Below are positions 1 through 64,000 of a stretch of 64,000 bases of DNA, piece after piece. Numbering within the stretch: the first letter of the stretch is position 1; every line of letters begins with the position of its first letter. The DNA is taken from positions 320,001 through 384,000 of the forward strand of contig CAVZRV010000027.1 in NCBI GenBank assembly GCA_963777605.1, in the 5' to 3' direction. Made by a program: the position numbers and the translations under genes. The DNA is from an uncultured Acidobacteriota bacterium. Lineage in GTDB: Bacteria; Acidobacteriota; UBA6911; RPQK01; JAPXNP01. Under the pieces are notes generated by a model. The model did not search any database. It was not told the origin of the DNA and saw only the letters and a program-made list of their open reading frames with translations.

Positions 1-1
1 C

Positions 2-85
2 GTCCTGATCGTGATCGGAAATCCCGACCAACTGACCCAACTCAGGGCGCTTTGCGATTCCTCGAAGTCAGGTGGGGAGGTCTAG
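2..85 (+). CDS. 3' end of an upstream gene, possibly an RCK_C/TrkA-C domain protein (partial)
   Basis: Frame 2 reads VLIVIGNPDQLTQLRALC... to TAG at 83-85, resembling the last strand-helix of RCK_C domains. Confidence 0.4.
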   Translation, partial: VLIVIGNPDQLTQLRALCDSSKSGGEV

Positions 86-208
86 ACAAACCCGGAAGGT
101 CCGCCGGCGCCTTGCCGACGGGCAACCGGAGCCATGGAAAAGGGCTTCGGTTTGCTAACGGATTTCCGCTTCAGAGCGGTACCGGGCATGATTGATTGGA
201 GGAGACTG

Positions 209-3200
209 ATGAAATCTCGAGTAGGACCACCAGATCACCAAAAAAATCCCGGATATCGGTTGCTCCTTCGTCGAGCAATGTTCCTCCTCGGGGCTATCGG
301 GTTGCTGAGTTCGATGGTACTCGGCGAAAGCCGGCTGATCTTCCCGCGAGTCTCCTACGATGACACCGTCACCGGCCTCGCCGTTGTGAACCCCCTCGAT
401 GAAGATGTCACCGTCACCCTGACTGCCTATCAGTCCGACGGAACGCTGCTGAGCGGAAAAGGTGTGACGAACCCGGTTACGGTAACTGTGGCTTCGGGAC
501 GCCAGTACGCGCAGATCACCTCGACCCTGTTTGGCTACACGGGCCAGGCAGGTCGCTATGGCTGGTGCGATGCCCGAAGCGACTCGAGCGGGCTGACTGG
601 TTTCTTTCTGGTTTTGAAGCCGGATCTCACCTCGCTGGACGGGGCCGACCTTCCTGCACTTGCGAACGAGGTCGTATTTCACGAGATTCGTCTCGGAACC
701 GGGTATGAAACGGAGATCAACCTGGTCAACCCGACTGCTGCGAAAACCCCGACCACACTGCGACTGGTTGGCTGGTCGGATGGAGCAGCCACGGTGACCA
801 CTGCAGAGAAGGCGGTCGAAATCCCGGCAAACGGAGTCCTGCGTCTAAATCCAAAGAGCCTTTTCCCGAATCTCAATCCCGGCAGCCATTACTACCTGGT
901 GGCATCAGCCTCCCGGCAGGTGGCCGGGTTCGCCGTCATCTCGGGTGCCGGAGACCAGGTGGGCTCGAATGCCATCCCCTCCAACCAACTCCTTTCACAT
1001 CTCTACTTCCCCCAGATTGCCGTGCTGAATCCCATCCTCACCGAGTTGACCGTCACGAACCGAGGTGAAACCGCGGTCATCCTCACGATCACCGCCCACC
1101 AGCCGAACGGGAATATGTTTGGACCGGGAGTCGTTCAGCAGAACCCGGTCACGCGCTCTCTTCCCCCCGGTGCGATCCTCCAGGAAGACGTGGCCTCGAT
1201 GTTCGGCTTCTCGGGAACGGGCCTCATCGACGGCTGGCTGGAAGTGGAGTCAACCGCAGAGTCAATCAACGGGTCAGTCAGCTACTCGATACCCGCAAGC
1301 AATTCCTGGGCTGCGGTTGCGTCGGCGCCGGAAGGTAAGACGCGGGCAATCTTCTCGCACATCGCGACGACCTACGGTTATTTCACCGGGCTGGCACTCC
1401 TGAACCCGGGGGCACTGGCGGCCAACGTCCGGGTCGTCGCGGTCAGGGCGGATGGATCAAGGCTGGGGATCTACACCACCGCGCTGCAGCCGGGACAGCG
1501 AATCAGCAAACTGGTGACGGAGTTGATCCCGGACGCTGCGGACCAGGGAGGCGGTTTCGTCTGGATCTCGAGCGACGTCCCACTGTTCATGTCATCCCTG
1601 TTCGGACACTTTACGAATGGAGTGCTGGCCAACATTCCCCCGCAACCGGTCACGGTCGGCTTCGCGCCCGACACAGATATCCCCAGGTACCGGGTTCAAC
1701 CGCCGCTGGCAGTCCTGCAGCCTTCGTCCAAGTTCGCCTTCAAGCTGGATGGAGCTACCGGGCCCGTCCAGTGGCAGGTCAACGGCCAACCCGGCGGCAA
1801 CGCAAAGACTACCGGAACCATCTCAACGTCGGGCCTTTATCGGCGCCGGCCCAACTTTCCGTGGACCTGCCAGTAACGGTTTCGGGAGCGTTCTCAAATC
1901 AGAAATCGGCGGCTTCAGTAGATCTCCTTGCCCGGGAGCAGGTCTTGACCGGGAGGGGACTGATCCTGTCGGTCGCCTACTTGCAGGGCCTGTCCCGCCT
2001 TTACACGGCGGAGTTGTCGGGAACGGGTGGCCTCGGAGTTGCGCCGGCCGGATCAAACCCCGCCGCAAGTGAAACCGCCATCTTTGATGTCACGACATCT
2101 CACGGTCCAGAAGGTACTCTCCATTCCGGGCGAGGAAGTCTCCAAAATGATCCCGTTTGAGACGGGAGGCCAGGAATTCTTGCTGGTTACCGCCAAGACT
2201 TCGGGCAAAGTGATCAGCGTCGACCCGGTCCACAAGACCTCAAAAGACCTGGCAACCGGTCTGAGCTCTCCGACCGCCCTGGTGATCGATCCGCTTGACG
2301 GGAGATCTCCTGGTTGCGGAATCCAATCGGGTCAGCGTGATCCCGGCATCGACTCTCCAGAACCAGCTCGCCGGCACCGGTGCGCGGGGAGTAGCGCCTC
2401 AGGCCAGCTCATTCCCAAGCGGCACTCTCTACGAAGGGAACCCCACGGGATTGTCGGTAGACCAATGTTCGGGGGACCTCTTCATCTCGGACGGCGGTAC
2501 AGGAGAAGTCGTCCGCTTCAACCGCTCGACCCGGGTCTCGGACACGGTTGTCAGCGGGCTGAATCAACCGACACAACAGCTCGTTCTCTATCGCAAATCG
2601 GTGGGCTGTCCCCAGGCCACCCATATTCTGGTCGTCGAACGCGACGCCGACCGGGTCTCTCTCGTGCTGCCCGAATCAAAGACCAGCTTCACGTGGGCGG
2701 AGGCACCCGGTGTCACTGACGTCGCTTGGGGTGAGTCCGGCGTCTACCTGTCCAGCTACCTGGACTCGGAAGGGTCTGTCAGCCGTACCGAGGTGCCCGG
2801 AATCTACGGTGAGCTTCCGCTTCATCGTCACAAGGATCCCGTTTACGCCAGCCCCAGGATTGATTTACAGTATGACGCCTCGACATTCACGGTACCCGCG
2901 AACCGCACCATTAACGTAACCTTTGACGTGGCCCACGCACCCGAGTCCGAGTATGACTCTCCGCAGGTCTATTACCGACGCTACTTCGGCGAGACCTGCG
3001 ACAGCATCGAAACTGCCAATCCACTACCGGCAACCGTCGTAATTCCACCCGGATACGACCTGTCACAGTGCCAGAATGTCCCTTCCCGGACGTCGGACGA
3101 AGGAGGAGTTTTCGAGGCTCACTGGGAACCATTCCTGCTGGGCGACACCTGTCACCTGGAGTTCCAGGTCCGTTTCAACTCTTCGGTACCGGTGGGAACT

Positions 3201-3260
3201 CGATATTCCTTCTGTGGTGAATGGGGCTACTACTGGCAAGTGATACAGCCCGGGTACTGA
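209..3260 (+). CDS. Large secreted protein (~1000 aa) with repeated beta-sandwich modules and an NHL/SMP-30-like beta-propeller; split by three frameshifts
   Basis: GGAGGAG before ATG 209; hydrophobic signal segment; repeated TGLAVVNP/TEINLVNP/TGLALLNP modules. Reading continues across ORFs 134-1876, 1771-2160, 2027-2719 and 2295-3260 with shifts near 1840, 2098 and 2294. Confidence 0.7.
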
Positions 3261-3266
3261 CTCAGC

Positions 3267-4232
3267 TCAGAGATCGAGCCACTTCTTGTGGCGGAAGTAG
3301 AGCAGCAGTGAAATCACGATCGTGACTACCGCAACCCAAAAGAATGGATAACCGTAAATCCAGCCGAGTTCGGGCATGTACTGGAAGTTCATGCCGTAGA
3401 CCCCAACCAGGAAAGTGAGCGGCAGGAAGATCAGGCTGATGATCGTCAACCGGTTGATGATGTGGTTGGTCTGGTGACTGACAAATCCCACGTAGAGGTT
3501 GAGCGTGTCAGCAATGACATCCCGCTGGGTCGAAAGGTCGGCACTCAGGCGGCCGAGGAGATCGGCCTTGGCACCCAGGTACGGCTGGGTGGTTTCGGTA
3601 ACGAATAGGGACTTGCGGGTCGCGACCGAACTGATGATCTCGCGGTTGTCTACAATCGCGAAATGGAACAGGAGCATCTGCTTCATGGTCCGCGCCACCC
3701 GGACGAAGATCCGCTTGTTGACGTGCTCAAAAAGCTCGGTCTGGAGCCGATCGATGACCGACTCGAACGACTGGTAGGTCTTCTGGTGGTTGAGGCACAA
3801 CATGTCAATGATCTCAAAAAGCAGGAAGCCTGGTGACTGCGCAAACTTGAGGAAATCCTGACCGTAGCGCGACAGGACGAGGCGGATGATTGCTGAACTG
3901 GATGCAGCCGACGTCACCAGAAAACGGTGTCCGAGGATCAACTTGAGCGGTTCTGTTGTCAACAATCCGTCGGAGAAGCGAGTTTCAGAAAGGGAGAAAG
4001 TCAGGTAATCGGAGGTCAGGTAAATCAGCGTCTCTTCTTCCTGGTCAAATGTGCCAAGATCCAGGTGGGTGTCCGGAAGAAGTCGGTCCAACCACTCCTG
4101 GAGTTCCGCCCCGCGAGACGAATCTCCGCAGATCCAGTAGTAGACATCGGGACCCGGGTCGCTCGAAAGCGACTTCAGCTCGATCTCCCGTTCCGTCTTG
4201 GTCTTGAAGTTGAACTCGATTGCAGTGACCAT
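3267..4232 (-). CDS. corA: CorA family Mg2+/Co2+ transporter
   Basis: C-terminal FLPLTFLVGVYGMNFQYMPEL signature followed by a second TM helix. Confidence 0.92.
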   Translation of the reverse strand: MVTAIEFNFKTKTEREIELKSLSSDPGPDVYYWICGDSSRGAELQEWLDRLLPDTHLDLGTFDQEEETLIYLTSDYLTFSLSETRFSDGLLTTEPLKLILGHRFLVTSAASSSAIIRLVLSRYGQDFLKFAQSPGFLLFEIIDMLCLNHQKTYQSFESVIDRLQTELFEHVNKRIFVRVARTMKQMLLFHFAIVDNREIISSVATRKSLFVTETTQPYLGAKADLLGRLSADLSTQRDVIADTLNLYVGFVSHQTNHIINRLTIISLIFLPLTFLVGVYGMNFQYMPELGWIYGYPFFWVAVVTIVISLLLYFRHKKWLDL

Positions 4233-4344
4233 TCCGAAATCCTGGCCCAGGTTGTCTTACGCAGCTATCTGCTTCCGCCACTCCCTTCGCGGGGGCCCGC
4301 TCAAACCGCGCAAGGAAGCCCCGGAGACGCGATCTCACAGCATC

Positions 4345-5568
4345 TTACCGGAACTTTTCCACAGTGTCGCCCCTTCCAGGGTAGGGTTGGAACCGCCGCT
4401 CGACTTCGTTGACACTCAGCCCGAAATCGTCCAGGCCGTGGTGGTGAACTCCATGCTTGTGCCGTGGATTTGACTCCAGGAAAGCGACAATCCTGTTCTC
4501 GAGAAAATCGGTCCATTCCAAGCCGAGCCTCCGGTAGACTTCACGCACAGCAGAGAGGGGGTCTGCAACCAGCTCAGAGTGGTGCACGTCGATAAACCGC
4601 TCAGGCCAGCGGCGGCGGGCCTCAAGGTTCCGCTCCATTTCCGCCGCCAGGAGATCGAGGTTGGCTCGGGCCATTCGCCCCACGTCAAGAGACTCCACGA
4701 CGGCCGAAAACACCGAGTAGAAGAGACTGTTCAGGCTGGAAACCACTTCGGCGGGATCCCGGTGCATCTGCACCAGGCAGGCATCCGGGATCGCGTGTAG
4801 GATAGCCGGTACCGACCCCGAGTGATTCGGTGCCTTGAGAAGAAGCCTGGCCGACGGCTCCTCCGACTGAAGAAAGCGCAATAGCGCCCCATACTCCAGG
4901 TAAGCCCGGAAGCGGTCCTGGGACGACAGCCAGTCCAGGTAACGGTAGACTGGGGCGACGACCCAAAGGCCGTGGCTGACGAAGGTGAAATTCAGGAGCC
5001 AGATGCACTCCTCCGGCAAATCCGCCCGCGAAACGTGCTTGCTGTCCAGATCGGGAGTCAGCCGGCGCCGCATCGCCAGCGCTTTCTCCAGAACACGCCG
5101 GCCGACTTCCGGCGACTCGCGTCGAATCGGGCGAAACAGTTGCCACATCGGGAGGGTCCGAAACCGGGGATCCATGGCCAGAAGCCGGTGCAGGAAGGTA
5201 GTCCCTGAGCGAGGTAGTCCAAGGATGATCACGGGACGATTGAGCGGCGTTTCGAAGCGTTCTGGAGACTGCTGCCGCGCCTCGACAAACAGGAGGCGAT
5301 TCTGCAGCAGCGTGACGACCATTCCCCGAATCCCCTTGCGTCCGATCGGGCTCAGCCGGGCGTCTGCCTCGAGTGAATCGAGAAAAACCTGTAAGCCTTC
5401 TGAAAACCACTTGTCGCCAAAATCAGTCAGCCCCGACCTGGATGCCGCTTCTTCAAACAGACGTCCCGCTTCGAAGCGAAAGCTCTTCCATCTTTCGACT
5501 CCAAGCCGGGTTCCAAAATGGTTAAAAGCCCTGTACGGCCAGGGAATCTGGGGGATGCTGGTCAACAT
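4345..5568 (-). CDS. Sulfotransferase family protein
   Basis: PAPS-binding IILGLPRSGTTFLH, LLKAPNH and HRDP motifs; start uncertain (ATG 5568 or up to 5616). Confidence 0.88.
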   Translation of the reverse strand: MLTSIPQIPWPYRAFNHFGTRLGVERWKSFRFEAGRLFEEAASRSGLTDFGDKWFSEGLQVFLDSLEADARLSPIGRKGIRGMVVTLLQNRLLFVEARQQSPERFETPLNRPVIILGLPRSGTTFLHRLLAMDPRFRTLPMWQLFRPIRRESPEVGRRVLEKALAMRRRLTPDLDSKHVSRADLPEECIWLLNFTFVSHGLWVVAPVYRYLDWLSSQDRFRAYLEYGALLRFLQSEEPSARLLLKAPNHSGSVPAILHAIPDACLVQMHRDPAEVVSSLNSLFYSVFSAVVESLDVGRMARANLDLLAAEMERNLEARRRWPERFIDVHHSELVADPLSAVREVYRRLGLEWTDFLENRIVAFLESNPRHKHGVHHHGLDDFGLSVNEVERRFQPYPGRGDTVEKFR

Positions 5569-5885
5569 GCCACGGAAACTCTGGACAGAGCTTAGCACGG
5601 CGGCTGAGGCCACCAAAAAAATCGTCTGGAACTTTCCTGGCTCAGATCTCGTCTAATGCAGTTGAGATCCCATTTGGATCTACTCCTCCCAACCCAACTG
5701 CAGCGTCGGCCTCCCCACCGGCGCTGCAGCTACCAATCCGAACCCGATTCCCCGGAAATTCGCATAAAGGGGGAAGATCCCGGCGTCGAATCGGTCACTC
5801 TCCTCTTCAGATCGCAACTCGGCCAAGATATGATGCTCGAGCGGCTGAAGCGGTTCCCGCCCGTTTCACCAGGAAGGAGTCCCTG

Positions 5886-8800
5886 ATGTTCCGCAAACCG
5901 GCGACCTGGATTGTCCTCATTCTAATTTCCACCTGCGGCCTCTTATTTGCCCTGCGATTTTTCTCACAGGCATTTCCGATCGTTTCGCTGGACCTGCGAA
6001 TGGACCGCACCGACGCGATTCAGAGGGCGTCGGAACTGGCCAAGGAACGCAGCATCGGGCCAGCCTCTTTTAAACAGGCCGCGTCTTTCGGGTCGGACAG
6101 CGCTGTTCAGACCTACGTAGAACTGGAGGCCGGAGGAGTTGATGCCTTTCGGAAGCTGATCGAGGGAGGGCTGTACTCCCCGTACCAATGGGAAGTGCGC
6201 CACTTCAAAGAGGGAGAGAAGCATGAGGCCAGTTTCTTCTTCACTCCCGAGGGTAAAAGCTACGGGTTCTCCGAATCTCTTCCAGAGGATGAACCCGGGG
6301 CAAGCCTGTCCACGGAGGAAGCCCGCAAGATTGCCGAGTCGTCCAGCGCCGCCTGGGGCGTTTCGCTCGACCAGTACAACCTGGTTGAGTGGCCGGCAGA
6401 CACCAAACCGGGAGGACGTACCGACCACACGTTCGTGTACCAGCGACCCGATCAGAAGCTGGGCGACGCGGAATACCGGCTCAGCCTGGTCGTCTCGGGC
6501 GATCGACTGACCGGCGTGCAGCACTTCATGAAGATACCCGAGGCCTTCAGCCGCAAGTACCAGGAGATGCGTTCTTCAAATGACACGATCGCTTTTGGTG
6601 CCACGGTGGCGATGGGAATCCTGTACATCATCGGTGGCTGTGTCATCGGACTCTTCTTCCTGCTCCGGCAACGTGCAGTGATCTGGCGCCCGGCCCTGAT
6701 GTGGGGCTGCATCATTGGTGGTCTCCAGTTCCTGGGCAGCGTCAACGAACTTCCTCTCCTTTGGATGGGCTACGACACAGCGCTCTCGGCCGGATCGTTT
6801 CTGGCCCGGCAACTGGTCATGGCAGCGGGAGGGGCCCTGGCCATGGGTGGCGTTCTGACCGTGACGTTCATGGCCGCCGAAGGCCTTACTCGCAAAGCAT
6901 TTCCCGAAGGCTTTCAATTCTGGCGGCTCTGGTCGCCGGGGGTCGCCAACTCGAAGCCGATTCTCGGCCGGACTCTGGCCGGATACCTTCTGGTTTCCGT
7001 CTTCTTCGCCTATGACGTCGCCCTGTACACCTTTTCAAACCGGGCCCTGGGCTGGTGGAGTCCCTCCGAAGCCCTTATCCATCCCGACACTCTCGCAACC
7101 TATTTTCCCTGGCTGAACTCGATCGCGACTTCACTTCAGGCGGGCTTCTGGGAGGAATGCCTGTTCCGGGCGGTTCCGCTGGCGGGTGCAGCCCTTCTCG
7201 GGAAGCGCTTTGGGAAGCGGGGACTCTGGATCGGGGGCGCCCTGATACTGGAAGCGGTGATCTTCGGCGCGGCCCACGCCAACTACCCGGCGCAACCAGC
7301 CTATGCCCGCCTGGTGGAACTGATCATTCCCGCTCTCGGTTTCGGTGGGATCTACCTCTTGTTCGGCCTTTTGCCGGGAATCATCCTTCACTTCACTTTT
7401 GACGTCGTCTGGTTCGCCCTGCCGATATTCGTCTCTACGTCCTCCGGTGTCTGGATCGACAAGGTGCTGGTTGTCGTCCTGACCTTGACTCCACTCTGGG
7501 TGGTTCTCTATTTCAGGACGCGCAGGGGACGCTGGGAGGAGCCTGGTCGCGACACCCATAACCAGGCCTGGGTCCCGGCCCCGCAAGCCGTTGAGGACGA
7601 AGAAGAGGTGCCTCTCGCGGAGTCTCGGCCGGCAACCCGGCTTCCCCGCTGGCTCATATACGGACTCGGGCTGGTTGGCCTGGTCTCCTGGGGAATGCTG
7701 TCCCGATTCGGTTCCGACGTTCCAACCATGAAGATCTTCCGAACCGAGGCCGTTCACATCGCCGACTCGACTCTGGAACAAAGAGGGATTCAGCTCGGGT
7801 CGGAGTGGACCAGGTTGAGTACGATTGACGTCCCGCTCAACGAGAACGATCTCTTTGTCTGGCAAGAGGGGGGGGCGGAAGCTTACCGGGAATTGATGGG
7901 GACCTACCTCGGGCCTCCTTACTGGAGGGTGCGCTATGTCCGATTCGAGGGTGATGTAGCCGATAGGGCGGAGGAGTACCAGGTCCACATCGACCCGTCC
8001 GGGAAGGTCTTCCGCGTACTTCACATCCTCCCGGAGGCCACAGAGGGCGCCCAACTGGATGAAGACCAGGCGAAAGAAATGGCCGACGAGACTCTGCAAG
8101 CCGAGTTCGGGATCAATCCGTCCAACGTGAAGCTCGTCGCCCGTGAGCCGACCCAGCAGCCGGACCGGCGTGACTGGTCTTTCACCTACTCCGACAGTGC
8201 CCACTATCCGCTCCAAAAGGGAGAAGCACGTATCTACATCCAGATTTCGGGCGACCAGGTCACCGATGCCTATCGTTTTGTGTTTGTTCCCGATGAATGG
8301 CTTCGGCAGGAACGGGCGGATCGCAGCACGCTGGACCTGATCCAAATGGTCTCCGGAGCGCTCATCGCAATCCTGGTCTTCGCGGGTGCGATTCTCGCAC
8401 TCGTGAACTGGACCCGGCATCGGTTCGTTCCCCGGTCGTTTCTGATCATCTTCGGAGCGCTCGTTCTCTTCTCGTGGCTCAGTCGCGCGAACGCGGTGCC
8501 CACGTTCCTGGCCGGATTCAGCACCGCCCAACCATTCAGCCTCCAACTGACCGTTCTTGTGCTGGCACTCATCCTCGGCTCCCTGTTCGTGGCTGCGGGG
8601 ACTGCCCTGGTGTACGGGCTGGTCAAATACTGGAAGGCCGTCGAAGGTCCGTCGGCGCGGGAGATCGGGGTAGGAATCGCGGCGGGACTCTTTGTGGCGG
8701 GCTTCGCTGCGGTTGCTTCCGCGACAGTCCCTCAACTGGCGCCCAAGTGGGGAGATCCGAGCCCCGCAGCCGATTTCTTCCCGTTCCTCGGCGTGCTCCT

Positions 8801-9206
8801 GCAGGCGGTCTCGGGACTGGTATCCCAGGTGGTGATCGCCCTGTTTCTCGTCACAGCCCTGAATCGCATTTCCTCGTTCGGTCGCCGGCGACTTCCGATG
8901 GCCGCCTCGGCTCTCGTCCTTTTCGGATTCAGCATTGCCGGAAGCCGAGGAATCGAAGGCCTGGGCTCATGGATCGTCTCGGCGGTGATCCTCACGGTGA
9001 TCTTCGCACTGGTCTATTGGTTCGTCTTTCGGACGAACTCTTCCGCTGTGATCCCGGCAGTTCTCGTCCTGAACCTGGCCGGACTCGGAAAGGCGATTCT
9101 GCAGGATCCGTTCACCGGCATTATCCCGGCTGGAATTGCCGCGGCGGCTCTGATCATTCTGGTCGGCTTCTTCTGGTGGTCCCGCATCGGTAAGGTGAGC
9201 AATTGA
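5886..9206 (+). CDS. CPBP (Abi/CAAX) family intramembrane glutamic endopeptidase with a duplicated extracytoplasmic plus TM module
   Basis: EExxxR (GFWEECLFR), FxxxH (FGAAH) and HxxxD (LHFTFD) motifs; many TM helices; AGGAG RBS. Confidence 0.85.
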   Translation: MFRKPATWIVLILISTCGLLFALRFFSQAFPIVSLDLRMDRTDAIQRASELAKERSIGPASFKQAASFGSDSAVQTYVELEAGGVDAFRKLIEGGLYSPYQWEVRHFKEGEKHEASFFFTPEGKSYGFSESLPEDEPGASLSTEEARKIAESSSAAWGVSLDQYNLVEWPADTKPGGRTDHTFVYQRPDQKLGDAEYRLSLVVSGDRLTGVQHFMKIPEAFSRKYQEMRSSNDTIAFGATVAMGILYIIGGCVIGLFFLLRQRAVIWRPALMWGCIIGGLQFLGSVNELPLLWMGYDTALSAGSFLARQLVMAAGGALAMGGVLTVTFMAAEGLTRKAFPEGFQFWRLWSPGVANSKPILGRTLAGYLLVSVFFAYDVALYTFSNRALGWWSPSEALIHPDTLATYFPWLNSIATSLQAGFWEECLFRAVPLAGAALLGKRFGKRGLWIGGALILEAVIFGAAHANYPAQPAYARLVELIIPALGFGGIYLLFGLLPGIILHFTFDVVWFALPIFVSTSSGVWIDKVLVVVLTLTPLWVVLYFRTRRGRWEEPGRDTHNQAWVPAPQAVEDEEEVPLAESRPATRLPRWLIYGLGLVGLVSWGMLSRFGSDVPTMKIFRTEAVHIADSTLEQRGIQLGSEWTRLSTIDVPLNENDLFVWQEGGAEAYRELMGTYLGPPYWRVRYVRFEGDVADRAEEYQVHIDPSGKVFRVLHILPEATEGAQLDEDQAKEMADETLQAEFGINPSNVKLVAREPTQQPDRRDWSFTYSDSAHYPLQKGEARIYIQISGDQVTDAYRFVFVPDEWLRQERADRSTLDLIQMVSGALIAILVFAGAILALVNWTRHRFVPRSFLIIFGALVLFSWLSRANAVPTFLAGFSTAQPFSLQLTVLVLALILGSLFVAAGTALVYGLVKYWKAVEGPSAREIGVGIAAGLFVAGFAAVASATVPQLAPKWGDPSPAADFFPFLGVLLQAVSGLVSQVVIALFLVTALNRISSFGRRRLPMAASALVLFGFSIAGSRGIEGLGSWIVSAVILTVIFALVYWFVFRTNSSAVIPAVLVLNLAGLGKAILQDPFTGIIPAGIAAAALIILVGFFWWSRIGKVSN

Positions 9207-11329
9207 GGGTCATCCCGGCCGCGCTGGCGGATCAACTCTTCGAACGCCTTTCGTCCACCGCCCGGATCTTGAGAGGAGCCGAGTCGTTGGCGGAAATGCG
9301 CGCCCCCCAGGTTGCTCGCGTGGTCTCTGTTGAGGGCGGTGCGGCACTCCTGCAACTGGGCGAACGGCAAGTCCTGGTCCGGGCACCCTGGCTGAAGCCG
9401 GGCGAAACCGTTCTGGCTAGACCCTTGAGTTCCTCGGACCCGACACCTTCGAGTATCGAAATCGTCCGCCTGGATTCCTTCGGGGCCGTCACACGGCCTC
9501 CTGAAAATCCCATTCAGGCACTTCCTGCGGTCCTCGACCAAGTCAGCGTCGGACGGCAGGCACAACTCGTCGCATCCGGTCCAACGCCGCAGCTAATGAG
9601 AACGGTGGAGACGCTGACCTGGGAGCGGTTATTCGAGTCGATCAACCCGGAAGCCCGCAAGCTACCTGATGCCTCCACGACGGCGACGGATCGAGAGTTC
9701 CTGCCTGACCGGGTTATCTGGTTTCGGAACGAGCTCACTTCCGGCAATCGGCAACCTGCACCGGAGAGCCCGCTACTCCTGTATGGGAAAGCTCCGCAGG
9801 GCCGGCCAGCCGCAACACCACCATCCTCCAGCCAGGAACCCGGACCAGAGCAAACTCTGCAGGCCGTCGTAATCCAGCGTCTCGGTGATGTGGTCGTGGT
9901 CCGGACTCCAGAAGGGCTTGGCGTCACCGCAGCGACGAGTGAGGACGCTCCGGCCGACAGCCCGTCGGCCCCAGTCTCCCAGAGAGCAGGAGCGCGCAAG
10001 GTTGCCGGCACTCAGCCGAACCTCCTCAACCGGGCCTCAGAGCCCATTGCGGGACCGGCAGTCAAAGACAATTCCGGCACAGAAGCTCTCGCCACCGCGG
10101 GGCTCGAAAAGGCCGTTCTGTTGACCAGCCGGCAACAAGTTTCAATATTCGCGACAAGCCGCGGTTTGGTCTTGGGCAAGCCTGCCCTGGAGGCTACTCC
10201 CGCTTCTGAGTGGATACTCGCCCGGGCCCCGGGCAACCAGGCTTCCCAGCCGGATGCCCCAATCCCGGCCAGACCGATCCTGGGAGCCGAAGAAATTCAC
10301 GCCTGGAGCGCAGCGCACCCGGGAAAACTTCTGGAGACCCGGGTCGCCGGTTGGGAGGAAGGCCATCTCTACCTGGAAACCGACCGAGCAATGCTGCGGG
10401 TCCAATCGGAGCGCCCCCTCAGGCCGGGGCGGACACTTCTCGTCCAGGTAAGGAACCAGGGCCCCGGAATCGAATTGCGACCGGTTGAACCGGTCCAGCA
10501 ACATCACCACCTGGTAGAGCGAATGGCCGGTTCGGGACCCGGTCACTGGACGGCAGCATCCCCGCCATTGCGCCAACTTGCGCGGCTTCTGGTCACCCTT
10601 CACGGGGTCCTGCCGGACTCCGCCAGAACCACGGAGAACCTGCAAGCGGTGGCCCCCGATGCACTCCTGGCAAAGGGCCGGGAGGGTGCCGAGCGACTGC
10701 TGCGTGATTCCGGCATCTGGTACGAAAGCAAACTTGCGTCGACCCCCACTCCCGAGGCGATGTCTCGAATCGCCCGCGAGGACCTCAAAGGCATGCTCTT
10801 GCGCCTCCTGGAGCCGCAGGTCAATCGCGATGGAGACGGTTCGAACGACCTCATCAGACGTTTGGTTGAGGGTCACCTGAATTCTATCGAGTCTCAGCAG
10901 GCAAGGGGCCTGGCGGCATCGTGGCGGGATTGGGGCTGGATTCTCGACCTGCCATGGAGCGGCAATTTGCCCGCTCGCCTATTTCTTGGTGAAGAACCGT
11001 CCGAAAGGAGGTCACGGGAAGAAAAAGCAGGCGGCCGGAGAATCCTCTTTCTTCTGGACCTCGAGAGCGCGGGCAACCTCCGAATCGATGCCCAGGTGGA
11101 ACCCGGACGTGTCGTGGCCAATGTTTTCGCGGAACAGAACGAATTTCGGGATTACCTTGCAGGGCAGATCGACCACCTGGAGAAGGCGCTTCGTGAAGCC
11201 GGCTACCCCCAGGCCAGAGTGAGAGTGCTGGCAACTTCGGACCAATCCCCGGAGTGCCGGGAGGACTTCGAGCAATTGGTACTGGGGCGGCCTCCGAAAG
11301 GACAGCAGGAACTGGACATGAGGGCATAG
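9203..11329 (+). CDS. FliK-like flagellar hook-length control protein
   Basis: Pro/Ala-rich body; SGIWYESKL and DLKGMLL segments; C-terminal LDLESAGNLRIDAQV...LEKALREAGY...LDMRA FliK_C-like domain; next to an FlhB-like gene. Confidence 0.65.
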   Translation: MRVIPAALADQLFERLSSTARILRGAESLAEMRAPQVARVVSVEGGAALLQLGERQVLVRAPWLKPGETVLARPLSSSDPTPSSIEIVRLDSFGAVTRPPENPIQALPAVLDQVSVGRQAQLVASGPTPQLMRTVETLTWERLFESINPEARKLPDASTTATDREFLPDRVIWFRNELTSGNRQPAPESPLLLYGKAPQGRPAATPPSSSQEPGPEQTLQAVVIQRLGDVVVVRTPEGLGVTAATSEDAPADSPSAPVSQRAGARKVAGTQPNLLNRASEPIAGPAVKDNSGTEALATAGLEKAVLLTSRQQVSIFATSRGLVLGKPALEATPASEWILARAPGNQASQPDAPIPARPILGAEEIHAWSAAHPGKLLETRVAGWEEGHLYLETDRAMLRVQSERPLRPGRTLLVQVRNQGPGIELRPVEPVQQHHHLVERMAGSGPGHWTAASPPLRQLARLLVTLHGVLPDSARTTENLQAVAPDALLAKGREGAERLLRDSGIWYESKLASTPTPEAMSRIAREDLKGMLLRLLEPQVNRDGDGSNDLIRRLVEGHLNSIESQQARGLAASWRDWGWILDLPWSGNLPARLFLGEEPSERRSREEKAGGRRILFLLDLESAGNLRIDAQVEPGRVVANVFAEQNEFRDYLAGQIDHLEKALREAGYPQARVRVLATSDQSPECREDFEQLVLGRPPKGQQELDMRA

Positions 11330-11333
11330 GGAG

Positions 11334-11789
11334 ATGGAATCCGATTCGTTGCGCAGGCGGCCGTCACGGGCCCGAAAAGGGAAGGCCGTCGCACTCCGCT
11401 ATCGACCTGACGAGCAGCAGTCGCCTGTCGTACTGGGCAAAGGGGAAGGAACCATCGCCGACCGCATCCTGGAGGTCGCCCAACTCCACGACATTCCGAT
11501 CCGGCAAGACCCGGACCTGGTCGAGGTCCTCTCCCAACTCGACCTCAACACCGAGATTCCGCGACACGTTTACCTGGCGGTCGCGGAGATTCTGAATTTT
11601 GTCTACCAGTCGAGCCGGGGCTACCGGCGGGAAATGGCCGAGAGCTACCTGCGCCTGGGCGATCAGCGCCAGGCCCAGGGTGACAACTCAGGCGCTTTGC
11701 GGAGTTGGCAGACAGCGCGGGACATTTTCCTGGACCTCGGAGAGCAGGAACTGGCCGGTCGAGCCGAGCTACGCATGAGAATAAGTTGA
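11334..11789 (+). CDS. EscU/YscU/HrcU (FlhB C-terminal-like, FlhX-type) protein with a C-terminal TPR-like extension
   Basis: KAVALRY...PVVLGKGEGTIADRILEVA..HDIPIRQDPDLVEVL...EIPRHVYLAVAEIL. Confidence 0.88.
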   Translation: MESDSLRRRPSRARKGKAVALRYRPDEQQSPVVLGKGEGTIADRILEVAQLHDIPIRQDPDLVEVLSQLDLNTEIPRHVYLAVAEILNFVYQSSRGYRREMAESYLRLGDQRQAQGDNSGALRSWQTARDIFLDLGEQELAGRAELRMRIS

Positions 11790-11907
11790 CGGCATCACCC
11801 GGACAAGTTCACCTTCTGGTACAATTCTTTCGCTGCTCAATGTTGAACTACGGCTGTCCACTCCAAATTCGCTGAGCGATTGCCTCTCGAAAGGAACTCC
11901 TCAAAAG

Positions 11908-13869
11908 ATGAAAATCCTTCTCAGTTCGGTGTTTGGACCGTATGGTGTCGATGACGAGTATGGTCGCAAAGAGAACATCATGGAACTGTTCCACAATCAG
12001 GTCACGCGGGAGCAGGGACTTTTCTCGTTCCGGTTCCACCACAACAGTTTCGGCCTGAACCTGATCGCGGAGAACCTGACCGTCCCAACAACCGTTCTCG
12101 ACTTTCCGTCGCAGGAACGGTTCATCGAGGAAATCCGCAAAGGCTACGACTACATCGGCATCTCTTTCATCGTGCCGAATTTCGTGAAGGCCCGGCGAAT
12201 GGCGGAACTGATCCGTCAGCACGCACCGAACAGCAAGATCGTCCTCGGCGGCCATGGTGTCACTGTTCCGGACATCGAGAACCTGATTGAACACGACCAC
12301 ATCTGCAAGGGTGAAGGGGTGCGCTGGTTTCGGGCTCTGCTCGGAGAAGACCCCGAGAAGCCGATAAAGCATCCATCGTTGCCGTCTGCATTCGGACGCA
12401 GAGTTGCGGGGATTCCGTTGAAGAACATGGAGGCCGCAGTCCTGATCCCCGGAGTCGGTTGCCCCAACGCCTGCCGGTTCTGCTGCACCAGCCATTTCTT
12501 CGACAAGAGCTACACGCCATACCTGGAAACGGGTGACGACCTGTTCCGGGCCTGCCGCGACATCGAAGAGAACCTTGGCAGCACGGAGTTCTTCGTCATG
12601 GACGAGAACTTCCTCAAGCGCCCGGAGCGCGCGCGCCGGTTCATGCAACTCATGGAGGAGAACAACAAGTTCTACCGCTTCGGCATTTTCTCGTCAGCGG
12701 AGACGATTGCCGACGTCGGAGTCGAGTTCATGGCACGCCTCGGTGTCTACTTCGTCTGGCTGGGCGTCGAGTCGAAAAAGGAGATCTACAACAAGAACCG
12801 CGGCATCGATCACAAGGCGATGATTCAGGAACTGAGGGACCACGGTATCAGCGTGCTTGCGTCTGGGATCCTCTTCCTCGAGGAGCACGACAAGACGACG
12901 ATCTGGGACGATATCAAGTTCATTGTCGACCTGGGGTCCGACCTGGTTCAGTTCATGCAGCTTGGTCCCCTGCCCGGGACGAAGCTCTACCATGACTACG
13001 ACGAGAAGGGGCTGCTTCGAAAGGACCTGGCTTACGAAGAGTGGCACGGTCAGCACCAGATCTGGTTCCGGCATCCCAGCTTCACGGCAGAGGAATCGGA
13101 GGATTACCTGCGGCAGGCGTTCCGCTACGATTACGACAACCAGGGCTCTTCCCTGCTCCGGATGTGCCAGACCATTATCAGGGGATACAAGACACTCGGC
13201 CGTTACCAGGATCCCTACATGGTCAGGCGCAGAGAAATGCTCCGAAACATGGCCACTGAATATCGTCAGGTGATCAGGGTTCTCAAGAGGTACGCCCACA
13301 ATGACAGGGCTCGCGAACTGGCTGAAGCACTGAATGCCGAGTACGAGGCTCAACTGGGCCCGATGCCGCTCACGCAGAAGGCCATGTCGCTGATGGCCCT
13401 GCCGTACGCCGCCATGGAGATCCGGCGGATCCGTAACGGGAAATCGATGTACCAGCCCGCCACCCGGACGACTCATTACCGCATGTCGCTGGTTGACCTT
13501 GCGGCCCAGAGCATCAGGGGAAGGAACAGTTCGAACCTGCTCAGCACTGAAATCAAATGGGTCGAGTCCCCGGTCCACGTCGAAGTCGGTGGTGTCATGG
13601 ATGGAGTGAATGCGACCAGTCTGGCCCAGCGGCTCACCGCCTACCTGAGCCGTGAAGACGGGGACTTGACGATCAACCTGAACCTCCTGGTTCACATCGA
13701 AGACGGGGCGCTGAACGGGCTTCTGATGACGATCAGCAACTACCGCGACAGGGTGAAGCTGGTGTTCGAAGAGGGCGCCGAAGCAGTCAAAGAGTCCCTG
13801 GAGAACCTCCCGGCTGAGCTGCGGCTCCTCCTGGTAGACACCTCGCCAGGCACCCAGACCCCCGGCTAG
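11908..13869 (+). CDS. Cobalamin-binding radical SAM protein with a C-terminal STAS-like domain
   Basis: B12-binding-like YIGISF..KIVLGGHG; CxxxCxxC motif (CPNACRFC); MDENF, GVES and PLPGT motifs. Confidence 0.88.
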   Translation: MKILLSSVFGPYGVDDEYGRKENIMELFHNQVTREQGLFSFRFHHNSFGLNLIAENLTVPTTVLDFPSQERFIEEIRKGYDYIGISFIVPNFVKARRMAELIRQHAPNSKIVLGGHGVTVPDIENLIEHDHICKGEGVRWFRALLGEDPEKPIKHPSLPSAFGRRVAGIPLKNMEAAVLIPGVGCPNACRFCCTSHFFDKSYTPYLETGDDLFRACRDIEENLGSTEFFVMDENFLKRPERARRFMQLMEENNKFYRFGIFSSAETIADVGVEFMARLGVYFVWLGVESKKEIYNKNRGIDHKAMIQELRDHGISVLASGILFLEEHDKTTIWDDIKFIVDLGSDLVQFMQLGPLPGTKLYHDYDEKGLLRKDLAYEEWHGQHQIWFRHPSFTAEESEDYLRQAFRYDYDNQGSSLLRMCQTIIRGYKTLGRYQDPYMVRRREMLRNMATEYRQVIRVLKRYAHNDRARELAEALNAEYEAQLGPMPLTQKAMSLMALPYAAMEIRRIRNGKSMYQPATRTTHYRMSLVDLAAQSIRGRNSSNLLSTEIKWVESPVHVEVGGVMDGVNATSLAQRLTAYLSREDGDLTINLNLLVHIEDGALNGLLMTISNYRDRVKLVFEEGAEAVKESLENLPAELRLLLVDTSPGTQTPG

Positions 13870-13917
13870 ATCGATGGCAGGCACGTGTTGGGGAGCCTGA
13901 AAGTCATACCCTCTGTT

Positions 13918-13985
13918 GGACTTTTTATCGGGCGTTGATGGGACTTTTCCGTTGCGAGTCCTTTCGGGACTTCACGGACTTGACG
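13918..13985 (+). promoter_or_regulatory. GGACTT direct repeats overlapping a TTGACG -35-like box upstream of the HTH gene
   Basis: GGACTT at 13918, 13941, 13967 and 13976; 9-nt units gagtccttt/cgggacttc/acggacttg; TTGACG at 13980. Confidence 0.4.
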
Positions 13986-14063
13986 TCAAGCTGTTGCGAA
14001 ATAAAGACATCCCCTCAAGTGCCTGAAGCTGGAACGGGAACTGCTCTGAGAAGTGTTCCGATT

Positions 14064-14336
14064 ATGAACTTCTCAGCACCCCGATCTACGCAACAATCCG
14101 CCGGCGGGCCCAGTGGACCGACCGGCCTTCTCCAGATCTACCTGTCCAGTTCCCGAAAGGAGCGGACTCAGAGGTTCATCGACACCCGGGCCGCGGCTGA
14201 ACTCACCGGCCTGTCCCGCAGAACCATTCAGTGGTGGATCGAGACAGGCCTGATCGAGGCCGTCCGAATTGGGCGTCGCTACCAGATCGACCGGAGGTCT
14301 CTATTGACGCACCTCAGTGCAGTCTCGAGTTGCTGA
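14064..14336 (+). CDS. Small excisionase/MerR-like helix-turn-helix protein (HTH_17, BldC/Xis-like)
   Basis: IDTRAAAELTGLSRRTIQWWIETGLIEAVRIGRRYQIDRRSL. Confidence 0.85.
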   Translation: MNFSAPRSTQQSAGGPSGPTGLLQIYLSSSRKERTQRFIDTRAAAELTGLSRRTIQWWIETGLIEAVRIGRRYQIDRRSLLTHLSAVSSC

Positions 14337-14444
14337 GGTCGGAAGCACCCCTCCAGGCCGGAAGGGCTCCCCGATGCAGCAGTCACTCTCCTTCCGGGAA
14401 CGGTGTGGTAATTTCGTGCGCTGAAACCCTCCAAAGTTGAGGGG

Positions 14445-15170
14445 TCATTCAAATCGCGAGAGGTTTGCGGTAGCCCTGTCCAGAAGAAAGAGAGTGATCA
14501 TCGGCGAAGCGATCAAGACAATCGATGCACACAGCAGCGGAAGCAGAGTCGGGCCTGTTGATGATGACTGCGATCCGAGGAAGTTCACGGCTACCGCGAG
14601 GAGAATGCCACACCCGAATTGGATCCCTATCCAGAAGGCGTCGCGACCCGGACTCCTCTCGGGGCGTATCACCGCCCAGAACTGGAAGGCAATCAAGGGC
14701 ACGATGACGTAGAGGTTGGAGACAACCGCGAGGATACTGAACAGTCCCCTCCCCATCCAGGGCAATTCCGGAGCCGCTCCGGCCATCCCCAGTACCAGGG
14801 AAGGGCTCCCCGCTATCAACAGCACTGCCGACGACGAGATCCCCCACAGCGAATATCCGAGGATGATTTCGAAGGGATGTCGTGAGAGCAGGCGAAGCCA
14901 GGACAGACTCCCGCCGTCCCTGGCCTGAAGAGTACCGAGAAAGACCATCAGCAGGCTTGCGGGGAGCGCCGCCTCAAACCCGAGACTCTGGATCCGAGCC
15001 GAAATCAGGGGGTCTCCGAAATCAGGGATCAGCCCGGACAAAGGTATCCACAAAAGTTCGATGCTCGCAGCCACCAGGAGCGGGGTCCGCAACGACCTGA
15101 ACTGGACCCAGGCAATTCTCCTGGAACGCTCCCACCATCCAGTTCGAATGCCTCTCGGCAAGATGTCCAT
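14445..15170 (-). CDS. Multi-pass membrane protein, ABC-2 permease-like
   Basis: ~6 hydrophobic segments; LSWLRLLSRHPFEII parallels WNWLRLLSPHPRALV in the adjacent permease; 3-nt gap to it. Confidence 0.6.
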   Translation of the reverse strand: MDILPRGIRTGWWERSRRIAWVQFRSLRTPLLVAASIELLWIPLSGLIPDFGDPLISARIQSLGFEAALPASLLMVFLGTLQARDGGSLSWLRLLSRHPFEIILGYSLWGISSSAVLLIAGSPSLVLGMAGAAPELPWMGRGLFSILAVVSNLYVIVPLIAFQFWAVIRPERSPGRDAFWIGIQFGCGILLAVAVNFLGSQSSSTGPTLLPLLCASIVLIASPMITLFLLDRATANLSRFE

Positions 15171-15173
15171 GAC

Positions 15174-15851
15174 TCAGGCCCCGTCTCTCGTGAAGCGGGC
15201 TCCCAATTCGACGGCGAGAACGGCAAAGCCCAGGCCGGCTGCACCCGCCAGTATGACTGCCCCGAATGCCTCGCCGGGCGAAAGCGTCGGGATCTCCAAC
15301 GACAGGGCGCCATTTGCCTCTCCCAGCATCAGGGCGGCACTCGCAAACATCTCGATCGAGCAAAGCCCCAGGATCACCGCCAGGTAACCACGCCTCACCG
15401 CAACTACCAGGACAAAAACCACGCAGCCCAGGATCCACCCTGCTGCCGTCATGACAAACCAGACGGCAATGCGGAGCGAGGATCCGCCAATCGTGTCATG
15501 AACCAGCCAGCCCGGAAGAAGAGCCAGGCTGAAGAGCCCGTAGAAGAGGAATGAGACCAGCAGCTTTGCCGACACGAGGGCGCGAGGATGGGGCGACAGC
15601 AGCCGCAGCCAGTTCCAGGTCTTCCTTGTCTTTTCCCGGAAGATCACCAGTGTCGGGAAGACCACCCCCGCCAGGACACAAAGCGACGCCGTCACGGCCA
15701 GAAGGAGCGGATCGGCAGTGTCGCCAAAGAACACCAGGGCGAGGCATCCCCCGACCGCCAGCAAAGCCACGGGCAGTAGCGGGAGCCCCAGTTCGACCAG
15801 GTCCTTTCTCAATATCCTCAGCACCGATCGCACCATGGTCATCCCCACCAT
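15174..15851 (-). CDS. ABC-2 type transporter permease
   Basis: ILRKDLVEL start and REKTRKTWNWLRLLSP..LVSAKLL motif typical of ABC-2 permeases; abuts the ATPase gene. Confidence 0.8.
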   Translation of the reverse strand: MVGMTMVRSVLRILRKDLVELGLPLLPVALLAVGGCLALVFFGDTADPLLLAVTASLCVLAGVVFPTLVIFREKTRKTWNWLRLLSPHPRALVSAKLLVSFLFYGLFSLALLPGWLVHDTIGGSSLRIAVWFVMTAAGWILGCVVFVLVVAVRRGYLAVILGLCSIEMFASAALMLGEANGALSLEIPTLSPGEAFGAVILAGAAGLGFAVLAVELGARFTRDGA

Positions 15852-16538
15852 CTACTGGTCGGCCGGATAATGACTCCAGAACCAGTCGGCAATCCCGTCC
15901 TCACCCACTTCGGCGGCCGGAGTGTCCCCAACGATCCGCCCTCTCTTGATCAGCACATAACGGGAGGATAAAGGGGTCAGGTCCTCGAACACGTGACTCG
16001 ACACGATCACTGCGCAGGAGGAGCGCTCCCGATGGTCCGAGACAGCCGCTGAGAATTCCCGCTTGGCCACCGGGTCCAGTCCTGCTGTCGGCTCGTCCAG
16101 CAGAAGCAGAGGTGGGTCATGGGCCAGCGCGCAGATGAGTCCCAGCTTGATCTGGTTGCCCCGCGACAACTCCGCGTATTTCAAGCTGAGCCTCAGTTCG
16201 AGCCGTTGCGCAAGGGCGACGGCGTAACCACGGTCCCACCCGGAGTAGAAGCCGGCCACGAATTCGAGCACGTCATAGCCCTTCATCCAGTCGTAGATAT
16301 CGAGCCGATGCGGAAGATATCCCACCCTGCCGCCGCTTTCACCCAAACGACGTTTCAGTTCCCCGCCCGTCGGGCTCCGGAGTCCGGCCGCCATCTCCAG
16401 AAGCGTGGTCTTGCCGGCTCCATTTTCACCGAGTAACCCCACGACCTCGCCATCTCCAACCGACAGATTGAACGGACCGACACGGATACCGTTGGGGTAG
16501 GTCTTTTCCAGTTCAAGACACTTGAGAATGGTCGTCAT
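15852..16538 (-). CDS. ABC transporter ATP-binding protein
   Basis: Walker A GENGAGKTT, signature LSRGN, Walker B LLLLDEPTAGLDP, SSH switch. Confidence 0.95.
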   Translation of the reverse strand: MTTILKCLELEKTYPNGIRVGPFNLSVGDGEVVGLLGENGAGKTTLLEMAAGLRSPTGGELKRRLGESGGRVGYLPHRLDIYDWMKGYDVLEFVAGFYSGWDRGYAVALAQRLELRLSLKYAELSRGNQIKLGLICALAHDPPLLLLDEPTAGLDPVAKREFSAAVSDHRERSSCAVIVSSHVFEDLTPLSSRYVLIKRGRIVGDTPAAEVGEDGIADWFWSHYPADQ

Positions 16539-16550
16539 CCCAAATCCCTC

Positions 16551-17180
16551 TCAAAATCCGCCGATCCTTACGACTACCTCATACGCCAGGTAGGGACCGG
16601 CAACACAGACCACTGACCGCCGCCAGCGAATGTTCAGGACGGCAGAAGCTGCCCCTGAAGCGAGCACCAAGTACCAGATCTTTGCGGCGACATGAAAGAG
16701 CCCAACCGTCTGGAGGACCCAACTGTGCTCCATCGCGGCGGCAACCGCTCCGGGGTCGAGGGCTTGCCCGGAATCCAGCCCGTCGGGAGGATTCAATGCC
16801 AGCAGAACAAAGCCTGCAGCACCCGCCAGAACGAACGGAAGGTAGGCATACCCAATCAACTCGACCAGCTTCCGGAAACGGATTTCCGCATTCCAGAAGA
16901 GAATCGCCGCGGTACCGATGACCCCGGCAATCAGCGGCCACGTCAGTACGTACACAACCAGGAACAGGAGACTCTGCACCAACCCGAAGCGCTCGAGAAA
17001 CTCCTGCATAGCTTCCGGAAGATTTGACGAGAAGGCGCGTGAAACCAGGTTGACCGAACCGGAGGCCAGACCGCCTGCGACGACTACCAACGCCGCAGGA
17101 ATGGTCCACTCGAACGGGCGGGTGACTCGGGACCGAAAGAAGCCGTTCGGATCGATTAGAAAGGAGAGGGCGTCCGACAT
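16551..17180 (-). CDS. Yip1 family membrane protein
   Basis: GGAGGA RBS before ATG 17180; LIDPNGFF start, FRKLVELIGYAYLP motif, ~5 TM helices. Confidence 0.8.
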   Translation of the reverse strand: MSDALSFLIDPNGFFRSRVTRPFEWTIPAALVVVAGGLASGSVNLVSRAFSSNLPEAMQEFLERFGLVQSLLFLVVYVLTWPLIAGVIGTAAILFWNAEIRFRKLVELIGYAYLPFVLAGAAGFVLLALNPPDGLDSGQALDPGAVAAAMEHSWVLQTVGLFHVAAKIWYLVLASGAASAVLNIRWRRSVVCVAGPYLAYEVVVRIGGF

Positions 17181-17728
17181 AGTTCCTCCACGATGATCCC
17201 AATCGTGACTTCGGCTTCGATGAACGCGGCCAACACCGTCAACCCCATTGCCAAGCCGAAGGCCACCGGGAGAACCCTCAGGGCTCCAGGTTGAAAGAAC
17301 GCTCCGCCGCCAAGAAAGGTGCCGGTGAAACGGGGGCCGAGAAAGCCGATCCCCGCCGCCAGCCAGAGCCCGCCCAGTTCCATGGAATGCGGCGCCGAAG
17401 CCCAGAAGATTTGCAACGGTTCCAATCCACCCTGCCAGGCCGCGCCGGCCACCGCCCCAAAAACAAATCCAGACCCGGCCACCGTCATGAAAGTTGTAAT
17501 CCCAAAAGTAAAAAGCCCCAGAGCGGCAAGAAGCACCACCAGTGAGTTGACCTTGAGAATGGCCAAGAAAGAAGGGGCAATGATCAAGGGAAGAAGCGGC
17601 GAGGTGGTCGGGATCGAGTCCTTCGGGAAATGGGAGGTTATCAGGATTCCGCAAGAGCAAGCTGACATCCACAAGAGCAAAGCCCACAAGAATCCATTAC
17701 CCAAACTCCGATTAAGGACACACCTCAT
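17156..17728 (-). CDS. SpoIIM / DUF95 family membrane protein
   Basis: ILKVNSLV, APHSMELGGLWLAAGIG (PHG..E-type motif) and VLAAFIEAEVT motifs. Confidence 0.8.
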   Translation of the reverse strand: MRCVLNRSLGNGFLWALLLWMSACSCGILITSHFPKDSIPTTSPLLPLIIAPSFLAILKVNSLVVLLAALGLFTFGITTFMTVAGSGFVFGAVAGAAWQGGLEPLQIFWASAPHSMELGGLWLAAGIGFLGPRFTGTFLGGGAFFQPGALRVLPVAFGLAMGLTVLAAFIEAEVTIGIIVEELCRTPSPF

Positions 17729-17788
17729 TTCCGGCCCCCGCAACGGCACGGGTTTTCTCCGAAGCCGCCCGGAACTCCCTTCTGTCCA

Positions 17789-18220
17789 TCACCACTCACT
17801 GCAGGTCCCGTCTGAACTTGCCCCTGGCGTAGCCACGTACTTTCGGAGCCTGGTCTGTGTGTCACGAATCATGAAGTAGCAACCCATAATCACTCCAGCG
17901 GCAAACAGGTGTGCGAGCGCAAGTATTCCGAAGTAGCGATCGACATCATAGGTTGATCGAATCACCAGCCCTCCGAGACCGGTCAAGGTCACGGCAAACA
18001 GAACCACCAAGACAAGGACGGCGATTCTCCTCCCAAGGCTGATACATTTCGCGCCAGCAATGAAAGCGACTGAAAGGGTAAGAACGATGCCTGCGTCAGT
18101 AATGACGGTACCTGCGAACCAAGCCAGATCGTCAATGTTCCTCAAAACAAGGAGGTACACTTGGGCTACAAAGACTGTTGCGGCAATCGACAGTAACAAC
18201 ACTCCCCATTTCATAATCAC
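17789..18220 (-). CDS. 4-TM membrane protein, candidate immunity/accessory protein
   Basis: AAGGAG RBS; four hydrophobic helices; lies between the precursor and SpoIIM genes. Confidence 0.65.
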   Translation of the reverse strand: MIMKWGVLLLSIAATVFVAQVYLLVLRNIDDLAWFAGTVITDAGIVLTLSVAFIAGAKCISLGRRIAVLVLVVLFAVTLTGLGGLVIRSTYDVDRYFGILALAHLFAAGVIMGCYFMIRDTQTRLRKYVATPGASSDGTCSEW

Positions 18221-18321
18221 TTCTCCTTCATTCTCGCCCGAAGTAGGAGTGCAAAAACTCCGGACTCAAAAGAGCTCCGTGCGTATCAGCCTCAGCACTA
18301 GTCCATTCATTTGAGATCAGC

Positions 18322-18354
18322 GGACGCGGCAATTGGGGATGGACTACCGCGTCC
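18322..18354 (-). terminator. Stem-loop downstream of the precursor gene (partial terminator or mRNA-stabilising hairpin)
   Basis: ggacgcggcaat (18322-18333) and actaccgcgtcc (18343-18354) form an inverted repeat; no U-tract. Confidence 0.55.
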
Positions 18355-18388
18355 TGGTTGAAAAAGAACAAGATAGTGGACCGGTGAT

Positions 18389-18646
18389 CTAGACTGCGAC
18401 TGCAAACCCTGCAGCCCACCCGGCAGGAGTACACACCAAAGTGCCGGCTGCGATTCCCCATAGTGTCGAGTGCAGGGCACCGGTCGTGCCCAAGATCAAT
18501 CCCGCCTCGGCAGAACCTCTATCGGACCTGGCGCAAAGGTAGCCGATCCCCACCCACATTTTTCCATCCATGACTCCGACCTGGCCGAGCGCCAGGGTCG
18601 AGAAACAGGCCAGCAGCAGCACCGCCGCCATCAGTCTTCGCTTCAT
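18389..18646 (-). CDS. Putative circular (head-to-tail) bacteriocin-like precursor peptide, 85 aa
   Basis: AGGAGGAGG RBS; signal-like leader MKRRLMAAVLLLACFSTLALG; Gly/Ala-rich hydrophobic core ending PAGWAAGFAVAV; first gene of a SpoIIM-Yip1-ABC operon. Confidence 0.75.
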   Translation of the reverse strand: MKRRLMAAVLLLACFSTLALGQVGVMDGKMWVGIGYLCARSDRGSAEAGLILGTTGALHSTLWGIAAGTLVCTPAGWAAGFAVAV

Positions 18647-18844
18647 CTCGATCCTCCTCCTGAATCCGACCGGGAGAACCATTCATTCGCCTCTCCCGGC
18701 CCATCACCGGGCCTCTCCGGCCCGGCGGTTCGATCCCGAGGCCTCAGGGCTGTCTCAATCTTCGACGTCGGATCCGCGCCCGGCACCGACCGGGCAACGC
18801 CGTCCCGGTTACCCTATCCTCAGTCCTTTCAACTGTCCAGCGCG

Positions 18845-18871
18845 GAATGCGCCGATTGCGCCAACTGCGCC
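18845..18871. repeat. Three tandem 9-bp direct repeats (nnnTGCGCC) upstream of the precursor gene
   Basis: gaatgcgcc gattgcgcc aactgcgcc. Confidence 0.6.
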
Positions 18872-19373
18872 GCAATCGTTTCGAGGTGCCCGAAATCCGG
18901 TTCTGGGACCGGGCCTGGGTGGACCGTGTTGAGGAAGTCCGCTATCGCCACCCACTGTGACCTCACGTGTTGGCGATTGGCGGTTGCATCATCGAATCTG
19001 CGCGGTGGCGCACGGTTTCAGAACAAACCGGAAATCAAGAATCCTGAATTGAGACTGTTCTGGCTTTCCCTCCAGAAACGAGAAACCAGGAACCACAGGA
19101 GCTCATCCCAAATGAAGTCTCAAGCGATGCCGGGAGTGGGGTCGCCGTCGACCTCAGGTTGGAGTAGGAGTCATCGAATCGGAAGAGATTCGCTTTCTGT
19201 GCTCAGGGTCCACAGGAAGTGTGGAAAAGGCTGTGAAAAACCTGCGGCAGCTCAGTTGGACTCAGTGTCCGCTGCGGTTTGCACGATTCTAGTGCACCGC
19301 CCTCCAAAGGACACAATCCACCAAAAAAACGCAGAATTCAGTGTAAGATATGCAATGGTGGTATACTTCTTGC

Positions 19374-19473
19374 AGGCGGCCAAACAGGGAGACCCTCCTT
19401 TGAGGACCCCAACGCTCTCTCCTCCTTAAAGATCTCCCCTCGCGGCCGCCTTCGCTGAGCAGGGGATCTCAGC
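19374..19473. other. Structured intergenic element (candidate sRNA, REP-like element or terminator)
   Basis: Nested pairings 19374-81/19444-51, 19386-92/19433-40 and 19398-406/19423-31; second hairpin gctgag/ctcagc; TATACT at 19362. Confidence 0.4.
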
Positions 19474-19496
19474 AGGTCCCTCCGACCCAAATCCAG

Positions 19497-20096
19497 TCAT
19501 TGACGGCCAAACGGCATCAGGTAGACCGGTGTCTGACCTTCAGGGAGCCTCAGGACGCCTGCCGCATCTCCGGGACGAAAAGCTGCGATGACCACCGTCC
19601 CCAAGCCCAACGCTTCGGCTTGGAGGTGTACATTTTGCCCGGCGTGCCCTACCTCCATGTGCACGTAGTCTCTGGCCGCGTCACCGAACTTCGGCTCGCT
19701 TCGGGCATAACAGGCGGAAATCACCAGGACGGCTGCAGATTCGAGGATTGAGGTTTGGTTGAAGGTAGTGTCGAATAACGGTTTCAAGAGCTCCCCCCGG
19801 ACCCCGGGAGTCAACGAGTGGTTCGATCCGTCGTAAGAATACAGACCGGCCTCGAGCCCGGACACGTTTGCTGCGACCAAAGAGATTTCCAGTGGATAGC
19901 ACTCCATTGCCGACGGGGTGGTGCGCCACCCGTTCGGCCCGGTCACCCCGTAAGCGCTCCACAACAATTGGCCAACTCGTTCCAAGCCGATTGTTTCCGG
20001 GCTAAAAGTACGGGTAGACCGTCTCCGAGACAGCGCTTCTTCGACAGTAACAGTCCCTCTTTGCGAGGGTTCAGGCAGAGTGATCATTACTTTCAA
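19497..20096 (-). CDS. SagB/ThcOx-type nitroreductase family protein
   Basis: LSRRRSTRTF, RTTPSA..YPLE and EVGHAGQNVHLQAEALGLGTV motifs. Confidence 0.9.
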   Translation of the reverse strand: MKVMITLPEPSQRGTVTVEEALSRRRSTRTFSPETIGLERVGQLLWSAYGVTGPNGWRTTPSAMECYPLEISLVAANVSGLEAGLYSYDGSNHSLTPGVRGELLKPLFDTTFNQTSILESAAVLVISACYARSEPKFGDAARDYVHMEVGHAGQNVHLQAEALGLGTVVIAAFRPGDAAGVLRLPEGQTPVYLMPFGRQ

Positions 20097-20255
20097 ACTC
20101 CTCCAGCAATCGCAGGCACCGCCCGCACCAGCAGGGTCCGCTTACCGTCCCCCCAAGCCTGCCATGGTAGCAGACGGCCGGACCGGGATCGCGAAGCCGG
20201 CTCCGGATGCGGTACCATTTTCAGGCGCCTCCGCTCCAAGAGGGAAGATGGCACT

Positions 20256-22175
20256 ATGAGCAAATTGATCGAGCGTTTGAAGTCCGCGCCAGTCCTCGCC
20301 GACGGTGCCATGGGTTCTTACCTGTTTCGCAGGACGGGACGGCTGTCCGAGCGTAACCACGTCTACGAAAGCCTGAGCATTGACGCTCCCGAGTTGATTG
20401 GCGAGATCCACACCGCGTACCTGCGGGCCGGGGCCAAATGCCTGACGACCAACACGTTCAGTGCAAACCGTACCGTCCTCAGGCAACTCGGTGAGGGTCG
20501 CTCGCCAGGGCAAATCTGCAGCGCCGCCGTTACCCTGGCACAGGAGGCATCTAAACGGTTCTCCGAGTTGCGGCAGGTTGAAAACGACGTGCTGACCCTC
20601 GGTTCCATCGGCCCTGCTCTCGATGGTCGGGCAACCGAATCGGAGATCAGGAACGCCCACGAGGAACAGATCGTCACTCTCCTGGAGGCCGGTGTTGACG
20701 CACTGCTCCTGGAGACCTTCCCGTCGCTGGACCAGCTTCTTCCGGTGGCAGAGCTATGCCTGGAGCGTTCGGGGAGGAGGGTCCCGATCATCGTAGAGAT
20801 GTCGCTCCAGAAGGACGCCTCGGGTGAGGCCTGGAATACAGCCCCGGCGGCGTATGTCGGGGAGATCAACCGGCTCGGAATCGAAGTCTTTGGAATCAAC
20901 TGCTGTGCCCCCTGGGACGCCCTTGCCTTCCTGGATGAACTTGACCAGATGGAAGAAGGCTTGCGGGCCGGGCTTCTCCTTTCCGTCATGCCGAACGCCG
21001 GAGGATTTCAGCGGATCGGCAACCGGTTCATGACCCGCGTCAACCCCGAGTTCATGGGACAGCTGGCGCGAACGCTGGCCCGGAGAGGTGTGCGCCTGAT
21101 CGGCGGGTGTTGTGAGGTCCACCCCTCCCATGTTCGAGAGATGAGCAACTTCCTTTCGAGCGCCCTGGTTTCTGATTCCCAAATCGAAGTTTTCGATCCG
21201 AAGGGACGTCCGTCGGCAGCACCGGAAGAAAAGAAGAGAAACGGCCCTTTCTCGAAGAAGCTGTTCGGCGGAGAATTCGTTGTCAGCGTCGAAGTGGTCC
21301 CACCGCGCGGAACTTCCGCCCAGGTACTGAACAACAAGATCAGCCTCGTCGATGCTCTGGCACAGGTGGGGCTTGCCGATGCAGTCGATCTGACCGATGG
21401 CTCTCGGGGCATCCCCCTGATGCCGGCGGGAGACTTCGTCACGACGATTCGAGAACACCTGGGGTGGAACGTGAGGACCGGAGATCGCCTGGAGTTCATC
21501 CCCCACTTCACCTGCCGCGATCTCAACACGATGGGAATGCAGTCTCGACTGATCGGTTTCCACAACCAGCGTATCCACAACGTACTGTTCATCACCGGCG
21601 ACCCTCCAAAGATGTCTCCGAGCTATCCCCGGTCAACTGCCGTCTTTGACGTTGACTCTTCGGGGATGATCCGGTTTGCGAGCCGGTTTCTGAACGCCGG
21701 GACAGACTTCGGGGGACATCCCTTGAGCCGCCTCGGAGATCCCCGGACTCACTTCACGGTAGGCTCGGGATTTGAGCCCGAAGCCCTCGATCTGGGCCGA
21801 GAGTTGGAGAAACTGCGCTCCAAGATCGACAACGGCGCGGACTACGTGATGACCCAACCCGCTTTTCGAATTGAAGCCCTCGACATCCTGAGCGACTGCC
21901 GGGCCAGGGTCCCGATACTCGCCGGCGTCATGATTCTGACCGGGCTGGACCATGCCCAGAGAGTGAGTCAGATTCCGGGGGTCGTGCTCCCCCAGGAGAT
22001 TTTCGACCGCTTCGCCAGTTTTCCCGATCCCGCCGACCAGGCACTCCTCGGGATCGAGATCGCCGTAGAGCAGGTCAGGCGGGTCAAGAGTGATGGCTGG
22101 GCGGGGCTGTACCTGATGTCACCCGGGGCCTTGTCGCCGATCATTGAGGTACTCAGAGGGGGACTAACAGGATAG
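20256..22175 (+). CDS. Bifunctional homocysteine S-methyltransferase / methylenetetrahydrofolate reductase (YitJ-like)
   Basis: LADGAMGS, GINC, PNAG and GGCC in the N-terminal half; SVEVVPP, HFTCRDLN, ITGDPP and GADYVMTQP in the C-terminal half. Confidence 0.9.
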   Translation: MSKLIERLKSAPVLADGAMGSYLFRRTGRLSERNHVYESLSIDAPELIGEIHTAYLRAGAKCLTTNTFSANRTVLRQLGEGRSPGQICSAAVTLAQEASKRFSELRQVENDVLTLGSIGPALDGRATESEIRNAHEEQIVTLLEAGVDALLLETFPSLDQLLPVAELCLERSGRRVPIIVEMSLQKDASGEAWNTAPAAYVGEINRLGIEVFGINCCAPWDALAFLDELDQMEEGLRAGLLLSVMPNAGGFQRIGNRFMTRVNPEFMGQLARTLARRGVRLIGGCCEVHPSHVREMSNFLSSALVSDSQIEVFDPKGRPSAAPEEKKRNGPFSKKLFGGEFVVSVEVVPPRGTSAQVLNNKISLVDALAQVGLADAVDLTDGSRGIPLMPAGDFVTTIREHLGWNVRTGDRLEFIPHFTCRDLNTMGMQSRLIGFHNQRIHNVLFITGDPPKMSPSYPRSTAVFDVDSSGMIRFASRFLNAGTDFGGHPLSRLGDPRTHFTVGSGFEPEALDLGRELEKLRSKIDNGADYVMTQPAFRIEALDILSDCRARVPILAGVMILTGLDHAQRVSQIPGVVLPQEIFDRFASFPDPADQALLGIEIAVEQVRRVKSDGWAGLYLMSPGALSPIIEVLRGGLTG

Positions 22176-22177
22176 AA

Positions 22178-22223
22178 CCATTAGGACCCATTAGCCCCGT
22201 GGTGTCCATGGGATTCATGGTGC
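22178..22223. repeat. Degenerate ~9-nt tandem repeat between convergent genes
   Basis: ccattagga(c) ccattagcc ccgtggtgt ccatgggat tcatggtgc. Confidence 0.4.
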
Positions 22224-22270
22224 CGCTGTCGTGTGTGGGACGAAGGGACGTTGAAAGTAGCGATATCCGA

Positions 22271-23041
22271 TCAAAATGTCTTGCACATGAGTCCTCCGTC
22301 CACCAGCAGAACGCTTCCAGTCATGTAACTACCCGCTTCGCTGGCAAGCAGCAGGGCCGGGCCGATCAGCTCTTCGGGGCGACCCCACCGATCCAGGGCC
22401 GTCCGACTGGCGGCAAAGGCCTGTTGTTCAGGGGTCAGCACGCTCGCCGGCAGATCGGTCAGGAATGGCCCCGGTGCGATGCAGTTAACGGTGATCCCGA
22501 ACTCGGCCAGGTCCAGCGCGTTTGCTTTCGTCAGGCCGATCAGCGCCGCTTTCGAAGCTGAATAGGAGTTGCGCGCGGCCTTCGAGGCCAGACCCATGAT
22601 CGATGAGATGTAAATCACCCTCCCCCAACTCCGCCGCTTCATCTGGGGCGTGAGGGCCCGCGTCAGAGCCATCGCTGAATTGAGATTCACCTCCATCGAA
22701 CGGTCCCACTCCGGATCGGTCACCTCGTCAATGGGCTGAGGAATGTTGATGCCGGCGTTGTTTAACAGGATATCCACTCTCCCAAACTTGGCGAGAACCG
22801 CTTCGGCGAGTCTAAGTGCTTCCGAGCGCCTGCTGAGATCACACGGAAAACAGCCGCCTCTTGCGCCAGTTCCCTCTAGGATCTCGCTCAAGGCTGCGGC
22901 CAACTCCGTTTCGCTGCGGCTCGCAATCGCTACGGTTGCCCCGGCCTCGGCCAAGCCCCGGGCCATCGCGCGACCCAATCCCTTGCTGCCCCCCGTCACG
23001 AGGGCTACTTTCCCGTCCAGACTGAAGAGTTTCTCGATCAT
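22271..23041 (-). CDS. SDR family NAD(P)-dependent oxidoreductase
   Basis: TGGSKGLG, NNAG, YSASK and NCIAPG motifs. Confidence 0.93.
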   Translation of the reverse strand: MIEKLFSLDGKVALVTGGSKGLGRAMARGLAEAGATVAIASRSETELAAALSEILEGTGARGGCFPCDLSRRSEALRLAEAVLAKFGRVDILLNNAGINIPQPIDEVTDPEWDRSMEVNLNSAMALTRALTPQMKRRSWGRVIYISSIMGLASKAARNSYSASKAALIGLTKANALDLAEFGITVNCIAPGPFLTDLPASVLTPEQQAFAASRTALDRWGRPEELIGPALLLASEAGSYMTGSVLLVDGGLMCKTF

Positions 23042-23125
23042 TGCGCCTTCCTTTTCCTCCATTGTACCGAGGAGTTGACCGCCGGGCCGGTCTGGTGTTC
23101 ACTGAGACAGAAACGGAGGAGAGCA

Positions 23126-24034
23126 ATGGCAGAATTCCTGGACACACTTCGCACTCAGATTCTTCTCAATGACGGTGCCATGGGCACGCAACTTCAGGCC
23201 GCCGGACTCCAGCCGGGCGAATGCGGCGACGAGTGGGTCCTGACTCACCCGGAAAGAGTACTTGAGATCCAGACCCGATACGTCGAGGCCGGCGCCGATT
23301 GTCTCTCGACCAACACATTCGGAGCGACCCGTCTCTCCCTCCAGCGCCATGGACTCGGCGGCGAAGTCGAAGCGATCAACACGGGTGCCGTTGAAATCGC
23401 CCGCGAAGCATTCGGCGAACGGGGTGGCTTCGTGCTGGGAGACATCGGACCCTTCGGAGGTCTCCTCGAGCCCTATGGAACGGTTTCCGCCGGGGAGGCA
23501 CGTGCTTCGTTCGTAGACCAGGCCAAAGCCCTGGTCGCGGCCGGGGTCGATGCGATCATCATTGAGACGATGACTGCCCTCGAAGAATTGGAGTTGGCTG
23601 TCCAAGCGGCCCGCGAAGTGGGAGCCCCCTGCGTGATCGCATCGGTCTCTTTCGACTTGACCCATGACGGTTCCGACATGCGCACCATGATGGGAGTCAA
23701 CCCGGAACGCGCCGCCGCGTTTCTCCAGGAAATCGGTGTGGACGTGGCGGGAACCAACTGTGGTGCCAACATCAACATCAGTTGGGCCGCCCGAATCATA
23801 AGGCGCTATCGGGAGAGTTGCGGCCTGTTGCTGATGGCACAGCCGAACGCCGGAACGCCCGAACTAGACGGTGATCGGATTGTCTACAAGACCGAACCGG
23901 AAGCCATGGCGGCTGCCGTTCCCGACCTCGTGGATGCCGGTGCCCGGCTGGTCGGCGCCTGCTGCGGCAGCACTCCGGAGCACATTCGCCAATTTCGAAA
24001 GGTGTTGGACCGGATCGACTCCTCCGGGAAGTAG
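23126..24034 (+). CDS. Stand-alone homocysteine S-methyltransferase domain (split MetH module)
   Basis: DGAMGTQL, TNTFGA, IIETM, GTNC, QPNAG and GACCGSTPEHI motifs; GGAGGAG RBS. Confidence 0.9.
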   Translation: MAEFLDTLRTQILLNDGAMGTQLQAAGLQPGECGDEWVLTHPERVLEIQTRYVEAGADCLSTNTFGATRLSLQRHGLGGEVEAINTGAVEIAREAFGERGGFVLGDIGPFGGLLEPYGTVSAGEARASFVDQAKALVAAGVDAIIIETMTALEELELAVQAAREVGAPCVIASVSFDLTHDGSDMRTMMGVNPERAAAFLQEIGVDVAGTNCGANINISWAARIIRRYRESCGLLLMAQPNAGTPELDGDRIVYKTEPEAMAAAVPDLVDAGARLVGACCGSTPEHIRQFRKVLDRIDSSGK

Positions 24035-24052
24035 CCCAATCCCGCTGCGGCT

Positions 24053-25732
24053 TCAGGCATCCGGCGCGCCGGCGGAGCTTCCGGCGACCTTCTGGGCAAT
24101 TCCGACCACGACACCGACGGCCACAACGGCAACCGCGCCGACAACGTTGTACCAGAGGAACGAGATCTCGGCAACGACACTTACCAGGGCAACCGCGCCC
24201 ATACCTCCCAGTAACCCCAGGAACGCACCCAGCGGCGTCGCCCAGCGAGTCCCGATGGCGAGGATGAATACGCCCAGAACCGACCCATAGAAGAACGAGC
24301 CGAAGCGGTTAACGACCTCTATGAGGGATCCGAGATGGACGGCGTAGATGGCGACAACACAGGCAACGAGCCCCCAGAATCCCGTCGCCAACTTGGACAC
24401 GAAAAGGTAGTGACGATCAGAGGCTTGAGGACGAAACAGCCGGCGGTAAAAGTCCATCACCGTGGCTGTAGCCAGGGAATTCAACTCGGCCGCAATACTC
24501 GACATAGCGGCCGCAAAGATGGCCGCCACCATCAAGCCGATAATGCCGATGGGTAGCCGGTTCATCACGAACGTCGGAAAGACGTAGTTGACGTCGGTGT
24601 AACTTTCCTCCCCTGAGACCCTGCCGGCAAGATCGAGGGCGCGGCTGCGAATCTCTTCGCGTCCCCGGTAAGCCTCCAGATAGGCCGATCGATCGGGGGC
24701 CTCTCCCGCAGCCGTCTGCAACGCCGCTTCCCTGAGCCGATCAGCGGCCTGCTGGTATTCTCCGACCAGTTCCCGATACTCAGAACGCGACTGCAGTTCC
24801 TGCTCAACCGCGGGATTGAACAGCAGAGGCGGAGTCACGAACTGGTAGTAAACAAAGACGAGTACTCCGATGAGAAGAATGACGAACTGGATCGGAATCT
24901 TGAATATGGCACTCATCAAAAGGGAGGTTCTTCCTTCGTCAACCGATCGTGCCGTCAGGTAGCGCTGGACCTGGCTCTGATCACAACCGAAGTAGGAGAG
25001 CATCAGGAAAAGCCCACCGATCAACCCCGACCAGAACGTGTAGGTCTGGTTAAGGCTGAAAGAGAAATCCAACGTTTTGAGGCGCCCTACTCCGGCGGCC
25101 AATGAGAGCGCGTCTTTCAGCCGGACGCTCTCAGGGAATCCCGAGATGATTACGACGACCACGACCGCCATCCCCACAAAAATCAGCACCATCTGCTTCA
25201 CATCGGTCCAGGTGACGGCCTGGACGCCGCCCAACATCGTGTAGATCACCGTGGGAACGCCGATGGCCAGTACCGTCACGTGAAGATTCCAGCCCAGCAC
25301 CACCGAAAGAATCACGGCAGGCGCAGAAATAATCACCCCGCACGAGAGTCCCCGAGAAAGCAGGAACAGGAAACTCGTCAAGGTTCTCGTCTTGAGGTCG
25401 AAGCGGCGCTCCAGGTATTCATAGGCGGTGTACACATCGGCCCGATGAAAGAACGGGACCACCGTGACGCATAGAATGATCATCGCCAGGGGCAGGCCAA
25501 GGTAGAACTGGATGAAACGCATCCCGTCGGTATAGGCCTGGCCAGTGGTTCCCACCAGGGTTATGGCACTCATCTGAGTCGCCATTATCGAGAGTCCGAC
25601 GGCCCACCACGGCAGGCTCCGGTCGGCAAGGAAGTATCCCCGGACCTGGTCCGTTCCGCGACTCTTGCGAATGCCGTCGATAACGACATATCCAAGGTAG
25701 AGGGCGACAAGAATCCAGTCCAGAGTGTGCAT
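24053..25732 (-). CDS. Sodium:solute symporter family protein
   Basis: [34 protein letters not shown] and AAAMSS motifs. Confidence 0.93.
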
Positions 25733-25780
25733 CGTCTATCCGAGATCTCGAGCGCTTGTTCGCCGTCTTCCTGAACCCGC

Positions 25781-25912
25781 CTAACTGAACGCCTGGGAAA
25801 AGACCCAGAGAAGCACGTATACGATCACCGTCAGGAAAAGAATCCCGAGGTAGATGATCCTCCAGCGCCGCCGCCTGACCGTTCTCGAGTCTGAGGTTTC
25901 CGTTGAGGTCAT
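25781..25912 (-). CDS. 43-aa single-TM membrane protein upstream of the symporter
   Basis: Translated by hand: MTSTETSDSRTVRRRRWRIIYLGILFLTVIVYVLLWVFSQAFS*. Confidence 0.65.
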   Translation of the reverse strand: MTSTETSDSRTVRRRRWRIIYLGILFLTVIVYVLLWVFSQAFS

Positions 25913-25974
25913 TTTGTTTTCAACATGCTACCATGCCGTTGGACGACACTCCTCGGCCGAACGGGAGGTTCTGC

Positions 25975-26643
25975 ATGCTCGAAATGGTTGGGAAACTCGA
26001 GGCCCTCTGTGAACAGCGGAGGCCGGTCACGATGACGGCTGGGCAGCCCGGCAGGATTCTCAAGGGAAGGTTCCGGTTCTGTTCCAGTTCCTCGGGCTTC
26101 GTGGCAATCGAGCTGTTTGATCTGCCCGAAGCCGCTCAAATCGATGAACGAACCCCCTGTACCGTGGTGTTCGCGGACGGCGCACGCAGCACGCTGTTTA
26201 TCAGCGAGGTCATCTCGCTCGACCTGGAAACCCATCAACTGCCGGTCCTGAGGATTCGGATCCCCCTCCAGGCGGCCCGGGCCGAAGCCCGCAGCAACGT
26301 TCGCATCCCCCTGAACCGGGAGACCGCCCCGAAGCTCGTTGTCCGAGCGCCGGGACATCGCTGGGAGCCACGCCCGCTGGATATCAGCGTGGCGGGAATG
26401 CTGGTGGAACTTCCCATCAATCAGCGATTTCCGGTTGCCGACCTGGAAGAGCTGGAGATTGAGATCGAAAAGAACGGGCTCAGCACAGTCGTCGAGGGCT
26501 TTGCCCAGCACCGATGGTCCAACTTCTGGGCCCTCTATTTCTCGGATGTGCTGCGCAGCCTGAGACACGGCGAACCGGACGTCCCCGAGCAACTTCAGCA
26601 GATCATTGACCTGGTGGAGTCGGAGTGGCTCAAACGCCGCTGA
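25975..26643 (+). CDS. PilZ domain protein (YcgR-like architecture)
   Basis: RxxxR (RSNVR) and DxSxxG (DISVAG) c-di-GMP motifs; GGAGG RBS. Confidence 0.8.
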   Translation: MLEMVGKLEALCEQRRPVTMTAGQPGRILKGRFRFCSSSSGFVAIELFDLPEAAQIDERTPCTVVFADGARSTLFISEVISLDLETHQLPVLRIRIPLQAARAEARSNVRIPLNRETAPKLVVRAPGHRWEPRPLDISVAGMLVELPINQRFPVADLEELEIEIEKNGLSTVVEGFAQHRWSNFWALYFSDVLRSLRHGEPDVPEQLQQIIDLVESEWLKRR

Positions 26644-26821
26644 CCGCCTGCGGGACCGACGGGGCTGGAGCTCTCGTTTCGGCCGGTCGAATCAGGTTGG
26701 ATTGAATATGCCGGCGGCGCCGGACCCGGGACCCGAGTTCGATTGATTGCTCAAAAATGGGAGAATAGTTGGAGATCCGGAGGCCGGGGAGCGGCAACTC
26801 CCCGGCTTGGAGGGCTCACTC

Positions 26822-27397
26822 CTAGACTGGATCGCTTTCGCCGGGAATCGGCGGATTGGGAGGTGGGAGCAGGCCAAGGACCTTAAAGGCATTCACGACG
26901 GGCTCAAGTCGTACTGCCAGCCTGACTGCTTCCACCTTCGCAAGTTGCTCCTCCGTCAGCAGACTCCGGATGGCTTCAAACGCGTCCGCAGAAGTGCGCG
27001 CGATCGACTGTCGAATTCCATGGATGTCGATCGTCAACTGCCCGACAGTTTCGACGGATGGGCTTTCACTGCCGAGTTCCTCGCGCAAAGCGGCCTCCAA
27101 CTCTCTCCTCTGGTCTCGCAAAGTCTGAATCTCATCAGCCGAAGTCCGCAATATCTCTCGAACTTGCTCGGCCTGTTCGTCGGAAAGATCCAGAAAGCCG
27201 GCCACGACACGAAGGGCACGAACGATGTCCATGACAGGACCGTTGGCGGATGGACCGTTGACTCCTCCGTCGGCACCAAAGGCCGGAGGTGGCACTGGAG
27301 GGACGGGGCCCTGGGGAGCCTGGGCCAGGACTGTGAAGCTGCACAGCCCGAAAATGACGGCAATCATGCCCAGCCTGGTTAGCGTGTTCTTGTTCAT
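26822..27397 (-). CDS. Spy/CpxP family periplasmic protein
   Basis: Signal peptide; LDLSDEQ and LLTEEQ LTxxQ motifs. Confidence 0.82.
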   Translation of the reverse strand: MNKNTLTRLGMIAVIFGLCSFTVLAQAPQGPVPPVPPPAFGADGGVNGPSANGPVMDIVRALRVVAGFLDLSDEQAEQVREILRTSADEIQTLRDQRRELEAALREELGSESPSVETVGQLTIDIHGIRQSIARTSADAFEAIRSLLTEEQLAKVEAVRLAVRLEPVVNAFKVLGLLPPPNPPIPGESDPV

Positions 27398-27453
27398 GTT
27401 CAGATTTACTCCTTTACTTGGCTGTTCTTGTTGCGTTCAATCCGTGGATCTAT

Positions 27454-27948
27454 CTATGGATTAAGACCTCGATCGGGCCTCGGGGGGGCGTTTCCAGGAC
27501 GACCGCCCCGGTTGTTCAGCCGGTTTCGAAGCCGTTCAAGGGTCTTCACCTGCTCGGGAGTGAGGGTGTTTCGAATCCGCAATGCCATCAGCAGGCGAGC
27601 TTTCTTGATTTCGCTTTCCGCGGAAAGCACGCGATCGAGTTGAGCAATCACCTTGCTCTCATCGGCATTCCGATCTCGAATCAGGCTCGCCAACTCGTCG
27701 ATTTCTCGCTGGAGAGTCCACTGGAGTTCCGTGAAGCGGGACTGCGCCTGACGGATCTCTTTGACGATGACACCTTCCTGCTCCGCGGAAAGATTGAGCA
27801 GAGACTGGTTGCGCATCACCAGATCGGGCGGAATCAACAACTCCTTGATTCTGTCGGGACCCGGGCCCGGCTCATCCGGGCCGGGTTGAGCCAGAGCCGG
27901 AGTCATCAACAGCGCCGAAAGCAAGCCGGCAATCAATAATCTGTACAT
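27454..27948 (-). CDS. Spy/CpxP/ZraP-like periplasmic protein
   Basis: Signal peptide ending ALA; LNLSAEQ and TLTPEQ motifs. Confidence 0.82.
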   Translation of the reverse strand: MYRLLIAGLLSALLMTPALAQPGPDEPGPGPDRIKELLIPPDLVMRNQSLLNLSAEQEGVIVKEIRQAQSRFTELQWTLQREIDELASLIRDRNADESKVIAQLDRVLSAESEIKKARLLMALRIRNTLTPEQVKTLERLRNRLNNRGGRPGNAPPRPDRGLNP

Positions 27949-27993
27949 GGTTTCCCCCTTCTCAATGTTTCGTTCAATTCCCACTCCGCCCGA

Positions 27994-28380
27994 TCACTGG
28001 GCAAACAGATCGTCCCCGGTCGCCATCCAGTCGCTCGAGTCGCTGCCGATCTCAGGGATCTCGGTCATGAAACTGTCGTCGGTGTTCATCAGAAAGTCGG
28101 TTGGCGAGTTCCACTGGACAATTTCCAGAGTTCCCGGGTCGAGAGCATTCAGGTCGGTCTCGCTTCCCGAGTTCCACAACAGCAGCGCGGGACTCAGAAA
28201 GAAGATCAACAGCAGTGCCGCCATCGCCACCTTGACTCCCGTCGGAACGTTCACCAGCCAACCGGGAAAGCGGTGACGCCGCCCGAGAGTCGCTTCAAAT
28301 GAGGGAGCGGAACGGGAATCCTGCTCCCTGAGGAGAGCAAACAACTTTTCAACCCGGCGTTCATCCCCTTGCGAGTTCAT
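27994..28380 (-). CDS. Putative single-TM anti-sigma factor
   Basis: Overlaps the 3' end of the ECF sigma gene; one TM helix; WNSPTDFL motif. Confidence 0.65.
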   Translation of the reverse strand: MNSQGDERRVEKLFALLREQDSRSAPSFEATLGRRHRFPGWLVNVPTGVKVAMAALLLIFFLSPALLLWNSGSETDLNALDPGTLEIVQWNSPTDFLMNTDDSFMTEIPEIGSDSSDWMATGDDLFAQ

Positions 28381-28897
28381 GACTCAGTCCCTCTCTTTCG
28401 ATTGCCTCGCTCAACCTGCTCTTGCCCCGTTCGTAGTGGGTGCGGGCGGACCCTAATCCGATCCCGAGAACTCGGGCGGATTCTTCGATTGTCAGGCCAT
28501 GATAGAAAACGAGTCGCAGGACCTGCTGCTGCCTCGCCGACAGGGTTCCGAGCAAACTTTCAATCTTGGAACGGAGTTCGGAACGGAGAACCGCGGAATC
28601 GGGTCCGGCGCCACTGTGCGGGACGTCGGGGATCAGTTCAACAAAACGCTCGACCATTCGCCAGCCGACCATTCTCCGCTTCCAGGCCGACTTTCGAATT
28701 ACGGCAAAGAGCCAGGTCTTGAAGCTGGACCGACCGTCGAACGACGCTTTCTGCTGGAGGATGCGTACGTAGACCGAATGAAGCAGGTCGGATGCGTCCT
28801 CGCGTCTCCCGTCGCAGCAGTGGAGCGCCCATCCAAATGCGTCAAGATGTGTCTGCTCCAACATTTCTCTCAACCTCGCGTCGTCCATTTCGCTCAT
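28361..28897 (-). CDS. ECF RNA polymerase sigma factor
   Basis: FDGRSSFKTWLFAV (region 2) and LSARQQQVLRL...GLTIEESARVLGIGLGSARTH (region 4). Confidence 0.92.
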   Translation of the reverse strand: MSEMDDARLREMLEQTHLDAFGWALHCCDGRREDASDLLHSVYVRILQQKASFDGRSSFKTWLFAVIRKSAWKRRMVGWRMVERFVELIPDVPHSGAGPDSAVLRSELRSKIESLLGTLSARQQQVLRLVFYHGLTIEESARVLGIGLGSARTHYERGKSRLSEAIEREGLSHELARG

Positions 28898-28996
28898 TCT
28901 GCCTGTTAATCACGACATTAGTTCCGCGGGGAGAGAGTTCATATGACAGGGTTGGAGGGAAATCTGGAGGATGGAGGAAGAGGGTGGAGGAGAAGG

Positions 28997-29076
28997 ATGG
29001 GACCAGTGGGCCTCATAGGACCCACAGGACATGGTACGGGTAGTCGCGCTGGTCCCATTCGTCCTAATCGGCCCGA
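28997..29076. repeat. Palindromic element built from 9-nt units (REP-like)
   Basis: ATGGGACCA GTGGGCCTC ATAGGACCC ACAGGACAT, a spacer, then inverted units TGGTCCCAT TCGTCCTAA TCGGCCCGA. Confidence 0.6.
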
Positions 29077-29094
29077 TCACCCCCGGGTTTCAAC

Positions 29095-29721
29095 TCACCC
29101 GAGCCCCAGGAGAGACTCAACCGTCTTCACGGCCTCGTTGGCGTCCGTTCCGAAGCCGTCGGCGCCTACCTTCTCGGCATATTCCCGGGTAACCGGGGCA
29201 CCCCCGATGACCACCCGGACCTCAGGCTGGTCTTTGAATTGCTCGACGATCGTCTTCATGTAAGGCATCGTCGTCGTCAGCAGGGCACTGCACAACACGG
29301 CTTGAGCACCCTGGGCAACGGCTCCCGAGAACTTGGCGACGTCACAGTCAACGCCCAGATCGATGACCTCATAGCCCGCGCCCTTCAGCATCATGGCAAC
29401 GAGGTTTTTTCCGATATCGTGGAGATCGCCTTTCACGGTGCCGATACAGACCTTTGCACGCGCCTTATGGCCGCTGGCCACCAAGCTCGGCTCGATCATG
29501 TCGAGGCCCGACTGCATCGCTCGTGCCGCAATCAGCATGTCGGGCACATAGACTTCGTTGCAGGAGAACCGTCGTCCCATTTCCCGCATTGCGGGGATCA
29601 TCGATTCGTTGAGCAAAACGACCACGTCATCGCCAGCGTCGAGTACCCCCTGCACCACCCTCTTGACGGTGTCCCGATCACCACGGCAAATGGCTTCAAA
29701 CAGCTCTTCATTCCTTACCAT
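29095..29721 (-). CDS. Corrinoid (cobalamin-binding) protein: MetH cap plus B12-binding domain
   Basis: GTVKGDLHDIGKNLV, DLGVD, SALLTTTM and IGGAPVT motifs; AGGAG RBS. Confidence 0.93.
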   Translation of the reverse strand: MVRNEELFEAICRGDRDTVKRVVQGVLDAGDDVVVLLNESMIPAMREMGRRFSCNEVYVPDMLIAARAMQSGLDMIEPSLVASGHKARAKVCIGTVKGDLHDIGKNLVAMMLKGAGYEVIDLGVDCDVAKFSGAVAQGAQAVLCSALLTTTMPYMKTIVEQFKDQPEVRVVIGGAPVTREYAEKVGADGFGTDANEAVKTVESLLGLG

Positions 29722-29930
29722 CCGGCATACTCCTTTCTGAACTTCACGCGCGACCCTGGTCCGGACTAACCGAAGAAACATCGCATCTTCGCGGGCAAAA
29801 GTCCAGAGGACTAATGGTCAGACCGTTACGCCAGCTCTGAGTTATTCGCGGGCAATGGAGATTTGACTAAAGTTCCACAAAGTCAGCGACGATTTCTCAC
29901 TTGAGAGCATCTTGTCCAATTGGAGGGATC

Positions 29931-30149
29931 ATGCGACCACAAGAACTTCGTCTCGGATGTCTGGTGAGAGCAAAACAGAGGAGCCCGCTCTTCCGGCAGG
30001 GGGCTCTATTCAGAGTGGTCTCCCTGCTCGAGGGTCCCAGGGATGCCGCTTTTGTCGCGTGCCGAGCGGTTGGCATAGCACCTTTTCGGGTCTGGTACTT
30101 TCGCGTTCCCGACCTCGAACCTGCCCATGCTGCCACTCTTGCGCGGTAA
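29931..30149 (+). CDS. Small hypothetical protein, 72 aa, possibly SH3/KOW-like
   Basis: GGAGG RBS at 29922; MRPQELRLGCLVRAK...GALFRVVSL; followed by an imperfect hairpin with a T-run near 30175-30203. Confidence 0.45.
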   Translation: MRPQELRLGCLVRAKQRSPLFRQGALFRVVSLLEGPRDAAFVACRAVGIAPFRVWYFRVPDLEPAHAATLAR

Positions 30150-30372
30150 CTCTTTTCACCCTGCGCCGCCCCTCAAGCCGGGACCGAACAACCGGGGCTT
30201 TTTCCGCGAGAGGTCGAGTCTGATAGGCGGCCTTAAAAGCACTTGATTCAGCCGGGCCGAAAGCGTCAGAATAGGCGCGCTCAATTCGGGCACGTTTCAA
30301 AAATCACGATCAGGTTAAAATCTTAAATTGCGATCAGAAGTTTAGGCTTAACTGATTCTTCAGGGGGTCACA

Positions 30373-30647
30373 ATGCTTTGGAACAACCAGGAATTTGAAG
30401 AAGTCACCTTGCCGCTGTGGTTGCGGCCCGAAGATGATGACGATTTGGACGATTTCGAGGAGGATGACGATTTCGAGGATTTCGACGACGATGACGACGA
30501 CGATGACTTCGATGATTTCGACGACGACTTCGACGACGACGACGACGATGATGACTTAGATGACTTCGACGACGACGGCGATTTCGACGACATCGACGAC
30601 GACGATTCCGACGACGAGATGACGACGACGAAGACTACTTCCAATAG
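30373..30647 (+). CDS. Extremely acidic low-complexity protein (~91 aa) with a probable 1-nt deletion near 30618
   Basis: GAC/GAT/GAG-rich frame with mixed synonymous codons; shifted frame ends DDDDEDYFQ-TAG at 30645-30647. Confidence 0.7.
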
Positions 30648-30689
30648 CACCGGGCTTGATCGGTTCGCGCACGGGTGTGGATCCTTCTA

Positions 30690-31142
<453 letters not shown>

Positions 31143-31206
31143 TCACGATTCGCCTCGCCTCCACAATGGGATGCAGTTCAGTTACCAATCAGGAAAGCGA
31201 GTTCCC

Positions 31207-32253
31207 ATGTTCGACCCTGCAGAACACCCTCATCGAAGACTCAACCCATTGACGGGAGAATGGCTGGTGGTCTCCCCGCATCGCGCCAAGCGTCCATGGC
31301 TTGGGCACCAGGCGTCACCGGCTTCCGAAAACCAGCCCGAGTATGATCCGAATTGCTATCTCTGTCCCGGTAACCGGAGAGCGGAAGGAGCGGTAAACCC
31401 GTCCTACACCTCCACGTTCGTGTTCGGCAACGATTTCCCCGCACTCCTGTCAGACGCCCCGGAAGGAGGAAGAGACCAGGAGGGTCTCCTGGTCTCCAGG
31501 AGCGAACGCGGGACCTGCCGGGTGCTTTGCTTCTCCCCGCGACACGATCTGGACCTGGCCCGGATGGAGGTCGATCAGATTGCTCGAGTCGTCTCAGTCT
31601 GGTCCGACCAGGTCGGAGAACTCTCCCGCCGTCCATCGGTCCAGTACGTTCAGATCTTTGAGAACCGGGGAGAAATGATGGGATGCAGCAACCCCCATCC
31701 CCACTGCCAGATCTGGGCGTGCGAGTCGATTCCAAACGAACCGCTGAAGGAAGCCCAGACCCAGGCGGCATTCCTGGATGCCCACGGTTGTTGCCTGCTC
31801 TGCCGATATCTCGAACTGGAACTGGAACTGGGCGAACGGGTAGTGTTCGAAAACCCCCATTTTGTTGTCGTAGTACCCTACTGGGCTGTCTGGCCGTTTG
31901 AAACTCTCGTTCTGAGCCGCCGGCACACGGGCACATTCGAAGAACTAACTCCGGAAGAGCGAACTTCACTTGCCGACGCACTGAAGCGGATCACGACCCG
32001 GTACGACAACCTTTTCCAGACTGCGTTCCCCTACTCGATGGGATTCCACCAACGTCCGTTTGACGGGGAAATCTACCCAGGTTGGCACCTTCACGGTCAC
32101 TTCTATCCCCCCCTGCTACGTTCGGCGACGGTGCGAAAGTTCATGGTCGGATTCGAAATGCTGGGCACTCCCCAGCGCGACATCACGGCCGAATCAGCCG
32201 CCGAGCGCCTTCGCTCGCAGTCTGAGGTGCATTACCGCCTCGAAACTCGTTGA
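31207..32253 (+). CDS. galT: Galactose-1-phosphate uridylyltransferase
   Basis: [18 protein letters not shown] and [10 protein letters not shown] catalytic motif. Confidence 0.96.
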
Positions 32254-32270
32254 GTCCATCCAGATTGACG

Positions 32271-33431
32271 TTACTCCACCGGCCAGGATCGGACTCCGTC
32301 CGACGGTTTGCAAACGTACACCGCACAGTCCTTGCCGGTCCGTTCCCTGTATCCCCCGGACAGGTAATTGCGAAAAGCGTCAACACTCTCCGTGCGAACG
32401 AGATTGACGGTACACCCGCCGAAACCGGCCCCGGTCATGCGCGCTCCGGCAGTCCCCCGGACTTCCGAAGCCAGATCCACCAGGACATCCAGTTCAGGAC
32501 AACTAACTTCGTAATCGTCCCGCAGGCTTTGATGGGATTCATAGAGCAGGCGTCCGTACGAGGCGATGTCGCCTCGCTTCAACATTTCGATCCCACGGAT
32601 CACCCGCTCGTTTTCAGAGATCACGTGGCGGGCCCGGCGATAGACAACGCCGTCGAGGAGCGCCTCGTGTTCCTCCAGCTGTTCTAGCGTGACATCCCGC
32701 AAAGCGCAGATCTCACCCAGTACCGGCCGCAGGGCCTCGACCGCCGCTTCACATTCGGAACGACGCTGATTGTAGGCCGACGAGTCGAGCGAACGCTGCA
32801 CCCGGCTATCACAAACAACCACGCTGATGGCACTGCTGAGAGGGAATGCCGAGTAGGAGAGATCCCGGCAATCGATCAGGATCGCACTTCCTTCCTGGGC
32901 AAGCGTGGAGACGAATTGGTCCATGATTCCGCACTGAACACCCACAAATTCCCGTTCGGCGGCCTGGCTCAGCAGGGCCAGGTCAACGGGAGTAATGTCG
33001 AGTTGAAACAGAACTCGAAGCGTCTCAGCGACCGCCACCTCCAGGGCCGCAGAGCTGCTGAGGCCGGCGCCGACAGGAACGTTCCCGCTCAGAACAAGAT
33101 CGACTCCCCGGGGACGGTACTCCTTTTTCAGATACTGCTGGAACACCCCCCGAAGGTAGTTGCTCCACGGGGCCTCATTTGAGTACTCCAGGGAACCGAG
33201 GCTAAAACGGCTCTCCTGTTGAAAGTCCAGCGAGTAGGCCCGAACATCTTCGTCTTCCCGCGGTGCGGCAGCGATGGAAAGATACCGGTCGATTGCGGCC
33301 GGGAACACAAATCCGTCGTTGTAGTCGGTATGCTCTCCCAGGATGTTCACCCGGCCTGGCGCCTGTGTAAACAGGCTGGGCCTTCGGTTGAACCTGGTCG
33401 AAAACTCCGACAGCAGCATGTCCCGGTCCAT
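32271..33431 (-). CDS. galK: Galactokinase
   Basis: APGRVNILGEHTDYNDG, PVGAGLSSSAA, CGIMDQ and GARMTGAGFGG motifs. Confidence 0.96.
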   Translation of the reverse strand: MDRDMLLSEFSTRFNRRPSLFTQAPGRVNILGEHTDYNDGFVFPAAIDRYLSIAAAPREDEDVRAYSLDFQQESRFSLGSLEYSNEAPWSNYLRGVFQQYLKKEYRPRGVDLVLSGNVPVGAGLSSSAALEVAVAETLRVLFQLDITPVDLALLSQAAEREFVGVQCGIMDQFVSTLAQEGSAILIDCRDLSYSAFPLSSAISVVVCDSRVQRSLDSSAYNQRRSECEAAVEALRPVLGEICALRDVTLEQLEEHEALLDGVVYRRARHVISENERVIRGIEMLKRGDIASYGRLLYESHQSLRDDYEVSCPELDVLVDLASEVRGTAGARMTGAGFGGCTVNLVRTESVDAFRNYLSGGYRERTGKDCAVYVCKPSDGVRSWPVE

Positions 33432-33631
33432 TGCGTCCTCCTTCTGCCCCCTGGAAACCGGAGATCCGGGGCGCCCAGAGTATAGCTGAGCCGGGATTCA
33501 ACGGTAAAGAATCCTCCCCTGTCCGGAGGAACCGGCAACCATCGCCGACTCCCGCGTATCCTCGACGATCTCGCCTTTTCCTTTGCCGGAGAGGGAGTTT
33601 AAGATGGGGAGGACACCAGTTAAACCCGTGA

Positions 33632-36793
<3,162 letters not shown>

Positions 36794-36887
36794 ATTGCGT
36801 GGGGGCTCTGAATCACGGTGCCATACGGACCGTTTGGGTGGGATCCGGAATACTCATAGATTCATTTCCGTAGCCAAAGGGAGGGTC

Positions 36888-37898
36888 ATGCAGCTGAAAG
36901 GGGGAAGGTTTGCTCGGGGCCATCGAGCAGAAATAGTGCCGATTTCCGGAGGGAAGGGTGGCGTCGGGAAAACGCTCGTTGCGTCCAACGTGGCTATCGG
37001 CCTGGCACAGGCCGGTCATTCCACGGTCGTCGTAGACCTCGACCTCGGGGCGTCGAACCTGTTCGCCTTCCTTGGCCTCACCAACCGGTATCCGGGGATC
37101 GGGGATTTTCTGAAAGCCCGGAGAGGAAAACTGGAAGACCTTTTGGTCCAGACCGACGTCCCAAATCTTTACTACCTGCCGGGTGACGGCCGGACCCCCT
37201 TCATGGCGAACATCGGTTTCGCGCAGAAACAGAAACTCCTGACGGCCCTGTATTCCCTCCCTTTCGAGTATGTCCTGCTCGATCTCGGCTCGGGCTCCAC
37301 CTTCAACACGCTCGATTTCTTCGCCATGGGGAAGACGGGCTTGATGGTCACGACCCCGGACTATCCTGCCGTCGTGAACATGCTCACCTTTTTGAAGAAT
37401 CACCTGTTTCGCAGTATCGAGAGGTCGGTTTCCCCCAACCACTCTGTGAAGGGTATTCTCCAGGAACTCTATTGCCAGCCCATCGAGGAGCAGGTCAGCT
37501 CGGTTTCATCCCTGCAGGCTCAGATCAGGGAAGAAGATCCGGCGGCTGCCGAGACGGTAGCGAGGATCTGCAACGAGTTCCGCCCGCGGATCGTGTTCAA
37601 CATGGGAACTTCCCCCAAGGACCTCGAGTTTACCGACCAGATCGACGAGGGATTACGGAATGTTCTCTATCTCGAAGCGGACTACTTCGGATTCATCTTC
37701 ATGGATGCGCAGGTGCGTTCATCGGTGCGAGAGCGCCAACCACTTGTCCTGAGCCATCCCGAGAGCCCTGCCGCACAGGAGATGATCAAGATCGCCGACC
37801 GAATTCTGCGCTTCTGGTCCACGCCGGTCCCCAACAGCTCCGATTTAATTTTGAACCACGCCCGCAAAACTTTCGACGAGCACTTCCAAGGCCACTAG
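36888..37898 (+). CDS. MinD/FlhG-like P-loop ATPase
   Basis: Deviant Walker [10 protein letters not shown]; [10 protein letters not shown]; LLDLGSG. Confidence 0.88.
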
Positions 37899-39214
37899 GG
37901 CAAGCGGGTCCGGTTGCGTGTCAACACCTCGTCCAGGGTTTCGACAACCCGGTCCCCATCGTCCCGGGAAAACACGAGAGGGGGCTTGATCTTGATTACA
38001 TTGTGAAAGGGTCCGTCCGTGCTGAGGAGGATACCGCGCTGCTTCATCTCCTCAACGATCGCAGTGGCTGCAGACCCTGCCGGTTCCCGGCTGTCCCGGT
38101 CAATAACGAGTTCGACGCCGATGAACAGGCCTCGTCCCCGGACATCTCCGACCAGGGGATGGCGCTTCATCAACTCGCGCAGACCATTCAAGAACGATGT
38201 GCCGACCTCGGCGGCATGTTGCTGGAGTTCCTCTTCTTCGATGACCCTGAGAACCGCCAGCCCAACGGCACAGGAAACCGGGTTCCCGCCGAACGTGTTG
38301 AAGTACTCCATTCCATTGCAGAACGAATCGGCAATCTCCCGTGTCGTGATCACTGCCGCCAGAGGGTGTCCGTTACCGATCGGTTTTCCGGCAGTCACCA
38401 CGTCCGGCACGACCCCCTGCATTTGAAACCCCCAGAAGTTGCTCCCCACCCGTCCGAATCCGACCTGAACTTCGTCGGAAATGCAGACACCTCCGGCCCT
38501 TCGCACGCCCTCAAAGGAAGCACGGAGATAGCCATCCGGCAAAACCACCTGCCCCCCGCAGCTCACGATCGATTCTGCGATGAATCCCGCCAGGCCCAGC
38601 TCACGTGTTCGCTCGGCTGCTTCGGTCACCTCGGCGGCGTAGAGTGCCCCCAGGTCGCCGTCCCGGTCCCGGAATTTGCCCCGGTATCGATCCGGGATCG
38701 GCACCTTGTGGGTGTGCGAAGGAGCACCCGCGCCGCCTTTCCCATCGAACTTGTAGGGACTGATTTCGATCAGGTCTCCGGTGTGGCCGTGGTAGGCATG
38801 ATCGACCACGATCATGTCGCGCGACCGGGTGTGGGTCCGGGCCAGGCGAAGAGCCAGATCGTTGGCTTCGCTCCCCGAGTTCACGAAGAAACAGACTTCC
38901 AGCGGATCGGGAAGGGTATCGGTAAGCCGGTTCGCATATTCAACGATGTTGGGATGGAGGTAGCGTGTATTGGTGTTGAGGTTCGCCATCTGGCGCGCTG
39001 CCGCCTCAACAACTCTTGGGTGGCAGTGCCCCACATGACAGACATTGTTGACGCAGTCCAGGTAGCGGCGGCCCTGGTCGTCGAACAGGTACTGTCCCCG
39101 ACCCTTCACAATCAGCAAGGGCTCGCGGTAGGAGAGGCTGAGCGAGGGGCCGATCCGACGCCTGCGTTCCGCCAGAATTGTCTCTCGTGGGTCCGAAGCT
39201 CCATCGATGTTCAT
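37895..39214 (-). CDS. Class III PLP aminotransferase, AGXT2L/phospho-lyase-like
   Basis: [48 protein letters not shown] and YFNTFGGNP motifs. Confidence 0.9.
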
Positions 39215-39253
39215 GACAGTCACCTCAAACAATCGGGAAATTCGTCGGCCGGC

Positions 39254-40300
39254 TCAAAATACCAGACCCTCCCGGGCCGCCACCATTTCCTCTCCAAATT
39301 CGTCCAAATTCACTTCCGCGAGGGCTCCGAGCAGGTTCCAGGCCGGCCGTTCCGAGATGGTCAGGTATTCGTTGTCGGGGGCCTGTTGCTTCTGCCGTGC
39401 CGAATTGGAGACGCTCAAACAGAGCCGGATCGCGATCAGATAGCCAAGCCAGCTGCATTCGGAGGCTGGGAGAGAGAATCTCCGATGATACCCGCAGACG
39501 ATTCGAGCGGCGATCGCTCTCGGGTCTGCCTTCGCCATCATCAGGTAAGCACAGGCATTGGCTACCTCGCAGGCGGTGAACGTCCTCACCATGTCGCCAA
39601 AGTCGATCAGCCCGGTCAGCCGGACAGGTCGAACATCTCGGTCTACGAGCAGGTTGTAGTCATTGGCGTCGTTGTGGATTACGCTCCGGCGCATGTCTCC
39701 AGATATGGGCAGGAACCGGTCACGAAATGGGGCCACAAAATGGTCGAGAAGTCGCCGCTTGCCCCTGTCTTCCAGAAAGCGGCGGTTCCCTTCGATCGTC
39801 TCCAGCGCGTGTCGGGAGTCCCAGTAGAGGTAACGATCCATGGCCGCATGCTCGAAACCTTCGAGAACGCGGTCCACAAGCCCCAGGAGTTCCCCGACCT
39901 GTTCCATGAGCGAGTCGGGGATATCGACAGCGGAACCCAGCGGTACCCCTGCCAGGTAGTTGCCCAGTCGCACCTGGTGGGTGCCGTAACTACTCTCCAC
40001 GGGAACAGACAGGGCACCGCCCAGACTGTGCAAGAGGGAGGGCACCCGTTCGCCCGCGGAACTCCCGTTCAAACGTGCAAGGGCCTGATTCTGAAAGTCG
40101 AGCACTTCAGGACTTTCATCGGGGTGGGCGATCCTCAGGACGTAGGCAGCTCCCTCCGAAGTGACCAATCGGAAGTTCTGGTCCCGCTCGCTGGGCAATT
40201 CAGTTGCGGAACAATCCTCGAGCCCGAACCTGGATCCAGCGATCCGACAGGCTTCCTCAACGGAGAAACAGGGTTTCCGGCTGACCAGCATCGGCATCAA
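39254..40300 (-). CDS. APH-family phosphotransferase, hydroxylysine-kinase-like
   Basis: LPSERDQNF, VIHNDANDYN and GLIDFGDM motifs. Confidence 0.85.
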   Translation of the reverse strand: MMPMLVSRKPCFSVEEACRIAGSRFGLEDCSATELPSERDQNFRLVTSEGAAYVLRIAHPDESPEVLDFQNQALARLNGSSAGERVPSLLHSLGGALSVPVESSYGTHQVRLGNYLAGVPLGSAVDIPDSLMEQVGELLGLVDRVLEGFEHAAMDRYLYWDSRHALETIEGNRRFLEDRGKRRLLDHFVAPFRDRFLPISGDMRRSVIHNDANDYNLLVDRDVRPVRLTGLIDFGDMVRTFTACEVANACAYLMMAKADPRAIAARIVCGYHRRFSLPASECSWLGYLIAIRLCLSVSNSARQKQQAPDNEYLTISERPAWNLLGALAEVNLDEFGEEMVAAREGLVF

Positions 40301-40421
40301 TCACTCCGCCGTCGTTCCGGCCCAAAAGGGCCGGGCCCAAAACGAGAAAAGGGGTGCCGAACCGTTGCCGGTTCGACGCCCCCGCGCAAAGACACGATCC
40401 TCGAGGTCGGCCCAGGCCGGC

Positions 40422-41522
40422 TCAGTTCGCCTGACGCCCTCCGACTCCACGGGTGTCGCTGGTGATCTGGCGGGCCTGCTCCTTGGGACGGAGATCGCGG
40501 GTCGCCTTGCCCGCCTGCCACATCTCGGAGTTTCCCAGTTCCTGAAGTTCCGCCCGCAGCTTGTCCTGGTAGTCGGGAGTTCCGCAGGCCTCGATCACTC
40601 GACGCGTTTCCACACCGCTCCTGACGCGCGCGTAGAGTTCCTCGAAAACCGGGAGAGTAGCTTCCTTGAAGCGGGGCTTCCAGTCGAGGGCTCCGCGCTG
40701 GGCGGTGGCCGAGCAGTTCACGTACATCCAGTCCATTCCGTTTTCACCGACCAGACGGATCAGGCTCTCGGTGAGCTCTTCGACGGTTTCATTGAAGGCC
40801 TCACTCGGACTGTGCCCGTTCTGACGGAGCACCTGGTACTGGGCTTCCATGATGCCTGCCAGTGCCCCCATCAGGACTCCGCGTTCCCCGGTCAGGTCGG
40901 AATAGACCTCGTTCTCGAAAGTGGTCGGGAAAAGGTAGCCCGATCCGATGGCGATACCGACCGCAATGGCCCGTTCCTGCGCCCGTCCGGTTGCGTCCTG
41001 GGCGACCGCAAAACTCGAGTTGATACCGGCGCCGGAAAGGAAGTTCCTCCGGACCGAGGTTCCCGATCCCTTCGGTGCAACAAGAATCACGTCGACATCA
41101 TCCGAAGCCACAACGCCGGTCTGGTCATTGTAGACATAGGCAAACCCGTGGGAGAAGTAGAGCGCGTCTCCCGGGTTCAAAGCCGCTTTGATGGTAGGCC
41201 AGATCGCCTTCTGGGCCGCATCGGAAACCAACATCTGGATGATCGTCCCGCGCTGCGCGGCCTCTTCGATCTCAAAGAGGGTCTCGCCCGGAACCCAGCC
41301 GTCAGCAACCGCCCGGTCCCAGTCCCGCTTGAACTGGCTCGACTGCCCGATGATGACATTGAAGCCATTGTCCTTCATGTTCAAGGCCTGAGCCGGTCCC
41401 TGAACTCCATATCCAATAACCGCAATCGTCTCATCCTTGAGAACTTCCTGGGCGCGGGCCACTGGAAACTCCTCCCGGGTGATGACTTCTTCGCTGACTC
41501 CTCCAAAATCGATCGTTGCCAT
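40422..41522 (-). CDS. ilvC: Ketol-acid reductoisomerase
   Basis: IAVIGYGVQG, LYFSHGF, VAPKGSG, SDLTGERGVLMG and CSATAQRG motifs. Confidence 0.95.
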   Translation of the reverse strand: MATIDFGGVSEEVITREEFPVARAQEVLKDETIAVIGYGVQGPAQALNMKDNGFNVIIGQSSQFKRDWDRAVADGWVPGETLFEIEEAAQRGTIIQMLVSDAAQKAIWPTIKAALNPGDALYFSHGFAYVYNDQTGVVASDDVDVILVAPKGSGTSVRRNFLSGAGINSSFAVAQDATGRAQERAIAVGIAIGSGYLFPTTFENEVYSDLTGERGVLMGALAGIMEAQYQVLRQNGHSPSEAFNETVEELTESLIRLVGENGMDWMYVNCSATAQRGALDWKPRFKEATLPVFEELYARVRSGVETRRVIEACGTPDYQDKLRAELQELGNSEMWQAGKATRDLRPKEQARQITSDTRGVGGRQAN

Positions 41523-41690
41523 TGCTTCACTCCTTGGGTAAAGGGGTCAACTCCTGCATCCGGCGACGGCTTGCGGCCCGGACAGGAGTGGATGTTCGGT
41601 CGGCGGACTATATACTACGTCCCCACATCCAGTTCAACTTGAGCGGTCGCCGCACCACGTGTAACGCGTTCAGAAACAGACGGTTCATGC

Positions 41691-43820
41691 TCATCTGGGA
41701 AGGGCGAAGGCAATATAGGAATCTCCCGATTTTGTCCCCACCTTGCCGCCGCCCGCCGCGATTACGATGAACTGCCGTCCACCGGCTTCATAGGTAGCCG
41801 GAGTCGCATACCCACCCGCCGGCAAACTGGTTTCCCAGAGCATCTTGCCGGTCTCCTTGTCGAACGCCCGAAACTTCTCGTCTTTGGTTGCTCCAATGAA
41901 AATCAGACCTCCCGAGGTCACAACCGGTCCCCCGTAATTCTCCGTGCCGGTGATGGGGATTCCCCGTGCCGTCAATTCGGGCAACTCGCCGAGAGGAACC
42001 TGCCAGCGGATCTCACCCCGGTTCAGGTCGATCGCACTGAGCGTCCCCCAAGGGGGTTTGACCGCGGGGTAGCCGTCGGGGTCGAAGAACCGGTTGTAGC
42101 CCGTGTGACTGTATGGGATCCCCTCTACCCCCTCCTCGTCTGACGGCCGGCTCCCATCGGTCTCCTCGGTTCCGAGCAGGAAAGAGACCAGCGCCTCCTT
42201 TTCGGGTCCAGGCAGGTGGGCAAACGCCGGCATGAATCCCTTACCTCCATCGATCAACTCCATCAACCCTTTGGAATCGTACCTTTCGTGTACGGCAACC
42301 AGGGAGGGGTAAACCTGTTGTGGATCACCCTGGCGCTCGGCCCCGTGACAGACAGCACAGTTGACCGCGTAGACCTCTTCACCCAGCGACTGCATGGCCC
42401 GTCGTTTCTCCTCGAGGTCAACCATGGTGAGGATCCAGGGCATCTCGTTGGAGTTGACGTACAGAATTCCAGAGTCCGGGTCGAAGGCGGCACCGCCCCA
42501 CTCTCCGCCCCCGTCAAATCCAGGAAAGATAACGGTTCCCTGCGTACTGGGAGGAATGAACGGACGGCCTGTCCTGACCTGGCGGAGGCGTTCGAGAACC
42601 GCCCGGTGCGCCTCCTCCGAAAGATCGGTCACGTCCGATTCGGTGAAAGTCTGGCGGGCAAAGGGGGGCGGCAACTGCGGAATGGGCTGCGTCGGCCAGG
42701 CCTCTTCCCCCTTGAGGTCCGAAGAAGGAACCGGCTCCTCCTCGATGGGGAACAGCGGCTCGCCGGTCGTCCGATCGAATACGAAAACAAGGCCGGCTTT
42801 GGTGATCTGGGCCACTCCGTCCACCTTTTCCCCGTCACGCTCGATCGTGACGAGGTTCGGCGGGGCCGGCAGGTCCCGATCCCAGATGTCGTGATGAACC
42901 AACTGGTAGTGCCAGATCCGGGTGCCGGTTCGAGCGTCGAGGGCCAGCAGGCAATCAGCGAACAGGTCCGCTCCTTTGCGGTTTCCACCCCAGAAATCGA
43001 ACGCCGCCGAACCGGTCGGGACATAGACGATGCCCCGCTCGACATCGAGACTCATACCACTCCAATTGTTGGCCCCACCCGCCTGCTTCCAGGCATTTTC
43101 GGGCCACGTTTCATAGCCGAACTCGCCGGGCCGAGGGATGGTGTGGAAGACCCACTCCAGCGCACCCGTCCGGACGTTGAACGCTCGGATGTATCCGGGA
43201 GCCGAAGGTCCCGGCCCTTCACCAACGCGGGACCCCATGATGACCAGGTCGTGAAAAACAGTTCCCGGCGTGGTCGCAATGACATAGAGATCAGCCGCCC
43301 GATCACCAAGTCCCTCTCGAAGATCCACCCGGCCGTTCTTGCCGAACTCCGCAACCGGCTTTCCGGTCCGGGCATCCAGAGCGTAGAGATATATGCCGGC
43401 CGAGTAGAGAATCCTGCTTTCGTCGCCCGACTCCCAGTAGGCAACGCCGCGATTCACACCGAGCGGCTCGCGCTTGCCCTCACCCGAATCGGGTCGAAAT
43501 CGCCAAACTTCTTTGCCGGTCTGGGCGTCCAGGGCGAAGGCGTCCAACTGCGGAGAAGTGGCAAACAGGATGCCGTGAACCACGATGGGATTGCACTGAA
43601 TCTGTGATCGTCCTTCGGAGCCGGCACCACCGGATTGATAGGTCCAGGCAACCTGGAGCCGGGAGACATTTCCACGATTGATCTGGTCGAGGCGCGAGAA
43701 TTGGTTTCGCTCGGGTCCCCCTTGGTAGGAGGGCCACTCCCGACTGTTTGAAACCTCACCAGAACAACCGCTCAGCAGGCCCAAAACGGGCAAGACATAC
43801 TTCCAGCTTAGAAGTTTCAT
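41691..43820 (-). CDS. PQQ-dependent dehydrogenase (glucose/quinate/shikimate type) with inserted cytochrome c; probable lipoprotein
   Basis: LSGC lipobox; VHHDIWDRD, PPWGTLSAIDL and GYATPATY motifs; heme motif CAVCH. Confidence 0.9.
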   Translation of the reverse strand: MKLLSWKYVLPVLGLLSGCSGEVSNSREWPSYQGGPERNQFSRLDQINRGNVSRLQVAWTYQSGGAGSEGRSQIQCNPIVVHGILFATSPQLDAFALDAQTGKEVWRFRPDSGEGKREPLGVNRGVAYWESGDESRILYSAGIYLYALDARTGKPVAEFGKNGRVDLREGLGDRAADLYVIATTPGTVFHDLVIMGSRVGEGPGPSAPGYIRAFNVRTGALEWVFHTIPRPGEFGYETWPENAWKQAGGANNWSGMSLDVERGIVYVPTGSAAFDFWGGNRKGADLFADCLLALDARTGTRIWHYQLVHHDIWDRDLPAPPNLVTIERDGEKVDGVAQITKAGLVFVFDRTTGEPLFPIEEEPVPSSDLKGEEAWPTQPIPQLPPPFARQTFTESDVTDLSEEAHRAVLERLRQVRTGRPFIPPSTQGTVIFPGFDGGGEWGGAAFDPDSGILYVNSNEMPWILTMVDLEEKRRAMQSLGEEVYAVNCAVCHGAERQGDPQQVYPSLVAVHERYDSKGLMELIDGGKGFMPAFAHLPGPEKEALVSFLLGTEETDGSRPSDEEGVEGIPYSHTGYNRFFDPDGYPAVKPPWGTLSAIDLNRGEIRWQVPLGELPELTARGIPITGTENYGGPVVTSGGLIFIGATKDEKFRAFDKETGKMLWETSLPAGGYATPATYEAGGRQFIVIAAGGGKVGTKSGDSYIAFALPR

Positions 43821-44360
43821 TCTTGGAACTCCGAAGTGAGGCAGGACAACCCATGCCTCTCGAATGACCCCGGCCCAGGGTTTGGAACGAGCGTCTTTCC
43901 ACGCATTTTCAACTGGCTTATCCTTTCAGCTTCAGAGGCGTTGCCGCACCACTGAAAGGTGCCGCGACCTCTCATCGACAAAATTCATCGGATTCGCAGG
44001 TTTGCCGTGATGCCATCGAGTCTAAGCCATCGGACGGACTCAGGGAAAGGGCGGATGGGATTCCGGCAGTCGCTCGCGTTGAAAATCATTGTTTTCTTGT
44101 TCGGCTGTGGCACCACAATTGCGAAAACAAGCACTGGAATCGAAGGCTCTGTGAAGGTAACACCGACCAATTTTCATGTCTGGGAGAACTCGTTTGCTCT
44201 CAAGGTCACCCGGGATTTGATCACCCTCGGCTCTCCACTGGACCTGGATAGAGAAAGCCGGGAAGGCTCTGGGCACGGATTCAGACGGCGGACTAGAAAG
44301 GCAAGGTTTCGTGGGTTCGCCGTGAGGGTTGCAGCCTCTCCCGTTATAATGGGTAGGAAC

Positions 44361-45974
44361 ATGTTTTCTCTTAAACCAGTCGTGCCCGGATTCCGAGGCT
44401 CCATCCAGGAAATCACAGAACTGCTTTCCATCGTGGACCTCCAGTACTTCGAAACTGTCGTTCTACCCGAATACCTGCAGCGGTGCCGCTGGTTCGGCGG
44501 GAAGACCCGCCGTCTTCGGGCAGTCCACGTGGCCGACACCTGCTTTCTCGATGGAGGCCCAACTGCCCTTTGTTTCATCGAGGTGGACTACCTGGACGGA
44601 GAGCCGGAGTACTACTCGCTTCCCCTGATGATCACGAAGAACACGGCAGCAACAGCTGAGCCGGGTTCCCACGACTGGAAGATCGCTTCCTGTTCCGATA
44701 CCGAAGACCTTGTCCTTTGCGAGGCCACCGGGTCCGACGCCTTTCAAGCCGGGCTCTTTCACCTCTTCGCGGAAGCGACTACCGGGACCGGCCGAGGCCG
44801 GGTCGAGGCCTCCATCGATCGCGACGATCTCTCCTGGGATCATTGTCCTGCGACCCGACGCCTCCTCGGGGCCGAGCAGAGCAACAGCTCGGTGCTGTAT
44901 GGGAACCGCCTGCTCGTGAAATTGCTCCGAAGGCTACGCCCCGGAATCAATCCGGAAGTCGAAGTCGGAAGGGTGCTATCCCGCCAACGATTTCGACACA
45001 GTGCCCGCTTGATCGGTGACCTGGAGTACGACTCCGGTTCCGACTTGCGGTGCACCCTCGCCGTCGCCCAGGAGTTTGTACCGAACCGGGGAGACGCCTG
45101 GGAGTTCACGCTGCGGCAACTTGAAGGTTTCTACGACCGGGTGACAGTGGCCCGGGAACCCACCCCCGGGCACCCGGATCCAGTCACCAGCTCAGACCCG
45201 CCTGCCCCATCGCCCCGGGACCGCAAGCTGGTCGGACTCCCCTTGGAGCAGGGCGCCCTGCTGGGCAGGCGCACGGCCCAATTGCACCGCGCCCTCGCTG
45301 CCGAAACGGATTGGCCAGGGTTTCTCCCGGAACCGGTTGACAACGCTTTCAGGTCCCGGTTCCATGAAGCAGTCTCAGGGAGTCTGGCTGCGAGCCGGGC
45401 CGATCTGGAACGACTCGGCAACGGCCTGGCACCGGCCACTGTCGATCGGGTCCGAACCCTGATCCGGCGCTGGGACAGACTGAATGCGCCCATCGATCAA
45501 CTCCGAGAAAGCGACCTCTCCGCTGCACGAATCCGAATCCACGGGGACTTCCACCTCGGACAGGTGCTGGTCCAGGATGGCGATTTCGTCATCATCGACT
45601 TTGAAGGTGAGCCACTTCGCCCAGTCGAGGAACGACGGGAGAAGAAGCTCGCACTGACCGACGTCGCCGGGATGCTCCGGTCCTTTCAGTACGCGGCGTG
45701 TGCAGCCCTGCTTCGGCGTTCACCGCCCAGTTCCGCGAGCGATTTGATGCCATGGGCACGCTACTGGGCAAATCAGGTTTCCTGCGTCTACTTGCGAGCC
45801 TACCTGGAGGAGTCGAAGGGGGCGTCATTCCTTCCCTCGAGTTCAGGCGAAACCGACCTCTTGCTTCGATGCTGCCTGATCGACAAGGCACTCTACGAAC
45901 TGCGATACGAACTCAACAATCGGCCTTCATGGGTCGACATCCCTCTCGAGGGACTCCTTGGCCTCGCCGCGTAG
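44361..45974 (+). CDS. Maltokinase (Mak/Pep2, TreS-associated kinase)
   Basis: RWFGGK, AEQSNSS, RIHGDFHLGQVL, IIDFEGEP, DVAGMLRSF and KALYELRYELNNRP motifs. Confidence 0.88.
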   Translation: MFSLKPVVPGFRGSIQEITELLSIVDLQYFETVVLPEYLQRCRWFGGKTRRLRAVHVADTCFLDGGPTALCFIEVDYLDGEPEYYSLPLMITKNTAATAEPGSHDWKIASCSDTEDLVLCEATGSDAFQAGLFHLFAEATTGTGRGRVEASIDRDDLSWDHCPATRRLLGAEQSNSSVLYGNRLLVKLLRRLRPGINPEVEVGRVLSRQRFRHSARLIGDLEYDSGSDLRCTLAVAQEFVPNRGDAWEFTLRQLEGFYDRVTVAREPTPGHPDPVTSSDPPAPSPRDRKLVGLPLEQGALLGRRTAQLHRALAAETDWPGFLPEPVDNAFRSRFHEAVSGSLAASRADLERLGNGLAPATVDRVRTLIRRWDRLNAPIDQLRESDLSAARIRIHGDFHLGQVLVQDGDFVIIDFEGEPLRPVEERREKKLALTDVAGMLRSFQYAACAALLRRSPPSSASDLMPWARYWANQVSCVYLRAYLEESKGASFLPSSSGETDLLLRCCLIDKALYELRYELNNRPSWVDIPLEGLLGLAA

Positions 45975-46034
45975 CGTCCTGCCGGGCTGGCAACAAGAGA
46001 GCCGAGCCATGGCTGGTTCGGCACGGTTCCGAGC

Positions 46035-46589
46035 CTACTGTATCGAGTAGCGCCACAAGGACCGATTCAGGAGCCTGCCCCAATCGTCATCGTAGGGATG
46101 GACCGCGGAGACCTCCCGGCCGTCACGGAAGACCGGCCTGCCCTCGTTGGCCCATTTGAAAATCGAGCCCTCAAGATTGTAGACATTGGTGAAGCCGGCC
46201 TCCATCAACTGATCGGCCAGCCGGGAGGATCGATAGCCGACGGAGCAGTAGACAACGATAAATGCATCGCGATCCGGGGTACTACTCTCCACTTCAGCGA
46301 CGCTCTCGGCCCTCTTCGCGCCCTGGAGATGGCTTACCGCATATTCCTCCTCTGATCGGCTGTCGATCAGAATCGGTACCTTCCCCTGCGGTTCTTGCAG
46401 GTCAGCCGCGAGCTTCTCAGTCGAAAGTTGCCGGACCTCCGGATACCGGGAGCGGATCTGCTGGAGAAGGTCACTCCATTGCGGCTCGCTTCCTCCCTCA
46501 CAGGACACAACCGCAATGATACTCAGGGCCATCGTGAGCCAGAACACAGTGTGTTTCAATAGCGTCCCTTTCGCCGGCAGATTTTCCAT
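46035..46589 (-). CDS. Rhodanese-like domain protein, exported
   Basis: IDSRSEEEYAVSHLQGA, VVYCSVGYRS and NLEGSIFKW motifs. Confidence 0.88.
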   Translation of the reverse strand: MENLPAKGTLLKHTVFWLTMALSIIAVVSCEGGSEPQWSDLLQQIRSRYPEVRQLSTEKLAADLQEPQGKVPILIDSRSEEEYAVSHLQGAKRAESVAEVESSTPDRDAFIVVYCSVGYRSSRLADQLMEAGFTNVYNLEGSIFKWANEGRPVFRDGREVSAVHPYDDDWGRLLNRSLWRYSIQ

Positions 46590-47368
46590 CAGCAAGAGAT
46601 TACACCAGAGAGGTAATCGACCGCCGATCCCGTGATCAACACGCGCTCTCCGTCGTCCTGGCAGATGAGGTCGCCGCCCCGGGACGAAATCTGCCTGGCC
46701 CGGAGCCTCGACTTGCCGAGGCGCTTCGCCCAGTAGGGGGTCAACGTACAGTGAGCAGAGCCGGTGACCGGATCCTCCGGAACGCCGACCCCGGGAGCGA
46801 AGAAGCGGGATACGAAGTCAACCGAATCTCCGGGCGCCGTAGCAATAATGGCAAAAACGCCGAGCCGCAGGATTCTCTCAAAGTCAGGCCGGAGAGCCGC
46901 CACGTCCGCTTCGGACTCGAAAACCGCCATGAAGTCCCTTGCTTCGTGGGCTTCCCCCGGCTGCCCGCCAAGCGCCTCGGCGAGTTCGGCGGTCACCACC
47001 GCAGGGCGAGGGGGGCGAGCCGGGAAATCAAGCCTGTATCCCTCCTGTGTTTGATCCACCGCCAAACGGCCGCTACGGGTCGAAAACTGGATCCGTTCGC
47101 CCCGCACACGGCCGCGGCTGAAAAGCACGTGAGCGGCCGCCAGCGTGGCGTGTCCGCACAGGTCCACCTCGGAAACCGGTGTAAACCAGCGCAGGTCAAA
47201 ACCATCCGGCGACTCGAGAACGAAAGCCGTCTCCGAAAGATTGTTCTCGGCAGCTACAGCCTGCAAAATGGGATCATCCACGGCTTCGGTCAAAAGCACG
47301 ACGGCAGCAGGATTCCCGCGGAAAACACGGTCGGTAAACGCATCGACCTGGAAAATCAGAAGTTCCAT
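46589..47368 (-). CDS. PhzF family epimerase/isomerase
   Basis: VDAF..GNPAAV, NLSETAF, EVDLCGHATLA and EDPVTGSAH motifs. Confidence 0.93.
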   Translation of the reverse strand: MELLIFQVDAFTDRVFRGNPAAVVLLTEAVDDPILQAVAAENNLSETAFVLESPDGFDLRWFTPVSEVDLCGHATLAAAHVLFSRGRVRGERIQFSTRSGRLAVDQTQEGYRLDFPARPPRPAVVTAELAEALGGQPGEAHEARDFMAVFESEADVAALRPDFERILRLGVFAIIATAPGDSVDFVSRFFAPGVGVPEDPVTGSAHCTLTPYWAKRLGKSRLRARQISSRGGDLICQDDGERVLITGSAVDYLSGVISC

Positions 47369-47440
47369 GGGCCCTTATCCTGCCACTCGAGTGCATCGGC
47401 GGCAAGAGAGCCCGAAGGGCCTCTGCATTCCCGTTGAAGC

Positions 47441-48409
47441 CTAACGACGTTCGACGTCGATGCTGCCACCCGATGTCCGCAGTGTCAGGCGGAGCCCACC
47501 ACCGTTGATGGATCCGCTCACTTTCGACTTCCCTACCGTTCCGACAACCGAAACCGGGATGTCGGTCTGGACGTTCCCACCCGAGGCCTCGGCGTCAAGT
47601 GTCAGTCTGATGTCCTCCGGAACTGCAACAGTCACGTTTCCTCCTGATGTACCCAGGTAGCAGTCACCGGACGGCTGACGGGTCAAAGTCGCGTGAACGG
47701 ACCCACCCGAGGTGCGGGCATCGACGGTACCGAAAGCGCCGTCCAGGTCGATATTGCCGCCTGAAGTGGAGACCTTTGCCTTGCCCCGCACTTCGCGCGC
47801 CTCGATGGACCCGCCGGAAGTCTCAGCGTCGAGATCACCAGCCACGTCCCCAACCGAGATGGAGCCCCCTGAGGTCGAAAGACGGGCATCACGCGTTGAA
47901 CCGGCCAGCTCGATCCCGCCGCCGGACGTTTCACCCAGAACTGTCCCGTTGATGTGACCGATCCGAATATTTCCTCCGGAGGTCCGGCTTTGAACGTCCC
48001 CAGACAGGTCGGCAACCGAGATCCCTCCGCCGGACGTTTCAAGGTCCGCATTGAAGACCTCAGGCACCTGCACATCGATCAAAATTCCCCGGTTCCCCCA
48101 GCTAAACCATGACGAAATCTTTCGCCGAACCTGGATATGGACGATCACCTCGTTGCCTGACTGCTGAACATCTACCGAATAATCACGGTCGAAATCTTCC
48201 TCAGACCAGCCCGGTGCCGAAATCGAAACGTCAACGGTGGGACTCGCGTGAACGTCAACAGAGATCACGGAACGTTCCGCCCGGACTTTGAGAAGGCCAC
48301 CCGGACTGACGTTGAAACTCTTCTCTAGATCGACCGCCCCATAGAGTCCGCTTGAAACGATAACTACCATAAACACCAAGGTTGTACCCAGAATCGATCT
48401 CCGCTTCAT
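47441..48409 (-). CDS. DUF4097 family beta-strand repeat protein
   Basis: Signal peptide; repeated TSGGxI units. Confidence 0.85.
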   Translation of the reverse strand: MKRRSILGTTLVFMVVIVSSGLYGAVDLEKSFNVSPGGLLKVRAERSVISVDVHASPTVDVSISAPGWSEEDFDRDYSVDVQQSGNEVIVHIQVRRKISSWFSWGNRGILIDVQVPEVFNADLETSGGGISVADLSGDVQSRTSGGNIRIGHINGTVLGETSGGGIELAGSTRDARLSTSGGSISVGDVAGDLDAETSGGSIEAREVRGKAKVSTSGGNIDLDGAFGTVDARTSGGSVHATLTRQPSGDCYLGTSGGNVTVAVPEDIRLTLDAEASGGNVQTDIPVSVVGTVGKSKVSGSINGGGLRLTLRTSGGSIDVERR

Positions 48410-48533
48410 GACGTTGCCTCCCATCAAAACTCCTCAAGATCTGCCGTCAAGAGACAAGAACGCAGAAAACGGACCGGAAGTTCACTGCCGGCTCAGGATG
48501 TCTTTCGCCGGGTTGAACGATAGAATCATCTAT

Positions 48534-49467
48534 ATGGAGATGCGAACACTTGGAAAGACGGAACTTGAAGTATCGGCAATGGGTTTTGGGGGCGCTCCGA
48601 TCGGCTACCTTGATGAAACTGCCGATCGGGCTCGGCGGGTCCTCGAACGACTGCTGGATGGCGGAGTCAACCTGGTGGACACGGCAGCCTGCTATCCCGG
48701 CTCTGAAGCGCTCATTGCCAAGGCAATAGGACATCGCCGCAAGGACTACGTGCTGGTCACCAAGTGCGGACATCGGTGCAGAAGATATCGACGCCCCCGA
48801 GTGGTCGCCCGAGTTAATCGAGGAAAGTATCAATCGATCGCTGCGGCTTCTGGAGACCGACTATATCGACGTCGTCTTGCTCCACTCCTGCGAACGGGAA
48901 GTCCTCCAGCAGGGTGACGCGATCGGTGCGCTGGTCCGGGCCCGGGACGCCGGCAAAGTACACTTCATTGGATACTCGGGTGACAATGAGACCGCTGCTT
49001 ACGCGATGTCCATTCCCGAACTCGCAGTACTCGAGACCTCCGTCAACATCTGCGACCAGGCGAACATCGACATTTCGCTGCCCGCCGCCGTCGCCAATGG
49101 AGCCGGGGTTCTGGCGAAGCGGCCGTTGGCCAATGCCGCCTGGAAAGCCGCTTCCCTTCAGAGAGGAATCTACCGAAACTACTCCGAACCCTACTCGGCG
49201 CGTCTGGCACTGATGCACCTTGATCCGTCCACTCTCGGATTCCGTGGCCTGCACGACGAGGAACTGCAACGGATCGCGCTTCGCTTCACGACCAGCGTGC
49301 CAGGTGTTAACTGCGTGCTCGTGGGCACGACGAATCCGGCTCACGTCGAAACCAATCTGAAAGTGATCGAAGAGGGTCCCCTCCCCGAAAACGTCTACGC
49401 GGCAGTACGGCAAGCGTTCTCGGAAGCCGAGTCCAAGGCCGATACCAGGTGGCGCGGTCTGACCTGA
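48534..49467 (+). CDS. Aldo/keto reductase, frameshifted near 48774
   Basis: LGKTELEVSAMGFG, DTAACY and LVTKCG, continuing in another frame as SINRSLRLLETDYIDVVLLHS and GKVHFIGYS. Confidence 0.85.
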
Positions 49468-49505
49468 GGGTTGAGGAAGGCGCTCATTTCAGGCAAGCTT
49501 GGCTC

Positions 49506-49835
49506 ATGAAGCTGGTGATCGGAGGCGCTCTGGGGCTTGCGGTGGTGGTTCTCGTGGGCGGGTGGCTGGGCTACTCGGCAGCGGGGGGGCTGGTTTCCCT
49601 GGTCAGCAGCGTGTGCGTCGCTGGCCTCCTGGTCATCTTCGCGAACTTTTCGCGCCGGGCGGTCAAGTATGAGTACGCCACCATCGTTGTGAACTTTCTC
49701 GTTGCGATCTACTTCGCTTATCGAATGATTGCCAGTGAGCGGTTCATCCCCAGTGGAATTCTGCTGGTAGTCTCCTTCTTCTTTCTGTTCTTGATGCTGT
49801 TGGGGATCTTCCTGGACCTCAGCCGCGCCAAGTAG
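49506..49835 (+). CDS. Small 4-TM membrane protein, TMEM14-like
   Basis: GGWLGYSAAGGLVSL and RFIPSG segments; hydrophobic throughout. Confidence 0.6.
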   Translation: MKLVIGGALGLAVVVLVGGWLGYSAAGGLVSLVSSVCVAGLLVIFANFSRRAVKYEYATIVVNFLVAIYFAYRMIASERFIPSGILLVVSFFFLFLMLLGIFLDLSRAK

Positions 49836-49839
49836 CGAT

Positions 49840-51450
49840 TCAGATCACTTCGTCGGGATAGTCACCCATTACGATCACTCGCCGGAACGGTTCCCTGCCC
49901 CGGCTCTCGGACCTCAGTCCGTGCTCTTGAATCAACTCGTGCTGAAGACGACGATGGTAGGAATTCTGCGGTGAGAGTTCGATGGAGTGACTACCGCGCT
50001 GAACCTGGACGATGGCATCTTCGGCCTGGTTCAGCACCACGTCCAGCAGTTCCTGTTCCGGATCCTGATTCGACCGGCTTGGAAAGTGCTCCTGGAGGAA
50101 GAACTCGATCTGCGAAAGGGTATTGCTCTTGATCGTGAAGAATTCCACGCCCTGGTCGAGGGCCTGTTGAAGCTTTTTGGGCTCTTTTCTTCGCTGGGCC
50201 TTCAAGCTGAGCACGACGTCGGCGTTGATCGGCTGATCGGTGATCTTGACCGGACTGCGGAGGGCGCGGATGGCCTTGTCCAGCCGGCTCCGGCTGATCC
50301 CAATCGGGTAAATCCGGACCGGCCGTCGCAACCGCCCTCGCGAGTAGGGAGAGGAGCCCCGTCCCGCCGCAGGCATCCGGGTTCCATTCTCATCAGACGG
50401 CGACTCCACTGGGGCGGGCTGACTTTCGACGTGAAAGGTACCGCCGAGGTCCCGGATGCGCACCTCGGGCTGAACCGGCCGGCCAGCCAGGTGACGATCG
50501 ACTACCCATCCGATTTCAGGATAAATGGCGAGCCGATTTCGGTCCTGAATCTCAACCAGAATGTCGAATGTAGGTGGTGCCTTCCGCTCCAGGATCGTTT
50601 TCTGAGTTCCTCTCCTCCGTGCCTCGTCGTCCCCGAGAGTAACCGGCTGGATGCCGCCGACGAGGTCGGAGAGGGTTGGATTCATGATCAGGTTGTCCAG
50701 GGTGATTCCGTGAGCAGTAGCGACCAGCTGGACGCCCCTCTCGGCGATAGTGCGGGCTGCGGCCGCTTCCCGCTCGTTGCCGATCTCGTCAATCACGATG
50801 ACTTCGGGCATGTGGTTCTCGACCGCCTCGATCATGACCGCGTGCTGCAGTTCGGGAGCCGGAACCTGCATCCTGCGGGCGTGCCCAATCGCCGGGTGAG
50901 GCACGTCGCCGTCTCCGGCGATCTCATTGGAGGTATCGACCACCACCACGCGCTTGTCCAACTCATCCGCCAGAACACGGGCCGCTTCCCGCAAGAGAGT
51001 CGTCTTGCCTACTCCCGGCGGGCCCAGCAAAAGGAGGCTTTCACCACGCTCGATGACATCACGAATGATATCGACCGTGCCGGTGATAGCCCTCCCGGCG
51101 CGGCAGGTAAGGCCCACCACCTCACCGTGCCGGTTCCGCATGGCGCTGATCCGGTGCAGCGTTCTCTCTATTCCGGCCCGGTTGTCCCCCGTGAAGGACC
51201 CCACCCGGCCGACAACGTGATCCAGGTCTTCCCGGGTGACCTCGAACTCCTCAAAGTAGACGACCCGTCCCGGAAATCGGGCTTCCGGTGGGCGCCCCAA
51301 ATCGAGGACGAACTCGATCAACTCGGCAATACCGTCCTCCTGATCGAGGACGCTCCGGATATGGACCGGCAGGATGTCGAGCAGAAGAAAGAGCTCATCC
51401 GTGACCTCTCCCCGATTACTCTTTGGCAAAGGTTTGGTTCCCTGTGGCAT
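49840..51450 (-). CDS. Ycf45/SpoIIIAA-like AAA ATPase with C-terminal R3H domain
   Basis: [46 protein letters not shown] and RRLQH motifs. Confidence 0.9.
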
Positions 51451-51489
51451 TCGTTTACAGCCACTATCTTATCAGGCGACGGGGCGCCA

Positions 51490-52830
51490 TCACTTGGCCC
51501 CGACTATCTCCAGAACCGTTGCAGTCATGGCCCGAATCCCGGTCCGCAGGGTCGGCTCCGGATCGGGGGCGAACTGGCTGGAGTGAAGCGGTGGCAGCGC
51601 TAATCCACCGTCCTGGGAGGCTGCTTCCACGCGGGCCGGGTTGACCGCTCCCAGCCAGAAAATGCAGGTTGGGATCTCGTCGTTGAGACGGTAGCGTGAA
51701 AAATCCTCGCCCGCCATGACCGGATCAACCTCGACAACGTTCGCCTCACCCAGTTCGCTCTTCCAGACCGGAACGAGGCGCTTGACCAGATCGGGGTCGT
51801 TATACGTGGACGGCGTGTATTCGCCTTCCGAAATGGAAACGACGGGAGCCAGATTGTCTGGAATCCCGGCAGCCTGGGCGGTTCCCGCAGCGATACGCCG
51901 AATCGAGTCGAGCACGATCTTCCGGACTTCCGGCTTGTAAGTGCGCACCGTCAACTGCAAATCGACGAAGTCGGGGATAACGTTGTGTTTGGCCCCGCCG
52001 TGAATGGATCCAACCGTGACCACGGCCGGTTCGAGCGGTGAAACCGTCCGGCTGACGATCGTCTGAAGGGCCAGCACGATTTGGGCGGCCAGCACGACCG
52101 GGTCCTTGGTCCGGTGCGGGTAGGCACCGTGCCCGCCCATTCCACGTACGCGAATGTCAACCGAATCGACGCTGGCCAGCACGAATCCGGGCCGATATCC
52201 GATCTTTCCGGCCGGCAGATCGGCCGAGACATGCAGTGCCAGGGCGTAGTCAGGACGAGGGAACCGCTCGTAAAGGCCGTCGCTCAGCATGGCCAGGGCT
52301 CCCGCCCCCCGCTCCTCAGCCGGCTGCCCGATCATGACGAGCGTTCCCTTCCAGTCGTCCCTGTTCTGGGAGAGAACTTTGGCGGTACCGAGGAAAACCG
52401 ACATGTGCATGTCGTGCCCACAGGCGTGCATCACGCCCGTCTCGACCCCTTGCTCGGTGCGAACCTTTACGGCGCTCGAGTAGTCCACCCCGGTCTTCTC
52501 GTCTACCGGCAACGCATCCATATCTGTCCGAACCATCACCGTGGGACCATCTCCGTTCTTCAAGACACCGACAACTCCGAACGCCAGCGCTGCCTGGTCC
52601 CGGTAACGACCAACGTGCTGGGTTACCTCGAAGCCATAATTCTCGAGGTACCGGGCCACCAATTGAGAGGTCTTCTCCTCCTGGTAGGAGAGTTCAGGGC
52701 TCCGGTGGAGCCCCTTGTACAGCTCAACCAGTTCCTTCAGATCAACGGACGATGGCTCCGTCAACCCTGCGGCCGCAACCCAACTTAGAGAAGCCAGCAG
52801 GATCGAACACGCGATAATCAGCCTTCTCAT
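51490..52830 (-). CDS. M20 family amidohydrolase with signal peptide
   Basis: LHRSPELS, RTDMDALP, MHACGHD, QPAEE and GEDF motifs. Confidence 0.92.
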   Translation of the reverse strand: MRRLIIACSILLASLSWVAAAGLTEPSSVDLKELVELYKGLHRSPELSYQEEKTSQLVARYLENYGFEVTQHVGRYRDQAALAFGVVGVLKNGDGPTVMVRTDMDALPVDEKTGVDYSSAVKVRTEQGVETGVMHACGHDMHMSVFLGTAKVLSQNRDDWKGTLVMIGQPAEERGAGALAMLSDGLYERFPRPDYALALHVSADLPAGKIGYRPGFVLASVDSVDIRVRGMGGHGAYPHRTKDPVVLAAQIVLALQTIVSRTVSPLEPAVVTVGSIHGGAKHNVIPDFVDLQLTVRTYKPEVRKIVLDSIRRIAAGTAQAAGIPDNLAPVVSISEGEYTPSTYNDPDLVKRLVPVWKSELGEANVVEVDPVMAGEDFSRYRLNDEIPTCIFWLGAVNPARVEAASQDGGLALPPLHSSQFAPDPEPTLRTGIRAMTATVLEIVGAK

Positions 52831-52974
52831 CAAAGCTACTCCCATTCGGCGAAGGCACAACCGGACCACCATCGATCGGATCGTGCGCAGTAAGGACGAA
52901 TCCCATCACTATAGCAGGAGAGAGGAAGGTTCCTCCTCAACTCAACGAATCTGGAATAATACAGTCACTCAACC

Positions 52975-53865
52975 ATGAAAAGACTCATCATCAGTTTTCT
53001 CCTGTCCACGTTTGTCCCGATCGCGGTATTCGCGCAGAATCCCGCTGAAAGGACGACACTCCAAAAAGTGATGCAGATTTACCAGACCCGGGGGAGCATC
53101 ACTTTTTCCGACCTCTATAACAGCGATCAGTTCAATCCGGAGGAAAAGGCGTTCCTCGGGCGCCTGTACGAAGTCTTCTTCGCCATCCCGGCCTATCTGA
53201 AAGAAGACTTCGAGTCCACAGGCCAGGTCCCGTCTCGCACCCGGATCGGCAGCCATTTCGGCATTAGTCCCCAGTCGGCGAGCCTCCTGCTTTCGGTAAT
53301 GGAGAAAGACGGCCGGATACCGAAGATGTTCACTCGGGATTCCGCCACCCAGGAGATCACTGCCCTCAACCTTGCGAACATCGACCTTTTCATCAAGAGC
53401 AAGGGAGACTCGGTCAAAATGACTCAGTGGGAAGGACAGCCGCTACCACGGTTCTCGATCCAACTGCTGAATGGCGAAACTCTCGACAGCAGCCAGCTAC
53501 GCGGAAAACCGGCGGTGATCTACTTCTGGTTCACGGGCTGCCCCCCGTGCGTCCGTATTGCCCCTATTCTGGCATCTTTGCACTCCGAATACGGAGGCGA
53601 AGGCATCCTGTTTGTCGGGCTAAACGCCGACGAACAGCTGGAAATCGCGACCGATGACGCGTCCAGGCTGCAATACCTGGAAAAACAGGGCATTCGGTTT
53701 CAAAATGGGAACGTCGACGAGGCGACCCAGAAGAGCTTCGGAAACATAAACGTGTACCCAACCCTTTTCTTCGTCTCGGCCGACGGAACGATTGTGAATC
53801 ACATGGTCAACTTTCAGCCGCGCGAGAAGCTGGAGCCGGTGATTAGGAAGCTCCTTGGAGAGTAG
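52975..53865 (+). CDS. TlpA-like thioredoxin-fold protein with an N-terminal extra domain
   Basis: Signal peptide; FWFTGCPPC and YPTLFFV motifs. Confidence 0.82.
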   Translation: MKRLIISFLLSTFVPIAVFAQNPAERTTLQKVMQIYQTRGSITFSDLYNSDQFNPEEKAFLGRLYEVFFAIPAYLKEDFESTGQVPSRTRIGSHFGISPQSASLLLSVMEKDGRIPKMFTRDSATQEITALNLANIDLFIKSKGDSVKMTQWEGQPLPRFSIQLLNGETLDSSQLRGKPAVIYFWFTGCPPCVRIAPILASLHSEYGGEGILFVGLNADEQLEIATDDASRLQYLEKQGIRFQNGNVDEATQKSFGNINVYPTLFFVSADGTIVNHMVNFQPREKLEPVIRKLLGE

Positions 53866-53948
53866 AACGGAGTCTGCATTGAGGAGATCTCGTGGTGGAA
53901 CGGCCTGAATGAACCCAAATTCCGTTCCTGCAGTCAGATAATCCGAGC

Positions 53949-55226
53949 ATGTCTCTGTATCGTGAAGTTGGACCCGCAGCAGCGATTTTCCTGGTGGTGG
54001 GGAATATTGTCGGGATCGGCATCTACACCACGTCGGGCCTGATTGCCGGAGAACTCGGAGCGACCCCGTGGCTGGTCGGGATATGGGTTTTGGGCGGCCT
54101 TCTGGCCCTGGTTGGAGCTGTCTGTTACTCAAGGCTCGGCGTCCTCTTTCCTAAGGCCGGTGGGGAATACGCTTTTCTTCGCCCGACCTTCGGCCCCCTG
54201 GCTGCCTTCTTGTCGGGCTGGGCTTCCCTCTTCATCGGGTTTACGGCTCCTATCGCCGCGTCGGCCTTGGGGTTGGCGCATTACATGCACGGATTGCTGC
54301 CGTTTGACCCGGCAAATAACGGCCTCACTCTCCGACTGAGCGCTGCCGTAACGCTGGTTACAGTTGGGATTCTGATCTCGTTCGGGTTGAGAGCCGGCAA
54401 CCGTCTTCATTCCCTGATCACGATCCTCAACATCGGACTCCTCGTTGCCTTCGCGGTCCTGGTCCTCAGCAAGGAGACACTTGCGGGTGGGAACCTGTCC
54501 CGATCGCTGGCTGGAAGCTTCAAGCCTGACAATTTGCCCGCACTCGGATCGGCCGTCGTCCTGGTTCTGTTCTCCTACAGCGGCTGGAATGCGGCGGCGT
54601 ATATCGGTGAGGAAATTAAGAAACCCGAACGAAATCTGCCCCTGGCCCTTCTGGTGGGAACTTTCACGGTTGTAATTCTCTACGGACTGATCAACCTTGC
54701 CTATTTCTCCTCGGTGCCGCTGAGCGACCTTTCCGGACAGGTGGCGGTTGCCGAAATTGCCGCGGAGGCTACTTTTGGTGCGCTTGGAAGGACGCTGGTC
54801 AACCTGCTCATCCTGTTCTCGATCCTGAGTTCCCTCACAGCGATGTCGATTGCGGGTCCCCGAGTTTACTTCGCAATGGCACGGGATCGACTCTTCCCAG
54901 GCTGGCTGGCGGAAGTCGATCCCCGTCGCAAGATTCCGATCCGGGCCATCTGGTTTCAGACCGGAATTGCGCTTTGCTTCGTGGCGGTAGGCAACCTGTA
55001 CCAGATTCTGGTCTATTCCGGATTCATCATGATTCTGTTCAGCACCCTGACGGTCGCTGCACTCTTCAAGGTGACCCGCTACCGGTTGCTACCGACGATC
55101 TTCATCACCGCCAACAGTGCCGTGATGATCAACGCCGCGATCAGCAATCCCGTCGAAACCGCCGCCGGACTCGTGACCGTCGCGGCGGGACTCCCGGTTT
55201 ACTGGTATTACCGACGGGTTCAATGA
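53949..55226 (+). CDS. APC family amino acid permease
   Basis: NIVGIGIY, PKAGGEY, FSYSGWN and EEIKKPERNLP motifs. Confidence 0.92.
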   Translation: MSLYREVGPAAAIFLVVGNIVGIGIYTTSGLIAGELGATPWLVGIWVLGGLLALVGAVCYSRLGVLFPKAGGEYAFLRPTFGPLAAFLSGWASLFIGFTAPIAASALGLAHYMHGLLPFDPANNGLTLRLSAAVTLVTVGILISFGLRAGNRLHSLITILNIGLLVAFAVLVLSKETLAGGNLSRSLAGSFKPDNLPALGSAVVLVLFSYSGWNAAAYIGEEIKKPERNLPLALLVGTFTVVILYGLINLAYFSSVPLSDLSGQVAVAEIAAEATFGALGRTLVNLLILFSILSSLTAMSIAGPRVYFAMARDRLFPGWLAEVDPRRKIPIRAIWFQTGIALCFVAVGNLYQILVYSGFIMILFSTLTVAALFKVTRYRLLPTIFITANSAVMINAAISNPVETAAGLVTVAAGLPVYWYYRRVQ

Positions 55227-55334
55227 CTCCTATTCGGGTTCCCGAACTTTCGCGATAGGGGGTCCAGTCCAAGGGAAGAACAGGCCAGGAAAACCAACGT
55301 CGGCAACAGGGACCGAACCGGAGCGACTGTCCAA

Positions 55335-55901
55335 TCAGCCCCCATTCAACTCCCGGTGGCGGAAGCACCCGACGACATGATCGTTGACCATTCCGACGGC
55401 CTGCATGAAGGCGTAGCAAATCGTCGGACCTGCGAACCGAAATCCGGCAGCCGAAAGCTCCCGGCTCATCCGTGCCGACGCGTCCGTATGGGCAGGGATC
55501 TGGCGCAAGTCGCTCCAGCAATTCTGAATCGTCCTGCCCTCAACGAACTGCCATAGAAAGGAATCGAACGAACGCTCTCGGGTCCGGAGATCCAGGTAGG
55601 CACGAGCATTTCGCACTGCGGCCGAGACTTTGGCCCGATTCCGAACAATTCCCGGGTCCTTCAACAACTCTGCGAGCTTCGCCTCGTCATAGTGGGCCAT
55701 CTTCTCCGGGTCGAATCCGTCGAACGCCCGGTAATAGCCGTCCCGCTTCTTGAGGATGGTCAGCCAGCTCAGCCCCGCCTGGGCGCCGTCAAGGATCAGT
55801 TTTGCGAACAGACGCTGGTCGTCATGCTCGGGAACGCCCCATTCCTGATCGTGATAGTCAACATACAGGGGATGATTCAGACACCACGAGCAACGTTCCA
55901 T
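55335..55901 (-). CDS. tag: DNA-3-methyladenine glycosylase I
   Basis: RCSW, YHDQEWG, QAGLSWLTILKKR and MQAVGMVNDH...C motifs. Confidence 0.95.
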   Translation of the reverse strand: MERCSWCLNHPLYVDYHDQEWGVPEHDDQRLFAKLILDGAQAGLSWLTILKKRDGYYRAFDGFDPEKMAHYDEAKLAELLKDPGIVRNRAKVSAAVRNARAYLDLRTRERSFDSFLWQFVEGRTIQNCWSDLRQIPAHTDASARMSRELSAAGFRFAGPTICYAFMQAVGMVNDHVVGCFRHRELNGG

Positions 55902-55976
55902 CAGTTTTCCAGCTCACCCCCAAGACACCGCAGACGCCCGGGTCAAACTGATCAAATCACTGCCGGTCACCGGCTG

Positions 55977-58012
<2,036 letters not shown>

Positions 58013-58141
58013 TTTTCAGGGTTGGTCCTAGCTTAGCGGGAAACCCCCGGCAGTTCAATGCTTGTGGCCGAACTCCAAGCAGTCAGGCACAGCCCCTAAG
58101 GGGTGACTGCGCCTGCCAAAACAGTTCAGCCGTCGAACGGC

Positions 58142-59431
58142 CTAGGTAGCAGACTGGCCCGGGAAGAGGTCGTTCCGGATCGGCAGGGCCGCCCGCTGCT
58201 CCACCGCGTCGTAACCCATAATCGTGGCTATGGCGGCTCTCATGCCTTCGTTCCCGTCACAAAGATTGGGCCGACCATCCCGGATCGTCTGAGCAAATCC
58301 TTCCAGTTCGAGACGATAGGCACTCAGCGCATTGAATCCGGCCGACGTTCCGGCCACTGCGGTGCCGGCGGCATCGCGAACCCGGCTCGCGGAAGCCTGC
58401 ATCACCGGAGTGTCACTCTTAACCGACTCCACCTTCAACTCGGTCGGCTCGGCACCACCTTCGTAAAACAGCATGGCTTCGCTCTCGGCACTGAGCAGGA
58501 TGGTTCCCTTCGTCCCGAAAATGGCCTCGTAATAGTGGTCCCAGCCATTCGATTCGATGGACGAGTAGCTCAGCGTGAGATTGTTCGGGTATTCATATAT
58601 GAGGTAGACGTGGTCGGGAACCTCGCGGCCATCGTCGTAGCGGTAAATGCCGCCACTGCCGTATACCTTTTCCGGGACGGTGCCCGTGAACCAGTTGATG
58701 ACCTGCAACTGGTGACTGGCCAGTTCGGCCATCAACCCGAGCGAATACTTGTCGTAAAGCCGCCAATTCTTGAGTCGCTCGAGGTCGGGATATCCCCAAG
58801 GGGTCGGATCAAAATCGCTGTCGGTGGGGACGGCTCTCCGCCAATCGTTGTTGCGGTGCCAGACCGCCCGGACGTGGTAGACATCGCCAATCGAGCCGGA
58901 GTCAAACAACTGCTTTGCCTCATGGTAGAGCGGGCTGTAGGTGCGCTGATGCCCGATCTGCAGGTTCCTGCGAGCCGAACGGGATGCATCGATCATTTCC
59001 CGGCATTTGTCGATACCGATCGCCATCGTTTTCTCGCAGAAAACGTGCTTTCCCGCCTGAAGAGCGTCGATCGCCATCTTGTCATGCATCCAGAGGGGTG
59101 TGGCGATAATGATTGCTTCCAGGTCACGCCGTTCCAGCATTTCCCGGTAATCGACGTAGGCCTTGGCGTCGGGATCATGACGCTCCTGAGCGATCTTCAG
59201 TGCCCGTTCCCGATTGGGCGGAAAAATGTCGCAAACGGCCGAAATCCGGATATGGCTGGGCGGAGCATTTTCGAGAAGAACTCCCCCTTCGCCCCCGATT
59301 CCGATGATTCCCGCTCGAACCGGCGTCATCGACGAGGCCTTCCAGATCAGCGCGCCGGCCACCGGAGTCGCGGCAACCGCCTTGATGAAATTTCTCCTTC
59401 CCAGTTCCCTCTTCTCTTCGGTCAAATTCAT
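58142..59431 (-). CDS. Gfo/Idh/MocA family oxidoreductase with twin-arginine signal
   Basis: GRRNFIK Tat motif; GIIGIGGEG, IATPLWMH, HVFCEK and ELASHQ motifs. Confidence 0.92.
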   Translation of the reverse strand: MNLTEEKRELGRRNFIKAVAATPVAGALIWKASSMTPVRAGIIGIGGEGGVLLENAPPSHIRISAVCDIFPPNRERALKIAQERHDPDAKAYVDYREMLERRDLEAIIIATPLWMHDKMAIDALQAGKHVFCEKTMAIGIDKCREMIDASRSARRNLQIGHQRTYSPLYHEAKQLFDSGSIGDVYHVRAVWHRNNDWRRAVPTDSDFDPTPWGYPDLERLKNWRLYDKYSLGLMAELASHQLQVINWFTGTVPEKVYGSGGIYRYDDGREVPDHVYLIYEYPNNLTLSYSSIESNGWDHYYEAIFGTKGTILLSAESEAMLFYEGGAEPTELKVESVKSDTPVMQASASRVRDAAGTAVAGTSAGFNALSAYRLELEGFAQTIRDGRPNLCDGNEGMRAAIATIMGYDAVEQRAALPIRNDLFPGQSAT

Positions 59432-59938
59432 TTAACGATTCCTCCACCAGTGGCGAACCAAGATATCAAGTCCCATTATATGCCCTGTGGGAAATGAGGC
59501 CACAACGACCAGCGCCAGTATCTCGATCAGGTTCTTGTCGACGTACAGTTCAGTGCCCTGCGCCGTGGAAACCACGAAACCGGCATAATCGAGGGGCGGC
59601 ATTGCCGCGTAGATCATACCGAGAAGCAGGATGCCGCAGATGGCGGCCGTCCGCGTGAACAACCCGACCATCAAGCAAAGACCCAACAACATCAGGCCGA
59701 GAATCATCGCGTAATTGGCGATCGTCAGCATCCAGGGGGTCTGCGCGATCATCTTGAAGGGGCCCCAACTGGCGTTGAGATAGCCTCCCGCACTCCAATA
59801 TGAAGAAATGATCTTTCCAAAGCCCTGATAAAAGAAATGCCATCCGATTGAAAAGCGCAGGACTATCAGAACGAACTTCTGCCAGCCTGTCAGGGAAGAT
59901 ATCTCTCCAGCCAAAATCCCACCTCCATTAATCGACAC
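59432..59938 (-). CDS. DoxX/DoxD-family membrane protein
   Basis: LRFSIGWHFFYQGFGK, GLCLMVGLFTR and YVDKNLIE motifs. Confidence 0.85.
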   Translation of the reverse strand: MSINGGGILAGEISSLTGWQKFVLIVLRFSIGWHFFYQGFGKIISSYWSAGGYLNASWGPFKMIAQTPWMLTIANYAMILGLMLLGLCLMVGLFTRTAAICGILLLGMIYAAMPPLDYAGFVVSTAQGTELYVDKNLIEILALVVVASFPTGHIMGLDILVRHWWRNR

Positions 59939-60962
59939 TCACTTTTTCAATGCAGCGCGCGGCACAGCCAAAACTGATAATCTCCACTCGATCCCCTTCC
60001 CCGGACGCGCGCGCCACGACAGCACCCACATCCGGATGAGAACCGCAGTATCGCTCAATCTCATCCAGCGTCATCACAAAGAAGGCTGTGGCCAAACCAT
60101 CGGCGGTGGCCGCGTCAGGAGCGAGAGCGGTTGTACTCAAGTGATGCATGACCGGCTCTCCCGACCGAGGATCAATGATATGTCCGTAGCGCCGTCCATC
60201 CACCTCGAAGTACTGCTCTTCAATTCCCGACGTCGCCATTCCCAGGTTCTCGAGCCGGAGCGTGAGCAGGTTCGACTCGAGACGGATCGGATGCCTTACC
60301 CCGACACGCCAACCCGCGCCGTCATGGGAAGGATGCCCGCAGGCCAGCACGCTGCTGCTGCCGGCGTTCAAAAGCACCCTTTCAAATCCGGCATTCTGAA
60401 GCATGCTGCCGGCCCGATCAAGTGCGAATCCCTTCCCGATGCTGCCGAGGTTGAGTTCCACTCCCGGACGGTCGAGCGAGGCGCAGCGACTCGAATCATC
60501 CAGGACGACCAAGTGGAAGCCGCTTCGGTGCCGGGCTCCGTCCAGTTCGTCGGGCGGCGGAGGCTGACCCTGCCGGCGGTGGAACCCCCAGCACCTCCAA
60601 AGGCTCCCGGCAGCCGCATCAAAAGCTCCTCCGGTTTCTTCCCAAAGTTCGCGGCAACGGGTCAGGAGCCCGAAAAGCTCCGGTTCGACCGGAATCGGGC
60701 ACTCCGCCCCATCCCGATTGATCTGTGTGATTCGGCTGACCGGATCGAAGTAGCTCATCAGGCCTTCCAGCCGGCGGACTTCGTCAAGAGCGCGTTGCAC
60801 GTCTTCGATCTGGGGACGGTACTCGGGCGGGAAAACGACTTCGATCCGGCCACCCATGGCGTTCCGCCCGAGTTTGAGCAGGTAGAGATCGGGGGCCGGC
60901 GCTGCCGGTTTTCCGAGGCGGAAGAAATCTCGGCGACTCCTGAAGTCTCTAGTACGTGTCAA
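59928..60962 (-). CDS. apbE: FAD:protein FMN transferase
   Basis: AMG, TGGAFD, LNLGSIGKGFALD, MATSG, HIIDPRSG and ADGLATA motifs. Confidence 0.92.
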   Translation of the reverse strand: MTRTRDFRSRRDFFRLGKPAAPAPDLYLLKLGRNAMGGRIEVVFPPEYRPQIEDVQRALDEVRRLEGLMSYFDPVSRITQINRDGAECPIPVEPELFGLLTRCRELWEETGGAFDAAAGSLWRCWGFHRRQGQPPPPDELDGARHRSGFHLVVLDDSSRCASLDRPGVELNLGSIGKGFALDRAGSMLQNAGFERVLLNAGSSSVLACGHPSHDGAGWRVGVRHPIRLESNLLTLRLENLGMATSGIEEQYFEVDGRRYGHIIDPRSGEPVMHHLSTTALAPDAATADGLATAFFVMTLDEIERYCGSHPDVGAVVARASGEGDRVEIISFGCAARCIEKVSVD

Positions 60963-61176
60963 CTCTTACAGCTTAGCATCCCAGGCAGAAGTTTGAGGTT
61001 CCGAGCTTTCGGGTTTCGGGGTGAGACACCCTCGTCCCCGATTGTCACCCAACCAAGACCTTCGTCCAGCTTGGTACGCCGTTCCGGGATTTAGGGGATG
61101 GATGCTCCATTTCCAAATTGCGAGTCATACTTCTTCCAATCTGTTCGGTCCCGGCGACTTCGGTTAAGATTCGGGC

Positions 61177-62691
61177 ATGATCTACCTGGGAATCGACTGC
61201 GGCACTCAGAGTCTGAAAATCCTCGCCTGGTCTCCGGACCGGGGAGACCTCGCCTCCGCCTCCCGGAAATACCCATTGATCCAGGGACTTCCCGCCGGTC
61301 ACAAAGAGCAACATCCCGATGAGTGGACCCGGGCTCTTGACGAGTGCATGCGGGAACTTGAGGCTCAGGTGCCATTCGAAAAGGTTGCGGCGATCGGTGT
61401 CTCGGGGCAGCAGCACGGGCTGGTCGTCCTGGATGGAACCGATCGGGTAATTCGGCCGGCGAAGCTTTGGAACGACACCAGTACCCAGGCTCAATGCGAC
61501 GAGATCGTAGAACGTTGCGGAGGGATCGAGGCCTACCGCAACGAGATCGGCAACAGTCTTCCGCCTGGATTTACCGCTTCCAAGCTTCTCTGGCTGAAGC
61601 AGCACGAACCGGAGAGCTACCGCAGGATACGCCAGTTCTTCCTGCCCCATGACTACCTGAACTTCCACCTCACCGGCGAGCGTGTGGCCGAATACGGCGA
61701 TGCCTCCGGTTCAGGCTATTTCAGGGTGCGGGAACGGAAGTGGTCTGAAAAAGTCCTGCTGGCAATCGACGAAAGCGGATTCCTCCTGGAAAGTTTGGCT
61801 CCCCTCATTCCATCTTCGGTGTGCGCCGGGCTGCTGCGCGCGAGCCTCTCCGAACAATGGGGGCTCCCTTCCGGTGTCAAAGTCAGTTCTGGTGGCGGCG
61901 ACAACATGATGGGTGCGATCGGATCGGGAAACGTCTGGCCGGGCGTAATAACGGTCAGCCTGGGCACGTCGGGGACGCTCTATTCTTACAGTGAGTCCCC
62001 GGTCGTGGACCCGGCCGGTGAGATCGCCGCATTTTGCGATTCGACCGGCGGATGGCTTCCGCTCGGCTGCACCATGAACGTCACGGTAGCCACGGAGATG
62101 GTCCGGCGGTCGATCCTCGATGCGGACTTCGACGGCCTGGAACTGGCGATAAAGTCCGTGCCTGCCGGCTCGGATGGGCTGCTCCTGATTCCCTTTCTCG
62201 AAGGAGAGCGGATGCCGTCGGTCCCGGATGGAACCGGTGTCTATCTCGGAATTCGTCCCGCCACCTGCACTCCGGGCCACCTGGCCCGGGCCGCCATGGA
62301 GGGAGTGACCCTTGGCCTTCGCTACGGGCTCGAGCGCATGCGGGAACTGGGTTTGGAAACCCGGGAACTCCGGCTGATCGGCGGGGGCGCACGAAGTTCG
62401 GTCTGGAGACAGATGATCGCTGACACCTTCGGACTGGTGGTCGGTTCGCCGGTTAGCGCCGAAGGCCCGGCTCTCGGGGCCGCCATTCAGGCGATGTGGG
62501 CCGACTGCGGGGGCGACATCCGGACACTGGCCGAGGACCACGTCCGCATCGATCCCGAAACCCGCCACGAGCCCGACCCGGGGGAGTCGGCCAAGTACGA
62601 GGAACTCTTCGACTTCTACCAGTCGGTCAGTCGATCACTGATCGATGGCCCCGTGTTCCATCTACACCGCAAACACGTGAGAACGTCTTGA
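61177..62691 (+). CDS. xylB: Xylulokinase (FGGY family)
   Basis: GIDCGTQS, SGQQHG, KLWND, GGGDNMMGAIG and SLGTSG motifs. Confidence 0.9.
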   Translation: MIYLGIDCGTQSLKILAWSPDRGDLASASRKYPLIQGLPAGHKEQHPDEWTRALDECMRELEAQVPFEKVAAIGVSGQQHGLVVLDGTDRVIRPAKLWNDTSTQAQCDEIVERCGGIEAYRNEIGNSLPPGFTASKLLWLKQHEPESYRRIRQFFLPHDYLNFHLTGERVAEYGDASGSGYFRVRERKWSEKVLLAIDESGFLLESLAPLIPSSVCAGLLRASLSEQWGLPSGVKVSSGGGDNMMGAIGSGNVWPGVITVSLGTSGTLYSYSESPVVDPAGEIAAFCDSTGGWLPLGCTMNVTVATEMVRRSILDADFDGLELAIKSVPAGSDGLLLIPFLEGERMPSVPDGTGVYLGIRPATCTPGHLARAAMEGVTLGLRYGLERMRELGLETRELRLIGGGARSSVWRQMIADTFGLVVGSPVSAEGPALGAAIQAMWADCGGDIRTLAEDHVRIDPETRHEPDPGESAKYEELFDFYQSVSRSLIDGPVFHLHRKHVRTS

Positions 62692-63039
62692 TTTGAGATC
62701 GAAGGTTCCCGATCTTCAAGATCACAAATCACAGGGTGTGTTACCCAAGCTCGGAGGGAGAATCATCCTCCCTGGATTCTCTCCGCATCCTTTCTCCCGT
62801 GCGGTCGTTTCGCTTCCCCTCCCTCGAAACTGCGCCTTTTCCACTTTCTGCACGCGGTCTCTTCGCACTTTTTCCCCGCACGTTCGTTACTATTAAATGG
62901 GGTTAGGGGTTTGGCCTCCGCCAGAGGCTTTGCCCGGGGGTTTCGTGCGCCCGCCGACGGATTGGACACCGAGAGACGGGGCAGATTTGGCTCCAGTGGC
63001 GATTTCGGCAACACGCCCCTCAAATCACGAATCGCAGAT

Positions 63040-64000
63040 TCATTCAATTGTTTCCGGCCCGATGCCCTTTTCTTCGTCGATCACGTAGTGACGGTCTGCC
63101 GAGACGTCGGAGAAACGCTGGATCGTGCCACTCGGCCAGATCACCTCGATCGAGTCGATCTTGTCTGCCGAGCCCAATCCGAAATGTGCCCGTGGATCGC
63201 TGACCGCGTATATCCCGACTGTACGCTTGATCTCCCAGACCTGTCTGAGTCCGGCCGCCGTCAGGTTGATCCTCGTACCGATGCCGTCACGGTTGCTCTT
63301 CCTGCCGACCGTCCGGAACATGGCCCAGTGGTTGCCGCCTTTCTGATCGCAACGGAAAAGTGAAGGGGATCCATTCATGTTGGCAACCACAAAATCGATG
63401 TCCCCGTCATTGTCGAAATCAGCAAAAGCGGCCGCCCGGCTAACCTCCGGTTCCTGAACCGCCGGGCCAACCAATTTCCCCACGTCGCTGAAAGTCCCAT
63501 TCCGCTCGTTGCGGTAGAGACTCTTCGGCTGGGCGTAGGACTCGTTGAGCGCCGCCTTGATCAGGTACGGGTAGACGTGCCCGTTCGAGTGGATGATGTC
63601 TTTCCAGCCGTCCAGGTCGAAGTCGACAAACCGGGTTCCCCAACTGACGAGCAGCCATTCGGGCCCGGCAATTTTGGCCGAAGAAGTGACGTCTTCGAAA
63701 AGCAGGCTTCCCTTGTTGAGGTACAGGGTGCTGTATTCGAGGGCGAAGTGGGTCATGAAGACATCGAGTTGACCGTCGTTGTCGTAGTCCGCGGCGTCGA
63801 TCCCCATGCTCGCCTGTTCGAGCCCGTCGGCATTGAGCGCCAGGCCGCTCATGAAACCCATCTCGTCGAAGGTGCCATTCCCCCGGTTGACAAAGACAAG
63901 ATTGGGAGTGGCATCATCGGCGACCACGATGTCCAGGTCGCGGTCGTTGTCCAGGTCGGCCATCACGCAACCCAACCCGTCGTACGAACCGACCGCGCCG
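63040..64000 (-). CDS. CRTAC1 family FG-GAP repeat / ASPIC-UnbV protein (5' end outside the window)
   Basis: Repeated DxDNDGxxD motifs; SNRDGIG, HFGLG and IEVIWPSG. Confidence 0.9.
   Translation of the reverse strand, partial: GAVGSYDGLGCVMADLDNDRDLDIVVADDATPNLVFVNRGNGTFDEMGFMSGLALNADGLEQASMGIDAADYDNDGQLDVFMTHFALEYSTLYLNKGSLLFEDVTSSAKIAGPEWLLVSWGTRFVDFDLDGWKDIIHSNGHVYPYLIKAALNESYAQPKSLYRNERNGTFSDVGKLVGPAVQEPEVSRAAAFADFDNDGDIDFVVANMNGSPSLFRCDQKGGNHWAMFRTVGRKSNRDGIGTRINLTAAGLRQVWEIKRTVGIYAVSDPRAHFGLGSADKIDSIEVIWPSGTIQRFSDVSADRHYVIDEEKGIGPETIE

Follow-up and report, generated by a model that had tools for sequence, protein, structure and literature searches.

Head-to-tail cyclised bacteriocins are characteristically encoded by a precursor gene together with genes for a SpoIIM/DUF95 protein, an ATP-binding protein and ABC permeases, often with a YIP1 gene, according to the available portions of the published inventories (PMC8534725, PMC8659200, PMC5695211 and the altitudin S preprint). 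In the accessible text of PMC8534725, the ATP-binding protein belongs to all reported clusters, and the same source and PMC5695211, as far as their available text extends, place the class almost only in Firmicutes, with predicted exceptions in Actinobacteria, Thermotogae, propionibacteria and one Novosphingobium. For subgroup II, the available part of the altitudin S preprint gives a core size of about 58 aa, a leader length of 22-35 residues and a pI of 4-10. The initial annotation of the window (the whole 64,000-nucleotide stretch analysed here) had regarded such systems as characterised essentially only from Bacillota, with which this published range agrees, and had proposed a new circular peptide family in a Gram-negative lineage. 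Our analysis indicates that a circular-bacteriocin-type cluster is real in diderm bacteria and that neither Pfam nor NCBIfam contains its peptide family; the new family and the diderm host thus stand, whereas the precursor itself has no detectable homology to known circular bacteriocins.

Seven co-oriented genes occupy positions 14445-18646 of the minus strand, all of them where the initial annotation had placed them: an 85-aa precursor followed by a hairpin, a 4-TM protein, SpoIIM/DUF95, Yip1, an ABC ATPase and two ABC-2-like permeases. Among the last five, which abut or overlap as described there, the SpoIIM and Yip1 genes share 25 nt, and the spacers that follow measure 12, 0 and 3 nt. The host genome, an Acidobacteriota MAG, encodes LpxC (340 bits) and has five Omp85-family matches, which identifies the host as a diderm, as had been presumed, and the operon indeed holds no TolC, membrane-fusion or outer-membrane export gene. 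Homologues of the first four genes occur in the same order in other genomes; the operon genes are therefore not chance ORFs.

The precursor gene (18389-18646, minus strand), recognised from its ORF, ribosome-binding site and family of homologues, has AGGAGG 7 nt 5' of its ATG. Its leader (approximately residues 1-28) resembles a signal peptide, with MKRR, an uncharged stretch of 17 residues and a putative boundary between ALG and Q. The core of about 57 aa, which extends to the stop codon, is hydrophobic, Gly/Ala-rich (about 40% Gly+Ala) and rich in GxxxG-like spacing, with a pI of 8.1, a net charge of +1 and a GRAVY of 0.77; across the family, cores measure 52-57 aa, with a pI of 4.1-10.8, a net charge of -4 to +3 and a GRAVY of 0.73-1.04. 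All 18 aligned members have the n/h/c build of a Sec signal, namely an n-region of net charge +2 to +6, an uncharged h-region of 14-26 residues and then small residues. Leader length in the family varies between 10 and 76 residues. Of 69 family sequences, 42 have the strict Trp motif; the distance from this Trp to the stop is 50-55 residues in 39 of these, and the last residue is L, V, M or A in 40; this near-constancy indicates that the C-terminus is fixed and the leaders are variable.

Could the 85-codon ORF be no gene at all, and the cluster a chance juxtaposition of membrane-protein genes? The first word-based search with the precursor returned the window's own protein only. However, exhaustive phmmer retrieved 11 further representatives, and a profile search of databases enlarged the family to 61 clusters at 90% identity; together with the strong ribosome-binding site and synteny in 11 of 11 loci from two phyla, this conservation refutes the idea, to which we assign a negligible probability. 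The family is present in Acidobacteriota and Bacteroidota (Prevotella, Elizabethkingia, Tannerellaceae and Pleomorphovibrio), is annotated only as "hypothetical protein", and has no Pfam domain in any of the 61 clusters. Within the 168-nt gap 3' of the precursor gene, RNA folding revealed a G+C-rich hairpin (about 18322-18354, minus strand) with a 12-bp stem and a 9-nt loop, the stem being kept in both MFE and centroid folds; the folding z of the whole gap up to the 4-TM gene is -1.9. No U-run follows the stem and a terminator scan gave no call; the hairpin may be a partial attenuator or an RNA-stability element.

Among described peptides, subgroup II (gassericin A/acidocin B/butyrivibriocin; PF12173, BacteriocIIc_cy) comes close. 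Its core, in the parts of the sources available, is about 55-58 aa, hydrophobic, helical and neutral-to-acidic, its leader has 20-35 residues and its gene adjoins SpoIIM/DUF95 and transporter genes; judged by size, charge and hydrophobicity, the cores of the window's family resemble it. Unlike subgroup II, the window peptide, whose cyclisation is putative, has a Sec-like leader, a slightly shorter core of high Gly+Ala content, producers that are diderm Acidobacteriota and Bacteroidota, and no sequence or profile homology to that group. It matched nothing in Pfam or NCBIfam, none of the 18 aligned members matched PF12173, PF09221 or PF16942 at E <= 10, PDB sequence searches with the precursor returned nothing relevant, and alignment by hhalign with two precursors annotated as circular bacteriocins yielded probabilities of 1.1% and 0.3%. 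By language-model features, PF12173 is the cluster nearest to the whole peptide (rank 1, 0.80), and PF09221 and PF16942 hold ranks 2 and 3 for the core alone (0.81), all scores lying below the tool's 0.9 line; this proximity to cyclic-bacteriocin clusters is a weak lead.

The same peptide features also fit a linear, Sec-secreted, unmodified membrane-active peptide, that is, a diderm bacteriocin of class II-like or glycine-zipper type that signal peptidase would free into the periplasm, with the SpoIIM, Yip1, 4-TM and ABC proteins providing immunity or expulsion from the producer's inner membrane rather than modification. The uniform Sec-type leaders and the GxxxG-like spacing speak for it, as do a Gly-zipper cluster and BlpM within the top ten of the core-only language-model search, and Gly-zipper_YMGG was weakly matched by 4 of the 18 members (best E 0.074); every such match, however, lies far under the curated cut-offs, and a linear toxin would need no strictly fixed C-terminal end. 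The Sec-type leader and the absent C-terminal follower peptide would count against cyclisation. A Sec-exported peptide would encounter SpoIIM and Yip1 from the periplasmic side, and, by general peptide-ligation chemistry, the periplasm would offer no ATP for activating a free C-terminal carboxylate. Nevertheless, signal-like leaders do occur in the circular class: that of an AS-48-like precursor is long (35 residues), begins with charged residues and includes a hydrophobic stretch of 17 residues.

The small-type SpoIIM/DUF95 membrane protein (17156-17749, minus strand; 197 aa) starts at GTG 17749, with an alternative ATG at 17728. Its proposed family membership was upheld by a PF01944 match of E 4.2e-5, albeit at 24.0 bits, below the cut-off of 26.9. 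Homologues beside the same peptide family reach 34-76.5 bits, candidates over the Pfam cut-off were present in 7 of 7 other loci tested, and N68, P120, H121, E124 and E178 are invariant in 11 sequences. SpoIIM alone is not diagnostic here because PF01944 is common in the phylum (127 of 401 sampled Acidobacteriota genomes, a count that takes in one genome flagged unpublished, G202), where most copies are of a larger type that has no peptide gene beside it; the family also occurs in control genomes without known circular bacteriocins (Caulobacter, Bacteroides and archaea).

As judged by sequence comparison, the peptide-linked SpoIIM type is akin to the SpoIIMs of annotated circular-bacteriocin clusters. 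In tblastn searches of plasmids, the SpoIIM of the low-GC metagenome contig L028 matched two C. perfringens plasmids only (E 6e-5), one opened region of which (L077) carries an annotated circularin A/uberolysin-family gene and an ABC ATPase; that of L030, likewise low in GC, matched one Listeria innocua plasmid only (E 9e-3), beside the AS-48-like precursor; and the window's own SpoIIM had no plasmid match at E <= 1. These AS-48/uberolysin/circularin A clusters of Bacillota (L077 and L078), which provided the only plasmid matches of SpoIIMs from the window's peptide family, likewise unite a precursor, a small SpoIIM and an ABC ATPase in one operon, but their cores are cationic, 60-70 aa long and sequence-unrelated (hhalign about 1% or less), they have no annotated Yip1, and their SpoIIMs are too diverged from that of the window for a direct match. 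The peptide-linked SpoIIM profile scored 90 and 48 bits on the two Firmicutes SpoIIMs versus 28-44 on large-type ones, and the window SpoIIM scored 22 bits on the Firmicutes profile versus 6 on the large-type profile. In the SpoIIM tree, the split that sets off the large type leaves both Firmicutes proteins together with that of the window; the branch uniting them with the window's group has a support of only 85/84, and the low-GC sequences carried a flag for deviant composition.

The conserved core of the module is the peptide, SpoIIM and a Yip1-like protein. The precursor homologues keep the anticipated company of small SpoIIM and Yip1-like genes in all 11 loci with visible context (seven genome loci: the window, G024, G046, G056, G126, G182 and G193; and four metagenome contigs, L027-L030, of 36-48% GC, with the linkage in 4/4), and this synteny spans two phyla. 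Of the ABC genes likewise anticipated, an ATPase adjoins the peptide in only three of the 11 loci and is missing from eight; in G024, G046 and G056, a cluster-type ATPase profile had no match in the 16-19 kb that surround the module. The gene set put forward as the core of a cyclised-bacteriocin cluster thus matches the published inventory, so far as the available text describes it, but the ATPase, obligatory in that literature, adjoins a minority of the loci in this family, which would suit a linear peptide. Conversely, an immunity-only role leaves both the constant presence of SpoIIM and the nearness of its type to annotated circular-bacteriocin SpoIIMs unexplained. A crude filter applied to 30 loci with large-type SpoIIM in this phylum passed a single small hydrophobic neighbour, an ORF that overlaps the one encoding SpoIIM. 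Another 16 regions with small-type SpoIIM were read by eye, and 12 of them have one or two other small hydrophobic ORFs bearing signal peptides just upstream; small-type regions so read display a pattern of variable peptide and conserved machinery. Some related clusters have two peptide paralogues, and in those whose peptides have two Cys residues there are CxxC or thioredoxin-fold genes (a true redoxin at 72 bits and two that are only sub-threshold), which would fit extracytoplasmic maturation of a linear peptide.

The 4-TM protein (17789-18220, minus strand; 143 aa), a candidate immunity or accessory protein with four predicted hydrophobic helices read by eye, belongs to no Pfam or NCBIfam family. 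In G024, G046, G056, G311 and G120, the place between precursor and SpoIIM is likewise taken by a gene of this size, and similarity to these counterparts is faint (best BLASTP E 0.003). The Yip1-family protein (16551-17180, minus strand; 209 aa) passes the PF04893 check comfortably (50.6 bits; cut-off 28.6) and finds its positional equivalents in G024, G046 and G056 by BLASTP (E 1e-8 to 1e-10). The ABC transporter comprises an ATP-binding protein (15852-16538, minus strand; 228 aa; ABC_tran, 72.3 bits), with best NCBIfam rows of DrrA, PmtA and GldA-type exporter ATPases, all sub-cut-off; ABC-2-type permease 1 (15174-15851, minus strand; 225 aa), with 24.4 bits on ABC2_membrane_4 (cut-off 27) and E 3.6e-8 on a permease profile from other small-SpoIIM clusters; and permease-like permease 2 (14445-15170, minus strand; 241 aa), which has no Pfam or NCBIfam family at curated cut-off and which BLASTP relates to permease 1 as a weak, diverged paralogue (E 0.001 over 73 aa). 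By inventory only, and within the available text of PMC8534725, PMC8659200 and the altitudin S preprint, the cerecyclin-, pumilarin- and altitudin-type Bacillus clusters share the precursor, SpoIIM, YIP1-family protein, ATPase and ABC permeases; unlike the window operon, they belong to monoderm hosts and encode cationic cores of 70-76 aa. The window's Yip1 is also weakly like NCBIfam YknW_fam (E 1.2e-4, 21.7 bits; cut-off 110), and in the YknWXYZ operon of Bacillus subtilis a Yip1-family gene likewise adjoins an ABC transporter. YknW acts with an ABC transporter to protect B. subtilis against a secreted toxic peptide, a parallel that favours the linear peptide; however, that operon is not known to include a SpoIIM or a peptide gene. 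Weighing these points, we consider a linear peptide a serious but rather unlikely alternative.

The distribution of the cluster is patchy and mobile-looking. The family HMM hit 7 of 401 genomes of the phylum at E below 1e-7 (12 of 401 at E <= 0.01), and of 60 relatives 3 had the window's SpoIIM, as did none of 15 within its own family. A transposase ORF interrupts the G056 copy, that of G193 is degraded, and the 4-TM gene is duplicated in G024. This bears on a further possibility, that the peptide is a non-antibiotic envelope or inner-membrane protein, structural or regulatory, working with a SpoIIM-Yip1 complex, the ABC transporter serving unrelated export. Such a role would accord with the wide occurrence of SpoIIM proteins, the near-zero net charge of the peptide and the lack of an outer-membrane export component, but patchiness, decayed or insertion-sequence-broken copies, paired paralogues, hypervariable peptides beside conserved machinery and a dedicated ABC exporter typify competition loci rather than housekeeping parts of the envelope. 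We therefore hold an envelope role to be improbable.

Overall, we give roughly an even chance to the operon being a bacteriocin-type ribosomal-peptide locus of the circular-bacteriocin kind, where we infer "circular" only from the peptide's gene company. We consider head-to-tail cyclisation the single most likely modification, at somewhat less than an even chance. In this favoured bacteriocin scheme, in which the site of leader cleavage and the cyclisation are putative, as are the export route, immunity and antimicrobial activity, the signal-like leader would take the 85-aa precursor to the inner membrane and be cut off a few residues ahead of the conserved Trp. The 52-57-aa Gly/Ala-rich core would be handled by a small SpoIIM/DUF95 and Yip1 membrane complex and ligated head-to-tail. 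Export of the peptide, protection of the producer's membrane or both might fall to the 4-TM protein together with the ABC transporter (its ATPase and both ABC-2 permeases), and the product would target competitor membranes. The membrane machinery of ring-shaped antimicrobial peptides of Gram-positive bacteria is here paired with a small, very hydrophobic, putatively secreted peptide in a soil-type Gram-negative bacterium, and this peptide belongs to an unannotated family that occurs in many Acidobacteriota and Bacteroidota.

Taken as a whole, the seven-gene operon at 14445-18646 may well be a bacteriocin-type peptide locus of the circular-bacteriocin kind. The gene layout described in the initial annotation was accurate: seven co-oriented ORFs lie on the minus strand, and the last five abut or overlap. 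The first is a precursor ORF of 85 codons (18389-18646, minus strand, like all that follow) with AGGAGG upstream. The gap of 168 nt behind it contains a G+C-rich hairpin with a 12-bp stem and no U-tract (approximately 18322-18354, minus strand) and folds as a whole at z = -1.9; it is followed by the gene for a 143-aa protein with four hydrophobic helices (the 4-TM protein, 17789-18220), which has no family in Pfam or NCBIfam. The two family assignments that had been proposed for the next genes fared differently in profile searches. The 197-aa SpoIIM protein (17156-17749) matches Pfam SpoIIM (PF01944) at E 4.2e-5, but its 24.0 bits fall just below the cut-off of 26.9; the Yip1 protein (16551-17180) matches PF04893 with 50.6 bits, well clear of the cut-off of 28.6. 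An ABC ATPase (15852-16538; ABC_tran, 72.3 bits), an ABC-2-like permease (15174-15851; 24.4 bits, below cut-off) and a second permease (14445-15170), a diverged paralogue of the first (BLASTP E 0.001), complete the operon. A second copy of the precursor was not found in the window at E <= 1. The window belongs to a genome of 6.7 Mb (53 contigs, 96.7% complete) that encodes LpxC and five Omp85-family proteins, and therefore has an outer membrane.

The surroundings of the operon were also read. The Rfam scan of 13800-20200 gave nothing above threshold, a lone sub-threshold match to a eukaryotic IRES being dismissed; the promoter scan returned no promoter-like site, and the terminator scan returned 6 terminator-like sites against 7.0 expected. 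Immediately upstream of the precursor, the 850 nt at 18647-19496 contain no convincing ORF on the operon strand; they are also free of promoter-like sites in the sigma-70 scan and of Rfam matches that reach the threshold. The nitroreductase gene beyond them (19497-20096, same strand) was considered as a SagB-like partner and dropped, as it has a generic Nitroreductase match alone and no such gene was seen upstream in the related loci that were read. Convergent to the 3' end of the operon, 11908-14336 on the plus strand encodes a radical SAM protein of 653 aa that is of the B12-binding kind, together with a small DNA-binding protein of HTH_17/MerR-like type; we found no sign that the two belong to the cluster. 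Elsewhere, Pfam gave no match at E <= 1e-5 for three long ORFs at 5886-9206, 37472-40465 and 134-1876 (1106, 997 and 580 aa), and the ORF at 9203-11329, adjoining the first of them, carries a FliK-like hook-length domain. No tRNA was found by the tRNA scan of the window, and no integrase was recognised in it.

The precursor was the sole match to itself in a word-based search; an exhaustive phmmer search yielded 11 further representatives, and genome searches added six more orthologues in Acidobacteriota. With the precursor profile, 61 clusters of a large protein collection were matched at E <= 0.001, none with a Pfam domain, and the only name given to family members is 'hypothetical protein', in Acidobacteriota, Prevotella salivae (a MAG), Elizabethkingia meningoseptica, a Tannerellaceae MAG and Pleomorphovibrio marinus. 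The last four correspond to entries P0024, P0060, P0011 and P0018; the Prevotella salivae MAG accounts for 18 sequences on 78 contigs, and Pleomorphovibrio marinus, which carries the family protein WP_114752001.1, is a cultured species. In an 18-row alignment, the conserved core reads W-V-G-x-G-Y ... S-A-E-x-G ... G-G-P-x-G ... V-G-L and terminates at the stop codon, and N-terminal to it stand a positively charged start, 14-26 uncharged residues, small residues and then a variable linker. All 18 aligned members show the n/h/c build of a Sec signal according to an in-house heuristic, the cleavage site and export route being putative. Inspection by eye led us to drop two other readings of the leader, namely a Tat signal, as the RR pair is not conserved, and a lipoprotein signal, as none of the members carries a lipobox (G, A or S ahead of Cys).

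Among 69 family sequences, 42 carry the strict Trp motif; the distance from Trp to the end is 50-55 residues in 39 of these 42, the three length outliers looking truncated or frame-shifted, and the last residue is L, V, M or A in 40, with leaders of 10 to 76 residues. The other 27 sequences have Tyr, Phe or Ile for Trp or other motif changes, and a few are N-terminally short or overrun the usual end. In the window precursor, a leader of about 28 residues precedes a core of 57 aa, if the core is taken to start two residues ahead of the conserved Trp. Cores in the family have 52-57 aa, pI 4.1-10.8, net charge -4 to +3, GRAVY 0.73-1.04 and 37-48% Gly+Ala. AF2 placed three helices in the core in two models of middling confidence (pLDDT 69.5 and 72.4, pTM 0.40 and 0.47). 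Foldseek against PDB gave nothing at E <= 0.001 for the whole-precursor and core-only models, and the best match of the core-only model in VIA-align wide was to designed helical proteins (Z 5.5), with no circular bacteriocin among the matches listed; these searches yielded generic helical matches alone and no usable fold assignment, for or against the compact saposin-like helical fold with adjacent termini that marks circular bacteriocins. PDB sequence searches with the precursor and its profile brought up nothing relevant, their only hits being to a catechol dioxygenase and a methyltransferase (E about 1).

Several features expected of a circular-bacteriocin cluster are present. The SpoIIM/DUF95 (PF01944) gene is treated as class-defining in passages of PMC13289728 and PMC5695211; the window protein matches PF01944 below the cut-off and its peptide-linked homologues above it. 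An ATP-binding protein or transporter is named in passages of PMC8534725 and PMC8659200, and the window has an ABC ATPase with two permease-like genes. A YIP1-family membrane protein, described as a frequent, non-obligatory accessory in parts of PMC8659200 and the altitudin S preprint, is present in the window as PF04893. The precursor also has the general form of a leader followed by a hydrophobic helical core that ends at the stop codon, the core being slightly under the published lengths of about 58-76 aa. Membership of a known precursor family was not found: PF09221, PF12173 and PF16942 are hit by none of the 18 members at E <= 10 (Pfam), the window peptide matches nothing in NCBIfam (including TIGR03651) at E <= 1, and hhalign against two annotated circular-bacteriocin precursors gave probabilities of 1.1% and 0.3%. 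Glycine-zipper families fared similarly among the 18 members, with PF13441 matched by four (best E 0.074) and PF13436 and PF13488 by one each (E 2.1 and 9.6), all far below the cut-offs. By language-model features, cyclic-bacteriocin clusters ranked 1, 8 and 20 against the whole peptide and 2 and 3 against the core, with scores of 0.76-0.81 that lie under the 0.9 line. Subgroup II circular bacteriocins, as the altitudin S preprint describes them, have a core of about 58 aa, a leader of 22-35 residues and a pI of 4-10, and the window family resembles these in general properties such as size and pI, but not in sequence. A long signal-like leader is also shared with the AS-48-like precursor of a Listeria innocua plasmid.

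Which genes accompany the peptide was assessed from the genomic context of 11 family members, in seven genomes (the window's and sampled genomes G024, G046, G056, G126, G182 and G193) and four metagenome contigs (GC 36-48%) whose loci were retrieved with a 4-row alignment. A word-based search with the window SpoIIM found only itself and one metagenomic relative, and a SpoIIM-alignment search of genome contigs found two loci, both already known. It had been expected that precursor homologues would keep company with SpoIIM, Yip1 and ABC genes, and this held for the first two: a small SpoIIM-like gene (170-230 codons) adjoins the peptide gene in all 11 loci, and a further membrane gene, Yip1-like and with 4-5 helices, then follows in every one. 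It held less well for the ABC genes: an ABC ATPase lies downstream in only three (the window, G126 and G182). In G024, G046 and G056, a profile of cluster-type ATPases gave no match over the 16-19 kb that surround the module, and the short metagenome contigs gave none either. All seven SpoIIM candidates tested from the other loci exceed the Pfam cut-off (34-76.5 bits), and the 11-sequence SpoIIM alignment has shared invariant residues, among them N68, H121, E124 and E178. The Yip1-like gene reaches the Pfam Yip1 cut-off in the window only (G126, 24.2 bits; the rest without a match at E <= 0.1); the window Yip1 is linked to its counterparts in G024, G046 and G056 by BLASTP E values of 1e-8 to 1e-10 and weakly to the metagenome set. 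In 4 of the 11 loci, a fast-diverging 4-TM gene separates the precursor gene from that of SpoIIM. From these tallies, the invariant unit is the peptide, the small SpoIIM and the Yip1-like protein, with the transporter and the 4-TM gene as accessories.

Individual loci vary further. In G056 (locus L009), the SpoIIM gene is interrupted by a 445-codon transposase ORF, of which an identical copy lies 9 kb off; in G193 (L026), the locus is degraded and the Yip1-ABC region has collapsed; and in G024 (L007), the 4-TM gene is duplicated (74% identity) and adjoins a 451-codon ORF. Of 401 genomes sampled from the phylum, 7 have a match to the family HMM with E below 1e-7 and 12 have one with E <= 0.01, weak peptide-profile matches (E 0.0015-0.0086) falling in G093, G097, G251, G253 and G327. 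The window's SpoIIM is found in none of 15 genomes of the window's own family. Such a patchy distribution favours a competition locus over a housekeeping one. The operon could alternatively be an envelope module with a non-antibiotic role, which we consider quite improbable, as presence in so few genomes together with decayed or IS-split copies points to competition.

SpoIIM alone is not diagnostic of a circular-bacteriocin cluster. PF01944 matches 127 of the 401 sampled genomes of the phylum (a tally that includes G202, flagged as unpublished) and also control genomes, such as Caulobacter, Bacteroides and archaea. Most of these matches are of a large type, with 320-400 codons and over 100 bits; only 1 of 30 large-type loci has a small hydrophobic same-strand neighbour by a crude filter, and that ORF overlaps the SpoIIM ORF itself. 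Among 16 further regions with the small type, 12 have, by eye, one or two small ORFs just upstream that are signal-like, Gly/Ala-rich and hydrophobic at the end, a Yip1-like gene being usual and an ABC ATPase with permeases frequent; no such peptide ORF was seen in the ORF lists of the regions in G010, G114, G074 and G088. Variable peptides beside conserved machinery are the pattern expected of a peptide-maturation or bacteriocin system. One of the 12 regions (L061, locus 3705-7301) comes from the window's own genome, which thereby has a second locus broadly of this kind (contig C10, approximately 297700-301300). It encodes a signal-bearing small peptide with two Cys, a Yip1-like protein of 213 aa, a small SpoIIM of 184 aa, a CxxC protein of 166 aa (Thioredoxin_2 sub-threshold, E 0.069), an ABC ATPase and an ABC-2 permease, and its gene order recurs in G007 (L062). 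A distinct 'Q-W-A-Y...' peptide type occurs in L069 (G164), L070 (G273), L072 (G387) and L074 (G300); its signal-like start leads into a long linker rich in Pro and Ala, and its core, about 42 aa long, has two conserved Cys. All four peptide genes adjoin a Yip1-like gene and genes for a small SpoIIM, an ABC ATPase and permeases, and in G300 a true TlpA-like redoxin lies downstream (AhpC-TSA, 72 bits).

The peptide-linked SpoIIMs have kin in annotated circular-bacteriocin clusters. In tblastn searches of 72,556 plasmids, the SpoIIM of metagenome contig L028 matched two Clostridium perfringens plasmids only (E 6e-5, 31% identity), and in the one inspected (L077) the matched gene stands with a gene annotated 'circular bacteriocin, circularin A/uberolysin family' and an ABC ATPase. 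The SpoIIM of contig L030 matched a single Listeria innocua plasmid (E 9e-3), at a site that also has an ABC ATPase gene and, next to the match, the AS-48-like precursor; for the window SpoIIM, which is more diverged, the plasmids gave no match at E <= 1. On a ten-sequence profile of peptide-linked SpoIIMs, the two Firmicutes proteins reached 90 and 48 bits and large-type proteins 28-44, and the window SpoIIM scored 22 bits on a two-sequence Firmicutes profile against 6 on the large-type profile. In a SpoIIM tree of 48 rows (10 + 13 small-type, 2 Firmicutes from annotated clusters and 23 large-type, leaving out six of 30 large-type loci with over-long ORF calls and one partial row), the large type forms a clade with support 100/99. 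Both Firmicutes proteins fall on the window's side of the split, on a branch with support of only 85/84, low-GC rows being flagged for deviant composition. The sole plasmid match of the window's Yip1 is weak (tblastn, E 0.04) and lies in L079, a similar archaeal module on Methanomethylovorans hollandica plasmid pMETHO01 (92.4-100 kb). This module has SpoIIM and YIP1-family genes, two nearly identical hydrophobic peptides of 66 aa, an ABC ATPase with its permease, and an IS1 transposase. Similar modules exist beyond Bacillota.

We propose, as the reading with the most support, that the leader would take a bacteriocin-type precursor to the inner membrane, where the SpoIIM and Yip1 pair would process or handle the peptide, with the 4-TM protein and the ABC transporter as probable export and immunity accessories. 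Head-to-tail cyclisation of the peptide is possible, and we advance it tentatively. Ring closure is favoured by the constant company of the class-defining SpoIIM, by the kinship of the peptide-linked SpoIIM to circular-bacteriocin cluster proteins, by the fixed hydrophobic C-terminus and by the subgroup II-like size. Against it stand the precursor's lack of homology to known families, the 8 of 11 loci without an adjoining ATPase and the Sec-like leader, which would place maturation in the periplasm, without ATP to activate a free carboxylate and without a follower peptide. This objection to periplasmic ligation follows from general chemistry. The product might instead be a linear, Sec-secreted, membrane-active peptide with immunity handlers, which seems to us somewhat unlikely. 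For ring closure, a specific route can be drawn in which these would be the first class of head-to-tail cyclised peptides from diderms: the Sec-type leader would deliver the precursor to the inner membrane, and the small SpoIIM/DUF95 and Yip1 would remove the leader and ligate the ends without a dedicated ATPase. We regard this route as unlikely. A complex prediction from the SpoIIM and precursor alignments, run without controls, scored 0.01, which speaks neither for nor against binding.

Passages of PMC8659200, PMC5695211 and the altitudin S preprint describe an experimental record of circular bacteriocins that is Gram-positive only, and a leader-cutting, ring-closing enzyme that has never been identified. 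On the taxonomic range of the class, Xin et al. predicted 6,925 precursors in Firmicutes, 2 in Actinobacteria and 1 in Thermotogae, van Heel et al. placed nearly all in Firmicutes, with five in propionibacteria and one in Novosphingobium, and Major et al. found them mainly in Firmicutes. The best-ranked papers of our literature search included none that ties SpoIIM/DUF95 clusters to Acidobacteriota or describes Bacteroidota circular bacteriocins; earlier predictions may exist. The machinery is known; what is new is the precursor family, its type of leader, the minimal core without an ATPase and the occurrence in diderm hosts.

These results describe a reduced form of the cluster that is widely distributed across two phyla of Gram-negative bacteria. 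As its invariant core is just the peptide, SpoIIM and a Yip1-like protein, it is a much smaller system in which to probe the role of SpoIIM. The precursor family is unannotated and comprises 61 or more sequence clusters, with members in human-associated Prevotella and in a marine Bacteroidota species available in culture; it would be missed by current RiPP/bacteriocin detection rules, since no family model matched it. The finding also offers a concrete test case for the handling, across two membranes, of a hydrophobic peptide toxin. Should the product be linear, it would still represent a new family of secreted membrane-active peptides with dedicated handlers. If SpoIIM and Yip1 do perform the ligation, SpoIIM, with its invariant Asn, Pro-His, Glu and Glu, would be the long-sought cyclase of circular bacteriocins. 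The family, with its representatives in Prevotella and elsewhere in the Bacteroidota, would then amount to an arsenal of ring peptides that has gone unrecognised among the Gram-negative bacteria of soil and host-associated communities.

Follow-up and report, generated by a model that had tools for sequence, protein, structure and literature searches.

The window, by which we mean the whole 64,000-nt stretch of Acidobacteriota DNA analyzed here, carries a gene for a member of a previously undescribed and unannotated family of small, neutral and very hydrophobic peptides that, judged by their sequences, are exported. At roughly even chances, we favor reading it as the precursor of a new SpoIIM-dependent bacteriocin-like peptide, probably cyclised head to tail, in which case the ring would have 55-56 aa and not 64. 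On the best explanation, maturation or handling of the peptide would depend on a dedicated SpoIIM/DUF95 protein and a Yip1-like partner. The genes for these, together with those for an ABC transporter, form an operon-like row that the precursor gene heads. Every processing step, the ring and any antibacterial activity are what we infer; the conserved peptide-SpoIIM-Yip1 cassette itself is present outside the Bacillota, where its peptide has a Sec-type leader and a core unrelated in sequence, and where the cassette often has no ATPase gene next to it.

The precursor gene and its family

The features of the gene, all on the minus strand, are as follows.

18389..18646, minus strand: precursor gene, 85 aa plus stop codon (open reading frame as read; family membership by HMMER and profile search)
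18647..18669, minus strand: ribosome-binding region, AGGAGGAGG 6 nt 5′ of the ATG (read from the sequence)
18584..18646, minus strand: Sec-like leader, residues 1-21, with MKRR, a hydrophobic stretch and A-L-G (heuristic n/h/c test; putative cleavage)
18560..18583, minus strand: putative propeptide linker, residues 22-29, variable (spread in length; no conserved columns before residue 30)
18392..18559, minus strand: Gly/Ala-rich conserved core, residues 30-85 (family alignment)

The 85-aa string quoted in the initial annotation is the exact translation of the minus-strand ORF, which runs from an ATG at 18646 to a stop codon at 18389-18391. An alternative ORF of 97 aa, starting from 18682, would include the Shine-Dalgarno site, which by inspection ends 6 nt upstream of the ATG at 18646, and the family homologues begin MKK or MKR; the methionine at 18646 is therefore the likely start. 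A scan of 13800-19600 for promoters and terminators found no promoter-like site; terminator-like sites numbered 6, where 6.8 would be expected.

An exhaustive HMMER search of 1.84 billion proteins gave 12 at E ≤ 1e-3, all of them 78-109 aa long in a search without a length filter, and a profile search extended this to 64 protein clusters at the same threshold. No significant family model matched the peptide or its family in Pfam and NCBIfam scans, and a word-index protein search with the single peptide recovered only the peptide itself. The named hosts are Bacteroidota, among them Prevotella and Cyclobacterium, and members of the window's own phylum, Acidobacteriota, where carriers account for 5 of 301 sampled genomes, and for 4 of 76 genomes in the window's order. 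Cultured carriers are Cyclobacterium plantarum, C. lianum, C. jeungdonense and Echinicola salinicaeni. Such a patchy occurrence would suit an accessory trait.

The 85-aa ORF is a real gene. Among six Cyclobacterium loci, the 55 codons of the core differ by 102 synonymous and 0 non-synonymous changes, while the 32 codons of leader and linker differ by 37 synonymous and 49 non-synonymous ones (differences counted pairwise, the pairs not being independent); the core is under strong purifying selection. That the ORF arose by chance or was mis-called, a reading whose sole support is small size and low-complexity composition, has a probability close to nil: it is refuted by the 64-cluster family, the synonymous-only changes in the core, the strong ribosome-binding site and synteny in two phyla.

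Family members are built in three parts. A Sec-like leader comes first, then a linker that varies, and last a Gly/Ala-rich core, conserved and about 55 aa long. The leader with n, h and c regions, as first proposed, and its cleavage by signal peptidase after A-L-G are plausible only by a home-made rule, which looks for a K/R or more, a 10-mer of hydrophobic character and small residues at the -3 and -1 positions; 49 of 54 family members pass it. Between this site and the core lies a linker of 2-20 aa; leader and linker together span 23-38 aa across the family, without a C-terminal follower. The core starts with a hydrophobic residue and Trp (M30-W31 in the window) and ends flush with the stop codon. 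Both the residue before the Trp and the final residue are hydrophobic in 54/54. Counted from the Trp, the core has 54 aa in 39 of the 54 members, 55 aa in nine, 50 aa in five and 56 aa in one; with the preceding residue the range is 51-57 aa. Conserved residues in the 54-member alignment are W31, Y36, K40, E47 and H/D/E59, and Gly recurs at each fourth residue from 64 to 84 (in 40 to 51 of 54 sequences per column).

These data bear on the size of a possible ring. Of the two options offered at the outset, cyclisation of all 64 aa left by signal peptidase or of a product trimmed to M30/W31, the homolog alignment agrees with the latter, as conservation begins at M30/W31. Residues 22-29 lie within the linker, which is not conserved and can be anything from 2 to 20 aa long; because of this variability a 64-aa ring is unlikely and was rejected. 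A core that begins 2-20 residues past the predicted signal-peptidase site, behind an unconserved linker, instead suggests a further N-terminal cut. The hydrophobic C-terminus without a follower held up well: of the 73 family sequences, 69 stop flush at this shared end, and the remaining four look frameshifted or truncated. The computed charge of the product Q22-V85 (64 aa) is as initially given, three K/R against three D/E, with a GRAVY of 0.73 and a pI of 6.7; across the family the net charge ranges from -4 to +3 and the median GRAVY is 1.03. The calculated average mass is 6364.3 Da for linear Q22-V85; M30-V85 would weigh 5549.4 Da as a linear and 5531.3 Da as a cyclic peptide, and W31-V85 5418.2 and 5400.2 Da, each 2.0 Da less with C38 and C72 oxidised.

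The two cysteines pointed out earlier, C38 and C72, are indeed present in the window's peptide, and a third, C14, is located in its leader. A disulfide brace between them is not a family feature, since only 7 of 54 cores hold at least two Cys. The C38 column has Cys in 3/54; the C72 column has Cys in 1/54, the window's peptide only, in place of a Gly conserved in 47/54. The brace is thus unsupported. Circular bacteriocins lack an intramolecular disulfide, according to the available portion of a review (PMC6131525). The same lack is found here as a trait of the family, the C38/C72 pair of the window being an exception. A lipoprotein was also considered: a strict lipobox ([LVI][ASTVI][GAS]C) at the end of the signal peptide was found in only one of 54 members, and the reading was rejected. 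A relaxed pattern (G/A/S before Cys) occurs in 7/54, and a Cys somewhere in the leader in 45/54.

The SpoIIM linkage and the neighboring genes

Downstream of the precursor gene the row continues on the minus strand with these genes.

17789..18220, minus strand: multi-pass membrane protein of 143 aa, no known family, possibly for immunity or an accessory role (membrane character judged by eye)
17156..17749, minus strand: SpoIIM/DUF95-like membrane protein, 197 aa (PF01944, E 4.2e-5, 24.0 bits, under the 26.9-bit cut-off)
16551..17183, minus strand: Yip1-domain membrane protein, ~210 aa (PF04893, E 3.2e-12, 47 bits, above cut-off)
15852..16538, minus strand: ABC transporter ATP-binding protein, 228 aa (PF00005, E 7.7e-20)
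15174..15851, minus strand: ABC-2-type permease-like membrane protein, 225 aa, abutting the ATPase gene (PF12730, E 3.3e-5, below cut-off)
14445..15170, minus strand: second membrane protein, 241 aa, no family, a probable permease partner 3 nt past the 225-aa permease-like gene

In another genome (G018), the gene in the corresponding place encodes a protein with weak similarity to the 143-aa protein (BLASTP E 3e-4). In Bacteroidota a zinc-ribbon gene accompanies the cassette. The window's SpoIIM-like protein fits the profile of the SpoIIM subfamily and shares 29% identity (E 1e-9) with the orthologue in G005, a copy that lies above the PF01944 cut-off. The Yip1 gene has an internal start, MSDALSF, and overlaps the SpoIIM stop; its product weakly matches the YknW family (E 5e-4) and has an orthologue in G005 (E 1e-8). 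The NCBIfam matches of the ATPase include ATPases of lantibiotic protection and of phenol-soluble modulin (PSM) export, all below their cut-offs.

All 17 loci examined with a family member, in two phyla, have a gene of the SpoIIM subfamily directly downstream in the same orientation. They comprise the window, G005, G004 and G018, together with 10 loci from Bacteroidota and three further genomes of the window's phylum. It should be added that seven of the 17 SpoIIM sequences built the profile used for counting and that many loci are close kin, the 17 amounting to about six or seven independent lineages, spread over two phyla. The 10 Bacteroidota loci were found through a 17-row alignment whose pattern favors Bacteroidota, and they do not form an unbiased sample. 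The PF01944 gathering cut-off was passed by all six neighbors tested (E 8e-12 to 7e-17). In G004 the SpoIIM gene is split by an IS insertion. The next gene after SpoIIM encodes a Yip1-like protein in every locus inspected for one. The window's genome has, at another locus (L048), a second type of module with a Sec-leader peptide, SpoIIM and Yip1.

The linkage holds in the reverse direction as well: among the 76 genomes of the order, strong SpoIIM-subfamily matches (E < 1e-20) occur only in the four that carry the peptide. Of 72,556 plasmid records, the Cyclobacterium SpoIIM matched only two, both from C. perfringens, and in the plasmid examined the SpoIIM gene adjoins an ABC ATPase gene and one annotated as "circular bacteriocin, circularin A/uberolysin family". 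The ABC ATPase is less constant, being present in the window and in three genomes (L052-L054), which make two lineages; the flanks read in G005, G018 and the Bacteroidota loci show none beside the cassette. Complex prediction for the SpoIIM-like protein with residues 22-85 of the peptide scored 0.01 against a mark of 0.32, which speaks neither for nor against an association.

Comparison with known systems

A SpoIIM/DUF95 gene in the cluster, called "class-defining" for circular bacteriocins in the part of PMC13289728 consulted, was found in 17/17 loci here. An ATP-binding protein or ABC transporter is described as obligatory in the cluster in the sections seen of two surveys (PMC8534725, PMC8659200). 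Known circular bacteriocins have, in the descriptions available to us in part, an N-terminal leader of 2-48 aa, a core of 58-70 aa and no C-terminal follower. Leader plus linker (23-38 aa) and the lack of a follower agree with this; the conserved core here, 50-56 aa, falls somewhat below the published range. Their leaders have no common motif and are thought not to be signals for processing or secretion, as stated in the accessible text of a review (PMC6131525).

A close likeness is to group ii (gassericin A, acidocin B, butyrivibriocin AR10 and plantaricyclin A), which shares with our family a long leader and a weakly charged, hydrophobic core. The resemblance proposed at the start is borne out in core size, near-zero charge and GRAVY: the table seen in PMC6131525 gives 58 aa and 0.997-1.057 (about 1.0) for group ii, against 55-56 aa and the family median of 1.03. 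Group ii and the window also have in common, in so far as the sources cover it, an N-terminal extension only, with no follower, and SpoIIM/DUF95 and ABC ATPase genes in the cluster. Membership of the gassericin A family by sequence did not survive: PF12173 was unmatched, and a profile search of PDB sequences returned neither acidocin B nor any other circular bacteriocin, only a single chance match (E 3.3). The family differs from group ii further in its Sec-type leader followed by a variable linker, its Gly-x3-Gly ladder, its predicted three helices and its hosts, Bacteroidota and Acidobacteriota as against Bacillota.

No circular-bacteriocin family (PF12173, PF09221, PF16942 and the NCBIfam models) matched the window's peptide or 15 members at E ≤ 10, and with 54 members no circular-bacteriocin model appeared among the best 25 of 30 NCBIfam families. 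A language-model feature search placed PF12173, PF09221 and PF16942 clusters among the nearest, at 0.77-0.81, weak leads that are all below the 0.9 mark. The AF2 models (pLDDT 68-69) have three helices, the central one predicted at 26 residues, a membrane-spanning length, whereas solved circular bacteriocins form a compact bundle of four to five helices with the ligation point inside a helix. Foldseek found nothing in the PDB at E ≤ 0.001 with either the full or the core-only model. The best VIA-align matches (Z 5.1, rmsd 4.0, 56 aligned; Z 4.8, rmsd 2.5, 45 aligned) are generic helical arrangements, with no circular bacteriocin among the 50 matches listed.

Two gene clusters share parts with the window's row. 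The cerecyclin (cyc) cluster of Bacillus cereus comprises a precursor, an unnamed membrane protein, DUF95, YIP1 and an ABC transporter, each of which is found in the window's row; as described in the part of PMC8534725 available, it differs in having a 4-residue leader, with cleavage N4-V5 and a ring V5-W75, and in a separate ATP-binding protein (CycD), an immunity protein of 58 aa and a regulator, for which the window's row showed no counterpart. The other is the circularin A/uberolysin-type cluster of the C. perfringens plasmid pCN3842etx (L035), whose SpoIIM, 172 aa long, is homologous over its full length to the peptide-linked subfamily (tblastn 33% identity, E 8e-7; hhalign 98.5% probability, E 2.5e-15, 157 columns), with the motifs NN, FSFG, NG, PH..E and AA..E in common. 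There an ABC ATPase follows SpoIIM and there is no Yip1 gene; the precursor (PF09221-type) is unrelated by sequence, with an hhalign probability of 4%.

Backbone cyclisation also has precedent under a two-membrane envelope. In the pilins TrbC (RP4) and TrhA (R27) the signal peptide is removed before cyclisation. Both pilins are small, helical and membrane-associated, occur in Gram-negative bacteria and finish as head-to-tail rings, and their cyclisation needs a C-terminal follower (5 or 27 residues) removed by the signal-peptidase homologue TraF or TrhF, according to the portion of PMC12037004 seen, where cyclisation of T-pilin is given as disputed. Unlike the pilins, the window has no follower, no TraF/TrhF-like peptidase and no type IV secretion context.

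Weighing the explanations

The points against a cyclised product are the lack of sequence similarity to known circular bacteriocins, the three AF2 helices (modelled at modest confidence) in place of a bundle of four to five, the ATPase that is not adjacent in several loci, the slightly short core and the weak YiaD-like matches. Moreover, a dedicated exporter would be unnecessary if export is by Sec, and the Sec-type layout of the leader, unlike that of known leaders, counts against the circular-bacteriocin reading. The peptide might instead be a linear, Sec-exported, membrane-active bacteriocin-like peptide, for which the SpoIIM-like, Yip1 and ABC proteins would serve self-immunity or expulsion only. 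Such a role has a parallel in Bacillus subtilis, where YknW, a Yip1-family protein, together with YknXYZ is said to protect the cell from the SDP toxin. The layout of the leader in 49/54 members, the YknW-like Yip1 protein (E 5e-4), the below-cut-off likeness of the ATPase to lantibiotic-protection and PSM export ATPases, the patchy distribution, and weak matches to glycine-rich class II bacteriocin families (PF10439 in 2 of 15 members, E 0.68; BlpM at 0.76 in the language-model feature search) are all in keeping with it. A linear product, however, leaves the fixed, flush and always hydrophobic C-terminus unexplained, and the unconserved linker of 2-20 aa before the core points to an extra N-terminal cut. 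SpoIIM is there in 17/17 loci, whereas apart from the window just one lineage has an ABC transporter next to the cassette, so that the constant partner is a protein tied to circular-bacteriocin production and not the pump. We consider a linear toxin unlikely.

It is also conceivable, at odds we would call poor, that the peptide is no toxin and serves an envelope function as a small glycine-zipper subunit or cofactor, in the membrane or periplasm, of a SpoIIM-Yip1 complex. Like the window's peptide, glycine-zipper envelope proteins (Gly-zipper_YMGG, YiaD) have a signal peptide followed by a Gly-x3-Gly ladder, which here places Gly at each fourth residue over 64-84 in 40-51 of 54 members per column. 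Gly-zipper_YMGG is matched weakly (3 of 15 members, E 0.074), as is the N-terminus of the YiaD glycine-zipper lipoprotein (19 of 54, best E 0.005), and the predicted central helix of 26 residues could span a membrane. The matches are nevertheless below significance and the curated cut-offs, the OmpA-like domain is missing, as is the lipobox (strict pattern 1/54), and K40, E47 and D/H/E59 are conserved inside the supposed membrane helices. A rare and patchy occurrence (5/301 in the phylum sample, 4/76 in the order), a copy tolerated beside the IS-broken SpoIIM gene of G004, and the ABC-2 exporter genes attached in two lineages also fit poorly with an envelope subunit. We know of no SpoIIM linkage for glycine-zipper envelope proteins.

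Returning to the cyclised bacteriocin-like peptide, the events may be pictured in steps. The Sec-type leader, residues 1-21, would direct the pre-pro-peptide to the inner membrane for insertion or translocation and be cut after A-L-G; the variable linker, residues 22-29, would then be removed and the core closed to a 55-56-aa ring by joining V85 to M30 or W31. The SpoIIM-like, Yip1 and 143-aa membrane proteins would perform or assist these maturation steps, and the ABC ATPase with the two permease-like proteins would serve to pump the peptide out and to shield its producer. More tentatively, with the balance leaning somewhat against it, the family may represent a new class of head-to-tail cyclised peptides in two-membrane bacteria, in which Sec export and cleavage are separate from ring closure and the SpoIIM-Yip1 pair, at the outer face of the inner membrane, is the trimming and cyclising machinery.

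The cutting and closure of circular bacteriocins are still unexplained, as far as the available parts of PMC6131525 and PMC10028692 go, and 6,925 of 6,928 predicted precursors belong to Bacillota in the survey data seen (PMC8534725). If the ring is real, the class extends to Gram-negative-type bacteria and offers a stripped-down system for the cyclase search, with Cyclobacterium and Echinicola as cultured and harmless hosts; if the reading as a new class also holds, the trio of peptide, SpoIIM and Yip1-like protein would make up the smallest natural system for finding the cyclase of circular bacteriocins. Should the peptide prove linear, it would be a new family with SpoIIM as obligate partner, and a caution against taking SpoIIM as proof of cyclisation.

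A minor observation concerns the periodicity of Gly. Closure L85-W31 would put G33, a column that is Gly in 45/54, four residues past G84 and so extend the ladder, which closure at M30 would not; the resulting preference for W31 over M30 carries almost no weight.

The peptide gene and its family

The peptide gene lies on the minus strand at 18389–18646 of the window, with its ATG at 18646 and its stop codon at 18389–18391, and the translation agrees letter for letter with the initial annotation. The mechanically longest ORF here is 97 aa and starts at 18682. Since that form would contain a ribosome-binding site (AGGAGGAGG), which ends six bases 5′ of ATG 18646, and homologues start with MKK or MKR, the 85-aa version is probably the one made. 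It comprises a Sec-like leader (residues 1–21), a linker (22–29) and a core (30–85). The charges previously counted over Q22–V85 are right (three Lys/Arg, three Asp/Glu), as are the two core cysteines, C38 and C72; a third, C14, is within the leader. About 800 bp (18683–19496) separate the peptide gene from a nitroreductase gene (19497–20096, minus strand); no ORF there on the same strand as the cluster is convincing, and GC content is 0.53–0.55 over 17500–18500 and 19000–19500, against about 0.60 around. This stretch and the dip may be regulatory or point to acquisition. Scanning the cluster region for sigma-70-like promoters yielded none.

A word-index search with the peptide returned the query alone. 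Exhaustive HMMER search of 1.84 billion representatives gave 12 proteins at E ≤ 1e-3, all 78–109 aa long, and a profile made from them gave 64 clusters at the same threshold. All 64 are labelled 'hypothetical' and have no Pfam domain; the only organism names attached are Prevotella salivae and Elizabethkingia meningoseptica. The family is real and nameless. Scanning one genome per species, with a search pattern biased towards the Bacteroidota group of the loci it found, gave 10 loci, in Cyclobacterium, Echinicola, Anditalea, a Cyclobacteriaceae MAG and a Prevotellaceae MAG. Homologues are present in three of 75 other genomes of the window's order (G004, G005 and G018) and in five of 301 genomes sampled from the phylum, the window's own included. 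That phylum is probably Acidobacteriota, as judged from ThiC, whose best named matches come from Acidobacteriota MAGs (78–79% identity).

The alignment holds 54 of the 73 family sequences in hand. The 19 left out (P0007, P0013, P0016, P0017, P0028, P0030, P0037, P0039, P0041, P0044–P0047, P0052, P0064, P0065 and P0068–P0070) are near-duplicates, have an N-terminal extension or truncation, or look frameshifted. A Sec-like leader layout is seen in 49/54 by a home-made n/h/c and −3/−1 rule. A Cys falls inside the leader's hydrophobic stretch in 45/54, with a strict lipobox in just one; this leader Cys is semi-conserved across the alignment (the window's leader is 18584–18646). The linker (2–20 residues, most commonly 13) is not conserved among the 54 sequences.

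The core opens with a hydrophobic residue in all 54. The next residue is Trp in 41, Tyr in six, Ile in four and Phe in three. From the Trp onwards the core measures 54 aa in 39 sequences, 55 in nine, 50 in five and 56 in one, and its last residue is Leu in 40, Ala in five, Val and Met in four each, and Phe in one. The same hydrophobic C-terminus ends flush in 69 of the 73 sequences; P0041, P0064 and P0065 diverge in the manner of a frameshift or read-through, and P0069 stops mid-core. Conserved positions are Y36 (51/54), K/R40 (41/54), E47 (40/54) and D/H/E59 (50/54), and Gly occupies columns 56, 64, 68, 72, 76, 80 and 84 in 40–51 of the 54 sequences each. Net charge ranges from −4 to +3, with a median GRAVY of 1.03. 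Six Cyclobacterium loci, each of another species or bin (L026, L028–L032), share one and the same 55-aa core and have differing leaders: summed over 15 non-independent pairs, the 55 core codons show 102 synonymous and no non-synonymous differences, and the 32 leader and linker codons 37 and 49, respectively.

Gene order and linkage to SpoIIM

The row in the window has seven genes, all head to tail on one strand; the intergenic gaps range from −28 to 168 nt.

Genes of the window's row, in order from the peptide gene
Gene 1, minus strand: peptide gene
Gene 2, minus strand: 143-aa membrane protein
Gene 3, minus strand: SpoIIM/DUF95-like protein (PF01944, E 4.2e-5; 24.0 bits, just below the 26.9-bit cut-off)
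Gene 4, minus strand: Yip1-domain protein (E 3.2e-12, above the cut-off)
Gene 5, minus strand: ABC ATPase (E 7.7e-20)
Genes 6 and 7, minus strand: two permease-like membrane proteins

Just past the cluster end, on the opposite strand, are a 653-aa B12-binding radical-SAM protein (11908–13869) and an HTH_17/MerR-type, excisionase-like DNA-binding protein (13935–14336); no tie of either gene to the peptide was found in the window.

A SpoIIM-subfamily gene is found just downstream of the peptide in 17 of 17 loci, a count in which seven of the SpoIIM sequences built the profile and kin loci are not independent. All six of these neighbours scanned against Pfam exceed the PF01944 cut-off. Conversely, strong SpoIIM-subfamily matches in the window's order are confined to the four peptide-bearing genomes. 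The order in G005 and G018 is peptide, ~130-aa membrane protein, SpoIIM and a 206–208-aa membrane protein that is a homologue (E 1e-8) of the Yip1 protein in the window. In G004 (L004/L024, C1, ~4680558–4682711) the row begins likewise, with an IS-type DDE transposase gene inserted so that the SpoIIM gene is in two pieces; judged from this split, the cassette copy is probably dead. Three genomes from another family of the phylum have peptide, SpoIIM, Yip-like protein and ABC ATPase.

In all seven Bacteroidota loci with ORFs examined, a 104–117-aa protein comes first, then the peptide and SpoIIM, and last a ~157–214-aa membrane protein, which has a weak Yip1 match in Echinicola (E 2e-5). The 104–117-aa protein (among L026–L034) carries two CxxC pairs, zinc-ribbon-like, then hydrophobic segments (two, judged by eye). 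This zinc-ribbon-like protein directly precedes the peptide in Bacteroidota, whereas in the window's lineage a 130–143-aa membrane protein follows it. No ATPase adjoins the cassette in the flanks examined of G005, G018 and the Bacteroidota loci, which speaks against a circular bacteriocin. The five Cyclobacterium loci examined have an XRE-type HTH gene upstream and a 217-aa gene nearby that looks RadC-like; these neighbours hint at a mobile island.

Comparison with circular bacteriocins

SpoIIM is termed 'class-defining' for circular bacteriocins (PMC13289728), and PMC8534725 and PMC8659200 demand three components: the precursor, DUF95/SpoIIM, and a protein that binds ATP or acts as a transporter. 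The cerecyclin cluster, as listed in PMC8534725, consists of a precursor, membrane protein, DUF95, ATPase, immunity protein, YIP1 protein, ABC transporter and regulator, which covers all identified parts of the window's row. When the Cyclobacterium SpoIIM was compared by tblastn with 72,556 plasmids, it matched two C. perfringens plasmids only. In the one context examined, the plasmid SpoIIM adjoins an ABC ATPase and an annotated bacteriocin gene of the circularin A/uberolysin family. The SpoIIM-subfamily profile aligns with it over the full length (98.5% probability by hhalign, E 2.5e-15), and both share the invariant motifs N68, P120-H121, E124, A175 and E178 (window protein's numbering).

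The peptide itself shows no sequence similarity to known circular bacteriocins in Pfam, in the NCBIfam families listed, in PDB sequences or by hhalign, and by sequence it falls outside the gassericin A group to which it had been likened. The background invoked for that group agrees with PMC6131525, which gives group ii leaders of 22–33 aa, cores of 58 aa, charges of −2 to +2 and GRAVY about 1.0, and describes circular bacteriocins as lacking follower peptides and disulfides. The leader differs: here its layout is of Sec type, whereas known circular leaders have no common motif and are probably not secretion signals, according to the same source. The suggested C38–C72 disulfide brace is unsupported, the Cys pair being no family trait: at least two core Cys occur in just 7/54, the C38 column has Cys in 3/54, and the C72 column has it in the window's peptide only, with Gly in 47/54. 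Known producers are 'mainly' Firmicutes (PMC8659200), as are 6,925 of 6,928 predicted precursors, with two in Actinobacteria and one in Thermotogae (PMC8534725); among the titles and abstract openings listed by full-text searches of an open-access library, none describes such a DUF95/SpoIIM system in Bacteroidota or Acidobacteriota. Bacteria with a two-membrane envelope do offer precedents for backbone cyclisation: TrbC and TrhA, both pilins, are closed in this way but require a C-terminal follower and the peptidase TraF or TrhF (PMC12037004), both absent at the window's peptide.

We keep alive a non-toxin reading, in which the peptide is of glycine-zipper type. It draws on weak matches to the YMGG glycine zipper (3/15 members, E 0.074) and the glycine-zipper N-terminus of YiaD (19/54 members, best E 0.005). 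A language-model feature search, with the whole protein or the core alone, places circular-bacteriocin clusters among the nearest (0.77–0.81) and scores glycine-zipper and class II bacteriocin clusters about the same; all are under the 0.9 mark and so serve as leads only. Because of the gene context and the point at which conservation starts, we favour a SpoIIM-dependent peptide of 55–56 aa, possibly cyclised. Of the two rings initially proposed, the one from M30/W31 is preferred; the 64-aa ring is not supported. The original observation holds, and its interpretation is upheld in part, without the larger ring, the brace or the gassericin A kinship.

From the observed anatomy and synteny we infer the remaining steps of maturation. 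The leader would direct Sec-dependent insertion and be cut after A-L-G21, and the linker (22–29) would be removed. The SpoIIM, Yip1 and 143-aa membrane proteins could then close the core, or help to close it, by joining V85 to M30 or W31, and the ABC transporter would expel the product and protect the producer. AF2 predicts three helices (27–40, 46–71 and 74–84), rather than the 4–5-helix bundle of solved circular bacteriocins. Its confidence is modest: the full precursor, with an alignment of 54 rows, has pLDDT 68 and the core by itself, with 12 rows, 69. Fold searches with these models gave no informative match. Ring closure might fuse the short helices at either end into a single one of ~21 residues, packed against the central helix of 26 residues; the shape, conjectured purely from this secondary structure, would be a closed helical hairpin rather than the saposin-like bundle.

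A related second cluster

The same genome has a related cluster (L048, G000:C10:293000–305000, ~4874–8301, plus strand). Its 73-aa peptide starts with GTG after AGGAGG and has a Sec-like leader and a core of ~45 aa, which opens with a Trp-Gly-Tyr motif and holds two Cys as C-x11-C. Next come a Yip-like protein of 213 aa, one that resembles SpoIIM (profile E 7.7e-12; Pfam E 1.3e-4), a CxxC protein of 166 aa, an ABC ATPase and an ABC-2 permease. The CxxC protein has no Pfam match; a thiol-oxidoreductase role is our guess. G061 (L049) has the same layout and a peptide with C-x10-C, the Cys pair being kept in both copies of this type.
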